DNA of 64,000 bases, from contig JBBQZX010000001.1 of NCBI GenBank assembly GCA_038207335.1, positions 160,001 to 224,000 of the forward strand. Direction: 5' to 3'. Positions 1-64,000 of this stretch are shown here, in pieces. The notes below the pieces were generated by a model. That model had not been told where the DNA came from. It ran no database searches and saw only the letters and a program-made list of their open reading frames with translations. Within the stretch, counting starts at the first letter, position 1. Each line of letters starts with the position of its first letter. This DNA comes from Chthoniobacterales bacterium. GTDB taxonomy: Bacteria > Verrucomicrobiota > Verrucomicrobiia > Chthoniobacterales > Chthoniobacteraceae. Both the position numbers and the translations under genes were made by a program.

Positions 1-1
1 C

Positions 2-3000
2 ACGAGCACGTCGTTCACGCTTTCCGCGTGGATTTACTGCACAAATACCTCCGGCGGCTACAACACGGTCTTCGGCAATCTCGGCTCAGGCGCGGGAACG
101 CTCCATGCCGGGCTTGGCAGCAACGTCGCGAAGACGCATTTCGGCTTCGATGGGAACGATGTGAACGGCGCGCTGACCGACATCGCGGGCGGTAGCACCA
201 GCGTGAATCAGCCCGGCTGTTGGTACCACCTTGCATTCGTCTATGACTCTTCGGCCCAGACGCAGCGCATCTTCATCAACGGCATCCCGGAGATCACGCG
301 CACCGGCGTGACGAACAATCTCAAAATCTCCGATGTCCTCATCGGCAACTGGAACACAACGACGGACGCATCGAACGACTTCCGTGGCCGCATCGACGAT
401 GTCGCGATCTACGCCAGCGCGCTCACCGGCCCGCAAATCGCGTGGCTCTACAACGGCGGCGACGCAAACACTCTGCCCACCGGGTCTTTTTCCTCGGCGA
501 AATTGCCGGGCTTCACCAACGCCGCGGGCAAATGGGGCGTGCGGGAAATCAAGAACTACACCGCTCCGACGAACAGCCCGGGGATCGGCTACGGCGTGCT
601 TGTGAATGCCGAGCGCATCGCCCGCGCGCCGACTACGACGTCCTCGGGCGTGCAACTGGACTACCTCACGCCGCTGATCAATTTTGCCGACCCCGAGAAC
701 GGCGGCGCGAGCAACTTCGACAACACCTCCGCGTTCGGCACGGACACACCTGCCGACGACAACAGCTTCATGATGATCGCCAAATGCGCGGTCCGCATCC
801 CGGTCGAGTCGGATTACAGCTTCGGCTTTCGCAGCGACGATGGCGCGCGGTTGCGCGTGCTCGGCCAGACCTTCATCTCGTCCTACGCGATCAATGGATC
901 GGCCGGAAATACAGCCATCCCTGCGCATCTAGGCGACAGCATCCAATATACAACCGGCACGGGAAACAGCGGCACGATGGGCGTCGTGCATCTCACGCCC
1001 GGCGACTACAATCTGGAGTTCTTGTATTGGGAAGGCAGCGGCGGCTCGTATGCCGAAGTCTTCGCGGCGACGGGCGCGAAGACCTCCTTTGACAGCACTT
1101 TCCAGCTCATCGGAAATACCGCAGCGGGCGGGCTGGAGATCGTCCGCGACCCGGACACCTATCCGCGCATCCCGGCGTTCACGGTGGCTGGCGGGGGCTC
1201 GATTTTCGTGCACAACGGCCTGCCTGCAAACGCGACGTTTGCGTGGCAGACGAACGCCGACTCTTTGCCCGGAACTACCGTGAGCATTAGCCCGACGATC
1301 GGCACGGTCGCGGCCAGCGGCAGCACTACGATCCCGACGCCCGCGCAATCCACGACCTACACGATCACCGTGTCCAACGCCGTCGAAACCGCGACGAAAA
1401 CTGTGCGTATTTTTGTCGATGAAGCGCCGGTGATCAACAGCTTCACGGCGAATCGCACGACAGTCACGACGAGCGCGCCCGTCACGCTGAACTGGTCGGT
1501 CGATGGAGCGACGACGCTCACGCTCGATCCGGGAAATATCAACGTCACGGGGCAGACGAGCCGCGTGGTGAATCCGGCGACCACAACGACTTACACGCTC
1601 ACGGCATCGAACGTCGCGGGGTCCGTGCAGCTGCCGCTCACCATCACGGTCGGGCCGCCGCCGGTCATCTCGTCGTTCACCACGAGCGACGCGAATCCGC
1701 TCTACGGCGCGCAGGTCACGCTCGCGTGGAGCGCGTCGAATTTCGACACGCTCTCGATCGATCAGGGCCTCGGCGCGGTCTTCGGGGCGAGCGGCTCCGT
1801 CACGGTAGCGCCGCTTGTCACGACGACTTACACTTTCACCGCGACGAACGGTTTCGGCTCGGTGACCGCGAGTGTGGTCGTGAATCAGCCGACCCCGATC
1901 GGCGTGAATGCAAGCGGCTTCACGGTCACGCGCTACAATGCAAGCACGTCGCTCCCGTTTACTGGAATGGGATACCTTCAAAGCGCCGACGCGCTGATCG
2001 CAGGGACAAATCTCTCCGGCGCGCCCATCACTGCGACAGGGGTGACTTCCATCAATTACTCCGAGGGTGCGGACGGCGAATTTACGCCGGGCAACACGGC
2101 ATTCCCCGGCACCGCCGCCAGTGGCGTGAACTTCGCTTTGCGTGTCACGGGCATTTTGAATGTGAACACGCCGGGCGAATACACGTTCGTGCTGAACAGC
2201 GACGACGGCGCGCGGCTGCGCGTCGATGGGCAGGATGTGATCGTCGATGACGCGACCCACGGGCCGAGTTCGAATTCCGGTAAAGTAACGATCACCAAGG
2301 CGCAGGTGCCGATCGAGATCGTCTATTACAATGCGCCGACGAATGGCGGCAGCGCGGGCGCGGAACTGGAGTTCGCGTGGATTCGCCCGAACCTGCAATG
2401 GACTCTCCTCGGCAGCGTCACGCCAACGCCGCCCGTCGTGCTAGGGCAGGTGATGATTTCCGAATTCGTCGCCGACAACAACAAGTCGCTCGCCGATGAA
2501 GACGGGACGTTTGCGGACTGGATCGAGATTTGGAATTCGACCAACGCGACCGTCAACTTGAGCGGTTATTACCTCACCGACGACGCCGCGACGCCGAACA
2601 AATGGGCCTTTCCCACAGGCCCCGGCTGGACACTCGGGCCGAACAAATACCTTGTCGTCTTCGCATCGCAGAAAGATCGTCGGCCCGCGCAGGCAGTCGC
2701 CGGGCAGGACAATCCGGGAACCGCTGCGCAGCCGCATCTGCACACGAATTTCAAGCTGCCAAAAGGCGGTGGCTATCTTGCACTGAACAAAGACAACGGC
2801 TCCGGCGGCTTCGCCCCCGTCACGGTTTTCGCCGCCTATCCGCCGCAGCTTACCGACGTGAGCTATGGCACGTCGGACGCCGAGAGCTACCTCGGTTTCA
2901 TGCAGACGCCGACGCCCGGCCAGCCGAACACCGTATCGTTTGCCGGCTTCGTCTCCGACACGAATTTCGACCACGCCCGCGGACGTTACACCGCACCATT

Positions 3001-5926
3001 TTCACTCGCCATTACGACCGCGACGCCCGGCGCGACGATCCGATACACGACGGATGGCAGCACGCCGACGCTTACAAACGGCACGACCTACACCGGCCCG
3101 GTCCCAATCAGCGCGACGACTGCCATCCGCGCCACGGCCTTCAAGACCGGCTGGAAGCCGACGAACGTTGATACGAATACGTATATTTTCACCGCCGATG
3201 TCGCGAACCAGACTTCGGCCACTGCGATAGCGCTTGGCTTCCCATCCGGCTCGGTGAATGGCCAGGTCTTCCGATATCCGGTGGCGCTCGCAAATGTCGT
3301 GGACGCGGGCGGCGGCAAGGCGAAGACCTTCACCGATGAACTCGCCGCGATGCCGACCGTTTGCATGAGCACGGACATCGGGAATCTTGCGGACCCGGCG
3401 ACGGGGATCTACGCGAATCCGGCGAAGCACGGCCTTTTCTGGGAGCGCCCCGCCTCCATCGAATACCTCAACGCAGCCGGCGGCTCCGAGTTTCAAATCG
3501 ACTGCGGCACTCGCGTCCGCGGCGGGTACTCGCGTTCGACCAACAATCCAAAACACGCCTTTCACCTCTTCTTTCGCGGCAGCCTGTACGAGGGGGATTT
3601 GAAATATCGGCTCTTCGGCGCGGCTGGCGCGGATCATTTCAGCCAGATCGATATGCGCTGCGAAGAGAACTATTCGTGGAGCTTTGCCAACGACTCGAAG
3701 AACTTGCTCGTGCGCGAGGAGTGGAGCCGCCTCACGCAAGCAGACATGGGTCAGCCCTACGCGCGCACCGGGTACTTCCACCTCTTCATCAACGGCATTT
3801 ATTGGGGCGTGTACAATTGGGAGGAACGCACGGAAGCGTCGTTCGGCGAGACCTACCTCGGCGGCTTGAAAGACAACCAGGACACTGTGAAAAGCGCGGG
3901 CAGCCCCTCATACGACACCGAGATGACCGACGGAAACTTTGCCGCATGGAAGTCGCTCTTCGACCAGAGTGTGGCACTCAAGAACGATACGACTTCCGAG
4001 GCGAGCCGCACCGCGCGATACCTGCAAATGCGCGGGCTGAATCCCGATGGTACGCGCAACCTCGCCTACCCGGTGCTGCTTGATGTCGATAACCTCATCG
4101 ATTACCTGCTCGTGATTTTCTATGACGGCAGCTTCGACGCGCCGCTCTCCACCTTTCTCAACAACGCGTCGAACAACTGGTTCGGCGTGCGCGACCGCGC
4201 CGGGCAGAAGGGCTTTACCTACTACGCCCACGACAACGAACACGGCTTCGACAGCAACGGCGCGACGAACTCCTACAACCGTGTCGGTCCGTGGGGCGAC
4301 ACCGGCACAAACAACTGGGGCCAAGTCGAATACAACACGCGGACGACTTTCTCGAAAAGCAACCCGCAATACCTCCACGAATTCCTCTGCTACAGCGCGG
4401 AGTATCGCCTGCGCTTCGCCGACCGACTGCAAAAGCATCTCTTCAACAACGGCGCGCTCACCACGGTGAAAGCCACCGCGCGCTTCAACGCACTCGCCGA
4501 CCAAGTGGCCACCATAATCGATGCCGAGGCCGCGCGCTGGGGATCCACGTCGCTCAACCGTAACTCCTGGCTCACCGCACGCGCCGGCGGCATCACCTTC
4601 ATGAACACGGGCGGGAACGTTGCAGCCAACCATCCCGCGATGCAGGGCGGCGACCGGACAAATTTGCTGCTGCAATTTTTCCGCAGCTACACGGACAATG
4701 GTGCGAAACCGCTCTATCCTGTCACCACCACCGCGAGCAGCATCCCGCTACCGGCCTTCAACGCGCCGATCTTCACCGGGAATTTCGGCGGCCCCGTCGC
4801 CAAGCCCTACAGTTTCACCATCGGTAATTCCAACGGTGCCGGCACGATCTACTACACCACTGACGGCACCGACCCGCGCGCCATCGGCGGAGCCACGCCC
4901 TCGGGCACCGCGATCTCTGCCCAGAGCCCCGCATCCGTCACGCTCACGCAGCCCGCCACCGTCCGCGCGCGCATCTACAATGGCGCGTTGCCGACCCCGT
5001 GGAGCGCCATGACCGAGGCGAATTTCCTCGTCGGCTCCGCGCCCTCCGCCACTACGCTCGTGGTCTCGCAAATCCACTACAACCCGGCTGGCGCGACGAA
5101 TCTCACGCAGTTTATCGAGGTCATGAATATCGGCGCGATCCCGCTCGATCTGACCAATGTGCGCTTCACGCTCGGAATCACCTTCACATTCCCGAGCGGG
5201 TATATGCTCGCGCCTGGCGCGCGAGCGGTCATCGTGCGCGATCAGGCCGCATTCGCCGCGGCGTATGGCAGCAGCGTGCCGGTCGTTGGTGTTTTTCCAA
5301 GTGGCACCTTTCTCGGTCTCAGCGGCGCGCGACTGCAAATCACCAACGCCTCGAATACGATCATTCGCGACTTCACCTACGCTACCACCGCGCCGTGGCC
5401 GACTAGCCCCAACGATGGTGGGCCGAGCCTCATGCTCATCCGCCCCGAGACGAATCCCAATCCCGCCAGCGGCGCAAACTGGCGCGCGAGTTCGCTCGCC
5501 GGCGGCAATCCCAATTCCACCGACAGCTTCCGTTACAGCGCGTGGGCCGCTGCGAATAACATCACCGACCCTGCCGGCGACAACGACCGGGACGGCATCT
5601 CGAACTTCCTCGAATACGCGCTCGGCACCGACCCGAACGACCCGGCATCCGCCGATCGTCCGACTTTTGGCACTCAGGCAATCGATGTCGGCGGCACGGT
5701 TTCCGACTACCTCACGATCACTTTCCCGCGCGCCAGCAATCGCGACGACGCGACGTATTCCGCCGAGGCAACCGCCGACGTGACCACCGCTTGGAGTCCT
5801 GCCGTGCTCGTCGGTTCGCCGACTTTCAACGGTGACGGCACCGAAACGCTCACCTACCGCTACCCGCAGCCGAAGTCCACCGACGCGAGCCAATTCCTGC
5901 GACTGCGCATCACGACCGCGCCCTGA
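2..5926 (+). CDS. Giant secreted/surface protein, 5'-truncated: LamG + PA14-like x2 + Ig/PKD-like repeats + lamin-tail (LTD) + chitobiase/Fn3-associated + CotH kinase domain + second LTD
   Basis: The frame is open from nt 2 (TSTSFTLSAWIY... LamG). Motifs: WYHLAFVYD/FRGRIDDVAIY (LamG), SDDGARL twice (PA14), ISEFVADN..DEDG..DWIEI (LTD), IRYTTDGSTP, RGGYSR..PKHAF/LFINGIYWGVY..EER (CotH), C-terminal DNDRDGISNFLEYALGTDP and FLRL. Confidence 0.85.
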   Translation, partial: TSTSFTLSAWIYCTNTSGGYNTVFGNLGSGAGTLHAGLGSNVAKTHFGFDGNDVNGALTDIAGGSTSVNQPGCWYHLAFVYDSSAQTQRIFINGIPEITRTGVTNNLKISDVLIGNWNTTTDASNDFRGRIDDVAIYASALTGPQIAWLYNGGDANTLPTGSFSSAKLPGFTNAAGKWGVREIKNYTAPTNSPGIGYGVLVNAERIARAPTTTSSGVQLDYLTPLINFADPENGGASNFDNTSAFGTDTPADDNSFMMIAKCAVRIPVESDYSFGFRSDDGARLRVLGQTFISSYAINGSAGNTAIPAHLGDSIQYTTGTGNSGTMGVVHLTPGDYNLEFLYWEGSGGSYAEVFAATGAKTSFDSTFQLIGNTAAGGLEIVRDPDTYPRIPAFTVAGGGSIFVHNGLPANATFAWQTNADSLPGTTVSISPTIGTVAASGSTTIPTPAQSTTYTITVSNAVETATKTVRIFVDEAPVINSFTANRTTVTTSAPVTLNWSVDGATTLTLDPGNINVTGQTSRVVNPATTTTYTLTASNVAGSVQLPLTITVGPPPVISSFTTSDANPLYGAQVTLAWSASNFDTLSIDQGLGAVFGASGSVTVAPLVTTTYTFTATNGFGSVTASVVVNQPTPIGVNASGFTVTRYNASTSLPFTGMGYLQSADALIAGTNLSGAPITATGVTSINYSEGADGEFTPGNTAFPGTAASGVNFALRVTGILNVNTPGEYTFVLNSDDGARLRVDGQDVIVDDATHGPSSNSGKVTITKAQVPIEIVYYNAPTNGGSAGAELEFAWIRPNLQWTLLGSVTPTPPVVLGQVMISEFVADNNKSLADEDGTFADWIEIWNSTNATVNLSGYYLTDDAATPNKWAFPTGPGWTLGPNKYLVVFASQKDRRPAQAVAGQDNPGTAAQPHLHTNFKLPKGGGYLALNKDNGSGGFAPVTVFAAYPPQLTDVSYGTSDAESYLGFMQTPTPGQPNTVSFAGFVSDTNFDHARGRYTAPFSLAITTATPGATIRYTTDGSTPTLTNGTTYTGPVPISATTAIRATAFKTGWKPTNVDTNTYIFTADVANQTSATAIALGFPSGSVNGQVFRYPVALANVVDAGGGKAKTFTDELAAMPTVCMSTDIGNLADPATGIYANPAKHGLFWERPASIEYLNAAGGSEFQIDCGTRVRGGYSRSTNNPKHAFHLFFRGSLYEGDLKYRLFGAAGADHFSQIDMRCEENYSWSFANDSKNLLVREEWSRLTQADMGQPYARTGYFHLFINGIYWGVYNWEERTEASFGETYLGGLKDNQDTVKSAGSPSYDTEMTDGNFAAWKSLFDQSVALKNDTTSEASRTARYLQMRGLNPDGTRNLAYPVLLDVDNLIDYLLVIFYDGSFDAPLSTFLNNASNNWFGVRDRAGQKGFTYYAHDNEHGFDSNGATNSYNRVGPWGDTGTNNWGQVEYNTRTTFSKSNPQYLHEFLCYSAEYRLRFADRLQKHLFNNGALTTVKATARFNALADQVATIIDAEAARWGSTSLNRNSWLTARAGGITFMNTGGNVAANHPAMQGGDRTNLLLQFFRSYTDNGAKPLYPVTTTASSIPLPAFNAPIFTGNFGGPVAKPYSFTIGNSNGAGTIYYTTDGTDPRAIGGATPSGTAISAQSPASVTLTQPATVRARIYNGALPTPWSAMTEANFLVGSAPSATTLVVSQIHYNPAGATNLTQFIEVMNIGAIPLDLTNVRFTLGITFTFPSGYMLAPGARAVIVRDQAAFAAAYGSSVPVVGVFPSGTFLGLSGARLQITNASNTIIRDFTYATTAPWPTSPNDGGPSLMLIRPETNPNPASGANWRASSLAGGNPNSTDSFRYSAWAAANNITDPAGDNDRDGISNFLEYALGTDPNDPASADRPTFGTQAIDVGGTVSDYLTITFPRASNRDDATYSAEATADVTTAWSPAVLVGSPTFNGDGTETLTYRYPQPKSTDASQFLRLRITTAP

Positions 5927-5941
5927 TTTGGGCGTTCGTGA

Positions 5942-7219
5942 TTAGTCGCGGAATTCGCGGGCGACGAGCGTGGCGTTGTGGCCGCCGAAGCCGAAGGAGT
6001 TGTTGAGCGCAACGCGGACTTTTTTCTGGCGCGCGACTTTCGGCACGTAGTCGAGGTCGCACTGGGGATCGGGGTTGTCGAGATTGATGGTCGGCGGGAT
6101 GAGGCTGTTCTGGATCGCGAGGACGCAGACGATCGTCTCGACCGCGCCCGCGGCACCGAGCAGGTGACCGGTCATGGACTTTGTCGAACTCACGACGAGC
6201 CCGCCGTTTTCGCCCGCACCGGCGCGCGCGACGTGATCGCCGAAGAGGGACTTGATGGCCTTTGTCTCACACACATCGCCGACCGGCGTGGAGGTGCCGT
6301 GGGCATTCACGTAATCGACGTCGGTGAGGTTGAGCCCAGCTTTATCGAGCGCCATTTTCATGCAGCGCACGGCTCCGCGACCCTCGGGATCGGGCGCGCT
6401 CATGTGGTAGGCGTCGGACGTGAGGCCGTATCCGACGATCTCGCCGTAGATGCGAGCGCCGCGTCTTTTTGCATGCTCGAGTTCCTCGATGATCACGATG
6501 CCCGCGCCTTCGCCCATGATGAAGCCGTCGCGATCTTTGTCGAAAGGACGCGACGCGCGCGTGGGGTCGTCGTTGCGCGTGCTTAGTGCTTTCATGGCGG
6601 CGAAACCGCCGATTCCGAGCGGCACGATTGTGGCTTCCGAGCCGCCCGCGGCAAAGACATCGGCGTCGCCCTCGCGAATCATTCGCCATGCCTCGCCGAT
6701 CGCGTGTGCAGCGGTGGAGCACGCGGATACGGGCGCAAAATTGGGCCCGCGCCAGTTGAATTCCATTGAGACGAGACCGCTCGCCATGTTCGAGATCATC
6801 ATCGGGATCATGAACGGCGAGATGCGTCCCGGCCCTTTGTTCATCAGGATCGTGTGCTGATCGGAGATCGACTTCAGCCCGCCAATGCCGCTGCCGATGA
6901 TAACTCCGCACCGGTCGCCCTCTGTGTCGCCGATTCCGAGCAGCCCTGCGTCTTCGATCGCCATCTTCGCCGCCGCCATCGCGAACTGCGAGTAGCGGTC
7001 TGCCCGCCGCGGGTCCTTGGGGTTCTTAAACCATTTCGCCGGCTCGAAATTCTTCACCTCGCCGGCGATCTGGCAGTCGTAGTCCGTGATGTCGAATAGC
7101 GTGATGCGGTCGATGCCGCTGACTCCATTTGTAATGCCCTCCCAGAAGGTGGGAAGATCATGTCCGACAGGTGAAATGACACCCATCCCGGTAACGACGA
7201 CTCTGCGTGGCTGGCTCAT
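5942..7219 (-). CDS. fabF: 3-oxoacyl-ACP synthase II
   Basis: [14 protein letters not shown] (catalytic Cys), [25 protein letters not shown]. Start chosen at MSQPRR. Confidence 0.96.
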
Positions 7220-7417
7220 AAAAAGGGCGTTACCGAAAAGGCATTTGCGCCCGGTGGCAAACGGAAAGAGAGGGTGCCCGCAAAGCCGCAGCCGAAGATT
7301 TTCCGTGAAATCCATTCCTCGTTGCGTCTTCTCGGCTTTGCACGAGCTACATTTTCGCCTTTGAAAATTGCGGCGAGAGGCTTGTCAGGGAGCTTTCAGA
7401 CTGACAAAAACCGCCCC

Positions 7418-8653
7418 ATGAAACCCTCCCTCCGACTCCTCCCATTCCTCCTCACTGCCGCCGTCGCGAGCGCCGCGGAGCCCGTGCCGACCGGCGAGTT
7501 CGAGAAGATTCAGCTCACGGATCAGTTTTGGGCGGAGGGGGCGAATGTCGGTGATTTTAACCACGACGGGAAACTCGACGCGGTTTATGGGCCGTATTGG
7601 TGGGAGGGGCCGGACTTCAAGAAGCGGCACACGTATGCCGATGACTCACACGTTTCAAAGATCAAAAAGGACGGCGGCACTGAGGAGACGATCGCCGGAT
7701 ACAAAGGCGCGCTTTCCAACGAGAACGAATACTCGAAGAACTTTTTTGCCTTCACTCACGACATCAATGGAGACGGATGGGACGACATCATCATCCTCGG
7801 TTTTCCCGGCGAGGCGTCGTGGTGGTTTGAGAATCCGAAAGGCGCTGAAGGACCGTGGAAGCAGCATGTGGCAATTGATTCGACCGATGGCGAGTCGCCG
7901 ACTTTCACGGACATCACGGGCGACGGAAAGCCGGAGATCGTGTGCATGTCGGGCGGCTTCATCGGCTACGCGGAGTACGATGCGAAGCACCCGGAGGAGA
8001 AATGGGCGTGGCATAAGATCAGTCCGAAAGGGCCGTGGCAGCGGTTCACGCACGGCTTCGGGATCGGCGATGTGAATGGCGACGGGAAGCTGGACATCCT
8101 CGAGCAGAGCGGTTGGTGGGAGCAGCCGGCGTCGCTCGCGGGTGACCCGGAATGGGTGAGGCACGAAGCACTTTTCGGCGGCGGCGGCGCGCAGATGTAT
8201 GCGTACGACGTGAATGGCGACGGGAAGAATGACGTGATCACGAGCCTCGCGGCGCACGGGTATGGGCTCGCGTGGTTCGAGCAGACGGCGGAGGGCTGGA
8301 ACAAGCACGTCATCGTCGGCGACAAGCCGGAGCAGAATCCGCAGGGCGTGAAATTTTCGCAGCTCCACGCGATCGATCTCGTGGATATGGACGGCGACGG
8401 GCTGAAGGACATCGTGACTGGGAAACGCTTCTGGGCGCACGGACCGACGGGTGACGTGGAGCCGGGAGCCACGCCGGTGTTGTATTGGTTTCAGCTCGTG
8501 CGCGAGGGCGGGCAGGCGAAGTTTGTCGCGCACCTGATCGACGACAATTCTGGCATCGGCACGCAGGCCGTGGCGACCGACATCAACGGCGACAAGAAGC
8601 CGGATGTGGTGATCGGAAACAAGCGCGGGGCGTTCGTGTTTTTGAGAAAGTAG
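7418..8653 (+). CDS. Secreted FG-GAP/VCBS repeat beta-propeller protein
   Basis: Signal peptide MKPSLRLLPFLLTAAVASA and about 7 DxNGDGxxD repeats. Confidence 0.85.
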   Translation: MKPSLRLLPFLLTAAVASAAEPVPTGEFEKIQLTDQFWAEGANVGDFNHDGKLDAVYGPYWWEGPDFKKRHTYADDSHVSKIKKDGGTEETIAGYKGALSNENEYSKNFFAFTHDINGDGWDDIIILGFPGEASWWFENPKGAEGPWKQHVAIDSTDGESPTFTDITGDGKPEIVCMSGGFIGYAEYDAKHPEEKWAWHKISPKGPWQRFTHGFGIGDVNGDGKLDILEQSGWWEQPASLAGDPEWVRHEALFGGGGAQMYAYDVNGDGKNDVITSLAAHGYGLAWFEQTAEGWNKHVIVGDKPEQNPQGVKFSQLHAIDLVDMDGDGLKDIVTGKRFWAHGPTGDVEPGATPVLYWFQLVREGGQAKFVAHLIDDNSGIGTQAVATDINGDKKPDVVIGNKRGAFVFLRK

Positions 8654-8810
8654 GCCGAGCCGTTCATGTTGTTGGGCTGGCGTCGTCGTCGCGTTGCTTA
8701 CTGATCGTCTGCAACCGCTTCGGTATTAACCCCGATGCAGGTCCCGGGGGCCTCGCGAATCCTTTGCCAGAGCCGATTCACGCCTCATTCACCTTCGTGA
8801 AAGTAAAGCG

Positions 8811-8838
8811 TTGCCAGTCAATCGGGATTTCCTAGACT
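8811..8838 (+). promoter_or_regulatory. Possible sigma70-type promoter of hppA
   Basis: TTGCCA-16 nt-TAGACT, ending about 30 nt upstream of the ATG. Confidence 0.35.
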
Positions 8839-8869
8839 CCCGCCCCCTTCCCAAAACCGACCGACCCAT

Positions 8870-11002
8870 ATGTCCATTCTCGCAGCGTCTTTCCTCGAAT
8901 ATTCCGGTCTTCCGATCGCCATGATTTGCGCGGTCATTGCACTCGCCTTCGCGGTTTATCTCATCAAAGGAATCCTCGCCGCGCCGGCTGGAAATGAGCG
9001 CATGAAAGAAATTGCGCGGGCCATCGAGGAGGGCGCAAAGGCATACCTTGGGCGGCAAATTCGATCCGTCAGCCTCATCGCCGTGGGGTTGTTTTTCATC
9101 GTCGGGTTTGCCCGCGATTGGGCCACGGCGCTTGGTTTCCTGCTCGGCGCGGTCTGCTCGATGGCCGCCGGTTTCATCGGAATGCGCGTCGCGGTGCTGG
9201 CCAATGTCCGCACCGCGCAGGGCGCGATCGCGAGCCGGCAGAAGGCGCTGCAAGCCGCATTCAACGGCGGCGCTGTGACAGGTCTGCTCGTCGTGGGGCT
9301 CGCGCTTTTGTCGGTCGGCCTTTTCTACCTGCTCATGGGGAAAGTGAACCCGCTGAATCAAGTCAGCAGCCTCGTTGGCGTGGCGCTCGGCTCTTCGCTC
9401 ATTAGCGTTTTTGCGCGGCTCGGCGGCGGCATTTACACAAAGGCCGCGGATGTCGGCGCGGACCTCGTCGGCAAAATCGAGAGCGGACTCGATGAGGACG
9501 ATCCGCGCAATCCGGCGACCATCGCGGACAATGTCGGCGACAATGTCGGCGACTGCGCGGGCATGGCGGCGGACGTTTTTGAAACCTACGCGGTCAGCCT
9601 CATCGGCGCGCTCCTGGTCGCCGCGCTCACGCTCAAAGGCTCCAACGCCGCGCTCGTCTTTCCATTCCTGATGGGCGGCATTTCCATCCTCTCCTCAATC
9701 GTCGGCGTCATGTATGTGAACGTCACGAAATCCAAGCCCGGCACCGCGCTCATGGCCGGTGTCGGCGTCAGCACGCTCATCTCGGCGGTCGCGTTTTTCG
9801 TCCTCACGAAAATGCTTTTCCCCGTCGCCTTCTCATCGAACGACGGTCGCGTCATCACCTCCGGCGGCCTTTACCTTTCCGCCCTCATCGGCCTCGTTAT
9901 GACCGCCATCGTCGTCCTCATCACGAACTACTACACCTCCACCGCCTACGCGCCCGTCCGCAAAATAGCCAAGGCTTCCGAGACCGGCCACGCCACGAAT
10001 ATCATCGCCGGCCTGGCCATCGGCCAGCACGCCACCGCGCTCCCGGTGCTCTTCATCGGCGCGTCGATTTGGGGCAGCTTCCACTTCGCCGGGCTCTACG
10101 GCGTCGCGACCGCCGTCATGGCGATGCTCTCGCTCGCCGGCATCATCATCTCGCTCGATGCCTTTGGCCCGATCACCGACAACGCTGGCGGCATCGCTGT
10201 CATGAGCGGCCTGCCGAAAGAAGTGCGCGCCATCACCGACGACCTCGACGCCGTCGGTAACACCATGAAGGCCGTCACCAAGGGCTATGCCGTCGCCTCC
10301 GCCGGCCTCGCCGCGCTCGTGCTCTTCGGCTCGTACGCGGCCGAGCTTCACGCACATCTTTTTGAAAAGTGGCACGTTCTCAATGCCACGGCCTCCGATG
10401 TCGCCGTCGCCGCGCAGCATCTCGTGATAGATGCCGGTCTCACCTTTTCCCTCAGCGATCCCCACGTTCTCATCGGCCTCTTCATTGGCGGCCTGCTGCC
10501 GTTCATGTTCGCCGCATTCAGCATGGATGCGGTGGGCAAAGCAGCGGGCGCGGTCGTCAATGAAGTCCGCCGCCAGCTCAAGGAAAAGCCCGGCATCCTG
10601 CGCGGCGAAGACAAGCCGGACTACGGCGTCTGCGTCGATATCGTCACCAAGGCCGCGCTTCGCGAAATGATCCTCCCCGCGCTCCTGCCCGTGCTTGTCG
10701 TCGTGCTCGTCGCTTGGCTGCCAGGGCTTGGAAAAGTCGTCCTCGGCGGCGTGCTCGTCGGCACCATCGTCACCGGGCTGTTCGTCGCCATCTCCATGAC
10801 CTCCAGCGGCGGAGCATGGGACAACGCGAAGAAATACATCGAGGAAGGCAACCACGGCGGCAAAGGCTCGCCTGCGCACGCCGCCAGCGTCACCGGCGAC
10901 ACCGTTGGCGACCCCTACAAAGACACCAGCGGCCCCGCGATCAACCCCATGATCAAGGTCGTCAACATCGTCGCCATCCTCATCATCCCGATCTTCTTCT
11001 GA
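8870..11002 (+). CDS. hppA: Membrane-bound ion-translocating pyrophosphatase, probably K+-independent H+-PPase
   Basis: [48 protein letters not shown] has Lys at the K+-dependence position. Confidence 0.95.
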
Positions 11003-11017
11003 GCCAAAGTCGATGCC

Positions 11018-11539
11018 ATGAATTCTCCGCTGGCAGTCGTTTCGGAATCCGGCATTCCGGTTCTCTTTGTCGGTGGGACCGCGGTGCAGATATACGGCTT
11101 CAGCCGCTTCACGAAAGATTTCGATTGCCTCGTGTCTCACGAAAATAGCGCGGCGTTGGCGGCCGTGCTGCAGGCAGCAGAGTTTGAGGAATTTGACCGC
11201 AGCAACGTAGTCGCCCGTTACAGACACGTCCGCCAGACGACCTGGCTGCTGGATACGCTCTTCGTGAATGGCGAGACTTTTGAAAAGCTCTGGGCCGACC
11301 GGCATGAGGCGAAACTCGGTGCGGTCACGGTTTTCGCCGCATCCCCAAAGCACATCATCGCGATGAAGCTTCACGCGATGACACAGAATGCGAACCGCGA
11401 GATGTTCGACCTCCTCGACGTGCTCGAACTCATCAAGCGGAAGCGCGAAACCTTTTCCCGCGACGAGCTGGCCGAAATATGCGAGCGCTATGGGACGCCG
11501 GCACTCCTCGCCAAACTGTTAGCCGCGTACGACCGATGA
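11018..11539 (+). CDS. Nucleotidyltransferase-fold protein (DUF6036/AbiEii-like)
   Basis: VGGTAVQIYG..RFTKDFD and IIAMKLHA...DLLDV. Confidence 0.7.
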   Translation: MNSPLAVVSESGIPVLFVGGTAVQIYGFSRFTKDFDCLVSHENSAALAAVLQAAEFEEFDRSNVVARYRHVRQTTWLLDTLFVNGETFEKLWADRHEAKLGAVTVFAASPKHIIAMKLHAMTQNANREMFDLLDVLELIKRKRETFSRDELAEICERYGTPALLAKLLAAYDR

Positions 11540-11727
11540 GAGCACCCGAACTCGACCTCGAATTTCCAGTGTTTGATGACACCGCTTTTCCCGCGCCAGA
11601 ACTGACCCTTACGGAGTGGCTCGAGTGGCTCGACTGGGCAAAGCGTGAGTTCGTCTCCGCCGAGCATCTCGAGCAATGGATCAACGATCCTGAGCGTCGC
11701 GCCGTCGAAGTCCCATTTACGCTTTGA
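11536..11727 (+). CDS. Small acidic hypothetical protein (63 aa), coupled to the nucleotidyltransferase
   Basis: ATGA overlap with the upstream stop; MRAPELDLEFPVFD...VEVPFTL fills the gap before the next gene. Confidence 0.65.
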   Translation: MRAPELDLEFPVFDDTAFPAPELTLTEWLEWLDWAKREFVSAEHLEQWINDPERRAVEVPFTL

Positions 11728-11752
11728 GTTCGTCCTCCAGCGCGTTCTATCC

Positions 11753-12973
11753 TTGAAAGCCCTCTTCCTCACCAACGAATTCCCGCCGACCGTCTACGGC
11801 GGCGCGGGTGTCCATGTCGATTACCTCAGCCGCGAGCTCGCGAAGCTCATGGACATCGAGGCCCGCTGCTATGGCAAAGACGGGCGCGAAGTCCGCGTCG
11901 ATGAGCCCCACCTCCACGCCACCGCCTACGGCATCGACACCACCGGCTATACCGCCCCCGCGCAACTCCACTCCGTCTTCGCCGCCGTCCAGCGCGACCT
12001 CGACTGGAATACCACCGCCATCGACGCCGACCTCGTCCACCTCCACACGTGGTACACCCACCTCGGCGGCATCCTCGCAAAGCTCAACTACGGCATCCCC
12101 ATGGTCCTCACCGTCCATTCCCTCGAGCCCCTGCGCCCGTGGAAACGCGAGCAGCTCGGCGGCGGCTACGACTTTTCCTGCTGGGTCGAAAAGACCGCCA
12201 TCGAAATGGCCGACGCCGTCATCGCCGTCTCACGCGAGACAAAAGCGGACATCCTCCGGCTCTTCGATGTCGATGAGGCCAAAGTCCACATCATCTACAA
12301 CGGCATCGACCTAGACGAATACCAGCCCGTCACGACAACCGACGCACTCGTCCGCTACGGCATCGACCCCGCAGTGCCGTTTCTGCTCTTCGTCGGCCGC
12401 ATCACCCGGCAAAAAGGCATCGTCCACCTCGTCAACGCCATCCAGTACATGGAACCTGGCTTCCAAGTCGTCCTCTGTGCCGGCGCTCCCGACACCCCAG
12501 AGATCGCCGCCGAGATGAAAGCTGCCGTCGCCGCCACCACCGCCGCGCACCACGGCTCCGTCATCTGGATCGAGGAAATGGTCAACAAGACCACCGTCTA
12601 TGAGCTCTACAGCCAGGCCGCGGTCTTTTGCTGCCCGTCCATCTACGAGCCCTTCGGCATCATCAATCTCGAAGCCATGGCCTGCGAAACCGCCGTCGTA
12701 GCCAGCGCCGTCGGCGGCATTAAGGAAGTCGTCGTCGAAGGCGAAACCGGCTTCCTCGTCCCTCTCGAGCAAATGACCGAGAGCCCCTTCGCGCCCTTGA
12801 ACCCCGACCAATTCTCACGCGACCTCGCCGCCCGGATCAATCAGCTCATGGCCGACCCCGCGCTCCGCGAGCAGATGGGAAAAGCGGGCCGCCAGCGTGC
12901 CATCGACATCTTCTCTTGGCGCGCGATCGCTGCGCAGACCCACGCGCTCTACGAGGAGCTTTTGCAAAAATAG
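11753..12973 (+). CDS. glgA: GT4 glucosyltransferase, GlgM/actinobacterial-type GlgA (maltose-1-phosphate/glycogen synthesis)
   Basis: TNEFPPTVYGGAGVHV, HSLEPLRPWKREQLGGGY, FVGRITRQKG, CPSIYEPFGIINLEAMA. TTG start inferred. Confidence 0.88.
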   Translation: MKALFLTNEFPPTVYGGAGVHVDYLSRELAKLMDIEARCYGKDGREVRVDEPHLHATAYGIDTTGYTAPAQLHSVFAAVQRDLDWNTTAIDADLVHLHTWYTHLGGILAKLNYGIPMVLTVHSLEPLRPWKREQLGGGYDFSCWVEKTAIEMADAVIAVSRETKADILRLFDVDEAKVHIIYNGIDLDEYQPVTTTDALVRYGIDPAVPFLLFVGRITRQKGIVHLVNAIQYMEPGFQVVLCAGAPDTPEIAAEMKAAVAATTAAHHGSVIWIEEMVNKTTVYELYSQAAVFCCPSIYEPFGIINLEAMACETAVVASAVGGIKEVVVEGETGFLVPLEQMTESPFAPLNPDQFSRDLAARINQLMADPALREQMGKAGRQRAIDIFSWRAIAAQTHALYEELLQK

Positions 12974-13118
12974 CGCACGCGGAAAAACTCGTACATTCCG
13001 CGATTCCGTCGTTTCGACTGCGCACGCGCCAATCGAAAAACGCCTCGAAGGCGCTCAAGGATTCACTCAATAGTGTGCTTCGCCACCACCGGCGTCCGCT
13101 TTCCCGCAGCTAGAATCC

Positions 13119-14060
13119 ATGAACTCTATTCACACTCGCCCGCTTGGACACACCGGCCTTCACGTCCCGATTCTCGGCTTCGGCGCTTCGTCGCTCGGAG
13201 CGGAGTTTCGCAATGTCACGCTCGATGAAGTGCTCGGCAGTGTCCGTGTCGCGCTCGAGTGCGGGCTGAACTTCATCGACACCTCGCCATTCTACGGCCG
13301 CGGCATGAGTGAGGTGCTGCTCGGCGTCGCGCTCAAAGGTGTGCCGCGCGACAGCTACACCCTTTGCACAAAGCTCGGACGTTACGACCTCGAGCACTTC
13401 GATTTTTCCGCGAAGCGCGTCGCCGAAAGCGTGGACGTGAGTCTTCACCGGCTCGGCACCGATCATCTGGACATCGTGCTGTGCCACGACATCGAATTCG
13501 TGCCGATGCAGCAGATCGTTGATGAGACGATCCCCGCCCTGCGAAAGGCGCAACAGGCCGGGAAGCTCCGATTTATCGGCATCTCCGGCTATCCGATGAA
13601 GGCCCTCGACTTCGTGCTGGAGCGGGCGGAGCTCGACTGCGTGCTCAGCTACAACCAATATACGCTGCAAAATACGCGCTTCGCCGATGCGCTCGTGCCA
13701 ACGCTCAAGTCGCGAGGAATCGGCGCGATGAATGCCGGCCCATTTTCCGCGCGCCTGCTAACGAATGCGCCGCTGCCCGCATGGCTGAAAGAGCCCGAGG
13801 AGGTGAAAGCCGCTGCCCGTCGCGCCGCCGGGTTGTGTGCGGACCGTGGAGTGGATCTCGCGAAGATCGCGCTCCAGTTTTCCTGCGCGAATCCCGATAT
13901 CGCTACGACCATCGCCGGTTCCGCCAACCCCGGCAATATCCGCAAGTGGGCCGACTGGGTCGCCGAGCCGATCGACTACGACCTCCTGCGCGAAGTCCTC
14001 GCGGTTTTCGCTTCGGTGAAAAACATCGGCCACCTCGAAGGTCTTCCTGAAAACAACTGA
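13119..14060 (+). CDS. Aldo/keto reductase (L-galactose/L-fucose dehydrogenase-like)
   Basis: LGFGASSLG, IDTSPFYG, TKLGRY, SLHRLGTDHLD. Confidence 0.85.
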   Translation: MNSIHTRPLGHTGLHVPILGFGASSLGAEFRNVTLDEVLGSVRVALECGLNFIDTSPFYGRGMSEVLLGVALKGVPRDSYTLCTKLGRYDLEHFDFSAKRVAESVDVSLHRLGTDHLDIVLCHDIEFVPMQQIVDETIPALRKAQQAGKLRFIGISGYPMKALDFVLERAELDCVLSYNQYTLQNTRFADALVPTLKSRGIGAMNAGPFSARLLTNAPLPAWLKEPEEVKAAARRAAGLCADRGVDLAKIALQFSCANPDIATTIAGSANPGNIRKWADWVAEPIDYDLLREVLAVFASVKNIGHLEGLPENN

Positions 14061-14111
14061 GCCCGTAGCGCGAACAGCGACTCTGCGCACGAACGGCTTG
14101 ACGCAATTTCC

Positions 14112-15143
14112 ATGAAAGCACTCCAACTCGAAAAACCTCGGACGTGGCGGCAAATCGATATCCCGGAACCGCCGCAGCCGGGCCCCGGCGAAGCGCTCGT
14201 GCGCGTGCAGCGCGTCGGCATCTGCGGCACCGACCTCGGCGGCTATCTCGGAAAGATGCCGTTCTTCAGCTATCCGCGAATCCCCGGCCACGAACTCGGC
14301 GTGGAAGTCATCGCGGTGGGCGATGGCGTGTCCAACGTCCAGCCCGGCGACCGCTGTGCCGTCGAGTGCTATCTCAACTGCCAGACGTGCTACTCGTGCC
14401 GTCGCGGTTTTACGAATTGCTGCGAAAATCATAAGACGCTCGGTGTAATGTGCGACGGCGGACTGACGGAGCGCATCATCCTGCCTGCGCGTAAGTTGCA
14501 CGTCGCCTCAAACCTCACGCCCGACCAGTGCGCGCTCGTCGAGACGCTTGCCATCGGCTGCCACGCGGTCGATCGCGGCAATCCGAAGCCAGGCGAAAAC
14601 GTGGTCATCATTGGTGCAGGGCCGATCGGGCTTTCGGCGCTGGAATTCGTGAAGCTCTCCGGCGCGAGACCGATCGTCATGGATATCAGCGAGTCGCGGC
14701 TGACCTTCGTGCGCGACAGGATGGGCGTTCCGGACACCATCCTGGTGCGGGTGGACGAGTCGGACATCCAGACAGCCAGTGCAATGACGGCCGGCCAGCT
14801 AGCCGACGTCGTCATCGACGCGACGGGCAATCACCAATCGATGGTGCGCGCGATGGAGTTTGCAGCATTCGCCGGACGGGTGGTTTTCGTCGGCATTACG
14901 CAGCAAAATCTCGAGTTTCCACACGCGCCTTTTCTCCATCGTCGCGAGCTTACACTCATGGCGAGTCGCAATGCCCTCAGTCGCGATTTTGCCCGGATCA
15001 TCCAGCTGATCGAGGAGGGTAAAATCGACACGAAACCGTGGATCACGCACCACGCGAAATTTGAGGAAGTGCCGGAGATTTTCCCGACATGGCTAAAGCC
15101 GGAAACTGGCGTTATCAAAGCCGTCGTGCATGTCACCCCTTGA
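14112..15143 (+). CDS. Zn-dependent sugar-acid/alcohol dehydrogenase (MDR family, LgoD/YjjN-like)
   Basis: GICGTD, GHE, CQTCYSCRRGFTNCC, GAGPIG. Confidence 0.85.
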   Translation: MKALQLEKPRTWRQIDIPEPPQPGPGEALVRVQRVGICGTDLGGYLGKMPFFSYPRIPGHELGVEVIAVGDGVSNVQPGDRCAVECYLNCQTCYSCRRGFTNCCENHKTLGVMCDGGLTERIILPARKLHVASNLTPDQCALVETLAIGCHAVDRGNPKPGENVVIIGAGPIGLSALEFVKLSGARPIVMDISESRLTFVRDRMGVPDTILVRVDESDIQTASAMTAGQLADVVIDATGNHQSMVRAMEFAAFAGRVVFVGITQQNLEFPHAPFLHRRELTLMASRNALSRDFARIIQLIEEGKIDTKPWITHHAKFEEVPEIFPTWLKPETGVIKAVVHVTP

Positions 15144-15325
15144 AACCCCATGCGCCGCGATCCAGTCCCCGACGGTAGAGTTCGTGAGATCGTTACCTCC
15201 GAGCGTTGATGATATTCGGTGCTCTGCCAACCAACTGCCACGCCTTCGAGCAAATGAACAGATTCATAAGTCTCCGCTAATCAGCGATTAAATCAGTTGG
15301 CAAGGCGCACCGGCAGTGCGAGGAG

Positions 15326-15401
15326 CGTCGAAACTTGTTTTACGCGTAAATCAATTCGACGTGTGTTTTGATTTTGACAGATTCCATCGAGCCATTACCG
15401 T
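15326..15401 (+). promoter_or_regulatory. Palindromic operator-like site plus sigma70-like promoter upstream of the surface protein
   Basis: CGTCGAA..TTTACGCGTAAA..TTCGACG dyad, then TTGACA (15374-79) and TACCGT 16 nt later. Confidence 0.4.
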
Positions 15402-15461
15402 CCGCGCGCCAGTATCAGGATTTAGGATCCTGAGAACGTAGCAAACCTCCACTTACTTACC

Positions 15462-18400
15462 ATGAGCCGACCTTTTCACATCAGCCGCTCCTCCATCGAA
15501 CCACTCGAGTCCCGAATCGCCCCGGCGGTGATCATCACGAATAACGCGGGCGCACTGAGCATCGTGAGCGATGGAGCCGGCGATACGATCGCTTTTTACG
15601 CGAAAAGTGGCGATGCGATGATGCTGGTGGTGGATGTGGACAATAATGGGTCTGCGGAACTGACTGTGGATAAGACGACGCTGACATCGATCACTGTGAC
15701 CGGTGCCGGCGGAGCGGACACGGTATTGATCGACCTGAAGAATGGCAATCCTGGACCGCTGGTGGCAGGAGCCTATACGTTTGCCTTTGATGGCGGGGGT
15801 GATGCGGGCGACAAGCTTGTCATCACGGACAGTCTCGCGACGGTGACTCCGAATTCGGCGACCGCGACATGGCGTCCGAGTAGCGCGACCAGCGCCGCCG
15901 GAAGCATTGATCTGGGGACGGGCAGCTACGGTTATACGACACTTTCGGCTGGGCTCGACGTTTCGAAAATCAGCGCGCTCTCGCTGATCACGGATGCGGG
16001 GATAGATACCTTTACATTGACGAACGGCGTCCTCTCCGGAACCGCCGGCGCGGCGTCTCATGCCTTGGTATTTTCGCAATTGCCGACGCTGACGATCGAC
16101 GTTGGATCGAAAGACGGCGCAACGGCCACGGCGGATACCGTTACGATCGCTTCTCTGACCGGTAGCGGGCTCAAGAACCTGACGGTGAGCACCGGCTCCG
16201 GCAGTGACCGACTCAATATCAATACTCCATCCCTGGTGCTCCCACAGACCGGCGGAACTTTTACTTTCGACGGTGGAAATGGAGACGATACGATCGCCCA
16301 CACCACTGGTGAAAATCTCACTCTGACCGACGCTTCGCTCGCTTCAAGCGCGGGCGGAACGGTGAGTCTCACGGGCGTGGAAAATGCGCTTTTGACCGGC
16401 GGGTCGGGCATCAACGTGTTTAACGTAAGCTCATGGCACGGCGTGGCGACTCTCGACGGTGCGGCTGGCGATGACACCTTCAACGTGACTTTCAATGGAG
16501 TGGCCGGAAGCGTGCAGATTGCGGGTGGCAGCGAAACCGACACCGTGAATCTCATCGGGACCGGAAGTAACGACTCCTTCACTATCACTGGGGGCAGTGT
16601 GGCACTGGGCGCTGAATCGGTGACTTTTGGCACGGTCGAGATGGTGAATCTCGACGCGCTCGGCGGCACGGACACTGTGACGCTGATGAACGGTGCAGTG
16701 AACGACCAGATCGTTGTGACTGCGGATAACACGGTGACCGCCGCCGGCATTCTTTTTAAGAATATCGAGGCATTCGACGCGGGCGCGGGAAGCGACACTG
16801 TGACTTTGATGACGGGTACGACTGATGAGACGATCCTCGTCACCGGCGACAATGCGGCCACTGTGCATGGGATTGCCTTCACGGGGATTGAGGCGCTCGA
16901 CGCTGGAGCTGGAAACGACACAGTGGTCCTGACGACCGGAGCGCTCGACGAGACCATCAACGTGACGGGTGACCAGGCGGCGACGGCACACCTGATTGCC
17001 TTCACGGGGATCGAGGCGCTCGACGCTGGAGCTGGAAACGACACGGTGGTGCTGATGACCGGAACAACGGACGAGACGATCAACGTGACCGGCAACAACG
17101 CGGCGACAGCGCACTTGATTGCCTTCACGAATATCGAGGCACTCGATGCGGGCGCTGGGAACGACACGGTGGTCCTGACGACAGGAGCGACCGATGAGAC
17201 GATTAGCGTGACCGGCGACAACGCGGCGACGGCACACCTGATTGCCTTTACGAATATCGAGGCACTCGACGCTGGAGCCGGAAACGACACGGTGGTGCTG
17301 ATGACTGGAACGACGGACGAGACCATCAACGTGACCGGCGACAACGCGGCGACTGCACGCCTGATTGCCTTTACGAACATTGAAGCGCTCGACGCTGGAG
17401 CTGGGAATGACACGGTGGTCCTGACGACAGGAGCGCTCGACGAGACGATCAACGTGACCGGCGACAACGCGGCGACAGCACACCTGATTGCCTTCACGAA
17501 CATCGAGGCGCTCGATGCTGGAACTGGAAACGATTCGGTGGTGCTGACGACCGGTGCGACGGACGAGACGATCAACGTGACCGGCGACAACGCGGCGACA
17601 GCGCACTTGATTGCCTTCACGAATATCGAGGCACTCGATGCGGGCGCTGGGAACGACACGGTGGTCCTGACGACAGGAGCGACCGATGAGACGATTAACG
17701 TGACGGGCGACAACGCGGCGACAGCGCACCTGATCGCATTCACGAACATCGAAAAACTCGACGCCGGAGCGGGGAGCGACACTGTCCAACTGCCGGCCAC
17801 AAATGACACCTTTACGATCACCGGGACCAACGCCGGCAGCGGCCTCGGCATCGCTTTCACGAATATCGAAGCTGTCGATGGCGGCGGGGGGATCGACACT
17901 CTGATCAACGACAGCGGAGTGAAATTTGCATCGGTGTCGCACTCGGTTGCCGGGATCACCGTCTCGAGTTTTGAGACGATCAACACCCCCGGGCTGCTCC
18001 TCACATCGGGCGATGACGACTTCACGGTGTCTGCATTCGGCGACGCCACGTTTGGAGGACAAAGCTACACCGGGCTCACCTGCGTGGATGCCCTAGGTGG
18101 CCAAGACACAATTAGAGCCACGGCTGACGCGGACTTCGTTCTCAGCGATACGCTCTTGCAGGTTGACCTCGTGACTCCGCTGCCACATCACTACGAGCTC
18201 ATGCTCGTTTCCTTCGAGAACGCAGTTCTCACCGGCGGGAGCAGCAAGAATACCTTCACGATCAACGGTTGGTCCGGCACTGGGACCTTCAATGGATTGG
18301 GTGAGGATGACTTTTTCAATATCCTAGCGTGGACGAATACCGGGACGATCAATGGTGGCGACGGAGATGATCTGGCTGATGTGTCCGGTTGGAAAGCCAA

Positions 18401-19661
18401 CGGTACCTACAACGGCGACGCTGACAGCAACACGGTCCAAGCGAAAAACGACGCGGACTTTGAATTAGCGGATGGTCCGACGTCGCCCCTCGCTGGCGCG
18501 ACGTTGAAGCGCTCGTTCCCCGGCCCGATCCTCATCACTACCGCCCTGAATGGCGTGAAGACAGCAAAACTTACCGCTGAAGGAGCGGCCAATTCATTCA
18601 CCATCTCGAAGTGGACTGGCTTGGGATCACTCACTGGGGTGGCGGGCGGGAGCAACTCGATCTTTGCGGAAAAAGACACGAATTTCGTGGTTTCTGATAC
18701 GCAGATAGCGACCTCGGTGGTCGGATCGGTAATTGCGCAGCCGAAAGTCAAGTTCAGAGGTCAGAACCATCCGGTGCCTTCGAAGGTGACATACTTGCAA
18801 AGCGGCTTGAACTTGGCGCTTGCGAACATCGCGAAGGTAACTCTCATCGGTGGGGCGTCTCAGAATTACCTCGATGCGGGTCAATTTACCGGCACGGTCA
18901 AGCTCGTCGGAATGGGCAATACCGACGTGTTGATCGCAGGCAAGGGCGACAGTCAGCTCTACGGTTTCGATGAGTCGTCGGCAGAACGCGATCCGGGAGC
19001 GGCGACCAAGATCAAGCGCAACGCCGACCACGATCATTTCTACGTCCGCGACAATCCCGGCATCGATGTGCTCGCCCAGATTTACGCGACCAACCGATCG
19101 GGGAATGTCATCCACTTCCGCGAGTCATCAGTGGCGGTGAATTACACTCTACCAACGGCACCGAAGGTGAAAAAAGGGGTGTCCAAGCCGTTGCTCCCAG
19201 ACGCAGTGGTGGCCGATGCACGGGTCAACACGAGCGGGTCAGGGAAGCTCGGAGTCTCGCTGCTGCGTGGAAGATTGCAGCATCTAGAGGGCTCTCAGTT
19301 TGATGACACGTTGAAGGGAAATAATCTTCTCAACTCTGCGTGGGGCGGAGCGGGGCGGGACACGTTCACACCAGTTGGGGCTGACTTCTTCTTCGGTGGC
19401 GATGACGGCGTGAGCGATGTCTACAATGGATTCTTCAAGTTTTACTTCGCCGATGGAGCGCTTTCGGATCCTTTGCTGACTGACGGATCCCGTGACCGGC
19501 CATTCTTTGTTGCAGATGCGGCGAAGGGCAGGAAAACCGTATACACCGAGCCATTCCTAAAATATTACGCACCGAACGCGGGCACGCCGCAGGTCGATGG
19601 CTCTGGCGAGCCTGTGTTCGAGTTGCGCCAGAGTGTGCTACCGCCTGTCGTGTCAACTTGA
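15462..19661 (+). CDS. Large extracellular adhesin-like beta-strand repeat protein with LEPR-XLL-type N-terminus and RTX-like GG-D motifs
   Basis: SIEPLESRIAPA at the N-terminus; Thr/Gly/Asp-rich; DAGAGNDT and GGAGRDT motifs; 41-aa tandem repeats. Confidence 0.8.
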   Translation: MSRPFHISRSSIEPLESRIAPAVIITNNAGALSIVSDGAGDTIAFYAKSGDAMMLVVDVDNNGSAELTVDKTTLTSITVTGAGGADTVLIDLKNGNPGPLVAGAYTFAFDGGGDAGDKLVITDSLATVTPNSATATWRPSSATSAAGSIDLGTGSYGYTTLSAGLDVSKISALSLITDAGIDTFTLTNGVLSGTAGAASHALVFSQLPTLTIDVGSKDGATATADTVTIASLTGSGLKNLTVSTGSGSDRLNINTPSLVLPQTGGTFTFDGGNGDDTIAHTTGENLTLTDASLASSAGGTVSLTGVENALLTGGSGINVFNVSSWHGVATLDGAAGDDTFNVTFNGVAGSVQIAGGSETDTVNLIGTGSNDSFTITGGSVALGAESVTFGTVEMVNLDALGGTDTVTLMNGAVNDQIVVTADNTVTAAGILFKNIEAFDAGAGSDTVTLMTGTTDETILVTGDNAATVHGIAFTGIEALDAGAGNDTVVLTTGALDETINVTGDQAATAHLIAFTGIEALDAGAGNDTVVLMTGTTDETINVTGNNAATAHLIAFTNIEALDAGAGNDTVVLTTGATDETISVTGDNAATAHLIAFTNIEALDAGAGNDTVVLMTGTTDETINVTGDNAATARLIAFTNIEALDAGAGNDTVVLTTGALDETINVTGDNAATAHLIAFTNIEALDAGTGNDSVVLTTGATDETINVTGDNAATAHLIAFTNIEALDAGAGNDTVVLTTGATDETINVTGDNAATAHLIAFTNIEKLDAGAGSDTVQLPATNDTFTITGTNAGSGLGIAFTNIEAVDGGGGIDTLINDSGVKFASVSHSVAGITVSSFETINTPGLLLTSGDDDFTVSAFGDATFGGQSYTGLTCVDALGGQDTIRATADADFVLSDTLLQVDLVTPLPHHYELMLVSFENAVLTGGSSKNTFTINGWSGTGTFNGLGEDDFFNILAWTNTGTINGGDGDDLADVSGWKANGTYNGDADSNTVQAKNDADFELADGPTSPLAGATLKRSFPGPILITTALNGVKTAKLTAEGAANSFTISKWTGLGSLTGVAGGSNSIFAEKDTNFVVSDTQIATSVVGSVIAQPKVKFRGQNHPVPSKVTYLQSGLNLALANIAKVTLIGGASQNYLDAGQFTGTVKLVGMGNTDVLIAGKGDSQLYGFDESSAERDPGAATKIKRNADHDHFYVRDNPGIDVLAQIYATNRSGNVIHFRESSVAVNYTLPTAPKVKKGVSKPLLPDAVVADARVNTSGSGKLGVSLLRGRLQHLEGSQFDDTLKGNNLLNSAWGGAGRDTFTPVGADFFFGGDDGVSDVYNGFFKFYFADGALSDPLLTDGSRDRPFFVADAAKGRKTVYTEPFLKYYAPNAGTPQVDGSGEPVFELRQSVLPPVVST
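16749..17855 (+). repeat. About 9 tandem 123-bp (41-aa) intragenic repeats
   Basis: Unit IAFTNIEALDAGAGNDTVVLTTGATDETINVTGDNAATAHL starts at 16749 (divergent copy), 16872, 16995, 17118, 17241, 17364, 17487, 17610 and 17733. Confidence 0.95.
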
Positions 19662-19849
19662 AATAAAGGTTCGCCCCGTCCCGAGGAGGCTTGAAAACGA
19701 CTCAACGATTGAGCTGCACGACGAAATCTCGCCGACACTCCTCGGGGTGAACGAGGCGAGGATGCTACTTCAGTTCAAATGATGACGATTTCCTGTGTTA
19801 TCGCTGGAATGCGAGGGCATGGCTGTTGCAGAGTTTCGCCTGTCTTTCG

Positions 19850-22800
19850 ATGGATAGCCGTCTCATTCCCGACAATTTTGGAGATTACGTAACGCTGCGC
19901 GATCAGGCGGGCGCGCCGATCATTTTGGGTTCGGGCGGGTTTGGCACGACGATTTGCGCGTCCCGATCCCGTCTGTTGGGCGGGGCTGAAATCCGGGACG
20001 ATTGCGCGATCAAAATCCTGCATCACCAGGCGATTCAGGATCCGAAGCGGCGCAGTCAGTTTGTTTCGGAGATCCTGGCGCTGCGCGATTTGGCGCATCC
20101 GAATCTGGTGCGATACGTCGATTGCGGCGAGCGGGATGGGCTGATTTATCTCGTGATGGAGCTGTGCCGCGGCGGCGATTTGGAGCGGTTTGTGACCGAT
20201 TGGGGGCCGTTCGGGGAGCGGGCTGCGCTGAGTTCGGTGCTTCAGGTTTCCGAGGGTTTGAAGGAAGCGCATCGCAAGAACTACCTCCACCGCGACCTGA
20301 AGCCGCGGAACGTTTTGCTGTTGGAGTCAGTGCCTCCCACTGCGAATTTGAATTGGTTCGAGAATGCGATTGTCGAGGGCAGGCTGTGTTTCAAAGTCGT
20401 CGATTTCGGGCTCGCGGGTCGCTTGGGCGGCGATGTGCGGACGAGCGGTTTTGCGGGGTCTCCGATGTTTTGCAGCCCAGAGCAGGTGCGTGAGCGGGAG
20501 CTCGATTTTCGAAGCGATATTTATTCGCTCGGGATGACGCTCTGGTACCTAGTCGCGGGCTGCGGTCCGTTGGTTCGCCCAGATGGGCGGCCTGTCGAGG
20601 ATTCGCGCGAGGCGATGAAGGCGCACACATCGCCGGTGCCCCACGACAATTCCTTCCCGAAGCGCCTTTCGCCGGAGTTCCGTGATGTGCTGAGCCGGAT
20701 GGTGCGGAAGTCTCCGGACGAGCGATTTTCCTCTCTGCAAGATCTCATCGTCGCCATCCGGCAGGTCTTGAGCGACCCCGGTTTGGTGCCGGATCTCGGT
20801 GCCCCGGTCGGCGACACTTCCTTAGAGCCCACCGAGCCTTCGCTCGTAGATCAACCGGAATGGGCGGCAGGGGAGTGCGACGATTTCTTTCTCGGTAGGA
20901 TGGAATGTGGCCGCCGATCGGTGGGAAAATTTTACCGCGCGACATCGTTTCAGACGAAACGCGCGGTGGGCTTGACCGCTTGGGTGCCCGGGATTTCGCC
21001 CGACGCGATGAGCGAGCATCAGCTCGCCGAGCATCTGCAGCGCATCAAACGCGTGACATCTTCCGCTCTTGCGCCGATGAGCCTGACGGCGATTTCGGAG
21101 GTGCGCCGCACGGCCGGGGAGTGGTGCGTGGCGGAGGAATGGCAGGATGGGGTGCCGCTGGAGGATTTGATCGCGCGCCGCGGGCGGTCCCTCTCCATCG
21201 AGGAAATCGCGCTCGTGCTGGCACCGGTCGCGGAGGCCGCAGATTTTTTGCTCCGGAATAAGATCGACACCGCGCTGTTGACGATCTCCGACATCCGGCT
21301 GTGCGGCGTCGGCTCGTCGACTGCGGATCGCGGGTGGCTGGAGCAGCCGGTGGAGCGTTGGGAGAATTTGAACGTGCAAGTCAGCGCGTTGACCATTCCG
21401 TCGGGGCTGGCAGGGCAGGCGATCGAGAGGGCACCCGTCGGAGGAACAATTGCGAGTTCATTTTCCGGGAGTGCTGATGCCTCCTACACGATCGGGAAAT
21501 CGTTCTGCCGGCTTTTTTATCGGATGGTGGAGGGCTCGGAAGTCGCCGGGGCGGCCGATTGGGATGAGTATTCCTATATTGAAGCGAACCGGTTAAGCGC
21601 GGCGTCGAATGTCCTCCTGCGCCGCGCCATCTGCGGAGCGGAGGAAGTCGAGTCCGTGAGCGGTTTGCTTCGCCGCATTTGTGCCAATGAGGGCGTTTAC
21701 CGGATTTCGAGCACGGTGACGACACGGGTCGGTCGCACTAGCACCACGTCCGACACCAGAGAATCGACGGCATCACAGTCCGAAAAGCTAGAGCCCATGC
21801 CGCCGCGCGCATCGGTTCGTCCGCCCGAGCCCGTCGCGCCCGTGGTGTCGCAGGTTATACCGCCGATCCGGGTTTCCAATCCTGGGGTTTCCGTGCAAAA
21901 GAGCGCGCCGATCGCACCGGCACCGTCGGTGGTCAACGCGTCGATCTCGCTGCCACCCGAAATCTCGCGGACGCGGCCCACGATCGCGGGCCCGACCATG
22001 ACGATGGAGCTCGAGGTGGCGCGACTCGTGCCAGGCCTGGCCGGAATGGTCCGCAGCCCGTACGGCGAGCGGCGGGAGCAGCGTGTGAGCGGCCCAAACT
22101 GGCGCGGCGACGCGCGGATTTATTGTGAAGAGACGAGCCGACTCTTTAAACTGCCGCGCGTCCTGCCTCCGCTTGAGGCGGAGTTAATCGAAGGCCGCTA
22201 CGACGCCGTTATCTCGCCCTACGTCGAGCCGCGCCGTGAGGTTCCGGTTCCCCTCGGTCGATGGAAGCCCGAGGAGGAAATCACGTGCGGCTCCACGGGT
22301 CTGCCGATTCTTCTCCCGAGCGAGCTGCCGGCCGCATTGGGCAGCCTGATCTCCGGGAAACCCGGCTTCGCGCGCTCTCCGTACGGTGCGCAGCGCGAAA
22401 CGGCGATCCCACCCGAAGAATGGCGTCCGAACCAACGGGTCACGTGCGCAGAGTCGGCCCAGACGTTCTTTTTGCCAGCGGCACTCCCCGCGCTGCACGC
22501 GATCCCGACCGAAGTGCCCGGCTGCTTCACCTCGCCGTATGCGCCGGAGGAGCGCTTCACGCTTCAGCCGCACGAGTGCGTCGCCGGGTTCGAGTTCGAG
22601 TGCCCATCGACCGAGAAGCCGCTGATGGTATCGACGAATTTGCCAGCGGCATGGAAGTTTGAAGGCCGTGTGAGGCAGGGCGCGGTACCGGAGGCTCAAA
22701 GCCCTTTCACCGCTGCTTCCGAGCCCGACCGCTGGCAAGCGCTGGCGGCCGCACAGTGGAAGCCGGAGGCCGTGATTCGCTGCGCAGTGACGGGGAAGGA

Positions 22801-25800
22801 GTTCGTCCTCCCGGGAGAGCTACCCGCGCTGTCGGTGAAAATCGCGCCATCGGCACCCGCTGTCCTTTCCCCGTTTGCGCCGCACGACCGCATCCCCGTC
22901 GCCGCGCTGGAATGGCAGGCCGGCGCGAAAATCACGCTTCAGCTTCCGGGAGGCGTTTCCTGCCAGGGGACTCTCCCCGAGGGCGATCTGCCGCCCGTCC
23001 CGGCGATCGCGGGAGAACTCGCCGGCACGTTCGATTCCCCGTTTTGCCCCGGCAAACATTTCTCGCTCGCGCCTTGGGATTGCATCCCGGATGCCGCGTT
23101 CCCGTGCCCTTTTACCCGAAGGCCGCTGGTGCTGCCGAGTGTGATGCCCTCAGACTGGAAGTGGGAGGCAGTGCTTCGGCAAAGATCCGTGCCCGAGGCG
23201 CGCTCCCCTTTTATCCCAGAAAGTGACGCCGCTGAGACCGATTCGCCGGATCAGTCGCTCGCCGAGACGCAGGTGGAAACAAGCGACGACTGGCAACCGA
23301 TCGCCGCGTCGGAATGGAAGCCCGGCCTGGCGATCCGCTGCCGCGCGACGGGCCGGCAATTTTATCTCCCTGCCGAGTTGCCAGTTCTGCACGTTGAGCA
23401 GGGGCCGGTGGCACCGAGCATCCTTTCGCCCTTCCGCCCGCACGAGATCATCGCTATTCCGCCGGCTTCGTGGAGGCGCACCGTGGCGGTGCAAGTCCGG
23501 CTTCCCTCCGGCGTGCCGTGCCGAGTCGTGCTGCCTGACGACGTCCTTCCGCTCGGCCGCGCCGAACTCGCCGACCTGCCGCTGCTGCCGCTCGGCTTCG
23601 ACCCGCAATTGCGCGCGCGCCGCGGTGCCATCCGCAGCCCGCACGGCGAGAAAACGTGGGTCGATGTCGCCAACAAAGACTGGCTGCCCGGCGCGCGGCT
23701 GATTTGCCCCACCACCCAGCAGCCTTTTTGGCTCCCTGCGGAATTGCCACCTCTCGAGGCCCGCATCGGGTCGGCCTCCGGCTCCGTCTGGTCGCCCTAC
23801 ACGGATACCGCCGTGCAGATTCCCGCGAACCGCTGGAATCCCGGCGAGGCGATCCGCTGTGCGGAAACGGGCGGATGGTTCGTCCTGCCAGCGGAACTCC
23901 CACTTCTGATCGGTCGCACTGATGAGCGGCAGCCCGGCATGGTGGAATCACCATTCGCACCGGGTGAATTTTTTCGCGCCCCAGTGGACGCGTGGCGTCC
24001 GGGCAATGCGATCTTGTGTCCCCAGAGCAAACGCAAATTTGCGCTCCCGGCGGAACTCCCGGAGTGGCTCGCCGACGTGGAGGTCGTTGCGCCCGCGCTC
24101 GGGATGGTGCGCAGCCCGTACGGCGCGCGCGTCGCATTCAAAGTTCCGGGCGAACAGTGGGCCGCTGGCGGCATCATCAACTGCGCGCAAACCACTCAAC
24201 GCGCCCGGTTGCCCGACGATCTGCCGCCGATGGACGCCGTCGTCGTGGAGTCAACCCCCGGCGTCATCCAGACCCCTTACACAGAGCGCGCCTCCGGGCA
24301 GAAAATCAGCCGCAGTGAATGGAAGGCAGGTCGTACTATCCGATGCGCCGCCACCGGGCGCCCCCTGCGCCTCCCGGATACTCTTCCCGCGCTAAACGAA
24401 GTCACATTCCCAACACGCACAATCCTGACCGCTAGCGCTGTTGCGCTCGCCGTGCTTGGCCTCGTCGCCGGTGGCTACAAATATCTTCACGGCAAAGGCG
24501 GACAGCCGCTGACGTTGTTGCCGGATGGAGCCACGCCGAAGCCTGGGAAATTAAAGGAGTGGCCAAAGACATTCACGTTTCTCGATGGGATTCGTCCCCC
24601 ACCCGCAACGGTCGCTCTGGTGGCGGATAACGTTGCGAGTTGGGACGTCAAGCCACACATGCAGGGGGTCACCGTTGAGTTCGCTCTCGATGAGCCGATG
24701 GCCGACAAGCGCTTCTTAAGGGCCAATGCGCTCTCGCTCGTTCTTGCGAAGCCCGGATACGTTCCCAAAACGGTTGCGATCAAACGTGGAGAGAGCGTCA
24801 TTCCAGAAATGGTGCCTCTCGTCCGCGAGACCGGCGCGGTATCTGCGACCTCGGTGGTTCCGCCGGCACCATTCTACAGTGCTGCCCGGCTCACCATGGT
24901 CGCAATGCCCGACGACACGCCTGCCGACGAGACGAAACCGTACGAATTGCCACTCGGACCGGGTGAAAGCGTCGTAGTGAAAACCGGGCGCTACAGGGTC
25001 GAACTAGTCGGCCCAAAAAATTCGGGCGGAGTCACGGTGTCCGATCGAAAGCTGGTCGAGATCATGGTGAAGGCAAGTCCGGAATCCCGCATCACGATAC
25101 CACGCTTCGATATCCCCAAAGTGCTATCCGGCTACACGACCGTGACGTGGGAAAACTTTCAGTCTTACATCTTCCGGTCTCTAGACGCGCCCAAGGTCGC
25201 GGGGACCTTGGAATTTTGCAACTTCAACACGTGGAGTGCTTTCCTGCTACGGTTTGACCCTGATTTTACCAAGGGCGAACTCTACGAGACCAATGGTTGC
25301 GTCTCTTCCGCCCTCATCGTTGGTGCCTTGAATAACTTGATCGCCAAGCCGCCCGACAAGGAAAAGGATTTGGCGACCGCAAAAGCCAAGGAGCTGCTCG
25401 AGGCGATCAACTTGCCTGCCAGCGCGGAGGGTGCGCAATCCAATATCGATAAGGCGCTTAGCGCTTTCACGGCGCTGCGCGCCCTCGATCAGAAAAATTC
25501 TGGCCCCTCACTCGCGCCTCTGCGCTCACTCTGCAGCACCTACGCGGAACTCATGGCCGCAACAAAAACAACGAGTGGAACGCCGACGGTGGCTTGGCAA
25601 CATCTAATGAAGGCCTGCATTTTTGGGGGCGCTGTGTCCGATGCTGAACTGGCCGAACTGTCGAAGCCGCTCCCGGATGGCGCTCGTGGCTATTTGGTGA
25701 GGAGTCCGTTCAAGGTGATTCAATGCCTCGAGAATGGTGATATTAGACTCAGCATCCAGCGTCATCGGTTCGAAGACGACAAAGTAGCTTTCGTCGAATG

Positions 25801-25912
25801 GAGCCCCGTCCTGCACCTCGAACGCATTCCTTCCGGCGGGCTGAAGTGGAAGCCTTTGGAAAAGTGGAACGATGCGGTGCGTGAGTTTCATTTCGTAGTG
25901 GGGACGCAATAA
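19850..25912 (+). CDS. Giant Hanks-type Ser/Thr kinase: kinase + pseudokinase + Pro-rich linker + 14 Cys-containing repeats + TM helix + extracytoplasmic domain
   Basis: LGSGGFG, CAIKIL, HPNLV, HRDLKPRN, VDFG, GSPMFCSPEQ, SDIYSLG; TM ILTASAVALAVLGLVAGGY at about 24422-24480. Confidence 0.9.
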   Translation: MDSRLIPDNFGDYVTLRDQAGAPIILGSGGFGTTICASRSRLLGGAEIRDDCAIKILHHQAIQDPKRRSQFVSEILALRDLAHPNLVRYVDCGERDGLIYLVMELCRGGDLERFVTDWGPFGERAALSSVLQVSEGLKEAHRKNYLHRDLKPRNVLLLESVPPTANLNWFENAIVEGRLCFKVVDFGLAGRLGGDVRTSGFAGSPMFCSPEQVRERELDFRSDIYSLGMTLWYLVAGCGPLVRPDGRPVEDSREAMKAHTSPVPHDNSFPKRLSPEFRDVLSRMVRKSPDERFSSLQDLIVAIRQVLSDPGLVPDLGAPVGDTSLEPTEPSLVDQPEWAAGECDDFFLGRMECGRRSVGKFYRATSFQTKRAVGLTAWVPGISPDAMSEHQLAEHLQRIKRVTSSALAPMSLTAISEVRRTAGEWCVAEEWQDGVPLEDLIARRGRSLSIEEIALVLAPVAEAADFLLRNKIDTALLTISDIRLCGVGSSTADRGWLEQPVERWENLNVQVSALTIPSGLAGQAIERAPVGGTIASSFSGSADASYTIGKSFCRLFYRMVEGSEVAGAADWDEYSYIEANRLSAASNVLLRRAICGAEEVESVSGLLRRICANEGVYRISSTVTTRVGRTSTTSDTRESTASQSEKLEPMPPRASVRPPEPVAPVVSQVIPPIRVSNPGVSVQKSAPIAPAPSVVNASISLPPEISRTRPTIAGPTMTMELEVARLVPGLAGMVRSPYGERREQRVSGPNWRGDARIYCEETSRLFKLPRVLPPLEAELIEGRYDAVISPYVEPRREVPVPLGRWKPEEEITCGSTGLPILLPSELPAALGSLISGKPGFARSPYGAQRETAIPPEEWRPNQRVTCAESAQTFFLPAALPALHAIPTEVPGCFTSPYAPEERFTLQPHECVAGFEFECPSTEKPLMVSTNLPAAWKFEGRVRQGAVPEAQSPFTAASEPDRWQALAAAQWKPEAVIRCAVTGKEFVLPGELPALSVKIAPSAPAVLSPFAPHDRIPVAALEWQAGAKITLQLPGGVSCQGTLPEGDLPPVPAIAGELAGTFDSPFCPGKHFSLAPWDCIPDAAFPCPFTRRPLVLPSVMPSDWKWEAVLRQRSVPEARSPFIPESDAAETDSPDQSLAETQVETSDDWQPIAASEWKPGLAIRCRATGRQFYLPAELPVLHVEQGPVAPSILSPFRPHEIIAIPPASWRRTVAVQVRLPSGVPCRVVLPDDVLPLGRAELADLPLLPLGFDPQLRARRGAIRSPHGEKTWVDVANKDWLPGARLICPTTQQPFWLPAELPPLEARIGSASGSVWSPYTDTAVQIPANRWNPGEAIRCAETGGWFVLPAELPLLIGRTDERQPGMVESPFAPGEFFRAPVDAWRPGNAILCPQSKRKFALPAELPEWLADVEVVAPALGMVRSPYGARVAFKVPGEQWAAGGIINCAQTTQRARLPDDLPPMDAVVVESTPGVIQTPYTERASGQKISRSEWKAGRTIRCAATGRPLRLPDTLPALNEVTFPTRTILTASAVALAVLGLVAGGYKYLHGKGGQPLTLLPDGATPKPGKLKEWPKTFTFLDGIRPPPATVALVADNVASWDVKPHMQGVTVEFALDEPMADKRFLRANALSLVLAKPGYVPKTVAIKRGESVIPEMVPLVRETGAVSATSVVPPAPFYSAARLTMVAMPDDTPADETKPYELPLGPGESVVVKTGRYRVELVGPKNSGGVTVSDRKLVEIMVKASPESRITIPRFDIPKVLSGYTTVTWENFQSYIFRSLDAPKVAGTLEFCNFNTWSAFLLRFDPDFTKGELYETNGCVSSALIVGALNNLIAKPPDKEKDLATAKAKELLEAINLPASAEGAQSNIDKALSAFTALRALDQKNSGPSLAPLRSLCSTYAELMAATKTTSGTPTVAWQHLMKACIFGGAVSDAELAELSKPLPDGARGYLVRSPFKVIQCLENGDIRLSIQRHRFEDDKVAFVEWSPVLHLERIPSGGLKWKPLEKWNDAVREFHFVVGTQ
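22019..24397 (+). repeat. 14 degenerate ~51-57 aa protein repeats (two with insertions) inside the kinase
   Basis: Recurrent SP[YFH]...W.[PA]G..I.C..TG..F.LP.ELP in the translation. Confidence 0.9.
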
Positions 25913-26377
25913 TCCGAAATCTTGTGGCTTGGACTCGCAAGGCCGCAAACTCGCAAAGGAGGCACGACTCCTCATGGAAGTGCCGCAGCATGCCGCCCGT
26001 GCGCGGAACCAAGGTCCCCGGCCCGGTCCGCCAACGCCCGTAGCAGGCTTGCGGCTTCCGCGGCGATAGAGAGGTGCAGTGAAAGTCCACATGCCGTTGG
26101 GAATTCTATCCGTCTGCGTGGCTTTCGGTAACGTTCGGTGGACGCCGCTGGAGCTCGACCACCTCTATCCGGCTAGTGCCGCTGCGTGATGAGCGGCGGG
26201 GCCTCTTCGACCGAACAATTCGCGAGAATAGCCAATGCTCCCGGTCGAATCGTCCCATGGTCAACCTATCCAATGTAACCTGCTGTCTCCGTGGCGCTTT
26301 CGGCTTGTGCAACACCCCCTGCGCGTAAACGCCGAAATCCGATGTACTCAAAAAAAATCGGGCCGGTGTTTTTTTGG

Positions 26378-26406
26378 TTGACGCTCTCTTACCACGTGAG
26401 TACCGA
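26378..26406 (+). promoter_or_regulatory. Possible sigma70-like promoter
   Basis: TTGACG-17 nt-TACCGA, 9 nt before ATG 26416 and preceded by an A8...T7 inverted repeat. Confidence 0.35.
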
Positions 26407-26415
26407 GTGCGCCCC

Positions 26416-29094
26416 ATGCCTAAGCCCAACAAATCCGTAAAGTTCAGGAACGCGGGAACAGCCCGATTTGTTTGCAACGGCCGGATTGACGCCTTCTTGA
26501 AAGCAACGCCCGCCATTGTCGCATTTTGTCTTGTATCGACTGACTCTCGAGCGGCGACGCTGCTTTCAAGCGACCAATTGGGCGGTGTGGCGGGGTCCGT
26601 TCCAAGTGCGCCACCGGCGATGGTAGATAACGGCGGCGGTCGTATCGTGAGTGCCACTCAGCCGCTCGGAGCAGGGAGCGTGAGCGCTGGCGCACCGGCC
26701 TCGACCGCGGCAAATGTGAGCCAGTCGAGCGGCTACTCCGGTCGTTCCTCAGATAACCAGGAGTCAACCCGCCGGGTCCGTGAAAGCGGTGGCGGCGGAG
26801 GTGGCCGCACCCAGACCCGCTCGCGCGCCAACCACGAAGATCAGGAGTCCCGCGAACCGCGCGGAGGCGGACGAGTCGGCTCGCAGACCGCGGAAGCACC
26901 TGCCTCCGAGGGCAAAACGGAAGTCACTGTCACCACCGCGCGCTCTCCTTGGAGCGCGCAGTTCGGTGCAGGATACTACACCGCATACCAATCGTTCCGC
27001 GGTGTCAATATTCTCGATTCCGCTTCTGCCGACAAAGGCGGCGGAGTCGTCACCGGCTCTGCCAAAGTGGGCTATGCGCGCACTAACGACGCATTCACGA
27101 TCGGCTTCAACTATTGGCAGGCTCTCACGCGGCAGACGCCAGAGGGGGGGCAATTCAACGTGCCTCCAAATAGCAATCGCAAAACCCAACAGAATTTCAG
27201 CCTCCCGTCAAAGGACCGTTACGCTGAGTATAACCTCAACCTAGCCTACACGCGCAACTTCTTCGACGGTAAAGTTGTGGGGACACTCGGATACAACCAC
27301 TTCCATTTCTCGAATAAGCAGTATTACGATTCAGATCAATCGCCCATCGGCTACGCGAACGAAATCACACTGGGCTTTGCCTACACGCCGATCCCGCACA
27401 TCCAGCCTTCCATCTTCTGGGCGCATGACTTCGACGGTTTCAAAGGCGACTACGTCGAACTCCGCGTGGACGGCGCATATCAACTCCCTGCGATCCGCGG
27501 TTTTTCGGTCGGCCTGCGCCCATACGCAGCATTGTCTTACGACTTCAAATACAATGGAAGCGACAATGGATGGAACGCTTTCGAGGTCGGCCTCAGCGTT
27601 CCAGTTCGCGTGACGAGTTTCCTGACAGTGAGCCCGACCGTGAATTACGTGTTGGCACTTGAAGATTCGAACGGCGGCCCGCGCGCCAGCGACGGCTTGT
27701 GGGGCGGCATTCGGGTGACGGTGGATTGGGCAGGTGATCCGCCGAAACCAGCGCTGCCGGGATCATCCGCAAAAGAAGCCAAAATCGTCCTCGCAGAACC
27801 TGGCGAACATCCGTGGGAAATCTCGGTAGGAGCCGGCTGGCGTCAAGTCAACTACAGCTTCGATCACCACTCGCTGTCGCCATTCCCCACGAAGAGTTTG
27901 TTTCGTGCAAGCAAGAACGACGGTGAGCTCGGGTTTGCCACAGCGGGTCGAGTGCAAACTTACGATAATGGCGCTATCGACGCTCGCACTCCGGCTGTAA
28001 ATCCGGCTCGCAATGTCGCTGTGCCGGGCACAGCAGCTTTCAGTGTGGACAATCAATCTCAATTGTTTGGATCGCAGGTCCGTTTTAAGAGCGATCGGTT
28101 TTCTCAGGCGGAAAGTCATTCAGCAGTTAACTCAAACTACGACGATCAAGACTCGGTTGTTAGTCCATATATAGATATGGATCGGGAGGTTTGGCGCTCT
28201 GGTCAATTTAGTGCCCGCGTTGGCCTCTTGTATTCCTTTACGGCTTCGGAGGGGGACAGTGGCTACCGACTCGGTCGGCTGGATCAGTTGAAGCAGCGAA
28301 CAGATACGAGTGGATTTGTGTATTCAGTTGATTCTTTCGCTTCCAACTCGAGCGGAGCGCAGGTGCAAAATCTTGTTGTAAGTCCCAGTGCCTACACATC
28401 GTTCTTTACGACAGCCGGGCTCACTATCCAAGGAGATTTCACGCCCCAAGCAGAATCCTCGAGTCGGGTTCAAGAAGTTGTTCTAGTTGGAACATTTGTT
28501 CGTTCAAATTTAGAATTGTATTCGCACGATTTAGCTATTCCTCTTAGCGCGCGCTTTGACTTCGGAAATCGACTGCACGCTGAAGTCACCGTGGCTCCGA
28601 CGATCACTTTTGCAAACGCGGAAATCTCAACTGATGTCGAGAGCCGAGCGTTTTCCAGTCTTACTACTGGAAAGGTGGGTATCCAGTCTCAAGCCGTAAT
28701 GCGATCTGCGCCCACGCTCAGTGGCCCCGCTGGCCGATCATCACCAGTTCCTTCGAGCCCTAACGCTCCCGCTCCGACGTCAACTTCTAAGCCGCCTTCA
28801 GTAGCAACTAGTCCTTCCCCTGGCGGAGGAAAGTCTGCAAAACCCAAATCACCCGACTATCCTGGCACTGTAGTGGCGCGGAGTCGGTTTAAGGAATCTT
28901 CGACTGAGGTTTTGTTTGGGGTGAGTTTGGGTGGGTCGTTGATTTTGGATTTGAATGAAGATCGGACGTTTTACGCCGAGATTTGGGGGCGGTATCACTG
29001 GGTGCAGGATTTTTCGATCAGCAATGGATTTGCGAGTTCGAATGTCGATCTGAGCAGTTTCCAAATGGGCGTCGGCGTTGGATATCGCTTTTAA
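26416..29094 (+). CDS. Outer-membrane beta-barrel protein with apparently two barrel domains
   Basis: Alternating aromatic/Gly strands (EYNLNLAYT, ITLGFAY, FEVGLSVP; second set WEISVGAGW, FGVSLGGSL) and terminal GVGVGYRF. Start uncertain (ATG 26416 or TTG 26497). Confidence 0.75.
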   Translation: MPKPNKSVKFRNAGTARFVCNGRIDAFLKATPAIVAFCLVSTDSRAATLLSSDQLGGVAGSVPSAPPAMVDNGGGRIVSATQPLGAGSVSAGAPASTAANVSQSSGYSGRSSDNQESTRRVRESGGGGGGRTQTRSRANHEDQESREPRGGGRVGSQTAEAPASEGKTEVTVTTARSPWSAQFGAGYYTAYQSFRGVNILDSASADKGGGVVTGSAKVGYARTNDAFTIGFNYWQALTRQTPEGGQFNVPPNSNRKTQQNFSLPSKDRYAEYNLNLAYTRNFFDGKVVGTLGYNHFHFSNKQYYDSDQSPIGYANEITLGFAYTPIPHIQPSIFWAHDFDGFKGDYVELRVDGAYQLPAIRGFSVGLRPYAALSYDFKYNGSDNGWNAFEVGLSVPVRVTSFLTVSPTVNYVLALEDSNGGPRASDGLWGGIRVTVDWAGDPPKPALPGSSAKEAKIVLAEPGEHPWEISVGAGWRQVNYSFDHHSLSPFPTKSLFRASKNDGELGFATAGRVQTYDNGAIDARTPAVNPARNVAVPGTAAFSVDNQSQLFGSQVRFKSDRFSQAESHSAVNSNYDDQDSVVSPYIDMDREVWRSGQFSARVGLLYSFTASEGDSGYRLGRLDQLKQRTDTSGFVYSVDSFASNSSGAQVQNLVVSPSAYTSFFTTAGLTIQGDFTPQAESSSRVQEVVLVGTFVRSNLELYSHDLAIPLSARFDFGNRLHAEVTVAPTITFANAEISTDVESRAFSSLTTGKVGIQSQAVMRSAPTLSGPAGRSSPVPSSPNAPAPTSTSKPPSVATSPSPGGGKSAKPKSPDYPGTVVARSRFKESSTEVLFGVSLGGSLILDLNEDRTFYAEIWGRYHWVQDFSISNGFASSNVDLSSFQMGVGVGYRF

Positions 29095-29303
29095 CCTCCT
29101 TCGTTCAGTTCATATGATTCGCCCGACGGTGTTGGTAGAGATTTTGAGGCACGCTATACTTCGCTTGCGTCCGTCGCGACTGCCTGCGTGTTGAACTTAC
29201 TCGCTCGTGAAAAATCTCCGATTCCGATCGCGGCTCTTGTGAAAATGTCGCTGGCTCGCTGAATCGAGAGGCGAATCGTTTGACTCTTTCCGATGGTAGC
29301 AAA

Positions 29304-30146
29304 GTGAGAAAGCAAGCGATTGGGCTGGTGTGCGCGAGTTTAGCGGTCGGACTTTGGGGTTGGCTTCTGACGCATGATCGCGGCGAGGTGATTCCCGCTC
29401 GAGCTGCGCAGGGGGCGGAGGAGGACGTGAAACCAGTGGTGAGCGCGATCGCCGAGCGGCAAGCTGATGAACATGTTTCAGGCAACTCCGCTGAAACCAA
29501 GGCAACGGAGGGCGCTCGCACCGTCCTGACCGACCGCGAGGTGGCGCGGAATGCGACTGCACTCGCGCAGGAAGGGAAATTCAAGGAGGCGAAGGAGCTC
29601 GTCGAAGAAATCGGGAAACGTTCGGGGGACGGAGCGGTGTATTTTGAGTTGAAAGGGACGGTGCTGACTCTGGAGAAGGATTACGCGGGTGCGGAGGTGA
29701 GTTTTTCGAAGATGCTCGAGCGGCAGCCGAATTCGCATGTCGCGCGGTTCAATCGGGCGGAGACGATCATGCTGCAGGGCCGCTTCGCAGAGGCGGAGAA
29801 GGAGTTTGCTCTTGTCGAGGAGGAGCGCAGTGCGGTCGATGCACCGGTGTCGGCGCTGGCGCGATTTAAACGTGTGGCCTGCCTGCTCGGGCAGCGGCAG
29901 GTGATGGCGGCGGCGTTGCTGGTGCCGCCGGTGCGCGAGGCGGAGGAAATTCCGGCGTTTTACTACGCTAGGGCGATGATCGAATGGGTGCGCAAAGACC
30001 CCCAGGCTGCGAACAAGCTGTTGAGCGAGGCGCGCTCAAAATTTCCGCCGAGTGTGGATGACCTCTACACTGACACGTTTGTGGAGTTGCACTGGGGGCG
30101 GCGGGATGAATCCGGAAAGTTCAGCTTTTCTCCTGGGTTTCGATAG
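29304..30146 (+). CDS. Membrane-anchored tetratricopeptide repeat protein
   Basis: N-terminal TM followed by TPR-like helices (YFELKGTVL..KDYAGAE..F, ARFNRAE..GRFAEA). GTG start inferred. Confidence 0.75.
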   Translation: MRKQAIGLVCASLAVGLWGWLLTHDRGEVIPARAAQGAEEDVKPVVSAIAERQADEHVSGNSAETKATEGARTVLTDREVARNATALAQEGKFKEAKELVEEIGKRSGDGAVYFELKGTVLTLEKDYAGAEVSFSKMLERQPNSHVARFNRAETIMLQGRFAEAEKEFALVEEERSAVDAPVSALARFKRVACLLGQRQVMAAALLVPPVREAEEIPAFYYARAMIEWVRKDPQAANKLLSEARSKFPPSVDDLYTDTFVELHWGRRDESGKFSFSPGFR

Positions 30147-30293
30147 AGGGAGCTACCTGTTGAATCGGGGTAAAACGACGTTTTGCCGTCGTGGGTGATC
30201 GTACTGGTGGGGGGCATCGTCGGCTACGAATGACAGCTGCCGCTTTTGCCACGCGAAACGCCTCCGCTACAGGAATGTGCAAGCCGCCTCGCG

Positions 30294-31853
30294 TTACCTC
30301 GACGGTTGCGCGGCTTCGAGCCGGTCACCGGCCGTGGCACCTTGGAAGCAGCCCCAATATGTGTTCGTCTTCGGGATGAAGAGGCCGCTGCCGTTGGCAT
30401 TCGGGGCGTTCGGGATGGGCCTCACGGTGAAGAGGAAGCCGCCGGTGCTGGGGCGACCAACCCAACGCGTGAGGATGGAGGCGGGCGTGAGCTGGCCGGC
30501 TCGGGCACCGGTCTGAAATATGACGGGTGGCGCGAAGTCCGCCCCTGTGAGGGTGACGGTGACGGTGCCGGACGGCTGCTGGGTGCGGACGGAGAAGAGG
30601 CTGCCGTTTGCTACGAGTGTGGTATCGAGCGCGGCGGCGGGTGCCGGTGCGGGACGAGGGGGCAGGCTCCACGCGAGTTCGCCGGTGATGTCGGTGGCTG
30701 GGAGGTTTGCGAGCAGAAATTCGCCCGCGACGGATGAGGGAGCGCTACGTTGGCTGGGGCGGTAGAGGAGAAAGGTGCCATTGTCCAAAAGGATGGTGCC
30801 TGCGGTGATCGGGCGACCGTCCGGGAGCTTGCCACCGGTGCGGATGCGGCCTTTTGAAGTGCTTCGGACTGTGAGGTATCCGCCGCCGGAGACCTCGGAT
30901 TGGTCGGCACCGGCGAGGGCGAGGTGGTAAACCTTCGATTGAGCCGCCGCTGCGACGTGCCGCAGGGAGCCGGTGAAAGTCTCCCCGTTGTGCACGACGC
31001 TGACAGCGAACCGCCCGGAGCGCCCCTGCCCGTCCACTTTCCCACTGAGAGTGCCGAGCGCGAAGCGGACGCCAGTGCTGCCTTTCGCGCGCACCCGGGC
31101 CGTGCTTGCGGTAGTGCCGAGTGTGACTTTCACATAGACCGCGCTGCGGAAGACGCTGGCTGTGGCCGTGCCAGCGACTGCGCCATCGGCGTCGTAGAGG
31201 AGCCCAGCCCAGCGTTGATTTTTGGCAGCAAGCTCGCTGGGTGCGACATCGATCGTGGCGGTGCCTGTCGCCTTGCCGTCCGTGAAAGTGTAGGTGAGCG
31301 TGCCGCTGAAGTTGGCCGGGAGCACGAGCGCGCGTCCGTCGATAAGGACCGCGGGGTCGCTGACGCTGACGAGGGTCAGTAGTGCGCCGGAGGGGGAAGG
31401 ATCGTTGGCGAGCGGGAAAATGCGGGTGGTGCCGCTGGTCGTGGTGAGCGCGTCGTCGGTGCCGAGGAGCGGCAGCTGGGTCTCCACGACCCACGTGACG
31501 CTTGCGGGGGAGGCATCCACATTGCCGGATTGGTCGATGGCGCGGACTTCGTAGGTATGGGAGCCATCTGCCAGGCCGCTGAGGCTGACGGGGCTTGTCA
31601 CCGCCGTGAAGGGCGCACCGTCCAAACGCCCTTCAAAGGTCAGGGCCTCGGATGGCGTCACGTCGTCCATGCCGGTAAAGGTGATCGTCGAGTCCGTGCT
31701 CGCGGTCGGCGTCGGCTGGGTGCTGGTGATATTCGTCTCCGGGGGCGTGATGTCCTCCCCCTCCGCGCGCAGGAGGCGTGCGGGGAGCAGGGCGAAAATC
31801 GCGATGAGCGCGACGCACAAAGTATGAGAGAGGCGGAGGTGGTTGGTTTTCAT
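30294..31853 (-). CDS. Secreted protein with Ig-like and cadherin/Big_9-like domains
   Basis: Signal peptide MKTNHLRL...[45 protein letters not shown]. Confidence 0.75.
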
Positions 31854-32022
31854 CGAGAGCAGGCGGAGGAGGATGCAAATCGCGGCGAGTCCGTGGGGCG
31901 CATTCGCGTATCGTAGGATGTAAAGCGTGGGCGAGCCAGTCGCTTTTCGGCACGCGGGCGGACGCGTCGCTTGTGAGGGGAGAGCGCGGGACGGCTCGGA
32001 GTTTGCTCTCAACCACAAACCC

Positions 32023-32808
32023 ATGAAAATCGTTGGATTCTTCGCCGGTCTCCTCGCCGCTGCTGCCGTCTGGATCGCCACGCTCGTGTTCCTCGCTCTG
32101 CTGCTCGAGTGGACGCCTCTGGCGTACCGCCAATATGGACTCATCGCGCTGGCTGTCGTCATCTTCGGCGGAGCGATCGGCGGCTGGCGCGCTGCGAAAG
32201 AAGCGAACGCGGCCGTCGAGCGGGCGTCGCGCCGGGCTGCTCGGAGGCGTGCCGCAAAAGCCGCGGGTGTGATCAAAGTGCTGCGGCAGGAGTCGCAACA
32301 GGTGGCGGATCGGCGGCTCATGGAGAAAGATTTGGACACGCGGCTCGAAGGTGCGCGCGAGCTGGCAAAGCAGCTCCCGACTTTCCTCAAAAATGCGGAA
32401 ATCGCGCTCGACGATGCGGAGCGCGAGCTGGTGACGCACGGGCTTGTGCCGTTTTGGGAGGCGATCGAGCGGACCGCGGAGCACCTCGCGAATTTCAACG
32501 CCGCACTCGAATCGCTCGCGGAGAAATGCCGCCACTATCGGCGCGACGCTACGCGGCTCGCGAGCGCCGTGCCGCCTTTCACGCTGGGACCTGCTGCGCT
32601 GCCCGATTTCGCGCCCGCAGCGCGCCGCATGGAGGCGCTGATCGACCGCACGCGCGGCGATTTGGATTTCTCTGCGATCTATGAGTTGCGAAAGGCGGGC
32701 GTGATTCCGGCGGCAGGGTTTCTCACGCTGGCGCACGCGATCCACAGCCTGCCGGGAACGCTCGCGCGGTCGGTGGACTCGCTAGCGGAGACGATGACGG
32801 CGGCATGA
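32023..32808 (+). CDS. Hypothetical membrane protein (2 N-terminal TM, helical C-terminus)
   Basis: [11 protein letters not shown]... two hydrophobic segments followed by a coiled-coil-like region. Confidence 0.65.
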
Positions 32809-32887
32809 TGGGGCGGGCTACCGCCATCCCCTCATCGGCTTGCCTTCCACGCCGGCTCCGCTACCGTCCGCGGCCCTCGCATTTTGG

Positions 32888-33562
32888 ATGGAAAATAATT
32901 CGCAACCTCATCTCGTCGCGCGCGACCTCCGGCGTTCGTTCAAGCTTGCGTCGCGGACGATTGATGTGCTGCGCGGGATCAGCGTGGATGTGAGGCGTGG
33001 CGAGGCGGTTTTCCTGTGCGGAGCATCGGGCGCGGGGAAGACGACACTGCTCTACACGCTCGCTGGTTTGGAGCGACCCGAGTCGGGCACGGTGAGCTTC
33101 GAGGGGCACCAGCTTTACGGCAGTGAATCGGCGGATGCGAAGATTCGCAACGAGCGCGTCGGGTTCGTTTTCCAAGGCTACTTTCTCCTCTCCGAACTCA
33201 CCGCGCTCGAGAACGTCCTGCTGCCGACGATGATCGGCGGGAAGCTCAAGCGCGAGCGCGCGGAGGAAGCGCTGGAGCGCGTCGGGTTGAAGGACCGGTT
33301 GCATCATTTGCCGCCGGAACTCAGCGGCGGCGAGCAGCAGCGTGTGGCCATCGCGCGCGCTCTCATCAACGATCCAACGATCATTTTCGCCGACGAACCG
33401 ACCGGAAATCTCGACTCGAAAACCGGCGAAGGGATCATCGAGTTGCTGCTCGCGCTCGTGAAGCAAAACGGCAAGACACTCGTCGTGGTCACGCACGATG
33501 CGAACCTGGCAGTGCGCGGCGATCGCCGCCTCGAAATTCAGGACGGCTTGCTCGCGAGCTGA
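32888..33562 (+). CDS. ABC transporter ATP-binding protein (LolD-like)
   Basis: GASGAGKT, LSGGEQQRVAIARA, ADEPTGNLD, VTHD. Confidence 0.92.
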   Translation: MENNSQPHLVARDLRRSFKLASRTIDVLRGISVDVRRGEAVFLCGASGAGKTTLLYTLAGLERPESGTVSFEGHQLYGSESADAKIRNERVGFVFQGYFLLSELTALENVLLPTMIGGKLKRERAEEALERVGLKDRLHHLPPELSGGEQQRVAIARALINDPTIIFADEPTGNLDSKTGEGIIELLLALVKQNGKTLVVVTHDANLAVRGDRRLEIQDGLLAS

Positions 33563-33598
33563 GTCTCGGCGAAGCTCACGACCCTTTTACTTTTACGC

Positions 33599-34477
33599 AT
33601 GAAGAGTCTCCAAATTTACATCGACGGCGCGTTTCATCCGGAGGCCGACGCAAAGGTTTCCGTATTCGATCATGGCCTCCTTTACGGCGACGGAATTTTC
33701 GAGGGCATCCGCTTTTACAACGGCCGCGTCTTCAAGCTCGACGAGCATCTCGCGCGGCTCTGGGATTCTGCAAAGGCGATCTGCCTCACGATCCCGCTCA
33801 CGCGCGCGGAGATGGAGGCCGCGACGCTCGCGACCATCCGCGAAAATGGCCTGCGCGACGGATACCTGCGGCTCCTCGTGACGCGCGGCGTCGGCAATCT
33901 CGGCCTCAGCCCGGACCGGTGTAAAGTCGCGTCGGTGATCATCATCGCCGCGACGATCCAGCTTTACCCGGCGGAAAAATACGCAACCGGCATGGAAATG
34001 GTGACGTGCGGCACGCGCCGCTGCTCTCCCGCCGCGCTGAGCCCTGCAGTGAAGTCGCTGAACTACCTCAACAACATCATGGCGAAGATCGAGGCGAACC
34101 ACGCCGGTGCTGATGAGGGCTTGATGTTGAATGAGGAGGGCTACGTCGCGGAATGCACGGGCGACAATATTTTCGCCGTGAAAAATGGCGAGATCACGAC
34201 GCCGCCGATCTCCTCCGGCGCGCTTAAAGGGATCACGCGGCAGGTCGTTTTCGACATTTGCGCGGAGCTCGGAATTCCAATCCGCGAGGCCCAAATGACG
34301 CGCTACGACATCTACACGGCGGACGAATGTTTCCTCACCGGCACGGCGGCGGAAGTCATTGCCGCGATCAAGCTCGACACGCGTGCGCTCGGCGATGGAA
34401 AGCTAGGCCCGATCACCGCGCGCATCGTGGAGAAGTTCCGCGATTTGACGCAGAGCACGGGCACGCCAGTTTACTAG
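33599..34477 (+). CDS. ilvE: Branched-chain amino acid aminotransferase
   Basis: DHGLLYGDGIFEGIR, KSLNYLNN, GITR, FLTGTAAEV. Confidence 0.95.
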   Translation: MKSLQIYIDGAFHPEADAKVSVFDHGLLYGDGIFEGIRFYNGRVFKLDEHLARLWDSAKAICLTIPLTRAEMEAATLATIRENGLRDGYLRLLVTRGVGNLGLSPDRCKVASVIIIAATIQLYPAEKYATGMEMVTCGTRRCSPAALSPAVKSLNYLNNIMAKIEANHAGADEGLMLNEEGYVAECTGDNIFAVKNGEITTPPISSGALKGITRQVVFDICAELGIPIREAQMTRYDIYTADECFLTGTAAEVIAAIKLDTRALGDGKLGPITARIVEKFRDLTQSTGTPVY

Positions 34478-34483
34478 CCAGCG

Positions 34484-34969
34484 ATGAATTGCGACGTCTG
34501 CAAGCAAAACGCGGCCACCGTTTTCCTGACCCAAATCGTGGACGGGAAAATGCAGAAGGTGAATCTCTGCGAGAGCTGCTCGAAAGAAAAAGGCGTGACC
34601 GATCCGACGGGCTTCGCGCTCGCCGATCTGCTGCTCGGGCTCGGCGCCGCGCAGGAGATGGAACGCGGCGGCACGGTGCAGAAATGCGCCGTCTGCGGCT
34701 TCAGTCAGGCGGACTTCAAAAAGACCGGTCGGCTCGGCTGCAGTGCGTGCTACGAGACGTTCGCGGACGGCTTGGAGGCATTGCTAAAAGGGATGCACAA
34801 AGGCACCGCGCACGTCGGGAAAAAGCCGTCGCGCATCGCGAAGTCTCTCGAAGTCGAGGAGGAGTTGAGGACGCTGAAAAGCGATCTTCAAAAAGCGGTG
34901 AGTGAGGAAAACTACGAGTCCGCCGCGGAACTGCGCGACAAAATCAGGCACCTCGAAGTCCAGGTGTAG
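34484..34969 (+). CDS. mcsA: McsA-like protein (4 CxxC + UVR motif), arginine kinase activator family
   Basis: CDVC, CESC, CAVC, GRLGCSAC, HVGKKP, ENYESAAELRDKI. Confidence 0.85.
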   Translation: MNCDVCKQNAATVFLTQIVDGKMQKVNLCESCSKEKGVTDPTGFALADLLLGLGAAQEMERGGTVQKCAVCGFSQADFKKTGRLGCSACYETFADGLEALLKGMHKGTAHVGKKPSRIAKSLEVEEELRTLKSDLQKAVSEENYESAAELRDKIRHLEVQV

Positions 34970-35188
34970 TCGCGAGGTTGCAGGCGGGATCGCCGATCCC
35001 GACTTCTGGCCCACCCCGCGCGACGCTCCCAAGCTCGTTCAGGCGTTCTCCAAAATCCCGGACGCCTGTCTCCCGCAATCACGGATCGAAGCGACGCGCG
35101 AAGCGAGGGCGCGAGTGCCGGGAAAACTAGAGCTTCCAAGACTGGTGAATCCCCATCTGGAGCGTTGAGAACGAGTTCGGAATCCGAC

Positions 35189-35623
35189 CTACAGGTGGGA
35201 TTCGATGGCGCGCGCGTAGGAATCGAGCGTGCGCTCGTAGGTGACGTCGTCGGTGGGGTCGTTTGGATCGGGTCCGAGCGAAAGGATCACAAAGCCGGGA
35301 GGGCCTTTTTCGGAGCGATGGTATTGGAAAGGTCGGCCGAAGGGGTCCGGGAAGATTACATCCGCCAAACGAGGGACGCCGGGAGGCGGATCGATCAAGA
35401 CCGAGAATCCCTCTGCGTTGGTGGGAACTCGGCTAGTCTTGAGGAAGAAAACATAGCACTGGGTGCCGAGCGACATCATCTCGGTCCTGAAATTCGTGTC
35501 GCAGCGGCATCCGTCGAGGGGCGAAAGCGACCGAAGGGCGGCGATGGTGAAATAGAGGCCGCCAATGGCAAAAAGGGCACCAAGGGTGAATAGGTGCAAG
35601 CGGCGAGGAGAAAATGCCGGCAT
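35189..35623 (-). CDS. GspG-like pseudopilin-domain protein
   Basis: N-terminal TM; PTNAEGFSVL, DPFGRPFQY, ILSLGPD resemble the T2SS GspG C-terminal domain. No clear prepilin GFTLxE motif. Confidence 0.6.
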   Translation of the reverse strand: MPAFSPRRLHLFTLGALFAIGGLYFTIAALRSLSPLDGCRCDTNFRTEMMSLGTQCYVFFLKTSRVPTNAEGFSVLIDPPPGVPRLADVIFPDPFGRPFQYHRSEKGPPGFVILSLGPDPNDPTDDVTYERTLDSYARAIESHL

Positions 35624-35688
35624 CCGAGAGTGCATATCTCCGAATACGAACGAACCGTCAGGACACAATCGGATTCGTCGCAGCGAGT

Positions 35689-41352
<5,664 letters not shown>

Positions 41353-41486
41353 GAAAAAGGCCGGAAAGCTCGCGCGCCTCGCGGCGATTTGCAACCGGAG
41401 CAACGGAACGCAGCAAATGGGCCGAGCGCTGCTTTTCTGTTTTCCTGCCCCGGCGAATCCGGCACACCGCTCGCGCCCCACGCACC

Positions 41487-42968
41487 GTGCTTTTCAACAG
41501 CCACACTTTCATCTTCGCGTTCCTGCCGGCGACGCTCCTCGGCTTCTTTTTGCTCGGCGGCCGGGGTTGGAATCGCGCGGCTTCGGTCTGGCTCTGCGCG
41601 GCGTCGCTGGTTTTTTACGCGTGGTGGAATCCGACCGGTGACGGCGCGACGTGGAGTCCAAAATATCTGGCGCTCATCGTCGGCTCGATCGTGTGCAACT
41701 ACGTGCTCGGCGTCGCGATCAGCTCGGCAAATGAGCGCGACGCGGTCAGGCGCGCGCGGGGCTTCCTCATCGTCGGCGTGAGCGCGAATCTCGCGCTGCT
41801 CGCGTGGTTCAAATACGCGGCATTTTTCGCGCAAAATGCGAACGCGATGTTCGGCACCCACTGGCAGGTCGGGCGCATCGCGCTGCCGCTCGCGATCTCG
41901 TTCTTCACGTTCACGCAGATCGCTTACCTCGTCGATGCGTGGCACGGCGTGACGCGGGAATTCAACTTCCGCTGGTATTTCCTGTTCGTGAGTTTTTTCC
42001 CGCATCTCATCGCGGGGCCGATCGTGCTGTATCGCAGCCTCATGCCGCAGTTCGCGCGACCGGAAGTGTGGCGTTTCAACGCGGATAATTTCGCGCGCGG
42101 GCTGTCGCTGTTCGTCGCGGGACTTTGCAAGAAAGTCGTCATCGCCGATGCGCTGTCGCCGATTGCGGGCGCAGTTTTCGACAGCGGGAATCCGGGCGCG
42201 GCGACGGCGTGGGCGGGCGCGCTGGCTTACACGCTCCAGCTTTACTTCGACTTCTCCGGCTATTCGGACATGGCGATCGGGCTCGGGCGGATGTTCAACG
42301 TCGCGTTTCCGCAGAACTTCAATTCGCCCTACAAAGCGCGCGACATCATCGACTTTTGGCGGCGCTGGCACATCACGCTTTCGACGTTCCTGCGCGACCA
42401 TCTCTACATCCCGCTCGGTGGAAATCGCAAAGGCCCGGCGCGGCGCTACGTGAATCTCTTTCTCACGATGTTGCTGGGCGGACTGTGGCACGGCGCGGGT
42501 TGGACATTCGTGATCTGGGGCGGGCTGCACGGCATCTATCTCGCGATCAATCATGCGTGGCTACGCGTGACGCGCGGCGCGGCGTGGAGCGAAGCGCGGC
42601 CAGCGCGATTTTTCGGACGCGCGCTCACTCTGCTCGCTGTCGTCGTTGGCTGGGTTTTCTTTCGCGCCGCGTCGGCGGGCGATGCGGTGAAAATACTCGC
42701 CGGGATGGCTGGCGCTCGTGGGATTGGCGGGCTGGGGAGTCTGCAAATATCAGGGTTAGCGATGGTAGCATTCGCGGGCGGCATCGCGCTTTTTGCTCCG
42801 AATACGAACGAGATTTTCGAGCTCGCGCTGCCGGCGAAAGCGCAACCGGAGGCTCCTCGGCCGCGGTGGGTATTGACGCCAATCACGGCCGGCCTCGTCG
42901 CGTGCGCGTTCGTCTTCGCGGTGCTGCATTTGTCGCGGATGACGGAGTTTCTCTACTTCCAGTTCTGA
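41487..42968 (+). CDS. MBOAT O-acyltransferase (AlgI/PatA/DltB-like)
   Basis: LPLAISFFTF, FFPHLIAGPI, QLYFDFSGYSDMA, FWRRWHITLS, GLWHGA. Confidence 0.93.
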   Translation: MLFNSHTFIFAFLPATLLGFFLLGGRGWNRAASVWLCAASLVFYAWWNPTGDGATWSPKYLALIVGSIVCNYVLGVAISSANERDAVRRARGFLIVGVSANLALLAWFKYAAFFAQNANAMFGTHWQVGRIALPLAISFFTFTQIAYLVDAWHGVTREFNFRWYFLFVSFFPHLIAGPIVLYRSLMPQFARPEVWRFNADNFARGLSLFVAGLCKKVVIADALSPIAGAVFDSGNPGAATAWAGALAYTLQLYFDFSGYSDMAIGLGRMFNVAFPQNFNSPYKARDIIDFWRRWHITLSTFLRDHLYIPLGGNRKGPARRYVNLFLTMLLGGLWHGAGWTFVIWGGLHGIYLAINHAWLRVTRGAAWSEARPARFFGRALTLLAVVVGWVFFRAASAGDAVKILAGMAGARGIGGLGSLQISGLAMVAFAGGIALFAPNTNEIFELALPAKAQPEAPRPRWVLTPITAGLVACAFVFAVLHLSRMTEFLYFQF

Positions 42969-42971
42969 TCC

Positions 42972-44027
42972 GTGAAGCCGATCGCACCCCGCACATTTCT
43001 CGCGTTCGCCGCTGGGCTCGCCGTCGCGCTGCTGGCGGCTGTCGCGTGGATGAATTGGCGCGTCGATCCGCTCCAGTTCTACCGCGCCGCAGCATATCCT
43101 CCGCTGCTTTCCGACGAGGCGCGCTATCAATATCCCGGGCTCGCGAAGCACTGCGATTTCGACACGCTCATCCTCGGGACATCGGTTTCGCTGGGCTTCG
43201 ATCCCACGCATCTGCGAGCCGCTCTGAGCCCGCGGACGCTGAATCTCGCGATGGCAGGAGCGTCGGCGCATGAGCAATCGAAGCTGCTCGGACTTGCGCT
43301 GCGGAGCGGGCGCGTGCGGCATGTCGTTTGGGATTTGAATTACGAGTTTTTCTGCGGCGCGCCGGATTGGACCTCGGACACGGACGGCGTATTCCCGGCG
43401 TATTTCTACGATACGAATCCGTGGAACGAGGTGCCGTATTATCTGCTGAGTCTGGATACGACGAAGAGCGCGCTGCGGGTGCTCTCGGGGCGATACGAGC
43501 GGCGCACGGTCACATCGCTGAGCCGGATGAAGAGCGCACGCAAGCCCAGTGTTGAAGCGGTGCGGCAGGCGTTTGAGCGTGCGCTGAAATCCGGGCGATT
43601 CATTTTCGCGCAGCACCCGGAGGAGTTTGCACCGGAACGCACGCGGGCGAGTTTCGATGCGAATGTGATCGCAGTCGTGAGGGCGCATCCGGACGTGAAG
43701 TTTGACTTGTTTTTTCCGCCGGTATCGGCGGCTTATCACGCGTTGATTCGCGAGACTGCGCCGCATGTGTTCGAGGATGAATTTCGATGGAAGGAATACG
43801 TGGCAACGACTGCTGAAGGGGCGAAAACGTCGAACGTCCGCGTGCATGATTTGCAGGGTATGGAGGCGATCGTGACGGATTTTCGGCGATACGTGGACAC
43901 GGTGCATTTCGATGCGCGGACTCATGACGAGGTGATCGACGCGATCGTCGCGCGGACGCACCTCGCGACTCCGGAGGAATTGAAGACGACGGAGGCATTG
44001 CTGCGGCGTGCGGCGGTGCCGCCGTGA
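42972..44027 (+). CDS. Periplasmic SGNH-like partner of the MBOAT (AlgJ/DltD-like, putative)
   Basis: N-terminal TM, VDP, ILGTS, NLAMAG, DTVH; 3 nt after the MBOAT stop. Confidence 0.65.
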   Translation: MKPIAPRTFLAFAAGLAVALLAAVAWMNWRVDPLQFYRAAAYPPLLSDEARYQYPGLAKHCDFDTLILGTSVSLGFDPTHLRAALSPRTLNLAMAGASAHEQSKLLGLALRSGRVRHVVWDLNYEFFCGAPDWTSDTDGVFPAYFYDTNPWNEVPYYLLSLDTTKSALRVLSGRYERRTVTSLSRMKSARKPSVEAVRQAFERALKSGRFIFAQHPEEFAPERTRASFDANVIAVVRAHPDVKFDLFFPPVSAAYHALIRETAPHVFEDEFRWKEYVATTAEGAKTSNVRVHDLQGMEAIVTDFRRYVDTVHFDARTHDEVIDAIVARTHLATPEELKTTEALLRRAAVPP

Positions 44028-44056
44028 GACGCCCTTCGGCTTTGTGCTACGCCGCT

Positions 44057-45574
44057 CTAATGCGATTCCGGCGTCTTCGGATCGTCGTTGATAATTCGCA
44101 AAATGGCGGATTTCGGACGCACGAAACCGCCGCCAATTGGACGGTCAAGCGTCAGCTTGAGCCTTCCCGTTGATTCGCGAATCGAATTGTCGACAACGGA
44201 AACCTCAATCGTGGCCTCGGTCTGGTTTTCGTCGAAAAAGACTTCACCGTCGTTAGGGGAGAAATCGATCCTACGGCTGGGCGTCAACGAACTGATTGAA
44301 AAGGGGACGCGGAGGATACCCGCTAAATTTCCCTTTCGTCGCACGACTATCGAAGCTGGGCTTGAACCTTCTTTGACCGAATAGGAGAGTTGTTTAAACC
44401 CAGCCGCACGCGGAGGCGTGAGGTTCTTGAAAGTGCTCACGAAGTTACCGAGGCCAAATTTACCTCCCGCGGACAGAACGAGATCGGCATCCCCGTCACC
44501 GTCCAAGTCCACTGCTGCGAGTGCCGCTGGCCGGATGGGACTTTCAAACCGCCGGGCGGTGAAGCCGCCGGTTCGATCATTGGTCAAAAGATCGAAGCCT
44601 CCGGCATTCGATACGCGGGATAAAACAATATCGTTGAATCCGTCACCGTTGAAGTCTCCGACTGAAATATCACTCGCTCCGGGATACCCCTCGAGGTCGA
44701 TCGTTTGAGAAGAAAAGCTGCCGCTGCCATTCCCGAGGAGTACCGAAACCTGAGTAACGTCTCCATCGCAGGCGACGCAAACATCGGGGATTCCATCACC
44801 GTTAAGGTCGCCTACCGACATCTTCGTGGGGCTGTGGCCAGTGTTAAACGCGGCAGCACTTCCGAATGATCCGTCACCACGGCCAAGCAGGACGAGAACC
44901 CGGTCACTTGTGGATGTGAGAAGCAGATCAAGTTTTCCATCATTATTCACATCTCTCAATACGACATCGTTCACTAGGTAGTTCGGCGTCGGTTCGAATC
45001 GAACTCCAGTTGAGAGCCCGCTTCCGTTGCCGAGTAACACGCTGCACGTGCCGTCCGACATTCCTACTACAACATCTGCCTTCCCATCGCCATTGAGGTC
45101 GCCAGCGGAGACAGAGGTTGGCCAAGCATAATCGTATCCGCCAAAGCTCCCGACGTCCGTCGTGGCAAAAGATGCAAATGTCCGACTGCCGGTAGCAAGC
45201 GCTGTCAAAACGCGACCTTTTTCCAAGAGCACGCCACAGGCTGCCACGATGTCAGGCCGACCATCTCCATTGATGTCCGCAGCAGCCGTCGCCCAGACCT
45301 CCCAAGGTTGAAAGTTCAGGTAGCGGCGCACAGGAAAAGCTCCCGCACCGCTGCCGTAAAGGATTTCAACTCCTCCGCCGGCGCGATAGTATCCATAACA
45401 AGATACTACCAAATCTTGGCGACCATCCGTGTCGATGTCGGCGCTTCGGACCAACATCGGATTCGGACCGGTGCGGTTGTTCGACCCCTTACCAAAAAGT
45501 TTCGGCTCTGCGTGCGCGGAGAGGCTCAAGACGGACGAAGCAGCGAGCGCGAGAATTCCGGGGAGTTTCCCCAT
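44057..45574 (-). CDS. Secreted FG-GAP repeat protein with C-terminal Calx-beta domain
   Basis: Signal peptide; about 6 DxNGDGxxD; F...SYSVKEG..VRR..IEVSVVDNSIRE..ILRIINDD. Confidence 0.85.
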   Translation of the reverse strand: MGKLPGILALAASSVLSLSAHAEPKLFGKGSNNRTGPNPMLVRSADIDTDGRQDLVVSCYGYYRAGGGVEILYGSGAGAFPVRRYLNFQPWEVWATAAADINGDGRPDIVAACGVLLEKGRVLTALATGSRTFASFATTDVGSFGGYDYAWPTSVSAGDLNGDGKADVVVGMSDGTCSVLLGNGSGLSTGVRFEPTPNYLVNDVVLRDVNNDGKLDLLLTSTSDRVLVLLGRGDGSFGSAAAFNTGHSPTKMSVGDLNGDGIPDVCVACDGDVTQVSVLLGNGSGSFSSQTIDLEGYPGASDISVGDFNGDGFNDIVLSRVSNAGGFDLLTNDRTGGFTARRFESPIRPAALAAVDLDGDGDADLVLSAGGKFGLGNFVSTFKNLTPPRAAGFKQLSYSVKEGSSPASIVVRRKGNLAGILRVPFSISSLTPSRRIDFSPNDGEVFFDENQTEATIEVSVVDNSIRESTGRLKLTLDRPIGGGFVRPKSAILRIINDDPKTPESH

Positions 45575-45710
45575 GACGTTGAGCGAAAAGAAAGTCAGGC
45601 GTTGAAGCGATCTATTCTTTGACCGCTGAGGGAACGAAAACGGCGCAAATTCATTCGCTCGACTTTTCCGGTGCTGGCACGTAGCGATTCGGATTTATTA
45701 CAATCCCACT

Positions 45711-46664
45711 ATGAACAAATTCATTCGCCCCCTCGCTTCGACCTTCGCCATCGTGCTCGCCGCTTCGTCTGCTTTTGCCGCGGACACGGTCACTTTGAAA
45801 CAGCAGTGGCAGGTCGGGAAGAGTTACTCGCAGACGATGACGATGGATCAGTCCACGAGCATCACGATGGGCGAGACGAAGATGGACCAGAAGATGAACA
45901 TGGTCGCGGAGATGACCTCCAAGGTGACGAAGCGCGAGGACGGGAAGGGCAAGCGGATCGCGATCAAATACGATCGGATGGTGATGAACACGGAGATGGC
46001 GGGGCAGAAGATGACGATCGACTCGAGCAAGCCGGCGGCTGAGGCCGGGCCGATGGGAAATCCTTTCGCAGCGTTCACGGGGAAGGAAATCAAGATGCTC
46101 CTCGATGAAAACGACAAGGTGACGGACTTCGAGAATTTCGACGAAATCGCGAAGGCTGCTGGCGGCGGGAATCCAATGACGTCGGCCTTTCTAAACAAAG
46201 AGTCGATCAGCCGCACGGTGGAGCAGAGCGCGTTGCAGGCGCTGCCGACGAAGCCGGTGTCGGCTGGGGAGTCGTGGCCATTCAGCGTGGAGATGCCGTT
46301 GGCGGGCGTGGGCAAAGGCGACGTGAAAGGGACTTACACGTATAAAGGCACGAAGCCGCACGATGGGGTGCCGTGCGCGGAGATCGCGGTGGATGCGAAG
46401 ATCAATTTCGACATGAGCGAGGCGGCTAATGCGAAGCCCGGCGCGGCTCCGAACCCGATGGCGGCGATGGGGATGAAGATCGAGAATGGGACGATGACGG
46501 GGACAATTTGGTTCGACAATGCGCTCGGCATGGCGCGCGGCTCGGAGCTGCAGCAGAAGATGACGATGACGATGAAGAATCCGGTGAAACCGGATGAGTC
46601 GATGTCGCTGCCGATGAAGCAGAACATCTCGACGAAGCTGACGAAGGTCGAAGACGTGAAGTAA
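45711..46664 (+). CDS. Secreted/periplasmic Met-rich protein (DUF6263-like)
   Basis: Signal peptide ...SSAFA; LPTKPVSAGESW; beta-rich. Confidence 0.65.
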   Translation: MNKFIRPLASTFAIVLAASSAFAADTVTLKQQWQVGKSYSQTMTMDQSTSITMGETKMDQKMNMVAEMTSKVTKREDGKGKRIAIKYDRMVMNTEMAGQKMTIDSSKPAAEAGPMGNPFAAFTGKEIKMLLDENDKVTDFENFDEIAKAAGGGNPMTSAFLNKESISRTVEQSALQALPTKPVSAGESWPFSVEMPLAGVGKGDVKGTYTYKGTKPHDGVPCAEIAVDAKINFDMSEAANAKPGAAPNPMAAMGMKIENGTMTGTIWFDNALGMARGSELQQKMTMTMKNPVKPDESMSLPMKQNISTKLTKVEDVK

Positions 46665-46675
46665 GGGTGGGGGAA

Positions 46676-46809
46676 AACCGTGGATTGCGCGGATGACGCG
46701 GATTATTGGGTCGAAAAGAGGACGGGATTTTTACCGCGGAGACCTCGGCGTCTCGGCGGTTTAGGCTCTTTCCTGATTCCCATCCGCGACACCCGCGAAA
46801 TCCGCGGTT
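46676..46809. repeat. Nested inverted repeat (REP-like or bidirectional terminator) between convergent genes
   Basis: 28-bp arms at 46676-46703 and 46782-46809 (24/28 complementary) enclose the hairpin ACCGCGGAGAC..GTCTCGGCGGT. Confidence 0.8.
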
Positions 46810-46835
46810 CCGATTCGGTGTGAGCTGACCGGGCG

Positions 46836-48071
46836 CTAGATTCGGACGAATTTTGCGGCGAAGGCGCCGTCGATGGCGTCGATTTGGGGGAGGGTGCGGC
46901 GCTTTTCGATCAGGCGCAGCGTCGGGGTTTCGCGGAGGGCTTGGGCGACGACTTCGTCGTTTTCTTCGGGTTCAAGGCTGCAGGTGCTGTAAACGAGCGT
47001 GCCGCCGGGCTTTAACAAATCGGACGTGCGGCGGAGGAGGGCGAGCTGCTGCGCGGGCATTCGGATGAAGTCCTCGTCGGTGAGCCGCCAGCGGACATCG
47101 ACGCGGCGTCGGATGACTCCCGTGTTGCTGCACGGCGCATCGACGAGGATGCGGTCGAAGCTCGCGGGGGCGAGCTTTTCGCTCTCCTCCATGCAGTCGT
47201 GCTGGAGCGCTTCGGCAATCTCGACTCCGAGCCGCGCGAGGTTTTCGCGGAGGCGCGCGACGCGGGATTCGTAGAGGTCGCACGCGACGATGCGGCCTTC
47301 GTTTTGCATGAGCTCGGCGAGGTACGTCGTCTTGCCGCCAGGCGCGGCGCAGGCGTCAAGGACAGTGTCGCCGGGCTGCGGGGTGAGGAGGTCGCAGGCC
47401 ATGAGCGTGCTCGGGTCCTGCACGTAGCAGAGGCCGTGCATGATCCATGTGAACGGCAGCTCGTGGACTTTGATCGCCTGCGGATGAGCGGGCGATTGCT
47501 CCGCCTCGGGCGCAGCGCGGAGGAGTTCACCGACGGTGACTTTCAGGCCATTGGCGCGGACGTGGACATCGGCCGGTTGGTTGTTCCAGGCGCACAGGGC
47601 ACGCGTTTGCCCGGGGCCGAATGTCCTTTGCCAGCGCTCGATCAGGAATGCGGGATGCGAATCGCGATCGCTGGCGGGGGCGTTTGCGAGCTGGTTTTCG
47701 AGCTGCGTTTTTTCGCGGAGGGCGCGACGCAGCATGGCGTTCACGAGGCCGCGCGCGCGTCCGCCAAGTTCAACGGTTTCATTCACCGCGGCGTGCGGCG
47801 GGGTGCGCATGTGGAAAATCTGGTAGAGGCCGAGGCGCAGAACGGCTCGCGTCGGGGCGTCGATTTTTCCTTCGCGAAGGCGCCCGATGAGAAAATCGAG
47901 CCGGCCTAGATTTCGCAGCACGCCGAAAAACGTCTCCATGAGAAAAGCGCGATCGAGCGGTGAGAGGTGCGCGCGATTGAGCGTCTCGTGGAGAATTTCA
48001 TCGGAGAAAACGCGGCCTTTTTCCCACTCTAGGAGCGCGCGGATGCAGGATTGGCGGGCGTTGGCGGGCAT
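46836..48071 (-). CDS. rsmB: 16S rRNA m5C967 methyltransferase
   Basis: NusB-like N-terminus, YVQD, DACAAPGGKT, DAPCSNTG, YSTCS. Confidence 0.92.
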   Translation of the reverse strand: MPANARQSCIRALLEWEKGRVFSDEILHETLNRAHLSPLDRAFLMETFFGVLRNLGRLDFLIGRLREGKIDAPTRAVLRLGLYQIFHMRTPPHAAVNETVELGGRARGLVNAMLRRALREKTQLENQLANAPASDRDSHPAFLIERWQRTFGPGQTRALCAWNNQPADVHVRANGLKVTVGELLRAAPEAEQSPAHPQAIKVHELPFTWIMHGLCYVQDPSTLMACDLLTPQPGDTVLDACAAPGGKTTYLAELMQNEGRIVACDLYESRVARLRENLARLGVEIAEALQHDCMEESEKLAPASFDRILVDAPCSNTGVIRRRVDVRWRLTDEDFIRMPAQQLALLRRTSDLLKPGGTLVYSTCSLEPEENDEVVAQALRETPTLRLIEKRRTLPQIDAIDGAFAAKFVRI

Positions 48072-48118
48072 CTGTGGCGGCGAGGTTTTGCGGCGGCGCG
48101 TGGCGCGTGCAGCGGGCT

Positions 48119-48153
48119 CAACGTCCGACGTTCAACGTGCGGCGTCCAACTTC
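48119..48153. repeat. Intergenic 7-bp degenerate tandem repeat
   Basis: CAACGTC-CGACGTT-CAACGTG-CGGCGTC-CAACTTC. Confidence 0.75.
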
Positions 48154-48208
48154 AAAGGACGAGTTCGTTGAGAAGAAGACACGCAGGCGAGGACGCCCGC
48201 TTTCTGGT

Positions 48209-49525
48209 TTATTTCGGGCCGGGGCGCCCGATGGCGTGGTAGGTAAAGCCGAACTCGCGCATCGTCTCGGGGCTGAAAAGATTGCGTCCGTCGAACATCA
48301 GTGGCGTGTGCATCGCTGCCTTCACGGCCTCGAAATCCTGGTTCGCGAATTCTCTCCACTCGGTCGCAATGATGAGCGCCTCGGCGTCGGCGCAGGCTTC
48401 GAGCGGGGTCGCCGCGAGCTTCACTTTATCCGTGTCGATGAGCTTCCACTCGACGGCTTTTTCCGCGCCTTTCGGATCGTAGGCGGTGACGTGCGCACCT
48501 TCTTTAGCAAGCGTGTTGATGAGTTCGATCGCGACCGAACTGCGGACATCGTCGGTGTCGGGTTTGAAGGTCATGCCCCAGACGGCGATCTTCTTGTCTT
48601 TCAAGACCCAGAGCGCCTCGCGGAGCTTGTCGATGAAGCGCTTGAGTTGGTCCACATTGATGCGCTCGACCTCCTCGAGCAGCGTGAATGGCGTGCCGAG
48701 CTGTCGCGCGATAGCGATGAATGCCTTCACGTCTTTTGGGAAACAGGAGCCGCCGTAGCCGAGCCCGGCGTTCAGGAAATTGCGCCCGATGCGTTTGTCC
48801 ATGCCGATGCCGTCGGCAACCATTTCGACATCCGCGCCGCTCGCCTCGCAGATCGCGGAGACGGCGTTGATGTAGCTGATTTTGAGCGAAAGGAAGGAAT
48901 TTGCGGCGTGCTTGATGAGTTCGGCGGAATTCACATCGGTGACGAGAATGGGCGCTTTGAACGGCTCATAGACGCGCTTCATCAGGTCGGTCGCGCGGTC
49001 GCTCGCGGAGCCGATGACGATGCGGTCGGGGTTCATCAAATCAGGCACTGCACAGCCTTCTCGGAGGAACTCGGGATTGCTGACGACGTCGATCTCCGCG
49101 TCGCGATTGTAGCGCTTGATCGTGGCCTCGACCTTCTCGCCGGTCTTCACGGGGACGGTGCTTTTATCGACGACGACGCGGTATTCGCCCTTTTTCAGAA
49201 CGCCGGCGATTTCACGCGCGACGCGCTCGATGTACGTGAGATCGACGCTGCCATCGACCTGCGGCGGAGTCGGCACGGCGATGAAAACGACCTGCGAATG
49301 ATCGACGCCGTCCTCGATGGAGTTGGTGAAGCGGAGGCGCTTTGCAGCGACGTTGCGGTGGACGAGGTCTTCGAGGCCGGGCTCGTAGATCGGGATTTTT
49401 CCCGCCTGCAGCATATCTACTTTGCGCTGGTCGTTATCGACGCAGACGACGTGGTGGCCGACTTCGGCAAAGCAAGCGCCTGAGACGAGGCCGACGTAAC
49501 CGGAACCGATGATGCAGAGATCCAT
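48209..49525 (-). CDS. ugd: UDP-glucose 6-dehydrogenase
   Basis: GSGYVG, KSTVP, NPEFLREG, GYGGSCFPKD, FKPDTDD. Confidence 0.95.
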   Translation of the reverse strand: MDLCIIGSGYVGLVSGACFAEVGHHVVCVDNDQRKVDMLQAGKIPIYEPGLEDLVHRNVAAKRLRFTNSIEDGVDHSQVVFIAVPTPPQVDGSVDLTYIERVAREIAGVLKKGEYRVVVDKSTVPVKTGEKVEATIKRYNRDAEIDVVSNPEFLREGCAVPDLMNPDRIVIGSASDRATDLMKRVYEPFKAPILVTDVNSAELIKHAANSFLSLKISYINAVSAICEASGADVEMVADGIGMDKRIGRNFLNAGLGYGGSCFPKDVKAFIAIARQLGTPFTLLEEVERINVDQLKRFIDKLREALWVLKDKKIAVWGMTFKPDTDDVRSSVAIELINTLAKEGAHVTAYDPKGAEKAVEWKLIDTDKVKLAATPLEACADAEALIIATEWREFANQDFEAVKAAMHTPLMFDGRNLFSPETMREFGFTYHAIGRPGPK

Positions 49526-49645
49526 GTGAGTGATTAATTGAATGCGGGTTTTTCGATGCGGGAGTCCGCCGGGGAGGGCGGAAATGAAGGGCGGGGATTA
49601 AGGGGAAGCGCCGGAATCAGCGCAAGAATTTTGGGATCGCGCGAA

Positions 49646-51274
49646 TCACTCCACGAATTTCTGCGCGACCGGCATCTTTCTCCCGAGACCGAATGCGCGG
49701 CTCGTGACTTTGAGTCCCGGGACGGCTTGGGCGCGTTTGTATTCGTTGAGATCGACGCGGCGTTGCACCCAGCGAACGGTTTTTTCGTCGAAGCCGTGCG
49801 CCATGATTTCGGAAACGGAGAGCTGCTCCTGGACGTAGAGATGCAGGATCGGGTCGAGAATTTCGTACGGCGGGAGCGTGTCCTGGTCGCGCTGATCCGG
49901 CTTCAGCTCGGCGCTCGGCGGCTTTTCGATCGTGCTGCGCGGGATGATTTCGCGGTCGCGGTTGATCCATCTGGCGAGGCGATAGACGAGCGTCTTCGGC
50001 ACATCGCTGATGACCGCGAGGCCGCCGCACATGTCGCCGTAGAGGGTGCAATATCCGACCGCGAGTTCGCTTTTGTTGCCGGTGCTCAGGACGAGGTGGC
50101 CGAATTTATTCGAGAGCGCCATGAGCGTCATTCCACGGAGGCGCGGCTGCATGTTTTCCTCGGTCACGTCCTCGGCGACATCGGCGAAAATTTCACGGAA
50201 CTGCTCGCGGAAGACGACGAAGGAATTTTGGATCGGGATGTTGAGGAAGTGGATGCCGAGATTCGCGGCGAGCGCGGCGGAGTCGTCGATGCTGCCTTGC
50301 GAGGAAAATTGCGTGGGCATCGTGACCCCGAGTACGTTCTGCGGGCCGAGTGCGTGGGCGGCGAGCGCGGCGGTGACGGCGCTGTCGATGCCGCCGCTGA
50401 GGCCGAGGACGGAGGACTTGAAGCCGCATTTGTGGAGGTAGTCGCGGATGCCGAGCGTGAGCGCGTGGAAGAGTTCCTCGGGCTCGGATTGGAACTCCCA
50501 ATCGAGAGCGGCGTGGCGCTCGGTGTCGATGATAGCAAGATCTTCCTCGAATGCCGCGAGCTTGTTTCGCAGAGCGCCATCCGCGCCGATGGCGAGGGAG
50601 TTTCCGTCGAAAATGAGCTGATCGTTCCCGCCGACGGCGTTGCAATAGACGATCGGCACGCCATGGAGGGAAGCGACTGCGCCGAGCATTTCCGCGCGGC
50701 GCTGCGCCTTGCCGAGGGTGAAGGGGGAGGCGCTGAGATTCACGATCAATTCCGCGCCTTGCGCGACGAGCAGATCGACCGGAGAGGAGCCGTAGAGCTT
50801 GCGTGGGAGGTATTTTCCGGTCCAGATGTCCTCGCAAATCGTGACGCCGATATTTCTCCCGGCGACCTCGATGGGAGCGGTCGATGTGGCGGGCTCGAAG
50901 TAGCGATCTTCATCGAAAACGTCGTAGGTCGGGAGCTGCGTTTTATGGACGATACGGATCGGCTGGCCGTGCTGGAGGAGGGCGGCGGCATTGTGAAAAG
51001 GCTGGCCCGGGCCGGCATTCACGTCGATGAAACCGACGAGAAGGGGCACGTCGCCGACCTCGCTGTGCAGAGTCTCGAGCGTGGCGCCATTGAGCGGGAC
51101 GAAGCGCGATTTGAAGACGAGATCCTGAGGCGGATAGCCGGTGATCGCGAGTTCCGGGGAGACGACGAGTTCGGCACCGCGCGCTACGAGGTCGCGATAC
51201 GCCGCGAGGATTTTGCTGTGGTTGCCAGCGAGATCGCCGACTGTCGTGTTGATCTGCGCGAGGCCGATTCTCAT
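49646..51274 (-). CDS. nadE: Glutamine-dependent NAD+ synthetase
   Basis: Nitrilase-fold N-terminus (PEL, ICED) plus LSGGIDS, TGNKSE, PPSAEL. Confidence 0.95.
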   Translation of the reverse strand: MRIGLAQINTTVGDLAGNHSKILAAYRDLVARGAELVVSPELAITGYPPQDLVFKSRFVPLNGATLETLHSEVGDVPLLVGFIDVNAGPGQPFHNAAALLQHGQPIRIVHKTQLPTYDVFDEDRYFEPATSTAPIEVAGRNIGVTICEDIWTGKYLPRKLYGSSPVDLLVAQGAELIVNLSASPFTLGKAQRRAEMLGAVASLHGVPIVYCNAVGGNDQLIFDGNSLAIGADGALRNKLAAFEEDLAIIDTERHAALDWEFQSEPEELFHALTLGIRDYLHKCGFKSSVLGLSGGIDSAVTAALAAHALGPQNVLGVTMPTQFSSQGSIDDSAALAANLGIHFLNIPIQNSFVVFREQFREIFADVAEDVTEENMQPRLRGMTLMALSNKFGHLVLSTGNKSELAVGYCTLYGDMCGGLAVISDVPKTLVYRLARWINRDREIIPRSTIEKPPSAELKPDQRDQDTLPPYEILDPILHLYVQEQLSVSEIMAHGFDEKTVRWVQRRVDLNEYKRAQAVPGLKVTSRAFGLGRKMPVAQKFVE

Positions 51275-51328
51275 GCCGACGCGCACGCTACGGGCGCGCG
51301 CTGCCGCTGTCGATGCGGCGCGTGGCGG

Positions 51329-51496
51329 TCACTGCGACTGCATCGTCTTTCCGTGGAGGCTTTGCTTGTAGCCGGCGTCGGAGCTTTCCCATAGCGCCTC
51401 CTCGATGAAGTGGCGGAACATCCAGAAAAGGCACGCGGCGCAAAAGCCGGCAAAGATCATCATCAGGAATTTTTGCGTAAAAGTGCTTTGGAGCAT
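51329..51496 (-). CDS. Small hypothetical membrane protein (55 aa)
   Basis: MLQSTFTQKFLMMIFAGFCAACLFW single TM; co-oriented with its neighbours. Confidence 0.5.
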   Translation of the reverse strand: MLQSTFTQKFLMMIFAGFCAACLFWMFRHFIEEALWESSDAGYKQSLHGKTMQSQ

Positions 51497-51525
51497 TCCA
51501 GTGGGAAAGCAGATCGCTTGCCCAA

Positions 51526-52212
51526 TCACCAAAATCCCCATTGGACTGTTCGCAAGATGTAAATCCCGAGGAGAAGATTGGTGATCGCGTGAGCGAGCAC
51601 GCAGGCGCTCAGGTTTCGCGTGCGGACTGCGATGAGGTTGTAGAGCGCGCCGGTGATGAGCGCGGGGACGAAATCAGGGCCGGCGTGCGCAAGCGCGAAG
51701 AATAGCGAGACGCCAGCGAACGAATACCAACTGAATGAACCGAATGGGACATCGGCAAAATCGTCCCGGATGAGGTATCGGAGCAAAAACCCGCGCCAAA
51801 AAATCTCTTCGAGAAGTGGGACGACGACGACGAGACGCAGGAATCGCAGTCCGAGATTCGCAGCGTAAGGCCAGCCGTTCGGACCGAAGAAATCGGGCTC
51901 GAAGCCGATCAATCTGGGAGCGAAACCGAGCCATCGCTGAGGCGCGATCCAGATCAAAAAAACCGCGATCGCGATGCCGATCGTGAGGCCGATTTGGGAC
52001 GGCGGGCGTAGCCGGTAGTGCTGCCAATAAAAAGCGAGCAGTGCGCCGCAAGACAATGTCTGGAGTGGGAAGACCCAATATCTCGGAGTGGCGGCGACCC
52101 ACCACGCGGAACCGTCGAAGATCTTTCCCACGAGTTCGCCGACGGCCAGCAAGAGCATGAAAACGACAAACGGAGCGAGGTAAGCTTTCTGCTGATGCGA
52201 GAGGGCGGACAT
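51526..52212 (-). CDS. CPBP (CAAX prenyl protease-related) intramembrane metalloprotease
   Basis: VPLLEEIFWRG, FALAH, AHAITN, QWGFW. Confidence 0.88.
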   Translation of the reverse strand: MSALSHQQKAYLAPFVVFMLLLAVGELVGKIFDGSAWWVAATPRYWVFPLQTLSCGALLAFYWQHYRLRPPSQIGLTIGIAIAVFLIWIAPQRWLGFAPRLIGFEPDFFGPNGWPYAANLGLRFLRLVVVVPLLEEIFWRGFLLRYLIRDDFADVPFGSFSWYSFAGVSLFFALAHAGPDFVPALITGALYNLIAVRTRNLSACVLAHAITNLLLGIYILRTVQWGFW

Positions 52213-52229
52213 TTCAAAAAAACCGAATC

Positions 52230-52490
52230 GTGAACGACCCAAGACCGCCAGAACCAACTTCGGAGCAGCTCCTCTCATTCATGGATGCCCAGATCGCGCA
52301 GCAGCGCTGCAAGCGCAGCCGCGGCTCCGGAAGCGCCACCGTGATTCGCGTGACGATCGCACTTCTCATTTTTGCAGCAATCGCGGTGGCACTCTTGTTT
52401 TTGATTCCGATTTTTGGAAAATCGCCCAGTGCTGGCGGTGAGTGGCCAGCGCATGAGGCGTCGGAACCCGGATTTTCCACAAAGTTTTGA
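52230..52490 (+). CDS. Small single-TM hypothetical protein
   Basis: EQLLSFMDAQIAQQR followed by a hydrophobic helix; upstream of the pilM-like gene. Confidence 0.55.
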   Translation: MNDPRPPEPTSEQLLSFMDAQIAQQRCKRSRGSGSATVIRVTIALLIFAAIAVALLFLIPIFGKSPSAGGEWPAHEASEPGFSTKF

Positions 52491-52533
52491 GAACCGATGA
52501 ACCGCGGCACATCAGCTGCTTAGGTCATTTTCA

Positions 52534-53571
52534 ATGGCTAAAGCCCACAACTCCGTAATCGGTCTCGACCTCGGTCGGCATTCGCTGAAGGCGGTGCAAC
52601 TCCAGCGCCGCGGCGGCGACCGCTTTCTCGTAACCCACTACGCTTCCCGGGTGCTCCCGGACGCGGGCGACGGCGCAGACCGTCTTGGGCACGAATTGAA
52701 AACTCTGCTCAAAAACTTGGGAGGCACCGCCAAAGTCTGTGCAGTGGCCATTTCGAGCCCCGATGCACTGATCCGAATCATCGAGCAGCCAGCCACGCCG
52801 CCGCACATTTTGCGCGACGCACTCCGGCTCAACGGCATGACGCTGCTGAACCAGGAGTGCCGAAATTTCGTCCTCGACTGCGATCAAATCGACGGACAGG
52901 CGGGGTCGCGCGATCCGGGTGAAGTGCCTCGTTATAAATATCTCGTCGGCGGCATCCCGCGCACCGAGGTGACGCAAGTCTCCGAGGCAGTCACGAAGAC
53001 GAGCCTCGGGGTGGGGTCGCTGCAAATCGCTCCGATCTGCGCGTTCAACGCATTCGAGTTTGCGCATTCGGAGCGGTTCAATAACGGTTCGTTTTTTCTA
53101 GTGGATATCGGCCACCACACTTCGACGGTGATGGTCGGATCGAAGCGCGAACTCGTGCTAGTGCGCTCAATTGATTTCGGTGGCCATCTGCTCATCGAGA
53201 CGCTCATGGCGCTCAGCGGAGAAAGTCGCGAGGCCGTGCTCGAGGCGCTGGAGCAGGAGGATGAGATTATGATCGAGAATACGCGAATGGCGCTGATGAT
53301 TCTTTCGCGAGAGATCGGGAGCTCGATCGGCTTCTTCGAGGGACGGAGCGAGGAGACGATTGATCGGGTTTATGTCTCCGGCGGGTCGGCTAAGTCGAAG
53401 ACGTTGCTGAAAGTGCTGAGCGAAGAGGTGCATCTGCCGTGCGACTCGTGGAATGCGCTCGCGCAATGTGAGATCGCACTGAAGCCCAACCAAGCGGCAC
53501 AATTTTCCGCGGACGCTCTCGACTTGCATGTCGCGTGCGGTGCTGCGGCTGAACTTCTTACTGCCCGCTGA
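52534..53571 (+). CDS. pilM: Type IV pilus assembly PilM-like actin-fold protein
   Basis: IGLDLG..LKAV, VDIG, IDFGG, VSGGSA. Confidence 0.8.
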   Translation: MAKAHNSVIGLDLGRHSLKAVQLQRRGGDRFLVTHYASRVLPDAGDGADRLGHELKTLLKNLGGTAKVCAVAISSPDALIRIIEQPATPPHILRDALRLNGMTLLNQECRNFVLDCDQIDGQAGSRDPGEVPRYKYLVGGIPRTEVTQVSEAVTKTSLGVGSLQIAPICAFNAFEFAHSERFNNGSFFLVDIGHHTSTVMVGSKRELVLVRSIDFGGHLLIETLMALSGESREAVLEALEQEDEIMIENTRMALMILSREIGSSIGFFEGRSEETIDRVYVSGGSAKSKTLLKVLSEEVHLPCDSWNALAQCEIALKPNQAAQFSADALDLHVACGAAAELLTAR

Positions 53572-53573
53572 CC

Positions 53574-54221
53574 ATGGCCCTGCGACTTAATCTCCATCAC
53601 GAAATCGAACAGAAGCAGCGGGTCAAAAGCCGCGACCCGATGAAGGTCGTGATTCTCGCGCTCATCTGTGCCGGCGGACTGCTGGCCGGGTATTATGCAT
53701 TACGGCTCGGCTCGACGAGTGCGACGACGCACGAGCTGGAGGCCAAAACCGCGGAATTCAGCGCACTCAGCCCGAAAGCCGATGCGGCGAAGGAACGTGA
53801 AAACGAACTGATCGCGACGATCAAGGCGAGCGATGCGATCGTGCGGCGTATCGAGGATCGTTTTTACTGGGCTCCGATGCTCGAGCAGGTGGCGCGGCTC
53901 GTTCCACCACAGATTCAAATCACGCGGTTGAGCGGCGAGGTGGAGGGAAACGCGGTGAAAAAGTGCGTATTGAAAATGGATGGGATCGCCGCAGGGAAGG
54001 AAGCGCGCAAGGTTGCGGAGGAAATGCGCATGGCGATGCAGGAGGAATTTTCCAAACGATATAAGGACGTCACATCGAGTTTCACGACTCTCGAAGACAA
54101 AAACGAAACCGTGAAACTCAACGGCAGCGATGCGCCCACCGCGGCGTTTGCCATCAGCGTGAAACTTGCCACCGGGGTCGAGGTCGTCGCCACGCCAGCA
54201 CCCACCAGGAGAAAACGATGA
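53574..54221 (+). CDS. PilN-like protein
   Basis: LNL motif, TM, coiled coil, W...L..V...VPPQIQIT. Confidence 0.7.
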   Translation: MALRLNLHHEIEQKQRVKSRDPMKVVILALICAGGLLAGYYALRLGSTSATTHELEAKTAEFSALSPKADAAKERENELIATIKASDAIVRRIEDRFYWAPMLEQVARLVPPQIQITRLSGEVEGNAVKKCVLKMDGIAAGKEARKVAEEMRMAMQEEFSKRYKDVTSSFTTLEDKNETVKLNGSDAPTAAFAISVKLATGVEVVATPAPTRRKR

Positions 54222-54781
54222 AACTCGAGAAAGAAGAAAAACAGAAAATCGCCATCGGCGTCATCCTGCTCGTCGCGTTGCTTTACGGATACTTTGCGAT
54301 GTTGCTCGGTCCGCTTTCGCTCCAGCAGGAATCGACGAAGGCGAAAATCGTTGAACTCGAGCCGAAGCTCGCCAGTGCGAAAGCCACGATCAAATCCGCC
54401 GAGACCGCGGAGAGAAATTCGCCCAAGGCGGCTACTGCACTCGCGCAGATTTCCTCGCTCATCCCGGAAGGCGCGCCGATCGCGTGGTTTCCACCGCAGG
54501 TTTCGGAAATTTTCAAGGACGCCGGACCGGAGAAGGCAGTGACTCGCAATTTGGCGGAAGCCGCGGATAAGGACGTGCCGACCGTGCGCATCGCTTCGTG
54601 GAGCATCGACATCCCAAAGGTCGAGTTCGTCTCCTTCGCGGCGGCGCTTGCCGAGTTTGAAAATGAGGAGCCGCTCGTCCAAGTGACGAGCGTCGTCCTC
54701 GAGCCTGCCCGCGACGACGTGCAGTCGCAGCATGTGGCCTTAAACGTCAACAGCATCATCAAGACATCCGCCACGCCATGA
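54218..54781 (+). CDS. PilO/GspM-like protein
   Basis: TM, coiled coil, F..ALAEFEN...V..V; ATGA coupling. Confidence 0.6.
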   Translation: MKLEKEEKQKIAIGVILLVALLYGYFAMLLGPLSLQQESTKAKIVELEPKLASAKATIKSAETAERNSPKAATALAQISSLIPEGAPIAWFPPQVSEIFKDAGPEKAVTRNLAEAADKDVPTVRIASWSIDIPKVEFVSFAAALAEFENEEPLVQVTSVVLEPARDDVQSQHVALNVNSIIKTSATP

Positions 54782-55269
54782 TTCTCCCGCGCATCGCCTT
54801 TCTCTCACTCACGCTCGTCACCGCGGCGTCCGCCTTGGCACAAGACACGCCGCCCGGGGAAAAATACGAACTCAAAACGCGCTCGAATTTCAACCTGCCC
54901 GGCACGGTGCGGCCGCCTTTTTGGCCGATCGGATGGACGCGTCGCGATGGCAGCGCGCCGGTGCCCGGCGTGGTGGTGAAGGCGTTCGACGAAACGAGCT
55001 TCACCGTCACGAGCATCCTGCTCGGGAATCCATCGCTCGCTGTGATCAACGGCCGCGCCTACACGGAAGGCGACGTGGTGCGCACGCCGAAGCCGAAAGA
55101 CGGGAAGGAAGTGAAGGACGCCCCGGTGGCACGGATCCGTGTGCAGCGGATCCTCGACGGCATGGTCCAGCTCCAAGCATCGGATCAGACGACGATCAGC
55201 GTTCCACTGCGGCGCGCGGAGTTGTCTGAGAAAAAGCCGGGCGAGGAGCTGCTCAACGACGCGCGGTAG
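54778..55269 (+). CDS. Exported protein, PilP/GspC-like position
   Basis: Signal peptide, RPPFWP, VTSILLG..LAVINGRAY.EGD. Confidence 0.55.
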   Translation: MILPRIAFLSLTLVTAASALAQDTPPGEKYELKTRSNFNLPGTVRPPFWPIGWTRRDGSAPVPGVVVKAFDETSFTVTSILLGNPSLAVINGRAYTEGDVVRTPKPKDGKEVKDAPVARIRVQRILDGMVQLQASDQTTISVPLRRAELSEKKPGEELLNDAR

Positions 55270-55272
55270 CGC

Positions 55273-55995
55273 TCAGGATGAAGCGGTTTCGTTGAGCGCG
55301 GCGAGCACCTCGGGGTCGCGGACATCGGCCCACTCGCCGACAAGTTCATAAGCCCGCACGCGGGCTCCAGATAATGCGAGCGCGCGGATCGCATCGGTGA
55401 GTTCGTATTCGCCGCGGGGGGATTTTTCCAAGCGCGCGATGAATTCAAATATGCTCGGGCGAAACGTGTAGATGCCCGCGTTATACCATGGAGAAGTGGG
55501 CTCGCCGGGCTGCGGCTTTTCGCGGAGATCGGTCATCTCCGAGCGTTCGTTCACGAACACCGCGCCGCCTTTGGAAACGTCCTCGTTTTTCTTGATGCTG
55601 ATCATCGCCTCCGCGTCGCCCGGTGCCGCGAGAACCTTGTAATTATCAGGGTTCACGAGGATGTCGCCGTAGCTGAGGATGAACGGATCGGTGCCAGCGA
55701 AATCTTTTGCCAGCTCGACCACGCGTCCGGTCCCGTCCTGCACGACCTGCGTGACGTACTCGATGGAAACATCGAACCGCGAGCCGTAGCTGAAAAACTC
55801 CTGCACGACATCGGCACGGTATCCGACAACGATTAGAATCTGCGCCACGCCGGTCCCGCGCAGCCCCTCCACGATGTGCTGGAGAATCGGTTTTCCGCGC
55901 ACCCCGATCATCGGCTTCGGAAGCTCGTCGGTGAGTTCGCGCATGCGCGTCCCTCGCCCGGCTGCGAGCAGAACCGCTTTTTTTACGGTGCTCAT
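55273..55995 (-). CDS. Sugar-phosphate nucleotidyltransferase (NTP_transferase family)
   Basis: LAAGRGTRM..LPKPM, YGD, EKP, RGEYELTD. Confidence 0.88.
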   Translation of the reverse strand: MSTVKKAVLLAAGRGTRMRELTDELPKPMIGVRGKPILQHIVEGLRGTGVAQILIVVGYRADVVQEFFSYGSRFDVSIEYVTQVVQDGTGRVVELAKDFAGTDPFILSYGDILVNPDNYKVLAAPGDAEAMISIKKNEDVSKGGAVFVNERSEMTDLREKPQPGEPTSPWYNAGIYTFRPSIFEFIARLEKSPRGEYELTDAIRALALSGARVRAYELVGEWADVRDPEVLAALNETASS

Positions 55996-57164
55996 TTCCG
56001 CACCTCCGCGACGAATTCTCCAATGCGAGACATGGCGGTCTTGATCTGGTCGATGCCGGTGGCGTAGCAGCAGCGGACGAAGCCTTCACCGCTGGGGCCA
56101 AAGGCGGTGCCGGGGACGCAGGCGACTTGCTTTTTCTCGAGGAGGCCGAGGGAGAAGTCGCGGCTGGTGAGGCCGGTGGAGGCGATCTTCGGGAAGATGT
56201 AAAAGGCGCCGAGGGGCTTGAAGCAGTCGAGGCCGAGGTCGTTGAAGGCGCTGACGATGAAGTTGCGCCGGTGTTCGTACTCGGCGCGCATTTCTTCGAC
56301 GGCGCGCGAGCCGTGTTCGAGGGCTTCGATGGCGGCGTCCTGGGACATGGTGCTGGCGCAAAGGATGCCGTATTGGTGGATTTTCATCATGGCGTCGGTG
56401 AGCGCGGCGGGGGCGCAGGCGTAGCCGATGCGCCAGCCGGTCATGGCGAAGGCTTTTGAGAATCCGTGGAGGAAGACGCAGCGCTCACGCATGCCGGGGA
56501 GGGATGCGATGGAAACGTGCTCCGCGCCGTCGTAGAGGAGTTCGCTGTAGATTTCGTCGGTGAGGACGACGAGGTCGTGGTCGATGCAGAGGCGCGCGAT
56601 TTTCTCGAGCTCGGAGCGGGTCTGGGTGGCGCCGGTGGGATTGCAGGGAAAGTTGAGCATCACGACTTTGGAGCGGGGCGTGATGCGGGCGGCGAGGGCT
56701 TCGGCGGTGAGGCGAAAGTCGTTGTCGGCGGTGGTGGGGATGGCGACGGGGATGCCGTGGGCCATGGTGACGCTGGGGGCATAGCTGACGTAGCAGGGCT
56801 CGTGGTAGAGGACTTCGTCGCCGGGATTGATGAGAGCGCGGAGGGCGAGGTCGAGGGCCTCGCTGACGCCGATGGTGATGATGACCTCGGTGCGCGGGTC
56901 GTATGCGATGCCGAAATGTTTCTGGACGTAGCGGCAGATGGAGCTGCGGAGCTCGGGCAGGCCGAGATTGGACGTGTAGTGGGTGCGGCCTTTTTCGAGG
57001 GAGTAGATGGCGGCCTCGCGGATGTGCCACGGCGTGTCGAAGTCGGGCTCCCCGACGCCGAGGGAGATGACTTCTTTCTGCTGCGCGACGATGTCGAAGA
57101 ACTCGCGGATGCCCGATTTCGGGATGTCGCGGATGTGGTCGGCGACGAGGTTTTTGGAAAACAT
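55992..57164 (-). CDS. Class I/II PLP-dependent aminotransferase
   Basis: GEPDF, PCNPTG, DEIY, FSKAFAMTGWRIG. Confidence 0.92.
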   Translation of the reverse strand: MFSKNLVADHIRDIPKSGIREFFDIVAQQKEVISLGVGEPDFDTPWHIREAAIYSLEKGRTHYTSNLGLPELRSSICRYVQKHFGIAYDPRTEVIITIGVSEALDLALRALINPGDEVLYHEPCYVSYAPSVTMAHGIPVAIPTTADNDFRLTAEALAARITPRSKVVMLNFPCNPTGATQTRSELEKIARLCIDHDLVVLTDEIYSELLYDGAEHVSIASLPGMRERCVFLHGFSKAFAMTGWRIGYACAPAALTDAMMKIHQYGILCASTMSQDAAIEALEHGSRAVEEMRAEYEHRRNFIVSAFNDLGLDCFKPLGAFYIFPKIASTGLTSRDFSLGLLEKKQVACVPGTAFGPSGEGFVRCCYATGIDQIKTAMSRIGEFVAEVRK

Positions 57165-57172
57165 GACGATGG

Positions 57173-57320
57173 AAATTTAGGATTTAGGATTTGGGATTTT
57201 GAATTTGAAGAGGGCGGGATGCCGCGCCTTCTCCGCGAGCCGGGAGTGGTCGAGCCGCGAAGACGCGCGGCTACCGAGCTCGCGCTCCGGCGATTGAGAA
57301 TTCCAAATCGAAAATTGAAT
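57173..57320. repeat. Intergenic element bounded by inverted 7-bp repeat tracts
   Basis: ATTTAGG-ATTTAGG-ATTTGGG-ATTTTGA-ATTTGAA on the left; AATTCCAAATCGAAAATTGAA on the right. Confidence 0.6.
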
Positions 57321-57326
57321 AGGGCC

Positions 57327-57806
57327 TCATGGCGTGACGGAGAGGCGCTCGGTCTTTTCTTCGCGGAGGAGGGGGACGCCGTTCTCCTTGTAGGCTTTCA
57401 GGCGGAAGTGGGTGGCGGTGGAGATGACGCCTTTGATGGTGCTGAGGCGCTCGGAGATGAAGCTGGCAACGGCCTGCAACGTCTCGCCTTCGACGACGAC
57501 GAGGAGGTCGTACCCGCCGCTCATGAGGTAGCAGCTTTGCACTTCATCGAAGCGCGCGATGCGCGCGGCGAGTCGGTCGAACCCGCCATCGCGCTCGGGT
57601 GTGATTTTCACTTCGATGCAGGCGGTGACTGCGCAGCCGTGGCCGGCGTGGGGCGCGAGGAGAGTCTGGTAGCCGAGGATGACGCCTTCATTTTCCAGCA
57701 TGAGGATGCGCTCGGTGACGGCGGATTCTGTGGAGGCGAGTTCGCGGGCGAGGTCGGCGATGGAAGCGCGGGCGTCGCGGCGCAGGATGGTGAGGAGCGG
57801 GTCCAT
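57327..57806 (-). CDS. Lrp/AsnC family transcriptional regulator
   Basis: DARASIADLAREL HTH, YLMSGGYDL, TATHF. Confidence 0.92.
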   Translation of the reverse strand: MDPLLTILRRDARASIADLARELASTESAVTERILMLENEGVILGYQTLLAPHAGHGCAVTACIEVKITPERDGGFDRLAARIARFDEVQSCYLMSGGYDLLVVVEGETLQAVASFISERLSTIKGVISTATHFRLKAYKENGVPLLREEKTERLSVTP

Positions 57807-57987
57807 GGCGGAGGTTGAGAGTTGGAGTTGGAGTTGAGAGAAGAATGAGCGCGTGGCGAAATGGGCGGGGACGGTATGCGCGGAATTCGCGGTTGGAAAG
57901 TTCCGTTCCGTCGTCCGACTCTCAACTTCTCCAATGAGCGCTTGCGCGGGCGCGCGGCGCTTCGTTAATTCACGACCCCCTCCAGCT

Positions 57988-58575
57988 ATGATGAAGTATC
58001 GCACTTATCTGATTTTCGGCGCGCCCGGCAGCGGCAAAGGAACGCAGGGAAAGATCCTCGGTGCGATCCCGCGCTTCTTTCATTTCGCGTGCGGCGATGT
58101 CTTCCGCGCGCTGGATACGCGGACGCCGCTGGGGCAGAAATTTCTCGAATACTCGAGCCGCGGCGAGTTGGTGCCTGACGATCTGACGGTGCAGCTCTGG
58201 CAGGCGCGCATCGCGGATGTGGTGCGCTCGCATGTCTTCAAGCCGGAAATCGATGCGCTCGTGCTCGATGGGATTCCGCGCAACGTCGGACAGGCGCGGA
58301 TCATGACGGGGATCATCGACGTGCAGCGCGTGTTTCATCTGGCGTGCCCGGACCGTCCGGCCCTGATCGCGCGGCTGAAAAAGCGGGCGCTCAAGGAGAA
58401 CCGTTTCGACGATGCGAATGAGGAAGTGATCCGGCGCCGGCTCGCGACCTATGAGGAAGAGTCGAAGCCGGTGCTGGAATTTTACGGGCCGAATTTGCTG
58501 ACGGAAATCGACGCGACGCAAGCGCCGGTGAAGGTGATTTCGGAGATTTTGAAAACGATCAACGCCAGCGAATGA
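57988..58575 (+). CDS. adk: Adenylate kinase family (short, LID-less type)
   Basis: GAPGSGKGTQ, GELVPD, LDGIPRN, RFDD. Confidence 0.85.
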   Translation: MMKYRTYLIFGAPGSGKGTQGKILGAIPRFFHFACGDVFRALDTRTPLGQKFLEYSSRGELVPDDLTVQLWQARIADVVRSHVFKPEIDALVLDGIPRNVGQARIMTGIIDVQRVFHLACPDRPALIARLKKRALKENRFDDANEEVIRRRLATYEEESKPVLEFYGPNLLTEIDATQAPVKVISEILKTINASE

Positions 58576-58811
58576 GCGCTCGGCAATTCGATCAATTTCG
58601 CGCTTCGTCGCTCTACTGCGCGGCGTGTGAAAAAGCGCAACCGGTGCGCGAAAAGCTGCTGCTCGTGCTGCCGGACAAGGAGCTTTTCGACTACCTTTGC
58701 GAGGTGTGCGTCGGTGTGGTCGGGCAGCGCGAGGTGACGGCGGCGGACAAGCTGATGACCGATGCGCTTGCTGCGCGCCGCAGCGGGCAACGGCAGGTGC
58801 GGATTCTCTGA
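58572..58811 (+). CDS. Small zinc-ribbon-like hypothetical protein
   Basis: CAAC...CEVC; ATGA overlap with adk. Confidence 0.7.
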   Translation: MSARQFDQFRASSLYCAACEKAQPVREKLLLVLPDKELFDYLCEVCVGVVGQREVTAADKLMTDALAARRSGQRQVRIL

Positions 58812-58815
58812 GCGG

Positions 58816-59787
58816 ATGCGGATCGTTTTTCTCGGCACTGGCGAAATCGGCGTCCCGACGCTGCGGCTCCTGCTCGGCTCGGCGGAGCATCACATCCTTG
58901 CGTGCGTGACGCAGCCGGACAAGCCGGTCGGGCGGCGGCAGGAGTTGCAGCCGTCGCCGGTCAAGGTCGCGGCTCAGGCGCGGCACGTTCCGATTTTCCA
59001 GCCGCAGAAAATCCGCGAGCAAAGTGCGGTGGAGCAACTGCGGTATCTGCGGCCCGACGTAATCGTGGTGATGGCTTACGGGCAGATTTTGCCGGGCGAG
59101 ATTTTGCGCATTCCGACGGTGGCGTGTTTGAATTTGCACGCGTCGCTGCTGCCTCGGCATCGCGGTGCTTCGCCGATTCATGCGGCGATCGAGGCGGGCG
59201 ATCGCGAGACGGGGATCACGGTGATGTACATGGCGCAGGGGCTCGACACCGGCGACATCCTGCTCGCGAAATCGCTCTCGATCGGCCGCCGCGAGACGAC
59301 CGGCACTCTGCACGACCGGCTCGCCGAACTCGCGCCCGGCGCGCTGGCCGAGGCGCTCACGCTGCTGAAGCAAGGCCGCGCGCCGCGCACTCCGCAGGAT
59401 GATGCGCGCGCGACTTACGCGACGAAACTGACGCGCGAGAATGGCGAGATCGACTGGGCCGCGAGCGGCGAGCAAATCGACCGGAAAATCCGGGCGATGA
59501 ATCCGTGGCCGGCGGCGCACACTTTTCTCCCCACGGAAGAGGGGCCGAAGAAACTGAAGATTTTCTCGTGCATCCAGCACACACGCGACCTCGGCGCGCC
59601 GGGTCGCGTGGTGCGGGCGGACAAGCACGGTGTTCTCGTCTCGGCGGCGCAAGGCGGCGTGCTGCTGCGGGAGATTCAGCTCGAAGGGAAGAAGCGGATG
59701 AGCGCGCGGGATTTTCTGCTCGGGCATCCGATCGCGGCGGAGACAGCGCTCGGCGCGCGAGACGACTTGTGCTCCGCAGCGGAATGA
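58816..59787 (+). CDS. fmt: Methionyl-tRNA formyltransferase
   Basis: MRIVFLGT, TQPDKP.GR, NLHASLLPRHRGASPI, GLDTGD. Confidence 0.96.
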   Translation: MRIVFLGTGEIGVPTLRLLLGSAEHHILACVTQPDKPVGRRQELQPSPVKVAAQARHVPIFQPQKIREQSAVEQLRYLRPDVIVVMAYGQILPGEILRIPTVACLNLHASLLPRHRGASPIHAAIEAGDRETGITVMYMAQGLDTGDILLAKSLSIGRRETTGTLHDRLAELAPGALAEALTLLKQGRAPRTPQDDARATYATKLTRENGEIDWAASGEQIDRKIRAMNPWPAAHTFLPTEEGPKKLKIFSCIQHTRDLGAPGRVVRADKHGVLVSAAQGGVLLREIQLEGKKRMSARDFLLGHPIAAETALGARDDLCSAAE

Positions 59788-60395
59788 AGTCGGAGCGCGC
59801 GCGGCTCGAGGCAGTCGTGTCGCAGATTCGCGCCTGCGTGCTTTGTCCGAAAATGCACCGCCCGGGCGTCTCTGGCGGCGCGGTCGTGAGCCGCGTGATC
59901 AGCGTCGGACAGGCGCCTGGGACGAAGGAGCCGGTGATCGGAAAGCCGTTCGCATGGACGGCGGGAAAGACGCTGTTCGGTTGGTTCCAGCGTGCGTCCG
60001 GGATGTCGGAGGAGACGTTTCGCGCGACGATTTACATGGCCGCGGTTTGCCGCTGTTTTCCAGGAAAAAACAATGCTGGCGGCGACCGCGTGCCCGATCC
60101 GAATGAGATCGCGACATGTGATCGCTGGCTCGCCGCGGAGTTCGACATCCTGCGCCCGCAACTCGTGCTGCCGATCGGAAAACTGGCGATCCAAAGATTT
60201 CTCCCGCCCGCGATGCTGACCGACGTGATCGGGAAAAAGTTCACGCTCACGCGAGCCGGTCACACGTTCGATCTCGTGCCGCTCCCGCATCCCTCCGGTG
60301 CCTCCCCCTGGCACCGCATGGAGCCCGGAAAGACGCTGCTGAATCAAGCACTGAGGCTGATCGTGGAGCACCCAGCGTGGCCTCACGCGCTGTAG
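59784..60395 (+). CDS. Uracil-DNA glycosylase superfamily protein (Fe-S-type Cys pattern)
   Basis: CVLC, GQAPG, CRCFPG, LPHPSG. Confidence 0.85.
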   Translation: MKSERARLEAVVSQIRACVLCPKMHRPGVSGGAVVSRVISVGQAPGTKEPVIGKPFAWTAGKTLFGWFQRASGMSEETFRATIYMAAVCRCFPGKNNAGGDRVPDPNEIATCDRWLAAEFDILRPQLVLPIGKLAIQRFLPPAMLTDVIGKKFTLTRAGHTFDLVPLPHPSGASPWHRMEPGKTLLNQALRLIVEHPAWPHAL

Positions 60396-60409
60396 CCGGG
60401 ATCACCGAG

Positions 60410-61222
60410 CTACAACACCTCCAGCCACCCGGCGATTTTTGTGGCGAGGTCCGGGTCGTTCTGCTCGGCGACTAGCTGAATATTCGAGAGCATCCGATGC
60501 AGCATCTGTCGCGGTGTCGCGGGCGCGAGGTGCTCTGGTCGCAGCGCGATGCCGCGCGTCTGAAGTAGCGCCCGGCATTCCTCCAAGCCGACGCGCCGGC
60601 CACCGTGAAACGGATCGAGAAAAATCTCTCCGCAGCGCACGAGGAAATGCCCAGGAAGCGCGACGCCATCGATGGACATCCCGGCCCGGCGACCGACCAT
60701 CGTGTAGATGAGCGAGAGTGAAATCGGGATGCCGAGATGCGTATCGACGACCATCGGCAGCAGCGAGTTGTCGATGTCGTAATAGTCGTCGGCATTGCCC
60801 CGCAGGCCGATCTCGTCGGCGAGATATTCGGCGAGCGTCTCGACCGCATCGAGCGGCGTTTGCGCCTTCAGCAGACGGTGCGCGACCTCCGCGCCCCACT
60901 CGTCGATTTGGTCGCGCTCGAATCGAAAATCATCCCCCGGCATGAATGTCGCCGCGAGCCGCCAAGCCGCTTCCTCGAGATCGCTCTCGTCTGTGAATTC
61001 CGCGCACAGTCGCGCGAAAATCGTGTCTGACTCGCGCTCCTCGATCACCGCGATCACGTCGCGGACATGTCGCGCGGGGACGGCATCCGCCTCGGCGAGA
61101 AGGACACGCAACTCATCGAGAGCACCGGCACCGGCGCGCGCAAGTTGACCTTTGACGAGACCGATGGTCGCGGGGTCATCGTCCCGAAGGAGTTTAAAAA
61201 GCGCGTCTCGTTGCTCGAGCAT
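60410..61222 (-). CDS. SirB1/transglutaminase-like domain protein
   Basis: GNADDYYD.DNS, GIPISLS, GVALPGHFL, DPFHGG, RMLSNI. Confidence 0.85.
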   Translation of the reverse strand: MLEQRDALFKLLRDDDPATIGLVKGQLARAGAGALDELRVLLAEADAVPARHVRDVIAVIEERESDTIFARLCAEFTDESDLEEAAWRLAATFMPGDDFRFERDQIDEWGAEVAHRLLKAQTPLDAVETLAEYLADEIGLRGNADDYYDIDNSLLPMVVDTHLGIPISLSLIYTMVGRRAGMSIDGVALPGHFLVRCGEIFLDPFHGGRRVGLEECRALLQTRGIALRPEHLAPATPRQMLHRMLSNIQLVAEQNDPDLATKIAGWLEVL

Positions 61223-61230
61223 CGCGCACT

Positions 61231-61416
61231 TTAACCGCTGGAGATTTGAACGTCCACGACCTCTCCGGGCTCGCACTGAACGTCGAGCTGGATTGGCCGG
61301 CAGCAGACGCTGCAATCCTCGATCATCGCGTGATCGCCCTGCGATGTGTCGATGCTGAGCGGGAAAACTTCGCCGCAGTGCGGGCAGGGGATGTCGGCTT
61401 CGATGAGCAGCGCCAT
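61231..61416 (-). CDS. CPXCG motif cysteine-rich protein
   Basis: CPHCGE...IEDCSVCCRPI. Confidence 0.88.
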   Translation of the reverse strand: MALLIEADIPCPHCGEVFPLSIDTSQGDHAMIEDCSVCCRPIQLDVQCEPGEVVDVQISSG

Positions 61417-61426
61417 TCGGCGATTA

Positions 61427-61774
61427 TCAGGTTTGCAGTGCGAGGCGGGGGGCGTCGCTCCAGAGGTCTTCGAGGCTGTAAACGCCGCGTTTGTCCGCGT
61501 GGAAGACGTGGACGACGACGTCGGAATAATCGGCGATGACCCATTGGCTCGCAGGGAAGCCGTCGATCGCGGTTGGGCGGACGTTGTGCTCTTTGATGAG
61601 ACGATCCTGTAGGTCACCGATGATCGCCTTAAGATGCGGCTCGGAGTTGCCGGTGCAGATGACGAAGAAATCGGTGAAGCTCGAAATGCCGCGCAGATCG
61701 ATCGCGACGATGTGCTCCGCTTTTTTTTCAGCCGCGATGCTGGCGATGGTCTGTGCGAGTAGTTCGGATTTAAT
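61427..61774 (-). CDS. rsfS: Ribosome silencing factor, probable ATT start
   Basis: KKAEHI..DL, DFFVICTG, WVIADY.DVVVHVF, YSLEDLW; AGGAG 7 nt upstream of an in-frame ATT. Confidence 0.9.
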   Translation of the reverse strand: MKSELLAQTIASIAAEKKAEHIVAIDLRGISSFTDFFVICTGNSEPHLKAIIGDLQDRLIKEHNVRPTAIDGFPASQWVIADYSDVVVHVFHADKRGVYSLEDLWSDAPRLALQT

Positions 61775-62336
61775 AGGGAGACTCCTGGTAAAGGCGATGC
61801 CGCGCGATGATCGCGCGAACCGGCTCCGGGACGAGATACTGGATCGACGCACCGCGCGCAACCCGTTCGCGAATCTCAGTGGCGGAAATATCGACGCGCC
61901 GCGCGAGGCTCGGCATCCCATGCTCCGCCGCGCTTTCACCCCGATCGAACACGACGAATTTCACCGCGCGCTGCAGTTCGCCGATGCGCCGCCATGTGTG
62001 GAGCTTCGCGACGTTGTCGTGGCCGATGAGGTAAAATATCTCCGCGTCCGGAAATCGAGCGCGATACGTCTCGGCGGTATCGACGCTGAAGCTCGGGCCG
62101 TCGTTCGCGAGTTCGGAGTCGTCGAGCGAAAATGACGGCTCGTCGGCGATGGCGGCGGCGAGCATCTCGCGTCGCTCGGCGGCGGGCGCTGGGCGCGTGC
62201 CGGGCTTGTGCGGTGAGAGCGCGGCGGGAATGAAAATCACACGGTCGAGTTGCAACTGTTCGATGGCGTCGCGCGCCAAAATCAAGTGACCGTGATGAAT
62301 CGGGTCGAACGTCCCGCCGTACAATGCGATCCGCAT
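61770..62336 (-). CDS. nadD: Nicotinate-nucleotide adenylyltransferase
   Basis: GGTFDPIHHGH, SPHK, ISATEIR. Confidence 0.95.
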   Translation of the reverse strand: MRIALYGGTFDPIHHGHLILARDAIEQLQLDRVIFIPAALSPHKPGTRPAPAAERREMLAAAIADEPSFSLDDSELANDGPSFSVDTAETYRARFPDAEIFYLIGHDNVAKLHTWRRIGELQRAVKFVVFDRGESAAEHGMPSLARRVDISATEIRERVARGASIQYLVPEPVRAIIARHRLYQESPY

Positions 62337-62399
62337 TTCAGGTATAGAATTCCCAACTTGGCTGCCTCTGCGCCTTCGCCGTAAATATCGTGCCCGCCG

Positions 62400-64000
62400 C
62401 TATTTAATGAGCTGTTCGAGCGCGCTATCGGGCTCCGCGCCGAGTTCGATGGCGCGCTTGTAGTGCTTGCGCGCGAGCTCCTTGTTCGGCGGCTGTTGCG
62501 TGGCGTAAACGACTGCGAGATTGAAGAATGCGTCGGCGTAATTCGGGTCGAGTGCGCTCGCTGTTTCGAGCTCTTTTTGCGCGGCTTCCTGCCAGCCTTT
62601 TTGGCTCGCCGTGATGCCGAGATAATTGTGCGCCGTCGCATTTTTTGGCTGAATGGCGAGCGCCTTTGTGAGCTCGTTCACCGCCTCGTCGTATTTGCCT
62701 TCGCTGTAGTAAACGATGCCGAGAGTGCAGTGGCTGAACGCATCTTCGGGCGCGACGGCGATCGCTTTTTTGAATGACTCCTCGGCGAGTTTCAGTTTGC
62801 CAGAGCGAAAACGGACGACTCCGAGATTGCTGAGCGCGTACAGATTGTTCGGCGCTTTGATCAGGATCTTGTCGTAGATTTTTTCCGCCTCGCGGTAGTT
62901 GCCGCGCTCGAACTGATCCTTGCCCTCGCGTGCGAGCGTGAGGAGTTCCGGCGGAACATTTGGCGAGCCCGCGGCGTCTCCCGCGGATGGTTTGCCCGGT
63001 GCGGTTTCATCCGGGGCTTTCGTAGGCAGGTCACCCTCTGGCGCGGGCTTGCCGGGATTCGTGATCGAGGGATTCGGAACATCGGCCTTCGCGACTTCCA
63101 TCGCTGGTTTGTCCGGCGCGGGTGTCGTCGATTCGACGACCGGCGGCTTGTCCTCCGGCGCTGGCTTCGAGTCCGCGCTTGCGACCGGCTTCTGTTCTGG
63201 CGCGGGCTTCGCTTCAGGCGCTTGTGCCTCGGGCATCGGCGCGGCTTTGGCTTCGGGCGCAGGTGGGGGATTCTGTGCGGTCGGGGGAGTTCCTTCGGCT
63301 GTGGGAAGCGGCTCGACTGGCGGCGCGGCATCGGGAGCCGGTCCACCTTCTTTCGGCGCGGATATGGAGACTTCGGCGTCGCTGATTTCGATGAGCGGTT
63401 GCTTGAATAGTTTGCGCTCTTTTTCAGTTAACTTCACGACTGGCTGGCCGAGGTAATCGATCTGCTTCAGCAGCGATTTGGATTGCAGCTCGAGCTTCGA
63501 AAGTTCGCCGAGCACGAGCTTTTTCGTCTGGTCGCGGCGCGCCTGCTCTTTCATCTGGCGCACGACGATCCCGCGAAGGAGTTCGTTTTCCGCCGACAGT
63601 TTTTTGCGGTCCTCCGAGTTCGCCGTGGCGTCGGTTTTCATCTGCCCGAGTTCCTTTGCCTGCGCCTGCAGCTTGCCCTGCAAATCCGCCATCTGCTGCT
63701 GATACACGGCGCTCTGTTTTTGCGTGTCGGCCAGCTGCACCTTTACGTTCGCGACCTCTTTTTTCAGGCTGGCGATTTGCTCGTCTTTCTGCGTCCCGTC
63801 GGCCTTGAACTGCGCGATCGTTTTCTGCGCGTCGCCGAGCTTTGCCATCAGCATAGTGTTGTCAGCTAGGAGCTTGTCCACCTGCTTCTGCGCGTCCTTC
63901 ATCCGCTCGACTTGGCCGAGTGCATCGTCGCGCTCCCTGGTCACTTTTTTCACGATCTCCTCGGTCTTCGCGAGCTTTGTGGAGAGGTCGCTTTTTTCTT
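62400..64000 (-). CDS. Coiled-coil + Pro/Ala-rich linker + C-terminal TPR protein, 5'-truncated
   Basis: Frame open to the window end; heptad-rich region, PAPE-rich linker, TPRs (ALSNLGVV, AHNYLGI, AFFNLAV). Confidence 0.85.
   Translation of the reverse strand, partial: EKSDLSTKLAKTEEIVKKVTRERDDALGQVERMKDAQKQVDKLLADNTMLMAKLGDAQKTIAQFKADGTQKDEQIASLKKEVANVKVQLADTQKQSAVYQQQMADLQGKLQAQAKELGQMKTDATANSEDRKKLSAENELLRGIVVRQMKEQARRDQTKKLVLGELSKLELQSKSLLKQIDYLGQPVVKLTEKERKLFKQPLIEISDAEVSISAPKEGGPAPDAAPPVEPLPTAEGTPPTAQNPPPAPEAKAAPMPEAQAPEAKPAPEQKPVASADSKPAPEDKPPVVESTTPAPDKPAMEVAKADVPNPSITNPGKPAPEGDLPTKAPDETAPGKPSAGDAAGSPNVPPELLTLAREGKDQFERGNYREAEKIYDKILIKAPNNLYALSNLGVVRFRSGKLKLAEESFKKAIAVAPEDAFSHCTLGIVYYSEGKYDEAVNELTKALAIQPKNATAHNYLGITASQKGWQEAAQKELETASALDPNYADAFFNLAVVYATQQPPNKELARKHYKRAIELGAEPDSALEQLIK

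Follow-up and report, generated by a model that had tools for sequence, protein, structure and literature searches.

A 14-unit repeat array between the pseudokinase and the membrane helix of a giant verrucomicrobial receptor-like kinase

The window, a stretch of 64,000 nucleotides from a Chthoniobacterales bacterium (contig JBBQZX010000001.1), contains a gene cluster around a giant receptor-like Hanks kinase. The features considered here are the following:

15462..19661, + strand: upstream beta-rich repeat protein, 1399 aa, with an N-terminal motif that we take to be LEPRxLL-like
19826..25912, + strand: giant receptor-like Hanks kinase gene (ORF call, 2028 aa)
19925..20734, + strand: kinase domain, aa 34-303 (Pfam Pkinase, E 2.4e-43)
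20867..21685, + strand: pseudokinase, about aa 348-620 (hhalign against the family's own kinase domain, 94.2%, 261 columns)
21710..22030, + strand: Pro/Ser/Thr/Val-rich linker, aa 629-735 (composition)
22019..24403, + strand: array of 14 ribbon-like units (anchors, unit alignment, HMM, structure models)
22055, 22214, 22376, 22532, 22700, 22868, 23036, 23204, 23426, 23636, 23792, 23948, 24113, 24272, + strand: SP anchors of units 1-14
22514..23617, + strand: block duplication, units 4-6 to units 7-9 (pair scores 129, 142, 111)
24419..24475, + strand: single predicted TM helix, aa 1532-1550 (Kyte-Doolittle 1.99)
24488..25909, + strand: predicted extracytoplasmic region, about 470 aa (position after the TM helix)
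26374..29094, + strand: downstream protein, 906 aa, of no known family in Pfam/NCBIfam scans
29280..30146, + strand: TPR protein, final gene of the conserved cluster (Pfam TPR_19, E 4.2e-11)

The 1399-aa protein matches no Pfam or NCBIfam family above cut-off, and three genomes (G008, G015 and G591) have relatives of it in the same cluster. In these three genomes the gene for the 906-aa protein follows the kinase gene; the C-terminal end of this protein suggests that it is outer-membrane-like. In the kinase domain itself the Gly loop, the catalytic-loop and the DFG motifs all read as intact, and together with the one TM helix they identify a receptor-type Hanks kinase. An earlier sequence-only reading had spoken of kinase domains in the plural, correctly so: the second domain is a pseudokinase with neither HRD nor DFG. 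Ser and Thr account for 27 of the 107 residues of the linker, which is likely disordered and is a candidate autophosphorylation region.

The only strong hydrophobic segment begins at aa 1532, the best earlier score being 1.52 within the pseudokinase. The array thus lies between the pseudokinase and the only TM helix, on the kinase side as had been proposed, and of 57 array proteins 51 likewise have a TM helix behind the array, at a median gap of 9 aa. In 13 of the 57, further degenerate units occur on the post-TM side. The outer region of the present protein (aa 1569-2028) matched no Pfam family at E <= 1. The layout of an N-terminal kinase, one TM helix and a C-terminal outer region is shared with the receptor Hanks kinases PknB/Stk1. 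However, those carry PASTA repeats outside, whereas here about 800 aa of repeats lie inside, a pseudokinase is added and the outer domain belongs to no known family. The PknB/Stk1 model NF033483 matches the kinase part only (149.8 bits against a cut-off of 450), and we found no extracytoplasmic PASTA repeats in the giant kinase.

We defined the repeat by [ST]P[YFH] anchors and found 14 of them between nt 22055 and 24272, in agreement with the 14 copies counted before; the example unit quoted at that time is unit 11. The anchor spacings are 53, 54, 52, 56, 56, 56, 56, 74, 70, 52, 52, 55 and 53 aa, so that 11 of the 13 fall between 52 and 56 aa. As had been noticed, every unit has a Cys and most have a Trp. 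The Cys stands at the conserved column in 12 of the 14 units, with Leu there in units 6 and 9, whose Cys sits elsewhere; in the Trp column, units 4 and 7 carry Cys and the other 12 Trp, and unit 7 contains three Cys in all. The repeat is not due to chance. The unit pairs average a score of 60.9 against 22.7 for 2000 shuffles, whose 99th percentile is exceeded by 69 of the 91 pairs, and each of the 14 units is detected (domain E between 7.5e-18 and 3.4e-5) by an HMM trained on 30 units from two other genomes. Within the duplicated block, unit 8 has an acidic insert, and units 6 and 9 are without the knuckle Cys. No tandem array was seen at the DNA level at this locus, which argues against an assembly artefact. 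Homologues of the giant kinase with the same 14 units show 50-61% identity across the array, and among kinases the copy number ranges from 9 to 37 tandem units. A related-locus search with the array as query gave no matches; a search of 400 genomes, limited to 16 scored candidates in each, lacks the sensitivity to count arrays.

Scans of the protein, its units and its relatives against Pfam and NCBIfam returned no unit-level family, which bears out the impression that the unit belongs to no catalogued family. WD40, TPR, PASTA, NHL, LRR and FHA were rejected for want of a Pfam match. Two long homologues pass whole-protein cut-offs (P0011 for DUF2093, PF09866, 25.9 versus 25; P0003 for Trm112p, PF03966, 33.5 versus 22), in both cases by summed 14-residue pieces; no stretch passes alone and one unit is never matched over its full length, so these identities were also rejected. 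A PDB sequence search gave just immunoglobulin constant domains and some scattered weak rows (best E 0.0011), which were rejected because they share a W..G...C piece. About 12 similar Ig-like false matches among the 150 matches listed were excluded by eye. In the ESM Atlas the array had no usable match and a lipoprotein of the kind described below matched just unnamed Verrucomicrobiota clusters. Literature searches turned up no account of either the repeat or the lipoprotein.

The domain family comprises at least 2,723 protein clusters and by sequence prediction occurs mainly in exported proteins. The same domain stands at the end of a small predicted lipoprotein that is present in nearly every related genome searched and retained even in 0.9-Mb genomes. 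These relatives carry one to three copies at the extreme C-terminus, behind a Pro-rich tether. The domain also closes glycine-zipper lipoproteins whose N-terminal part matches a YiaD glycine-zipper/OmpA model, M56-secretin fusions and a TPR protein. A lipobox-type N-terminus (hydrophobic stretch plus Cys) was detected by pattern in 45 of 121 loci, all of them among the 80 with long flanks, and 90% or more of the 32 proteins in an alignment have Cys23. The gene neighbours of the lipoprotein (tyrA/aroA and others) gave no functional clue, and a homodimer prediction for its domain gave no answer, with a score of 0.00 and controls that did not fold.

Structure models predict that each unit is built of two beta-hairpins flanking a short helix, with an extra N-terminal strand, and that the packing between units is fixed. 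As modelled, the unit looks like a zinc ribbon stripped of its ligands. The closest known systems include LysW, the Dph3/Dph4 CSL and IBR-type zinc ribbons, the zinc ribbon of Caulobacter ZitP (PF13719 zinc_ribbon_5; PDB 2nb9) and the ZnR of Myxococcus GltJ. The likeness to the latter two lies in the predicted two-hairpin core with its short helix, a knuckle spacing of 23, an aromatic at the W35 position and the cytoplasmic face of a membrane protein. In the predicted model the units have the beta-beta-alpha-beta-beta order with the 23-residue spacing, which is the mode in kinase units; it is 22 in 62 of 69 lipoprotein-type units. The unit Cys occupies a zinc-ligand position of ZitP, whose knuckle positions are C5 and C28 (PMC5182065). 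However, ZitP and GltJ have four Cys, in a single copy, whereas the units here have one Cys (or Asp) and an extra strand, are fused in 9-37 copies to a kinase and a pseudokinase, and also occur in exported proteins. The two CxxC knuckles of ZitP/MJ0042-type ribbons (PF13719, PF13717, TIGR02098) are absent, and at E <= 10 within HMMER's filters those models matched 0 of 14 kinase units and 0 of 69 lipoprotein-type units. Profile-profile comparison with four-Cys ribbons gave 48-88% for lipoprotein units and 7.5-46% for kinase units, in the C-terminal half only and with sets of 7, 15 and 24 sequences. Foldseek with both models returned no match at E <= 0.001, and a PDB search with a local four-Cys ribbon as query did not return ZitP. 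There are precedents for ribbons that have given up their Cys ligands but not their fold: E. coli TopA D8/D9, Topo_C_Rpt (PF13368) and Cren7/Sul7. These ribbons are also used in tandem, as here, but they bind DNA, are neither membrane nor exported proteins and, for Topo_C_Rpt, reach at most four copies among the table rows listed. The models PF13368 and PF08272 did not match the units, nor were such ribbons among the structural matches listed.

We consider it moderately probable that the units are tandem ZitP-type ribbon folds of about 53 residues minus three of the four zinc ligands, forming a rigid, metal-free cytoplasmic stalk or docking array. Such a stalk would likely space the kinase-pseudokinase head from the membrane and present putative repeated protein-docking surfaces. 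Ser, Asn, Asp or Thr in the first knuckle and Cys or Asp in the second would cap the hairpin turns by hydrogen bonds, replacing zinc. A signal from the outer domain may pass down the stalk or gather partners on it. The domain itself may have originated in the widespread envelope lipoprotein and then been recruited and amplified in kinases. Of the roles suggested by the sequence-only reading, the scaffold fits best, and the uncatalogued unit and its kinase-side location are supported; metal or redox sensing and phosphorylation of the SP sites are not.

A rather unlikely alternative is that the domain binds an envelope ligand (a peptidoglycan fragment or other glycan), exported copies anchoring to the wall and the cytoplasmic array sensing precursors or recycling products by avidity. 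Wall-binding domains are often found at the C-terminal position that the domain holds in lipoproteins and in unrelated envelope proteins, and aromatics are conserved behind both knuckles. However, no known wall-binding domain stood out among the structural matches, the VDV strand and the second aromatic differ between kinase and lipoprotein units, and ligand sensing alone would hardly account for up to 37 cytoplasmic copies.

Less likely still is a role of the Cys as a metal ligand, either alongside Ser/Thr/Asp or shared between units, or as a redox switch controlling the kinase. The position of the Cys, the three Cys of unit 7 and the frequency of Cys at the conserved column (832 of 969 kinase-side units versus 3 of 46 post-TM units) would fit, but the post-TM units are degenerate throughout and often lack the whole second knuckle. 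Just 8 of the 969 units have more than one Cys among the four knuckle positions. Outside the kinases, 14 of 33 copies have Asp where the other 19 have Cys, and the five divergent copies of family f20 all have Asp as well.

That the SP dipeptides form a phospho-acceptor array appears very improbable, even though 826 of the 969 units have Ser and 36 have Thr there, in a protein that also contains an intact kinase domain. Asn (60) and Asp (15), 75 in total, outnumber Thr, and this is the pattern of turn caps (Asx/ST turns). The Ser/Thr-rich linker is a likelier target. Furthermore, SP never varies among 69 copies that come mostly from proteins with predicted export, Methylacidiphilum fumariolicum (L084) included; the genome paper of its congener M. 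infernorum reports no Ser/Thr kinases (PMC2474590). Hardly any weight goes to an array that would bind DNA or RNA, as topoisomerase I (D8/D9) and Cren7 do with their zinc-free ribbons, and would tether the nucleoid to the membrane: the units are neutral on average (charge -0.04, sd 2.7, 300 units), and the family is found mainly in predicted exported proteins.

The proposed metal-free stalk can be placed in a wider frame, which we put forward as speculation: the zinc ribbon without metal would be a core envelope tether of Verrucomicrobiae, with the small lipoprotein doing a Pal/LpoB-like job, re-used by kinases on both membrane faces, where 9-37 rigid copies serve as a ruler for the distance between head and membrane. 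The present findings give a name to a domain family absent from Pfam and NCBIfam. They also point to a tiny predicted lipoprotein, retained in almost every genome searched of a bacterial order, that could be cloned as a concrete way into the poorly understood envelope of Verrucomicrobiota. Should the ancestry be true, a cytoplasmic metal-binding fold was adapted to export by swapping its ligands for turn caps, and then came into use again inside the cell, as a stalk of variable length in receptor kinases, whose repeats normally lie outside.

The array lies within a giant kinase ORF with the following parts:

19826-25912, + strand: giant kinase ORF, 2028 aa
aa 34-303: Pkinase domain
about aa 348-620: pseudokinase (hhalign 94.2% against the kinase of the family), without HRD or DFG
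between pseudokinase and units: linker rich in Pro, Ser and Thr
starting at aa 1532: single hydrophobic helix
after the helix: C-terminal region of ~470 aa without a family

The sequence-only reading had proposed a 14-unit repeat, and this was upheld: 69 of the 91 unit pairs scored above the shuffles' 99th percentile, and all 14 units were recovered by an HMM built on 30 units from two other genomes. Successive units lie 52-56 aa apart in 11 of the 13 intervals. The columns as first read stand only in part: units 6 and 9 have their Cys away from the conserved position, and the Trp column holds Cys in units 4 and 7. The fold unit probably starts ~16 residues ahead of the SP, because stand-alone relatives terminate at an F-x-[VL]-P motif. 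The genome contains 21 ORFs with the kinase motif HxD[LIV]KPxN, several of them grouped on contig C4; the array is restricted to this kinase.

We found no curated family match for a unit in Pfam or NCBIfam, which agrees with its description as an unrecognised domain. Two long homologues passed the cut-offs of DUF2093 and Trm112p solely through summed fragments, and one source labels some of the related lipoproteins 'uncharacterized Zn-finger protein'. In the open-access literature searched we found no description of the repeat or the lipoprotein; figs S3-S4 of PMC11135422 survey domain architectures and may be relevant to how new the domain is. The domain family is real and uncatalogued, by prediction a variant of a known fold, and falls outside the 4-Cys ZnR family.

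The array search returned 41 proteins, one of them the query's own entry; those that carry names, few in number, belong to Chthoniobacter, Verrucomicrobiaceae or Verrucomicrobiales. The unit HMM gave 187 matches among 1.84 billion representatives, with 150 of them listed, and the 16 best new proteins brought the analysed set to 57. These contain 9-37 contiguous units. In 51 of them a TM helix follows the array at a median distance of 9 aa; of the remaining six, five stop inside the array or have a low score, and the sixth was truncated where a long gap occurs. No hydrophobic segment is conserved ahead of the array in the 57 proteins. Charge-based orientation (n = 46) gave 28 N-in, 10 C-in and 8 ties, and the window's own protein is not in the N-in-favoured group. 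From the kinase and the absence of a second TM we infer that the array is cytoplasmic. A further 46 degenerate units lie beyond the TM in 13 of the 57 proteins. A search of 61 related genomes found long arrays in 5. P0043 (1656 aa, possibly partial) has 29 units, repeating with a four-unit period, and a C-terminal hydrophobic helix but no kinase, and in genome G591 an array kinase (L231:6865-14230) is broken across at least three reading frames by sequencing error or decay.

Of the roles first proposed we prefer the scaffold: with somewhat better than even confidence, the array would form a rigid stalk, free of metal, that also serves as a docking scaffold, because the units are neutral, their predicted packing is fixed, the copy number was freely changed by block duplication and the array abuts the TM. 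The ZitP-type ribbons of ZitP (PMC5182065) and GltJ are protein-binding modules on the cytoplasmic face of membrane proteins, the partner being PopZ for ZitP and its own linker or MglB for GltJ. TopA D8/D9, Topo_C_Rpt and Cren7 are documented to have lost zinc and retained the fold (literature consulted in the analysis as a whole: PMC5182065, PMC11135422, PMC4678816, PMC5906684, PMC9369019, PMC7159879, PMC2474590). The main rival, that the domain is a ligand-binding anchor, seems rather improbable to us.

The Cys had also been read as a possible metal ligand or redox sensor and the SP as a possible phospho-acceptor. Among 969 units on the kinase side, Ser occupies the first knuckle in 826, Asn in 60, Thr in 36, Asp in 15 and Cys in 7. 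At the second knuckle 832 units have Cys, and the residue three positions further on is Thr in 639 and Ser in 188; only 8 units place at least two Cys at the four sites that would hold the zinc ligands of a ZitP-type ribbon. In 33 non-kinase copies (31 best-scoring loci, kinase arrays and one partial match excluded) the second knuckle is Cys in 19 and Asp in 14, under an HMM that biases toward Cys; all five divergent copies of family f20 have Asp. Ser, Asn, Thr, Asp or Cys preceding Pro is a turn-capping signature. Given this exchange of residues and the rarity of paired Cys, a four-ligand zinc site appears unlikely, and a structural role is the best reading of the SP. A counterpoint is the high Cys retention on the kinase side (832 of 969) compared to 3 of 46 units after the TM, though these outer units are degenerate overall.

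Two features of the window adjoin the kinase:

15462-19661: beta-rich repeat protein, 1399 aa, without a family over the cut-off
26374-30146: 906-aa protein without a known family, and a TPR gene

A cluster of large repeat protein, kinase, 906-aa protein and TPR protein occurs in this genome, G008, G015 and G591, with the kinase divided between frames in G591. In G032 the 906-aa and TPR proteins lie far from the kinase, and G015 has two additional array loci without them. Among 81 family genomes, 4 yielded the 906-aa protein, and each of these also has an array kinase. This co-occurrence and the conservation of the cluster suggest a surface-protein system under kinase control. Three other genomes have relatives of the 1399-aa protein next to the kinase cluster. 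The tandem unit of this protein, 123 bp (41 aa) long and present in 8.3 copies at 16760-17782, expanded far more recently than the kinase array. Elsewhere in the window, 161-5926 encodes a 1921-aa protein of recognisable secreted architecture (LamG, PA14, lamin-tail, Fn3-associated and CotH kinase domains), and 35689-41481 is a 1930-aa ORF which, by reading, we take to be two fused UvrA-like halves.

The same domain occurs in predicted exported proteins. Among the weaker listed unit-HMM matches were 57 proteins of less than 720 aa, mostly with 2-3 copies separated by Pro/Lys-rich linkers and mostly with a lipobox-like N-terminus; a profile comparison with the kinase units gave 98.6%. Searching for the second knuckle with a DNA pattern hit at least 121 loci, and of the 80 titles listed 75 were Verrucomicrobiota and 2 other taxa. 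One of these two suggests mis-binning, because the first 40 residues of its protein are nearly identical to verrucomicrobial proteins. A mixed HMM detected the domain in all 61 genomes of the order (weakest E 1.8e-4) and in none of 40 genomes of other classes. The lipoprotein HMM matched 80 of 151 genomes of the class, among them 18 of 19 further genomes of the order, and at least 2,723 clusters out of 7,993 candidates; no Pfam domain was found in the 120 listed. Each of two 0.9-Mb genomes keeps one copy, and for the G058 copy an identical protein is attributed by its source to Candidatus Xiphinematobacter sp.

The common form is a predicted lipoprotein of 120-200 aa with the domain at its extreme C-terminus and tyrA and aroA usually adjacent. 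Glycine-zipper lipoproteins, M56-secretin fusions and a TPR protein also end in the domain, and an FHA-ABC transporter (P0101) carries it between membrane segments; P0101, P0116 and P0136 are ~1080-1100 aa with two units each. L196, L197 and L202 are M56-like with the domain at the end, L196 being a BlaR1/M56 peptidase-secretin fusion. The f20 loci (L234-L238) encode divergent Asp-type lipoproteins, in four of five cases beside a gene of 634-658 aa; a scan of one of these neighbours identified a lipid A acyltransferase that weakly matches GT9. Two lipoprotein copies belong to the window's genome:

C17:85931-86701: L218, small predicted lipoprotein, one terminal copy with Asp for Cys, preceding tyrA/aroA; the order-wide form
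C3:33060-33515: L226, small predicted lipoprotein, one terminal copy with Asp for Cys, glycine zipper

Because the lipoprotein is spread more widely, the domain may have passed from lipoprotein to kinase. These two lipoproteins are probably a more important object for follow-up than the kinase array.
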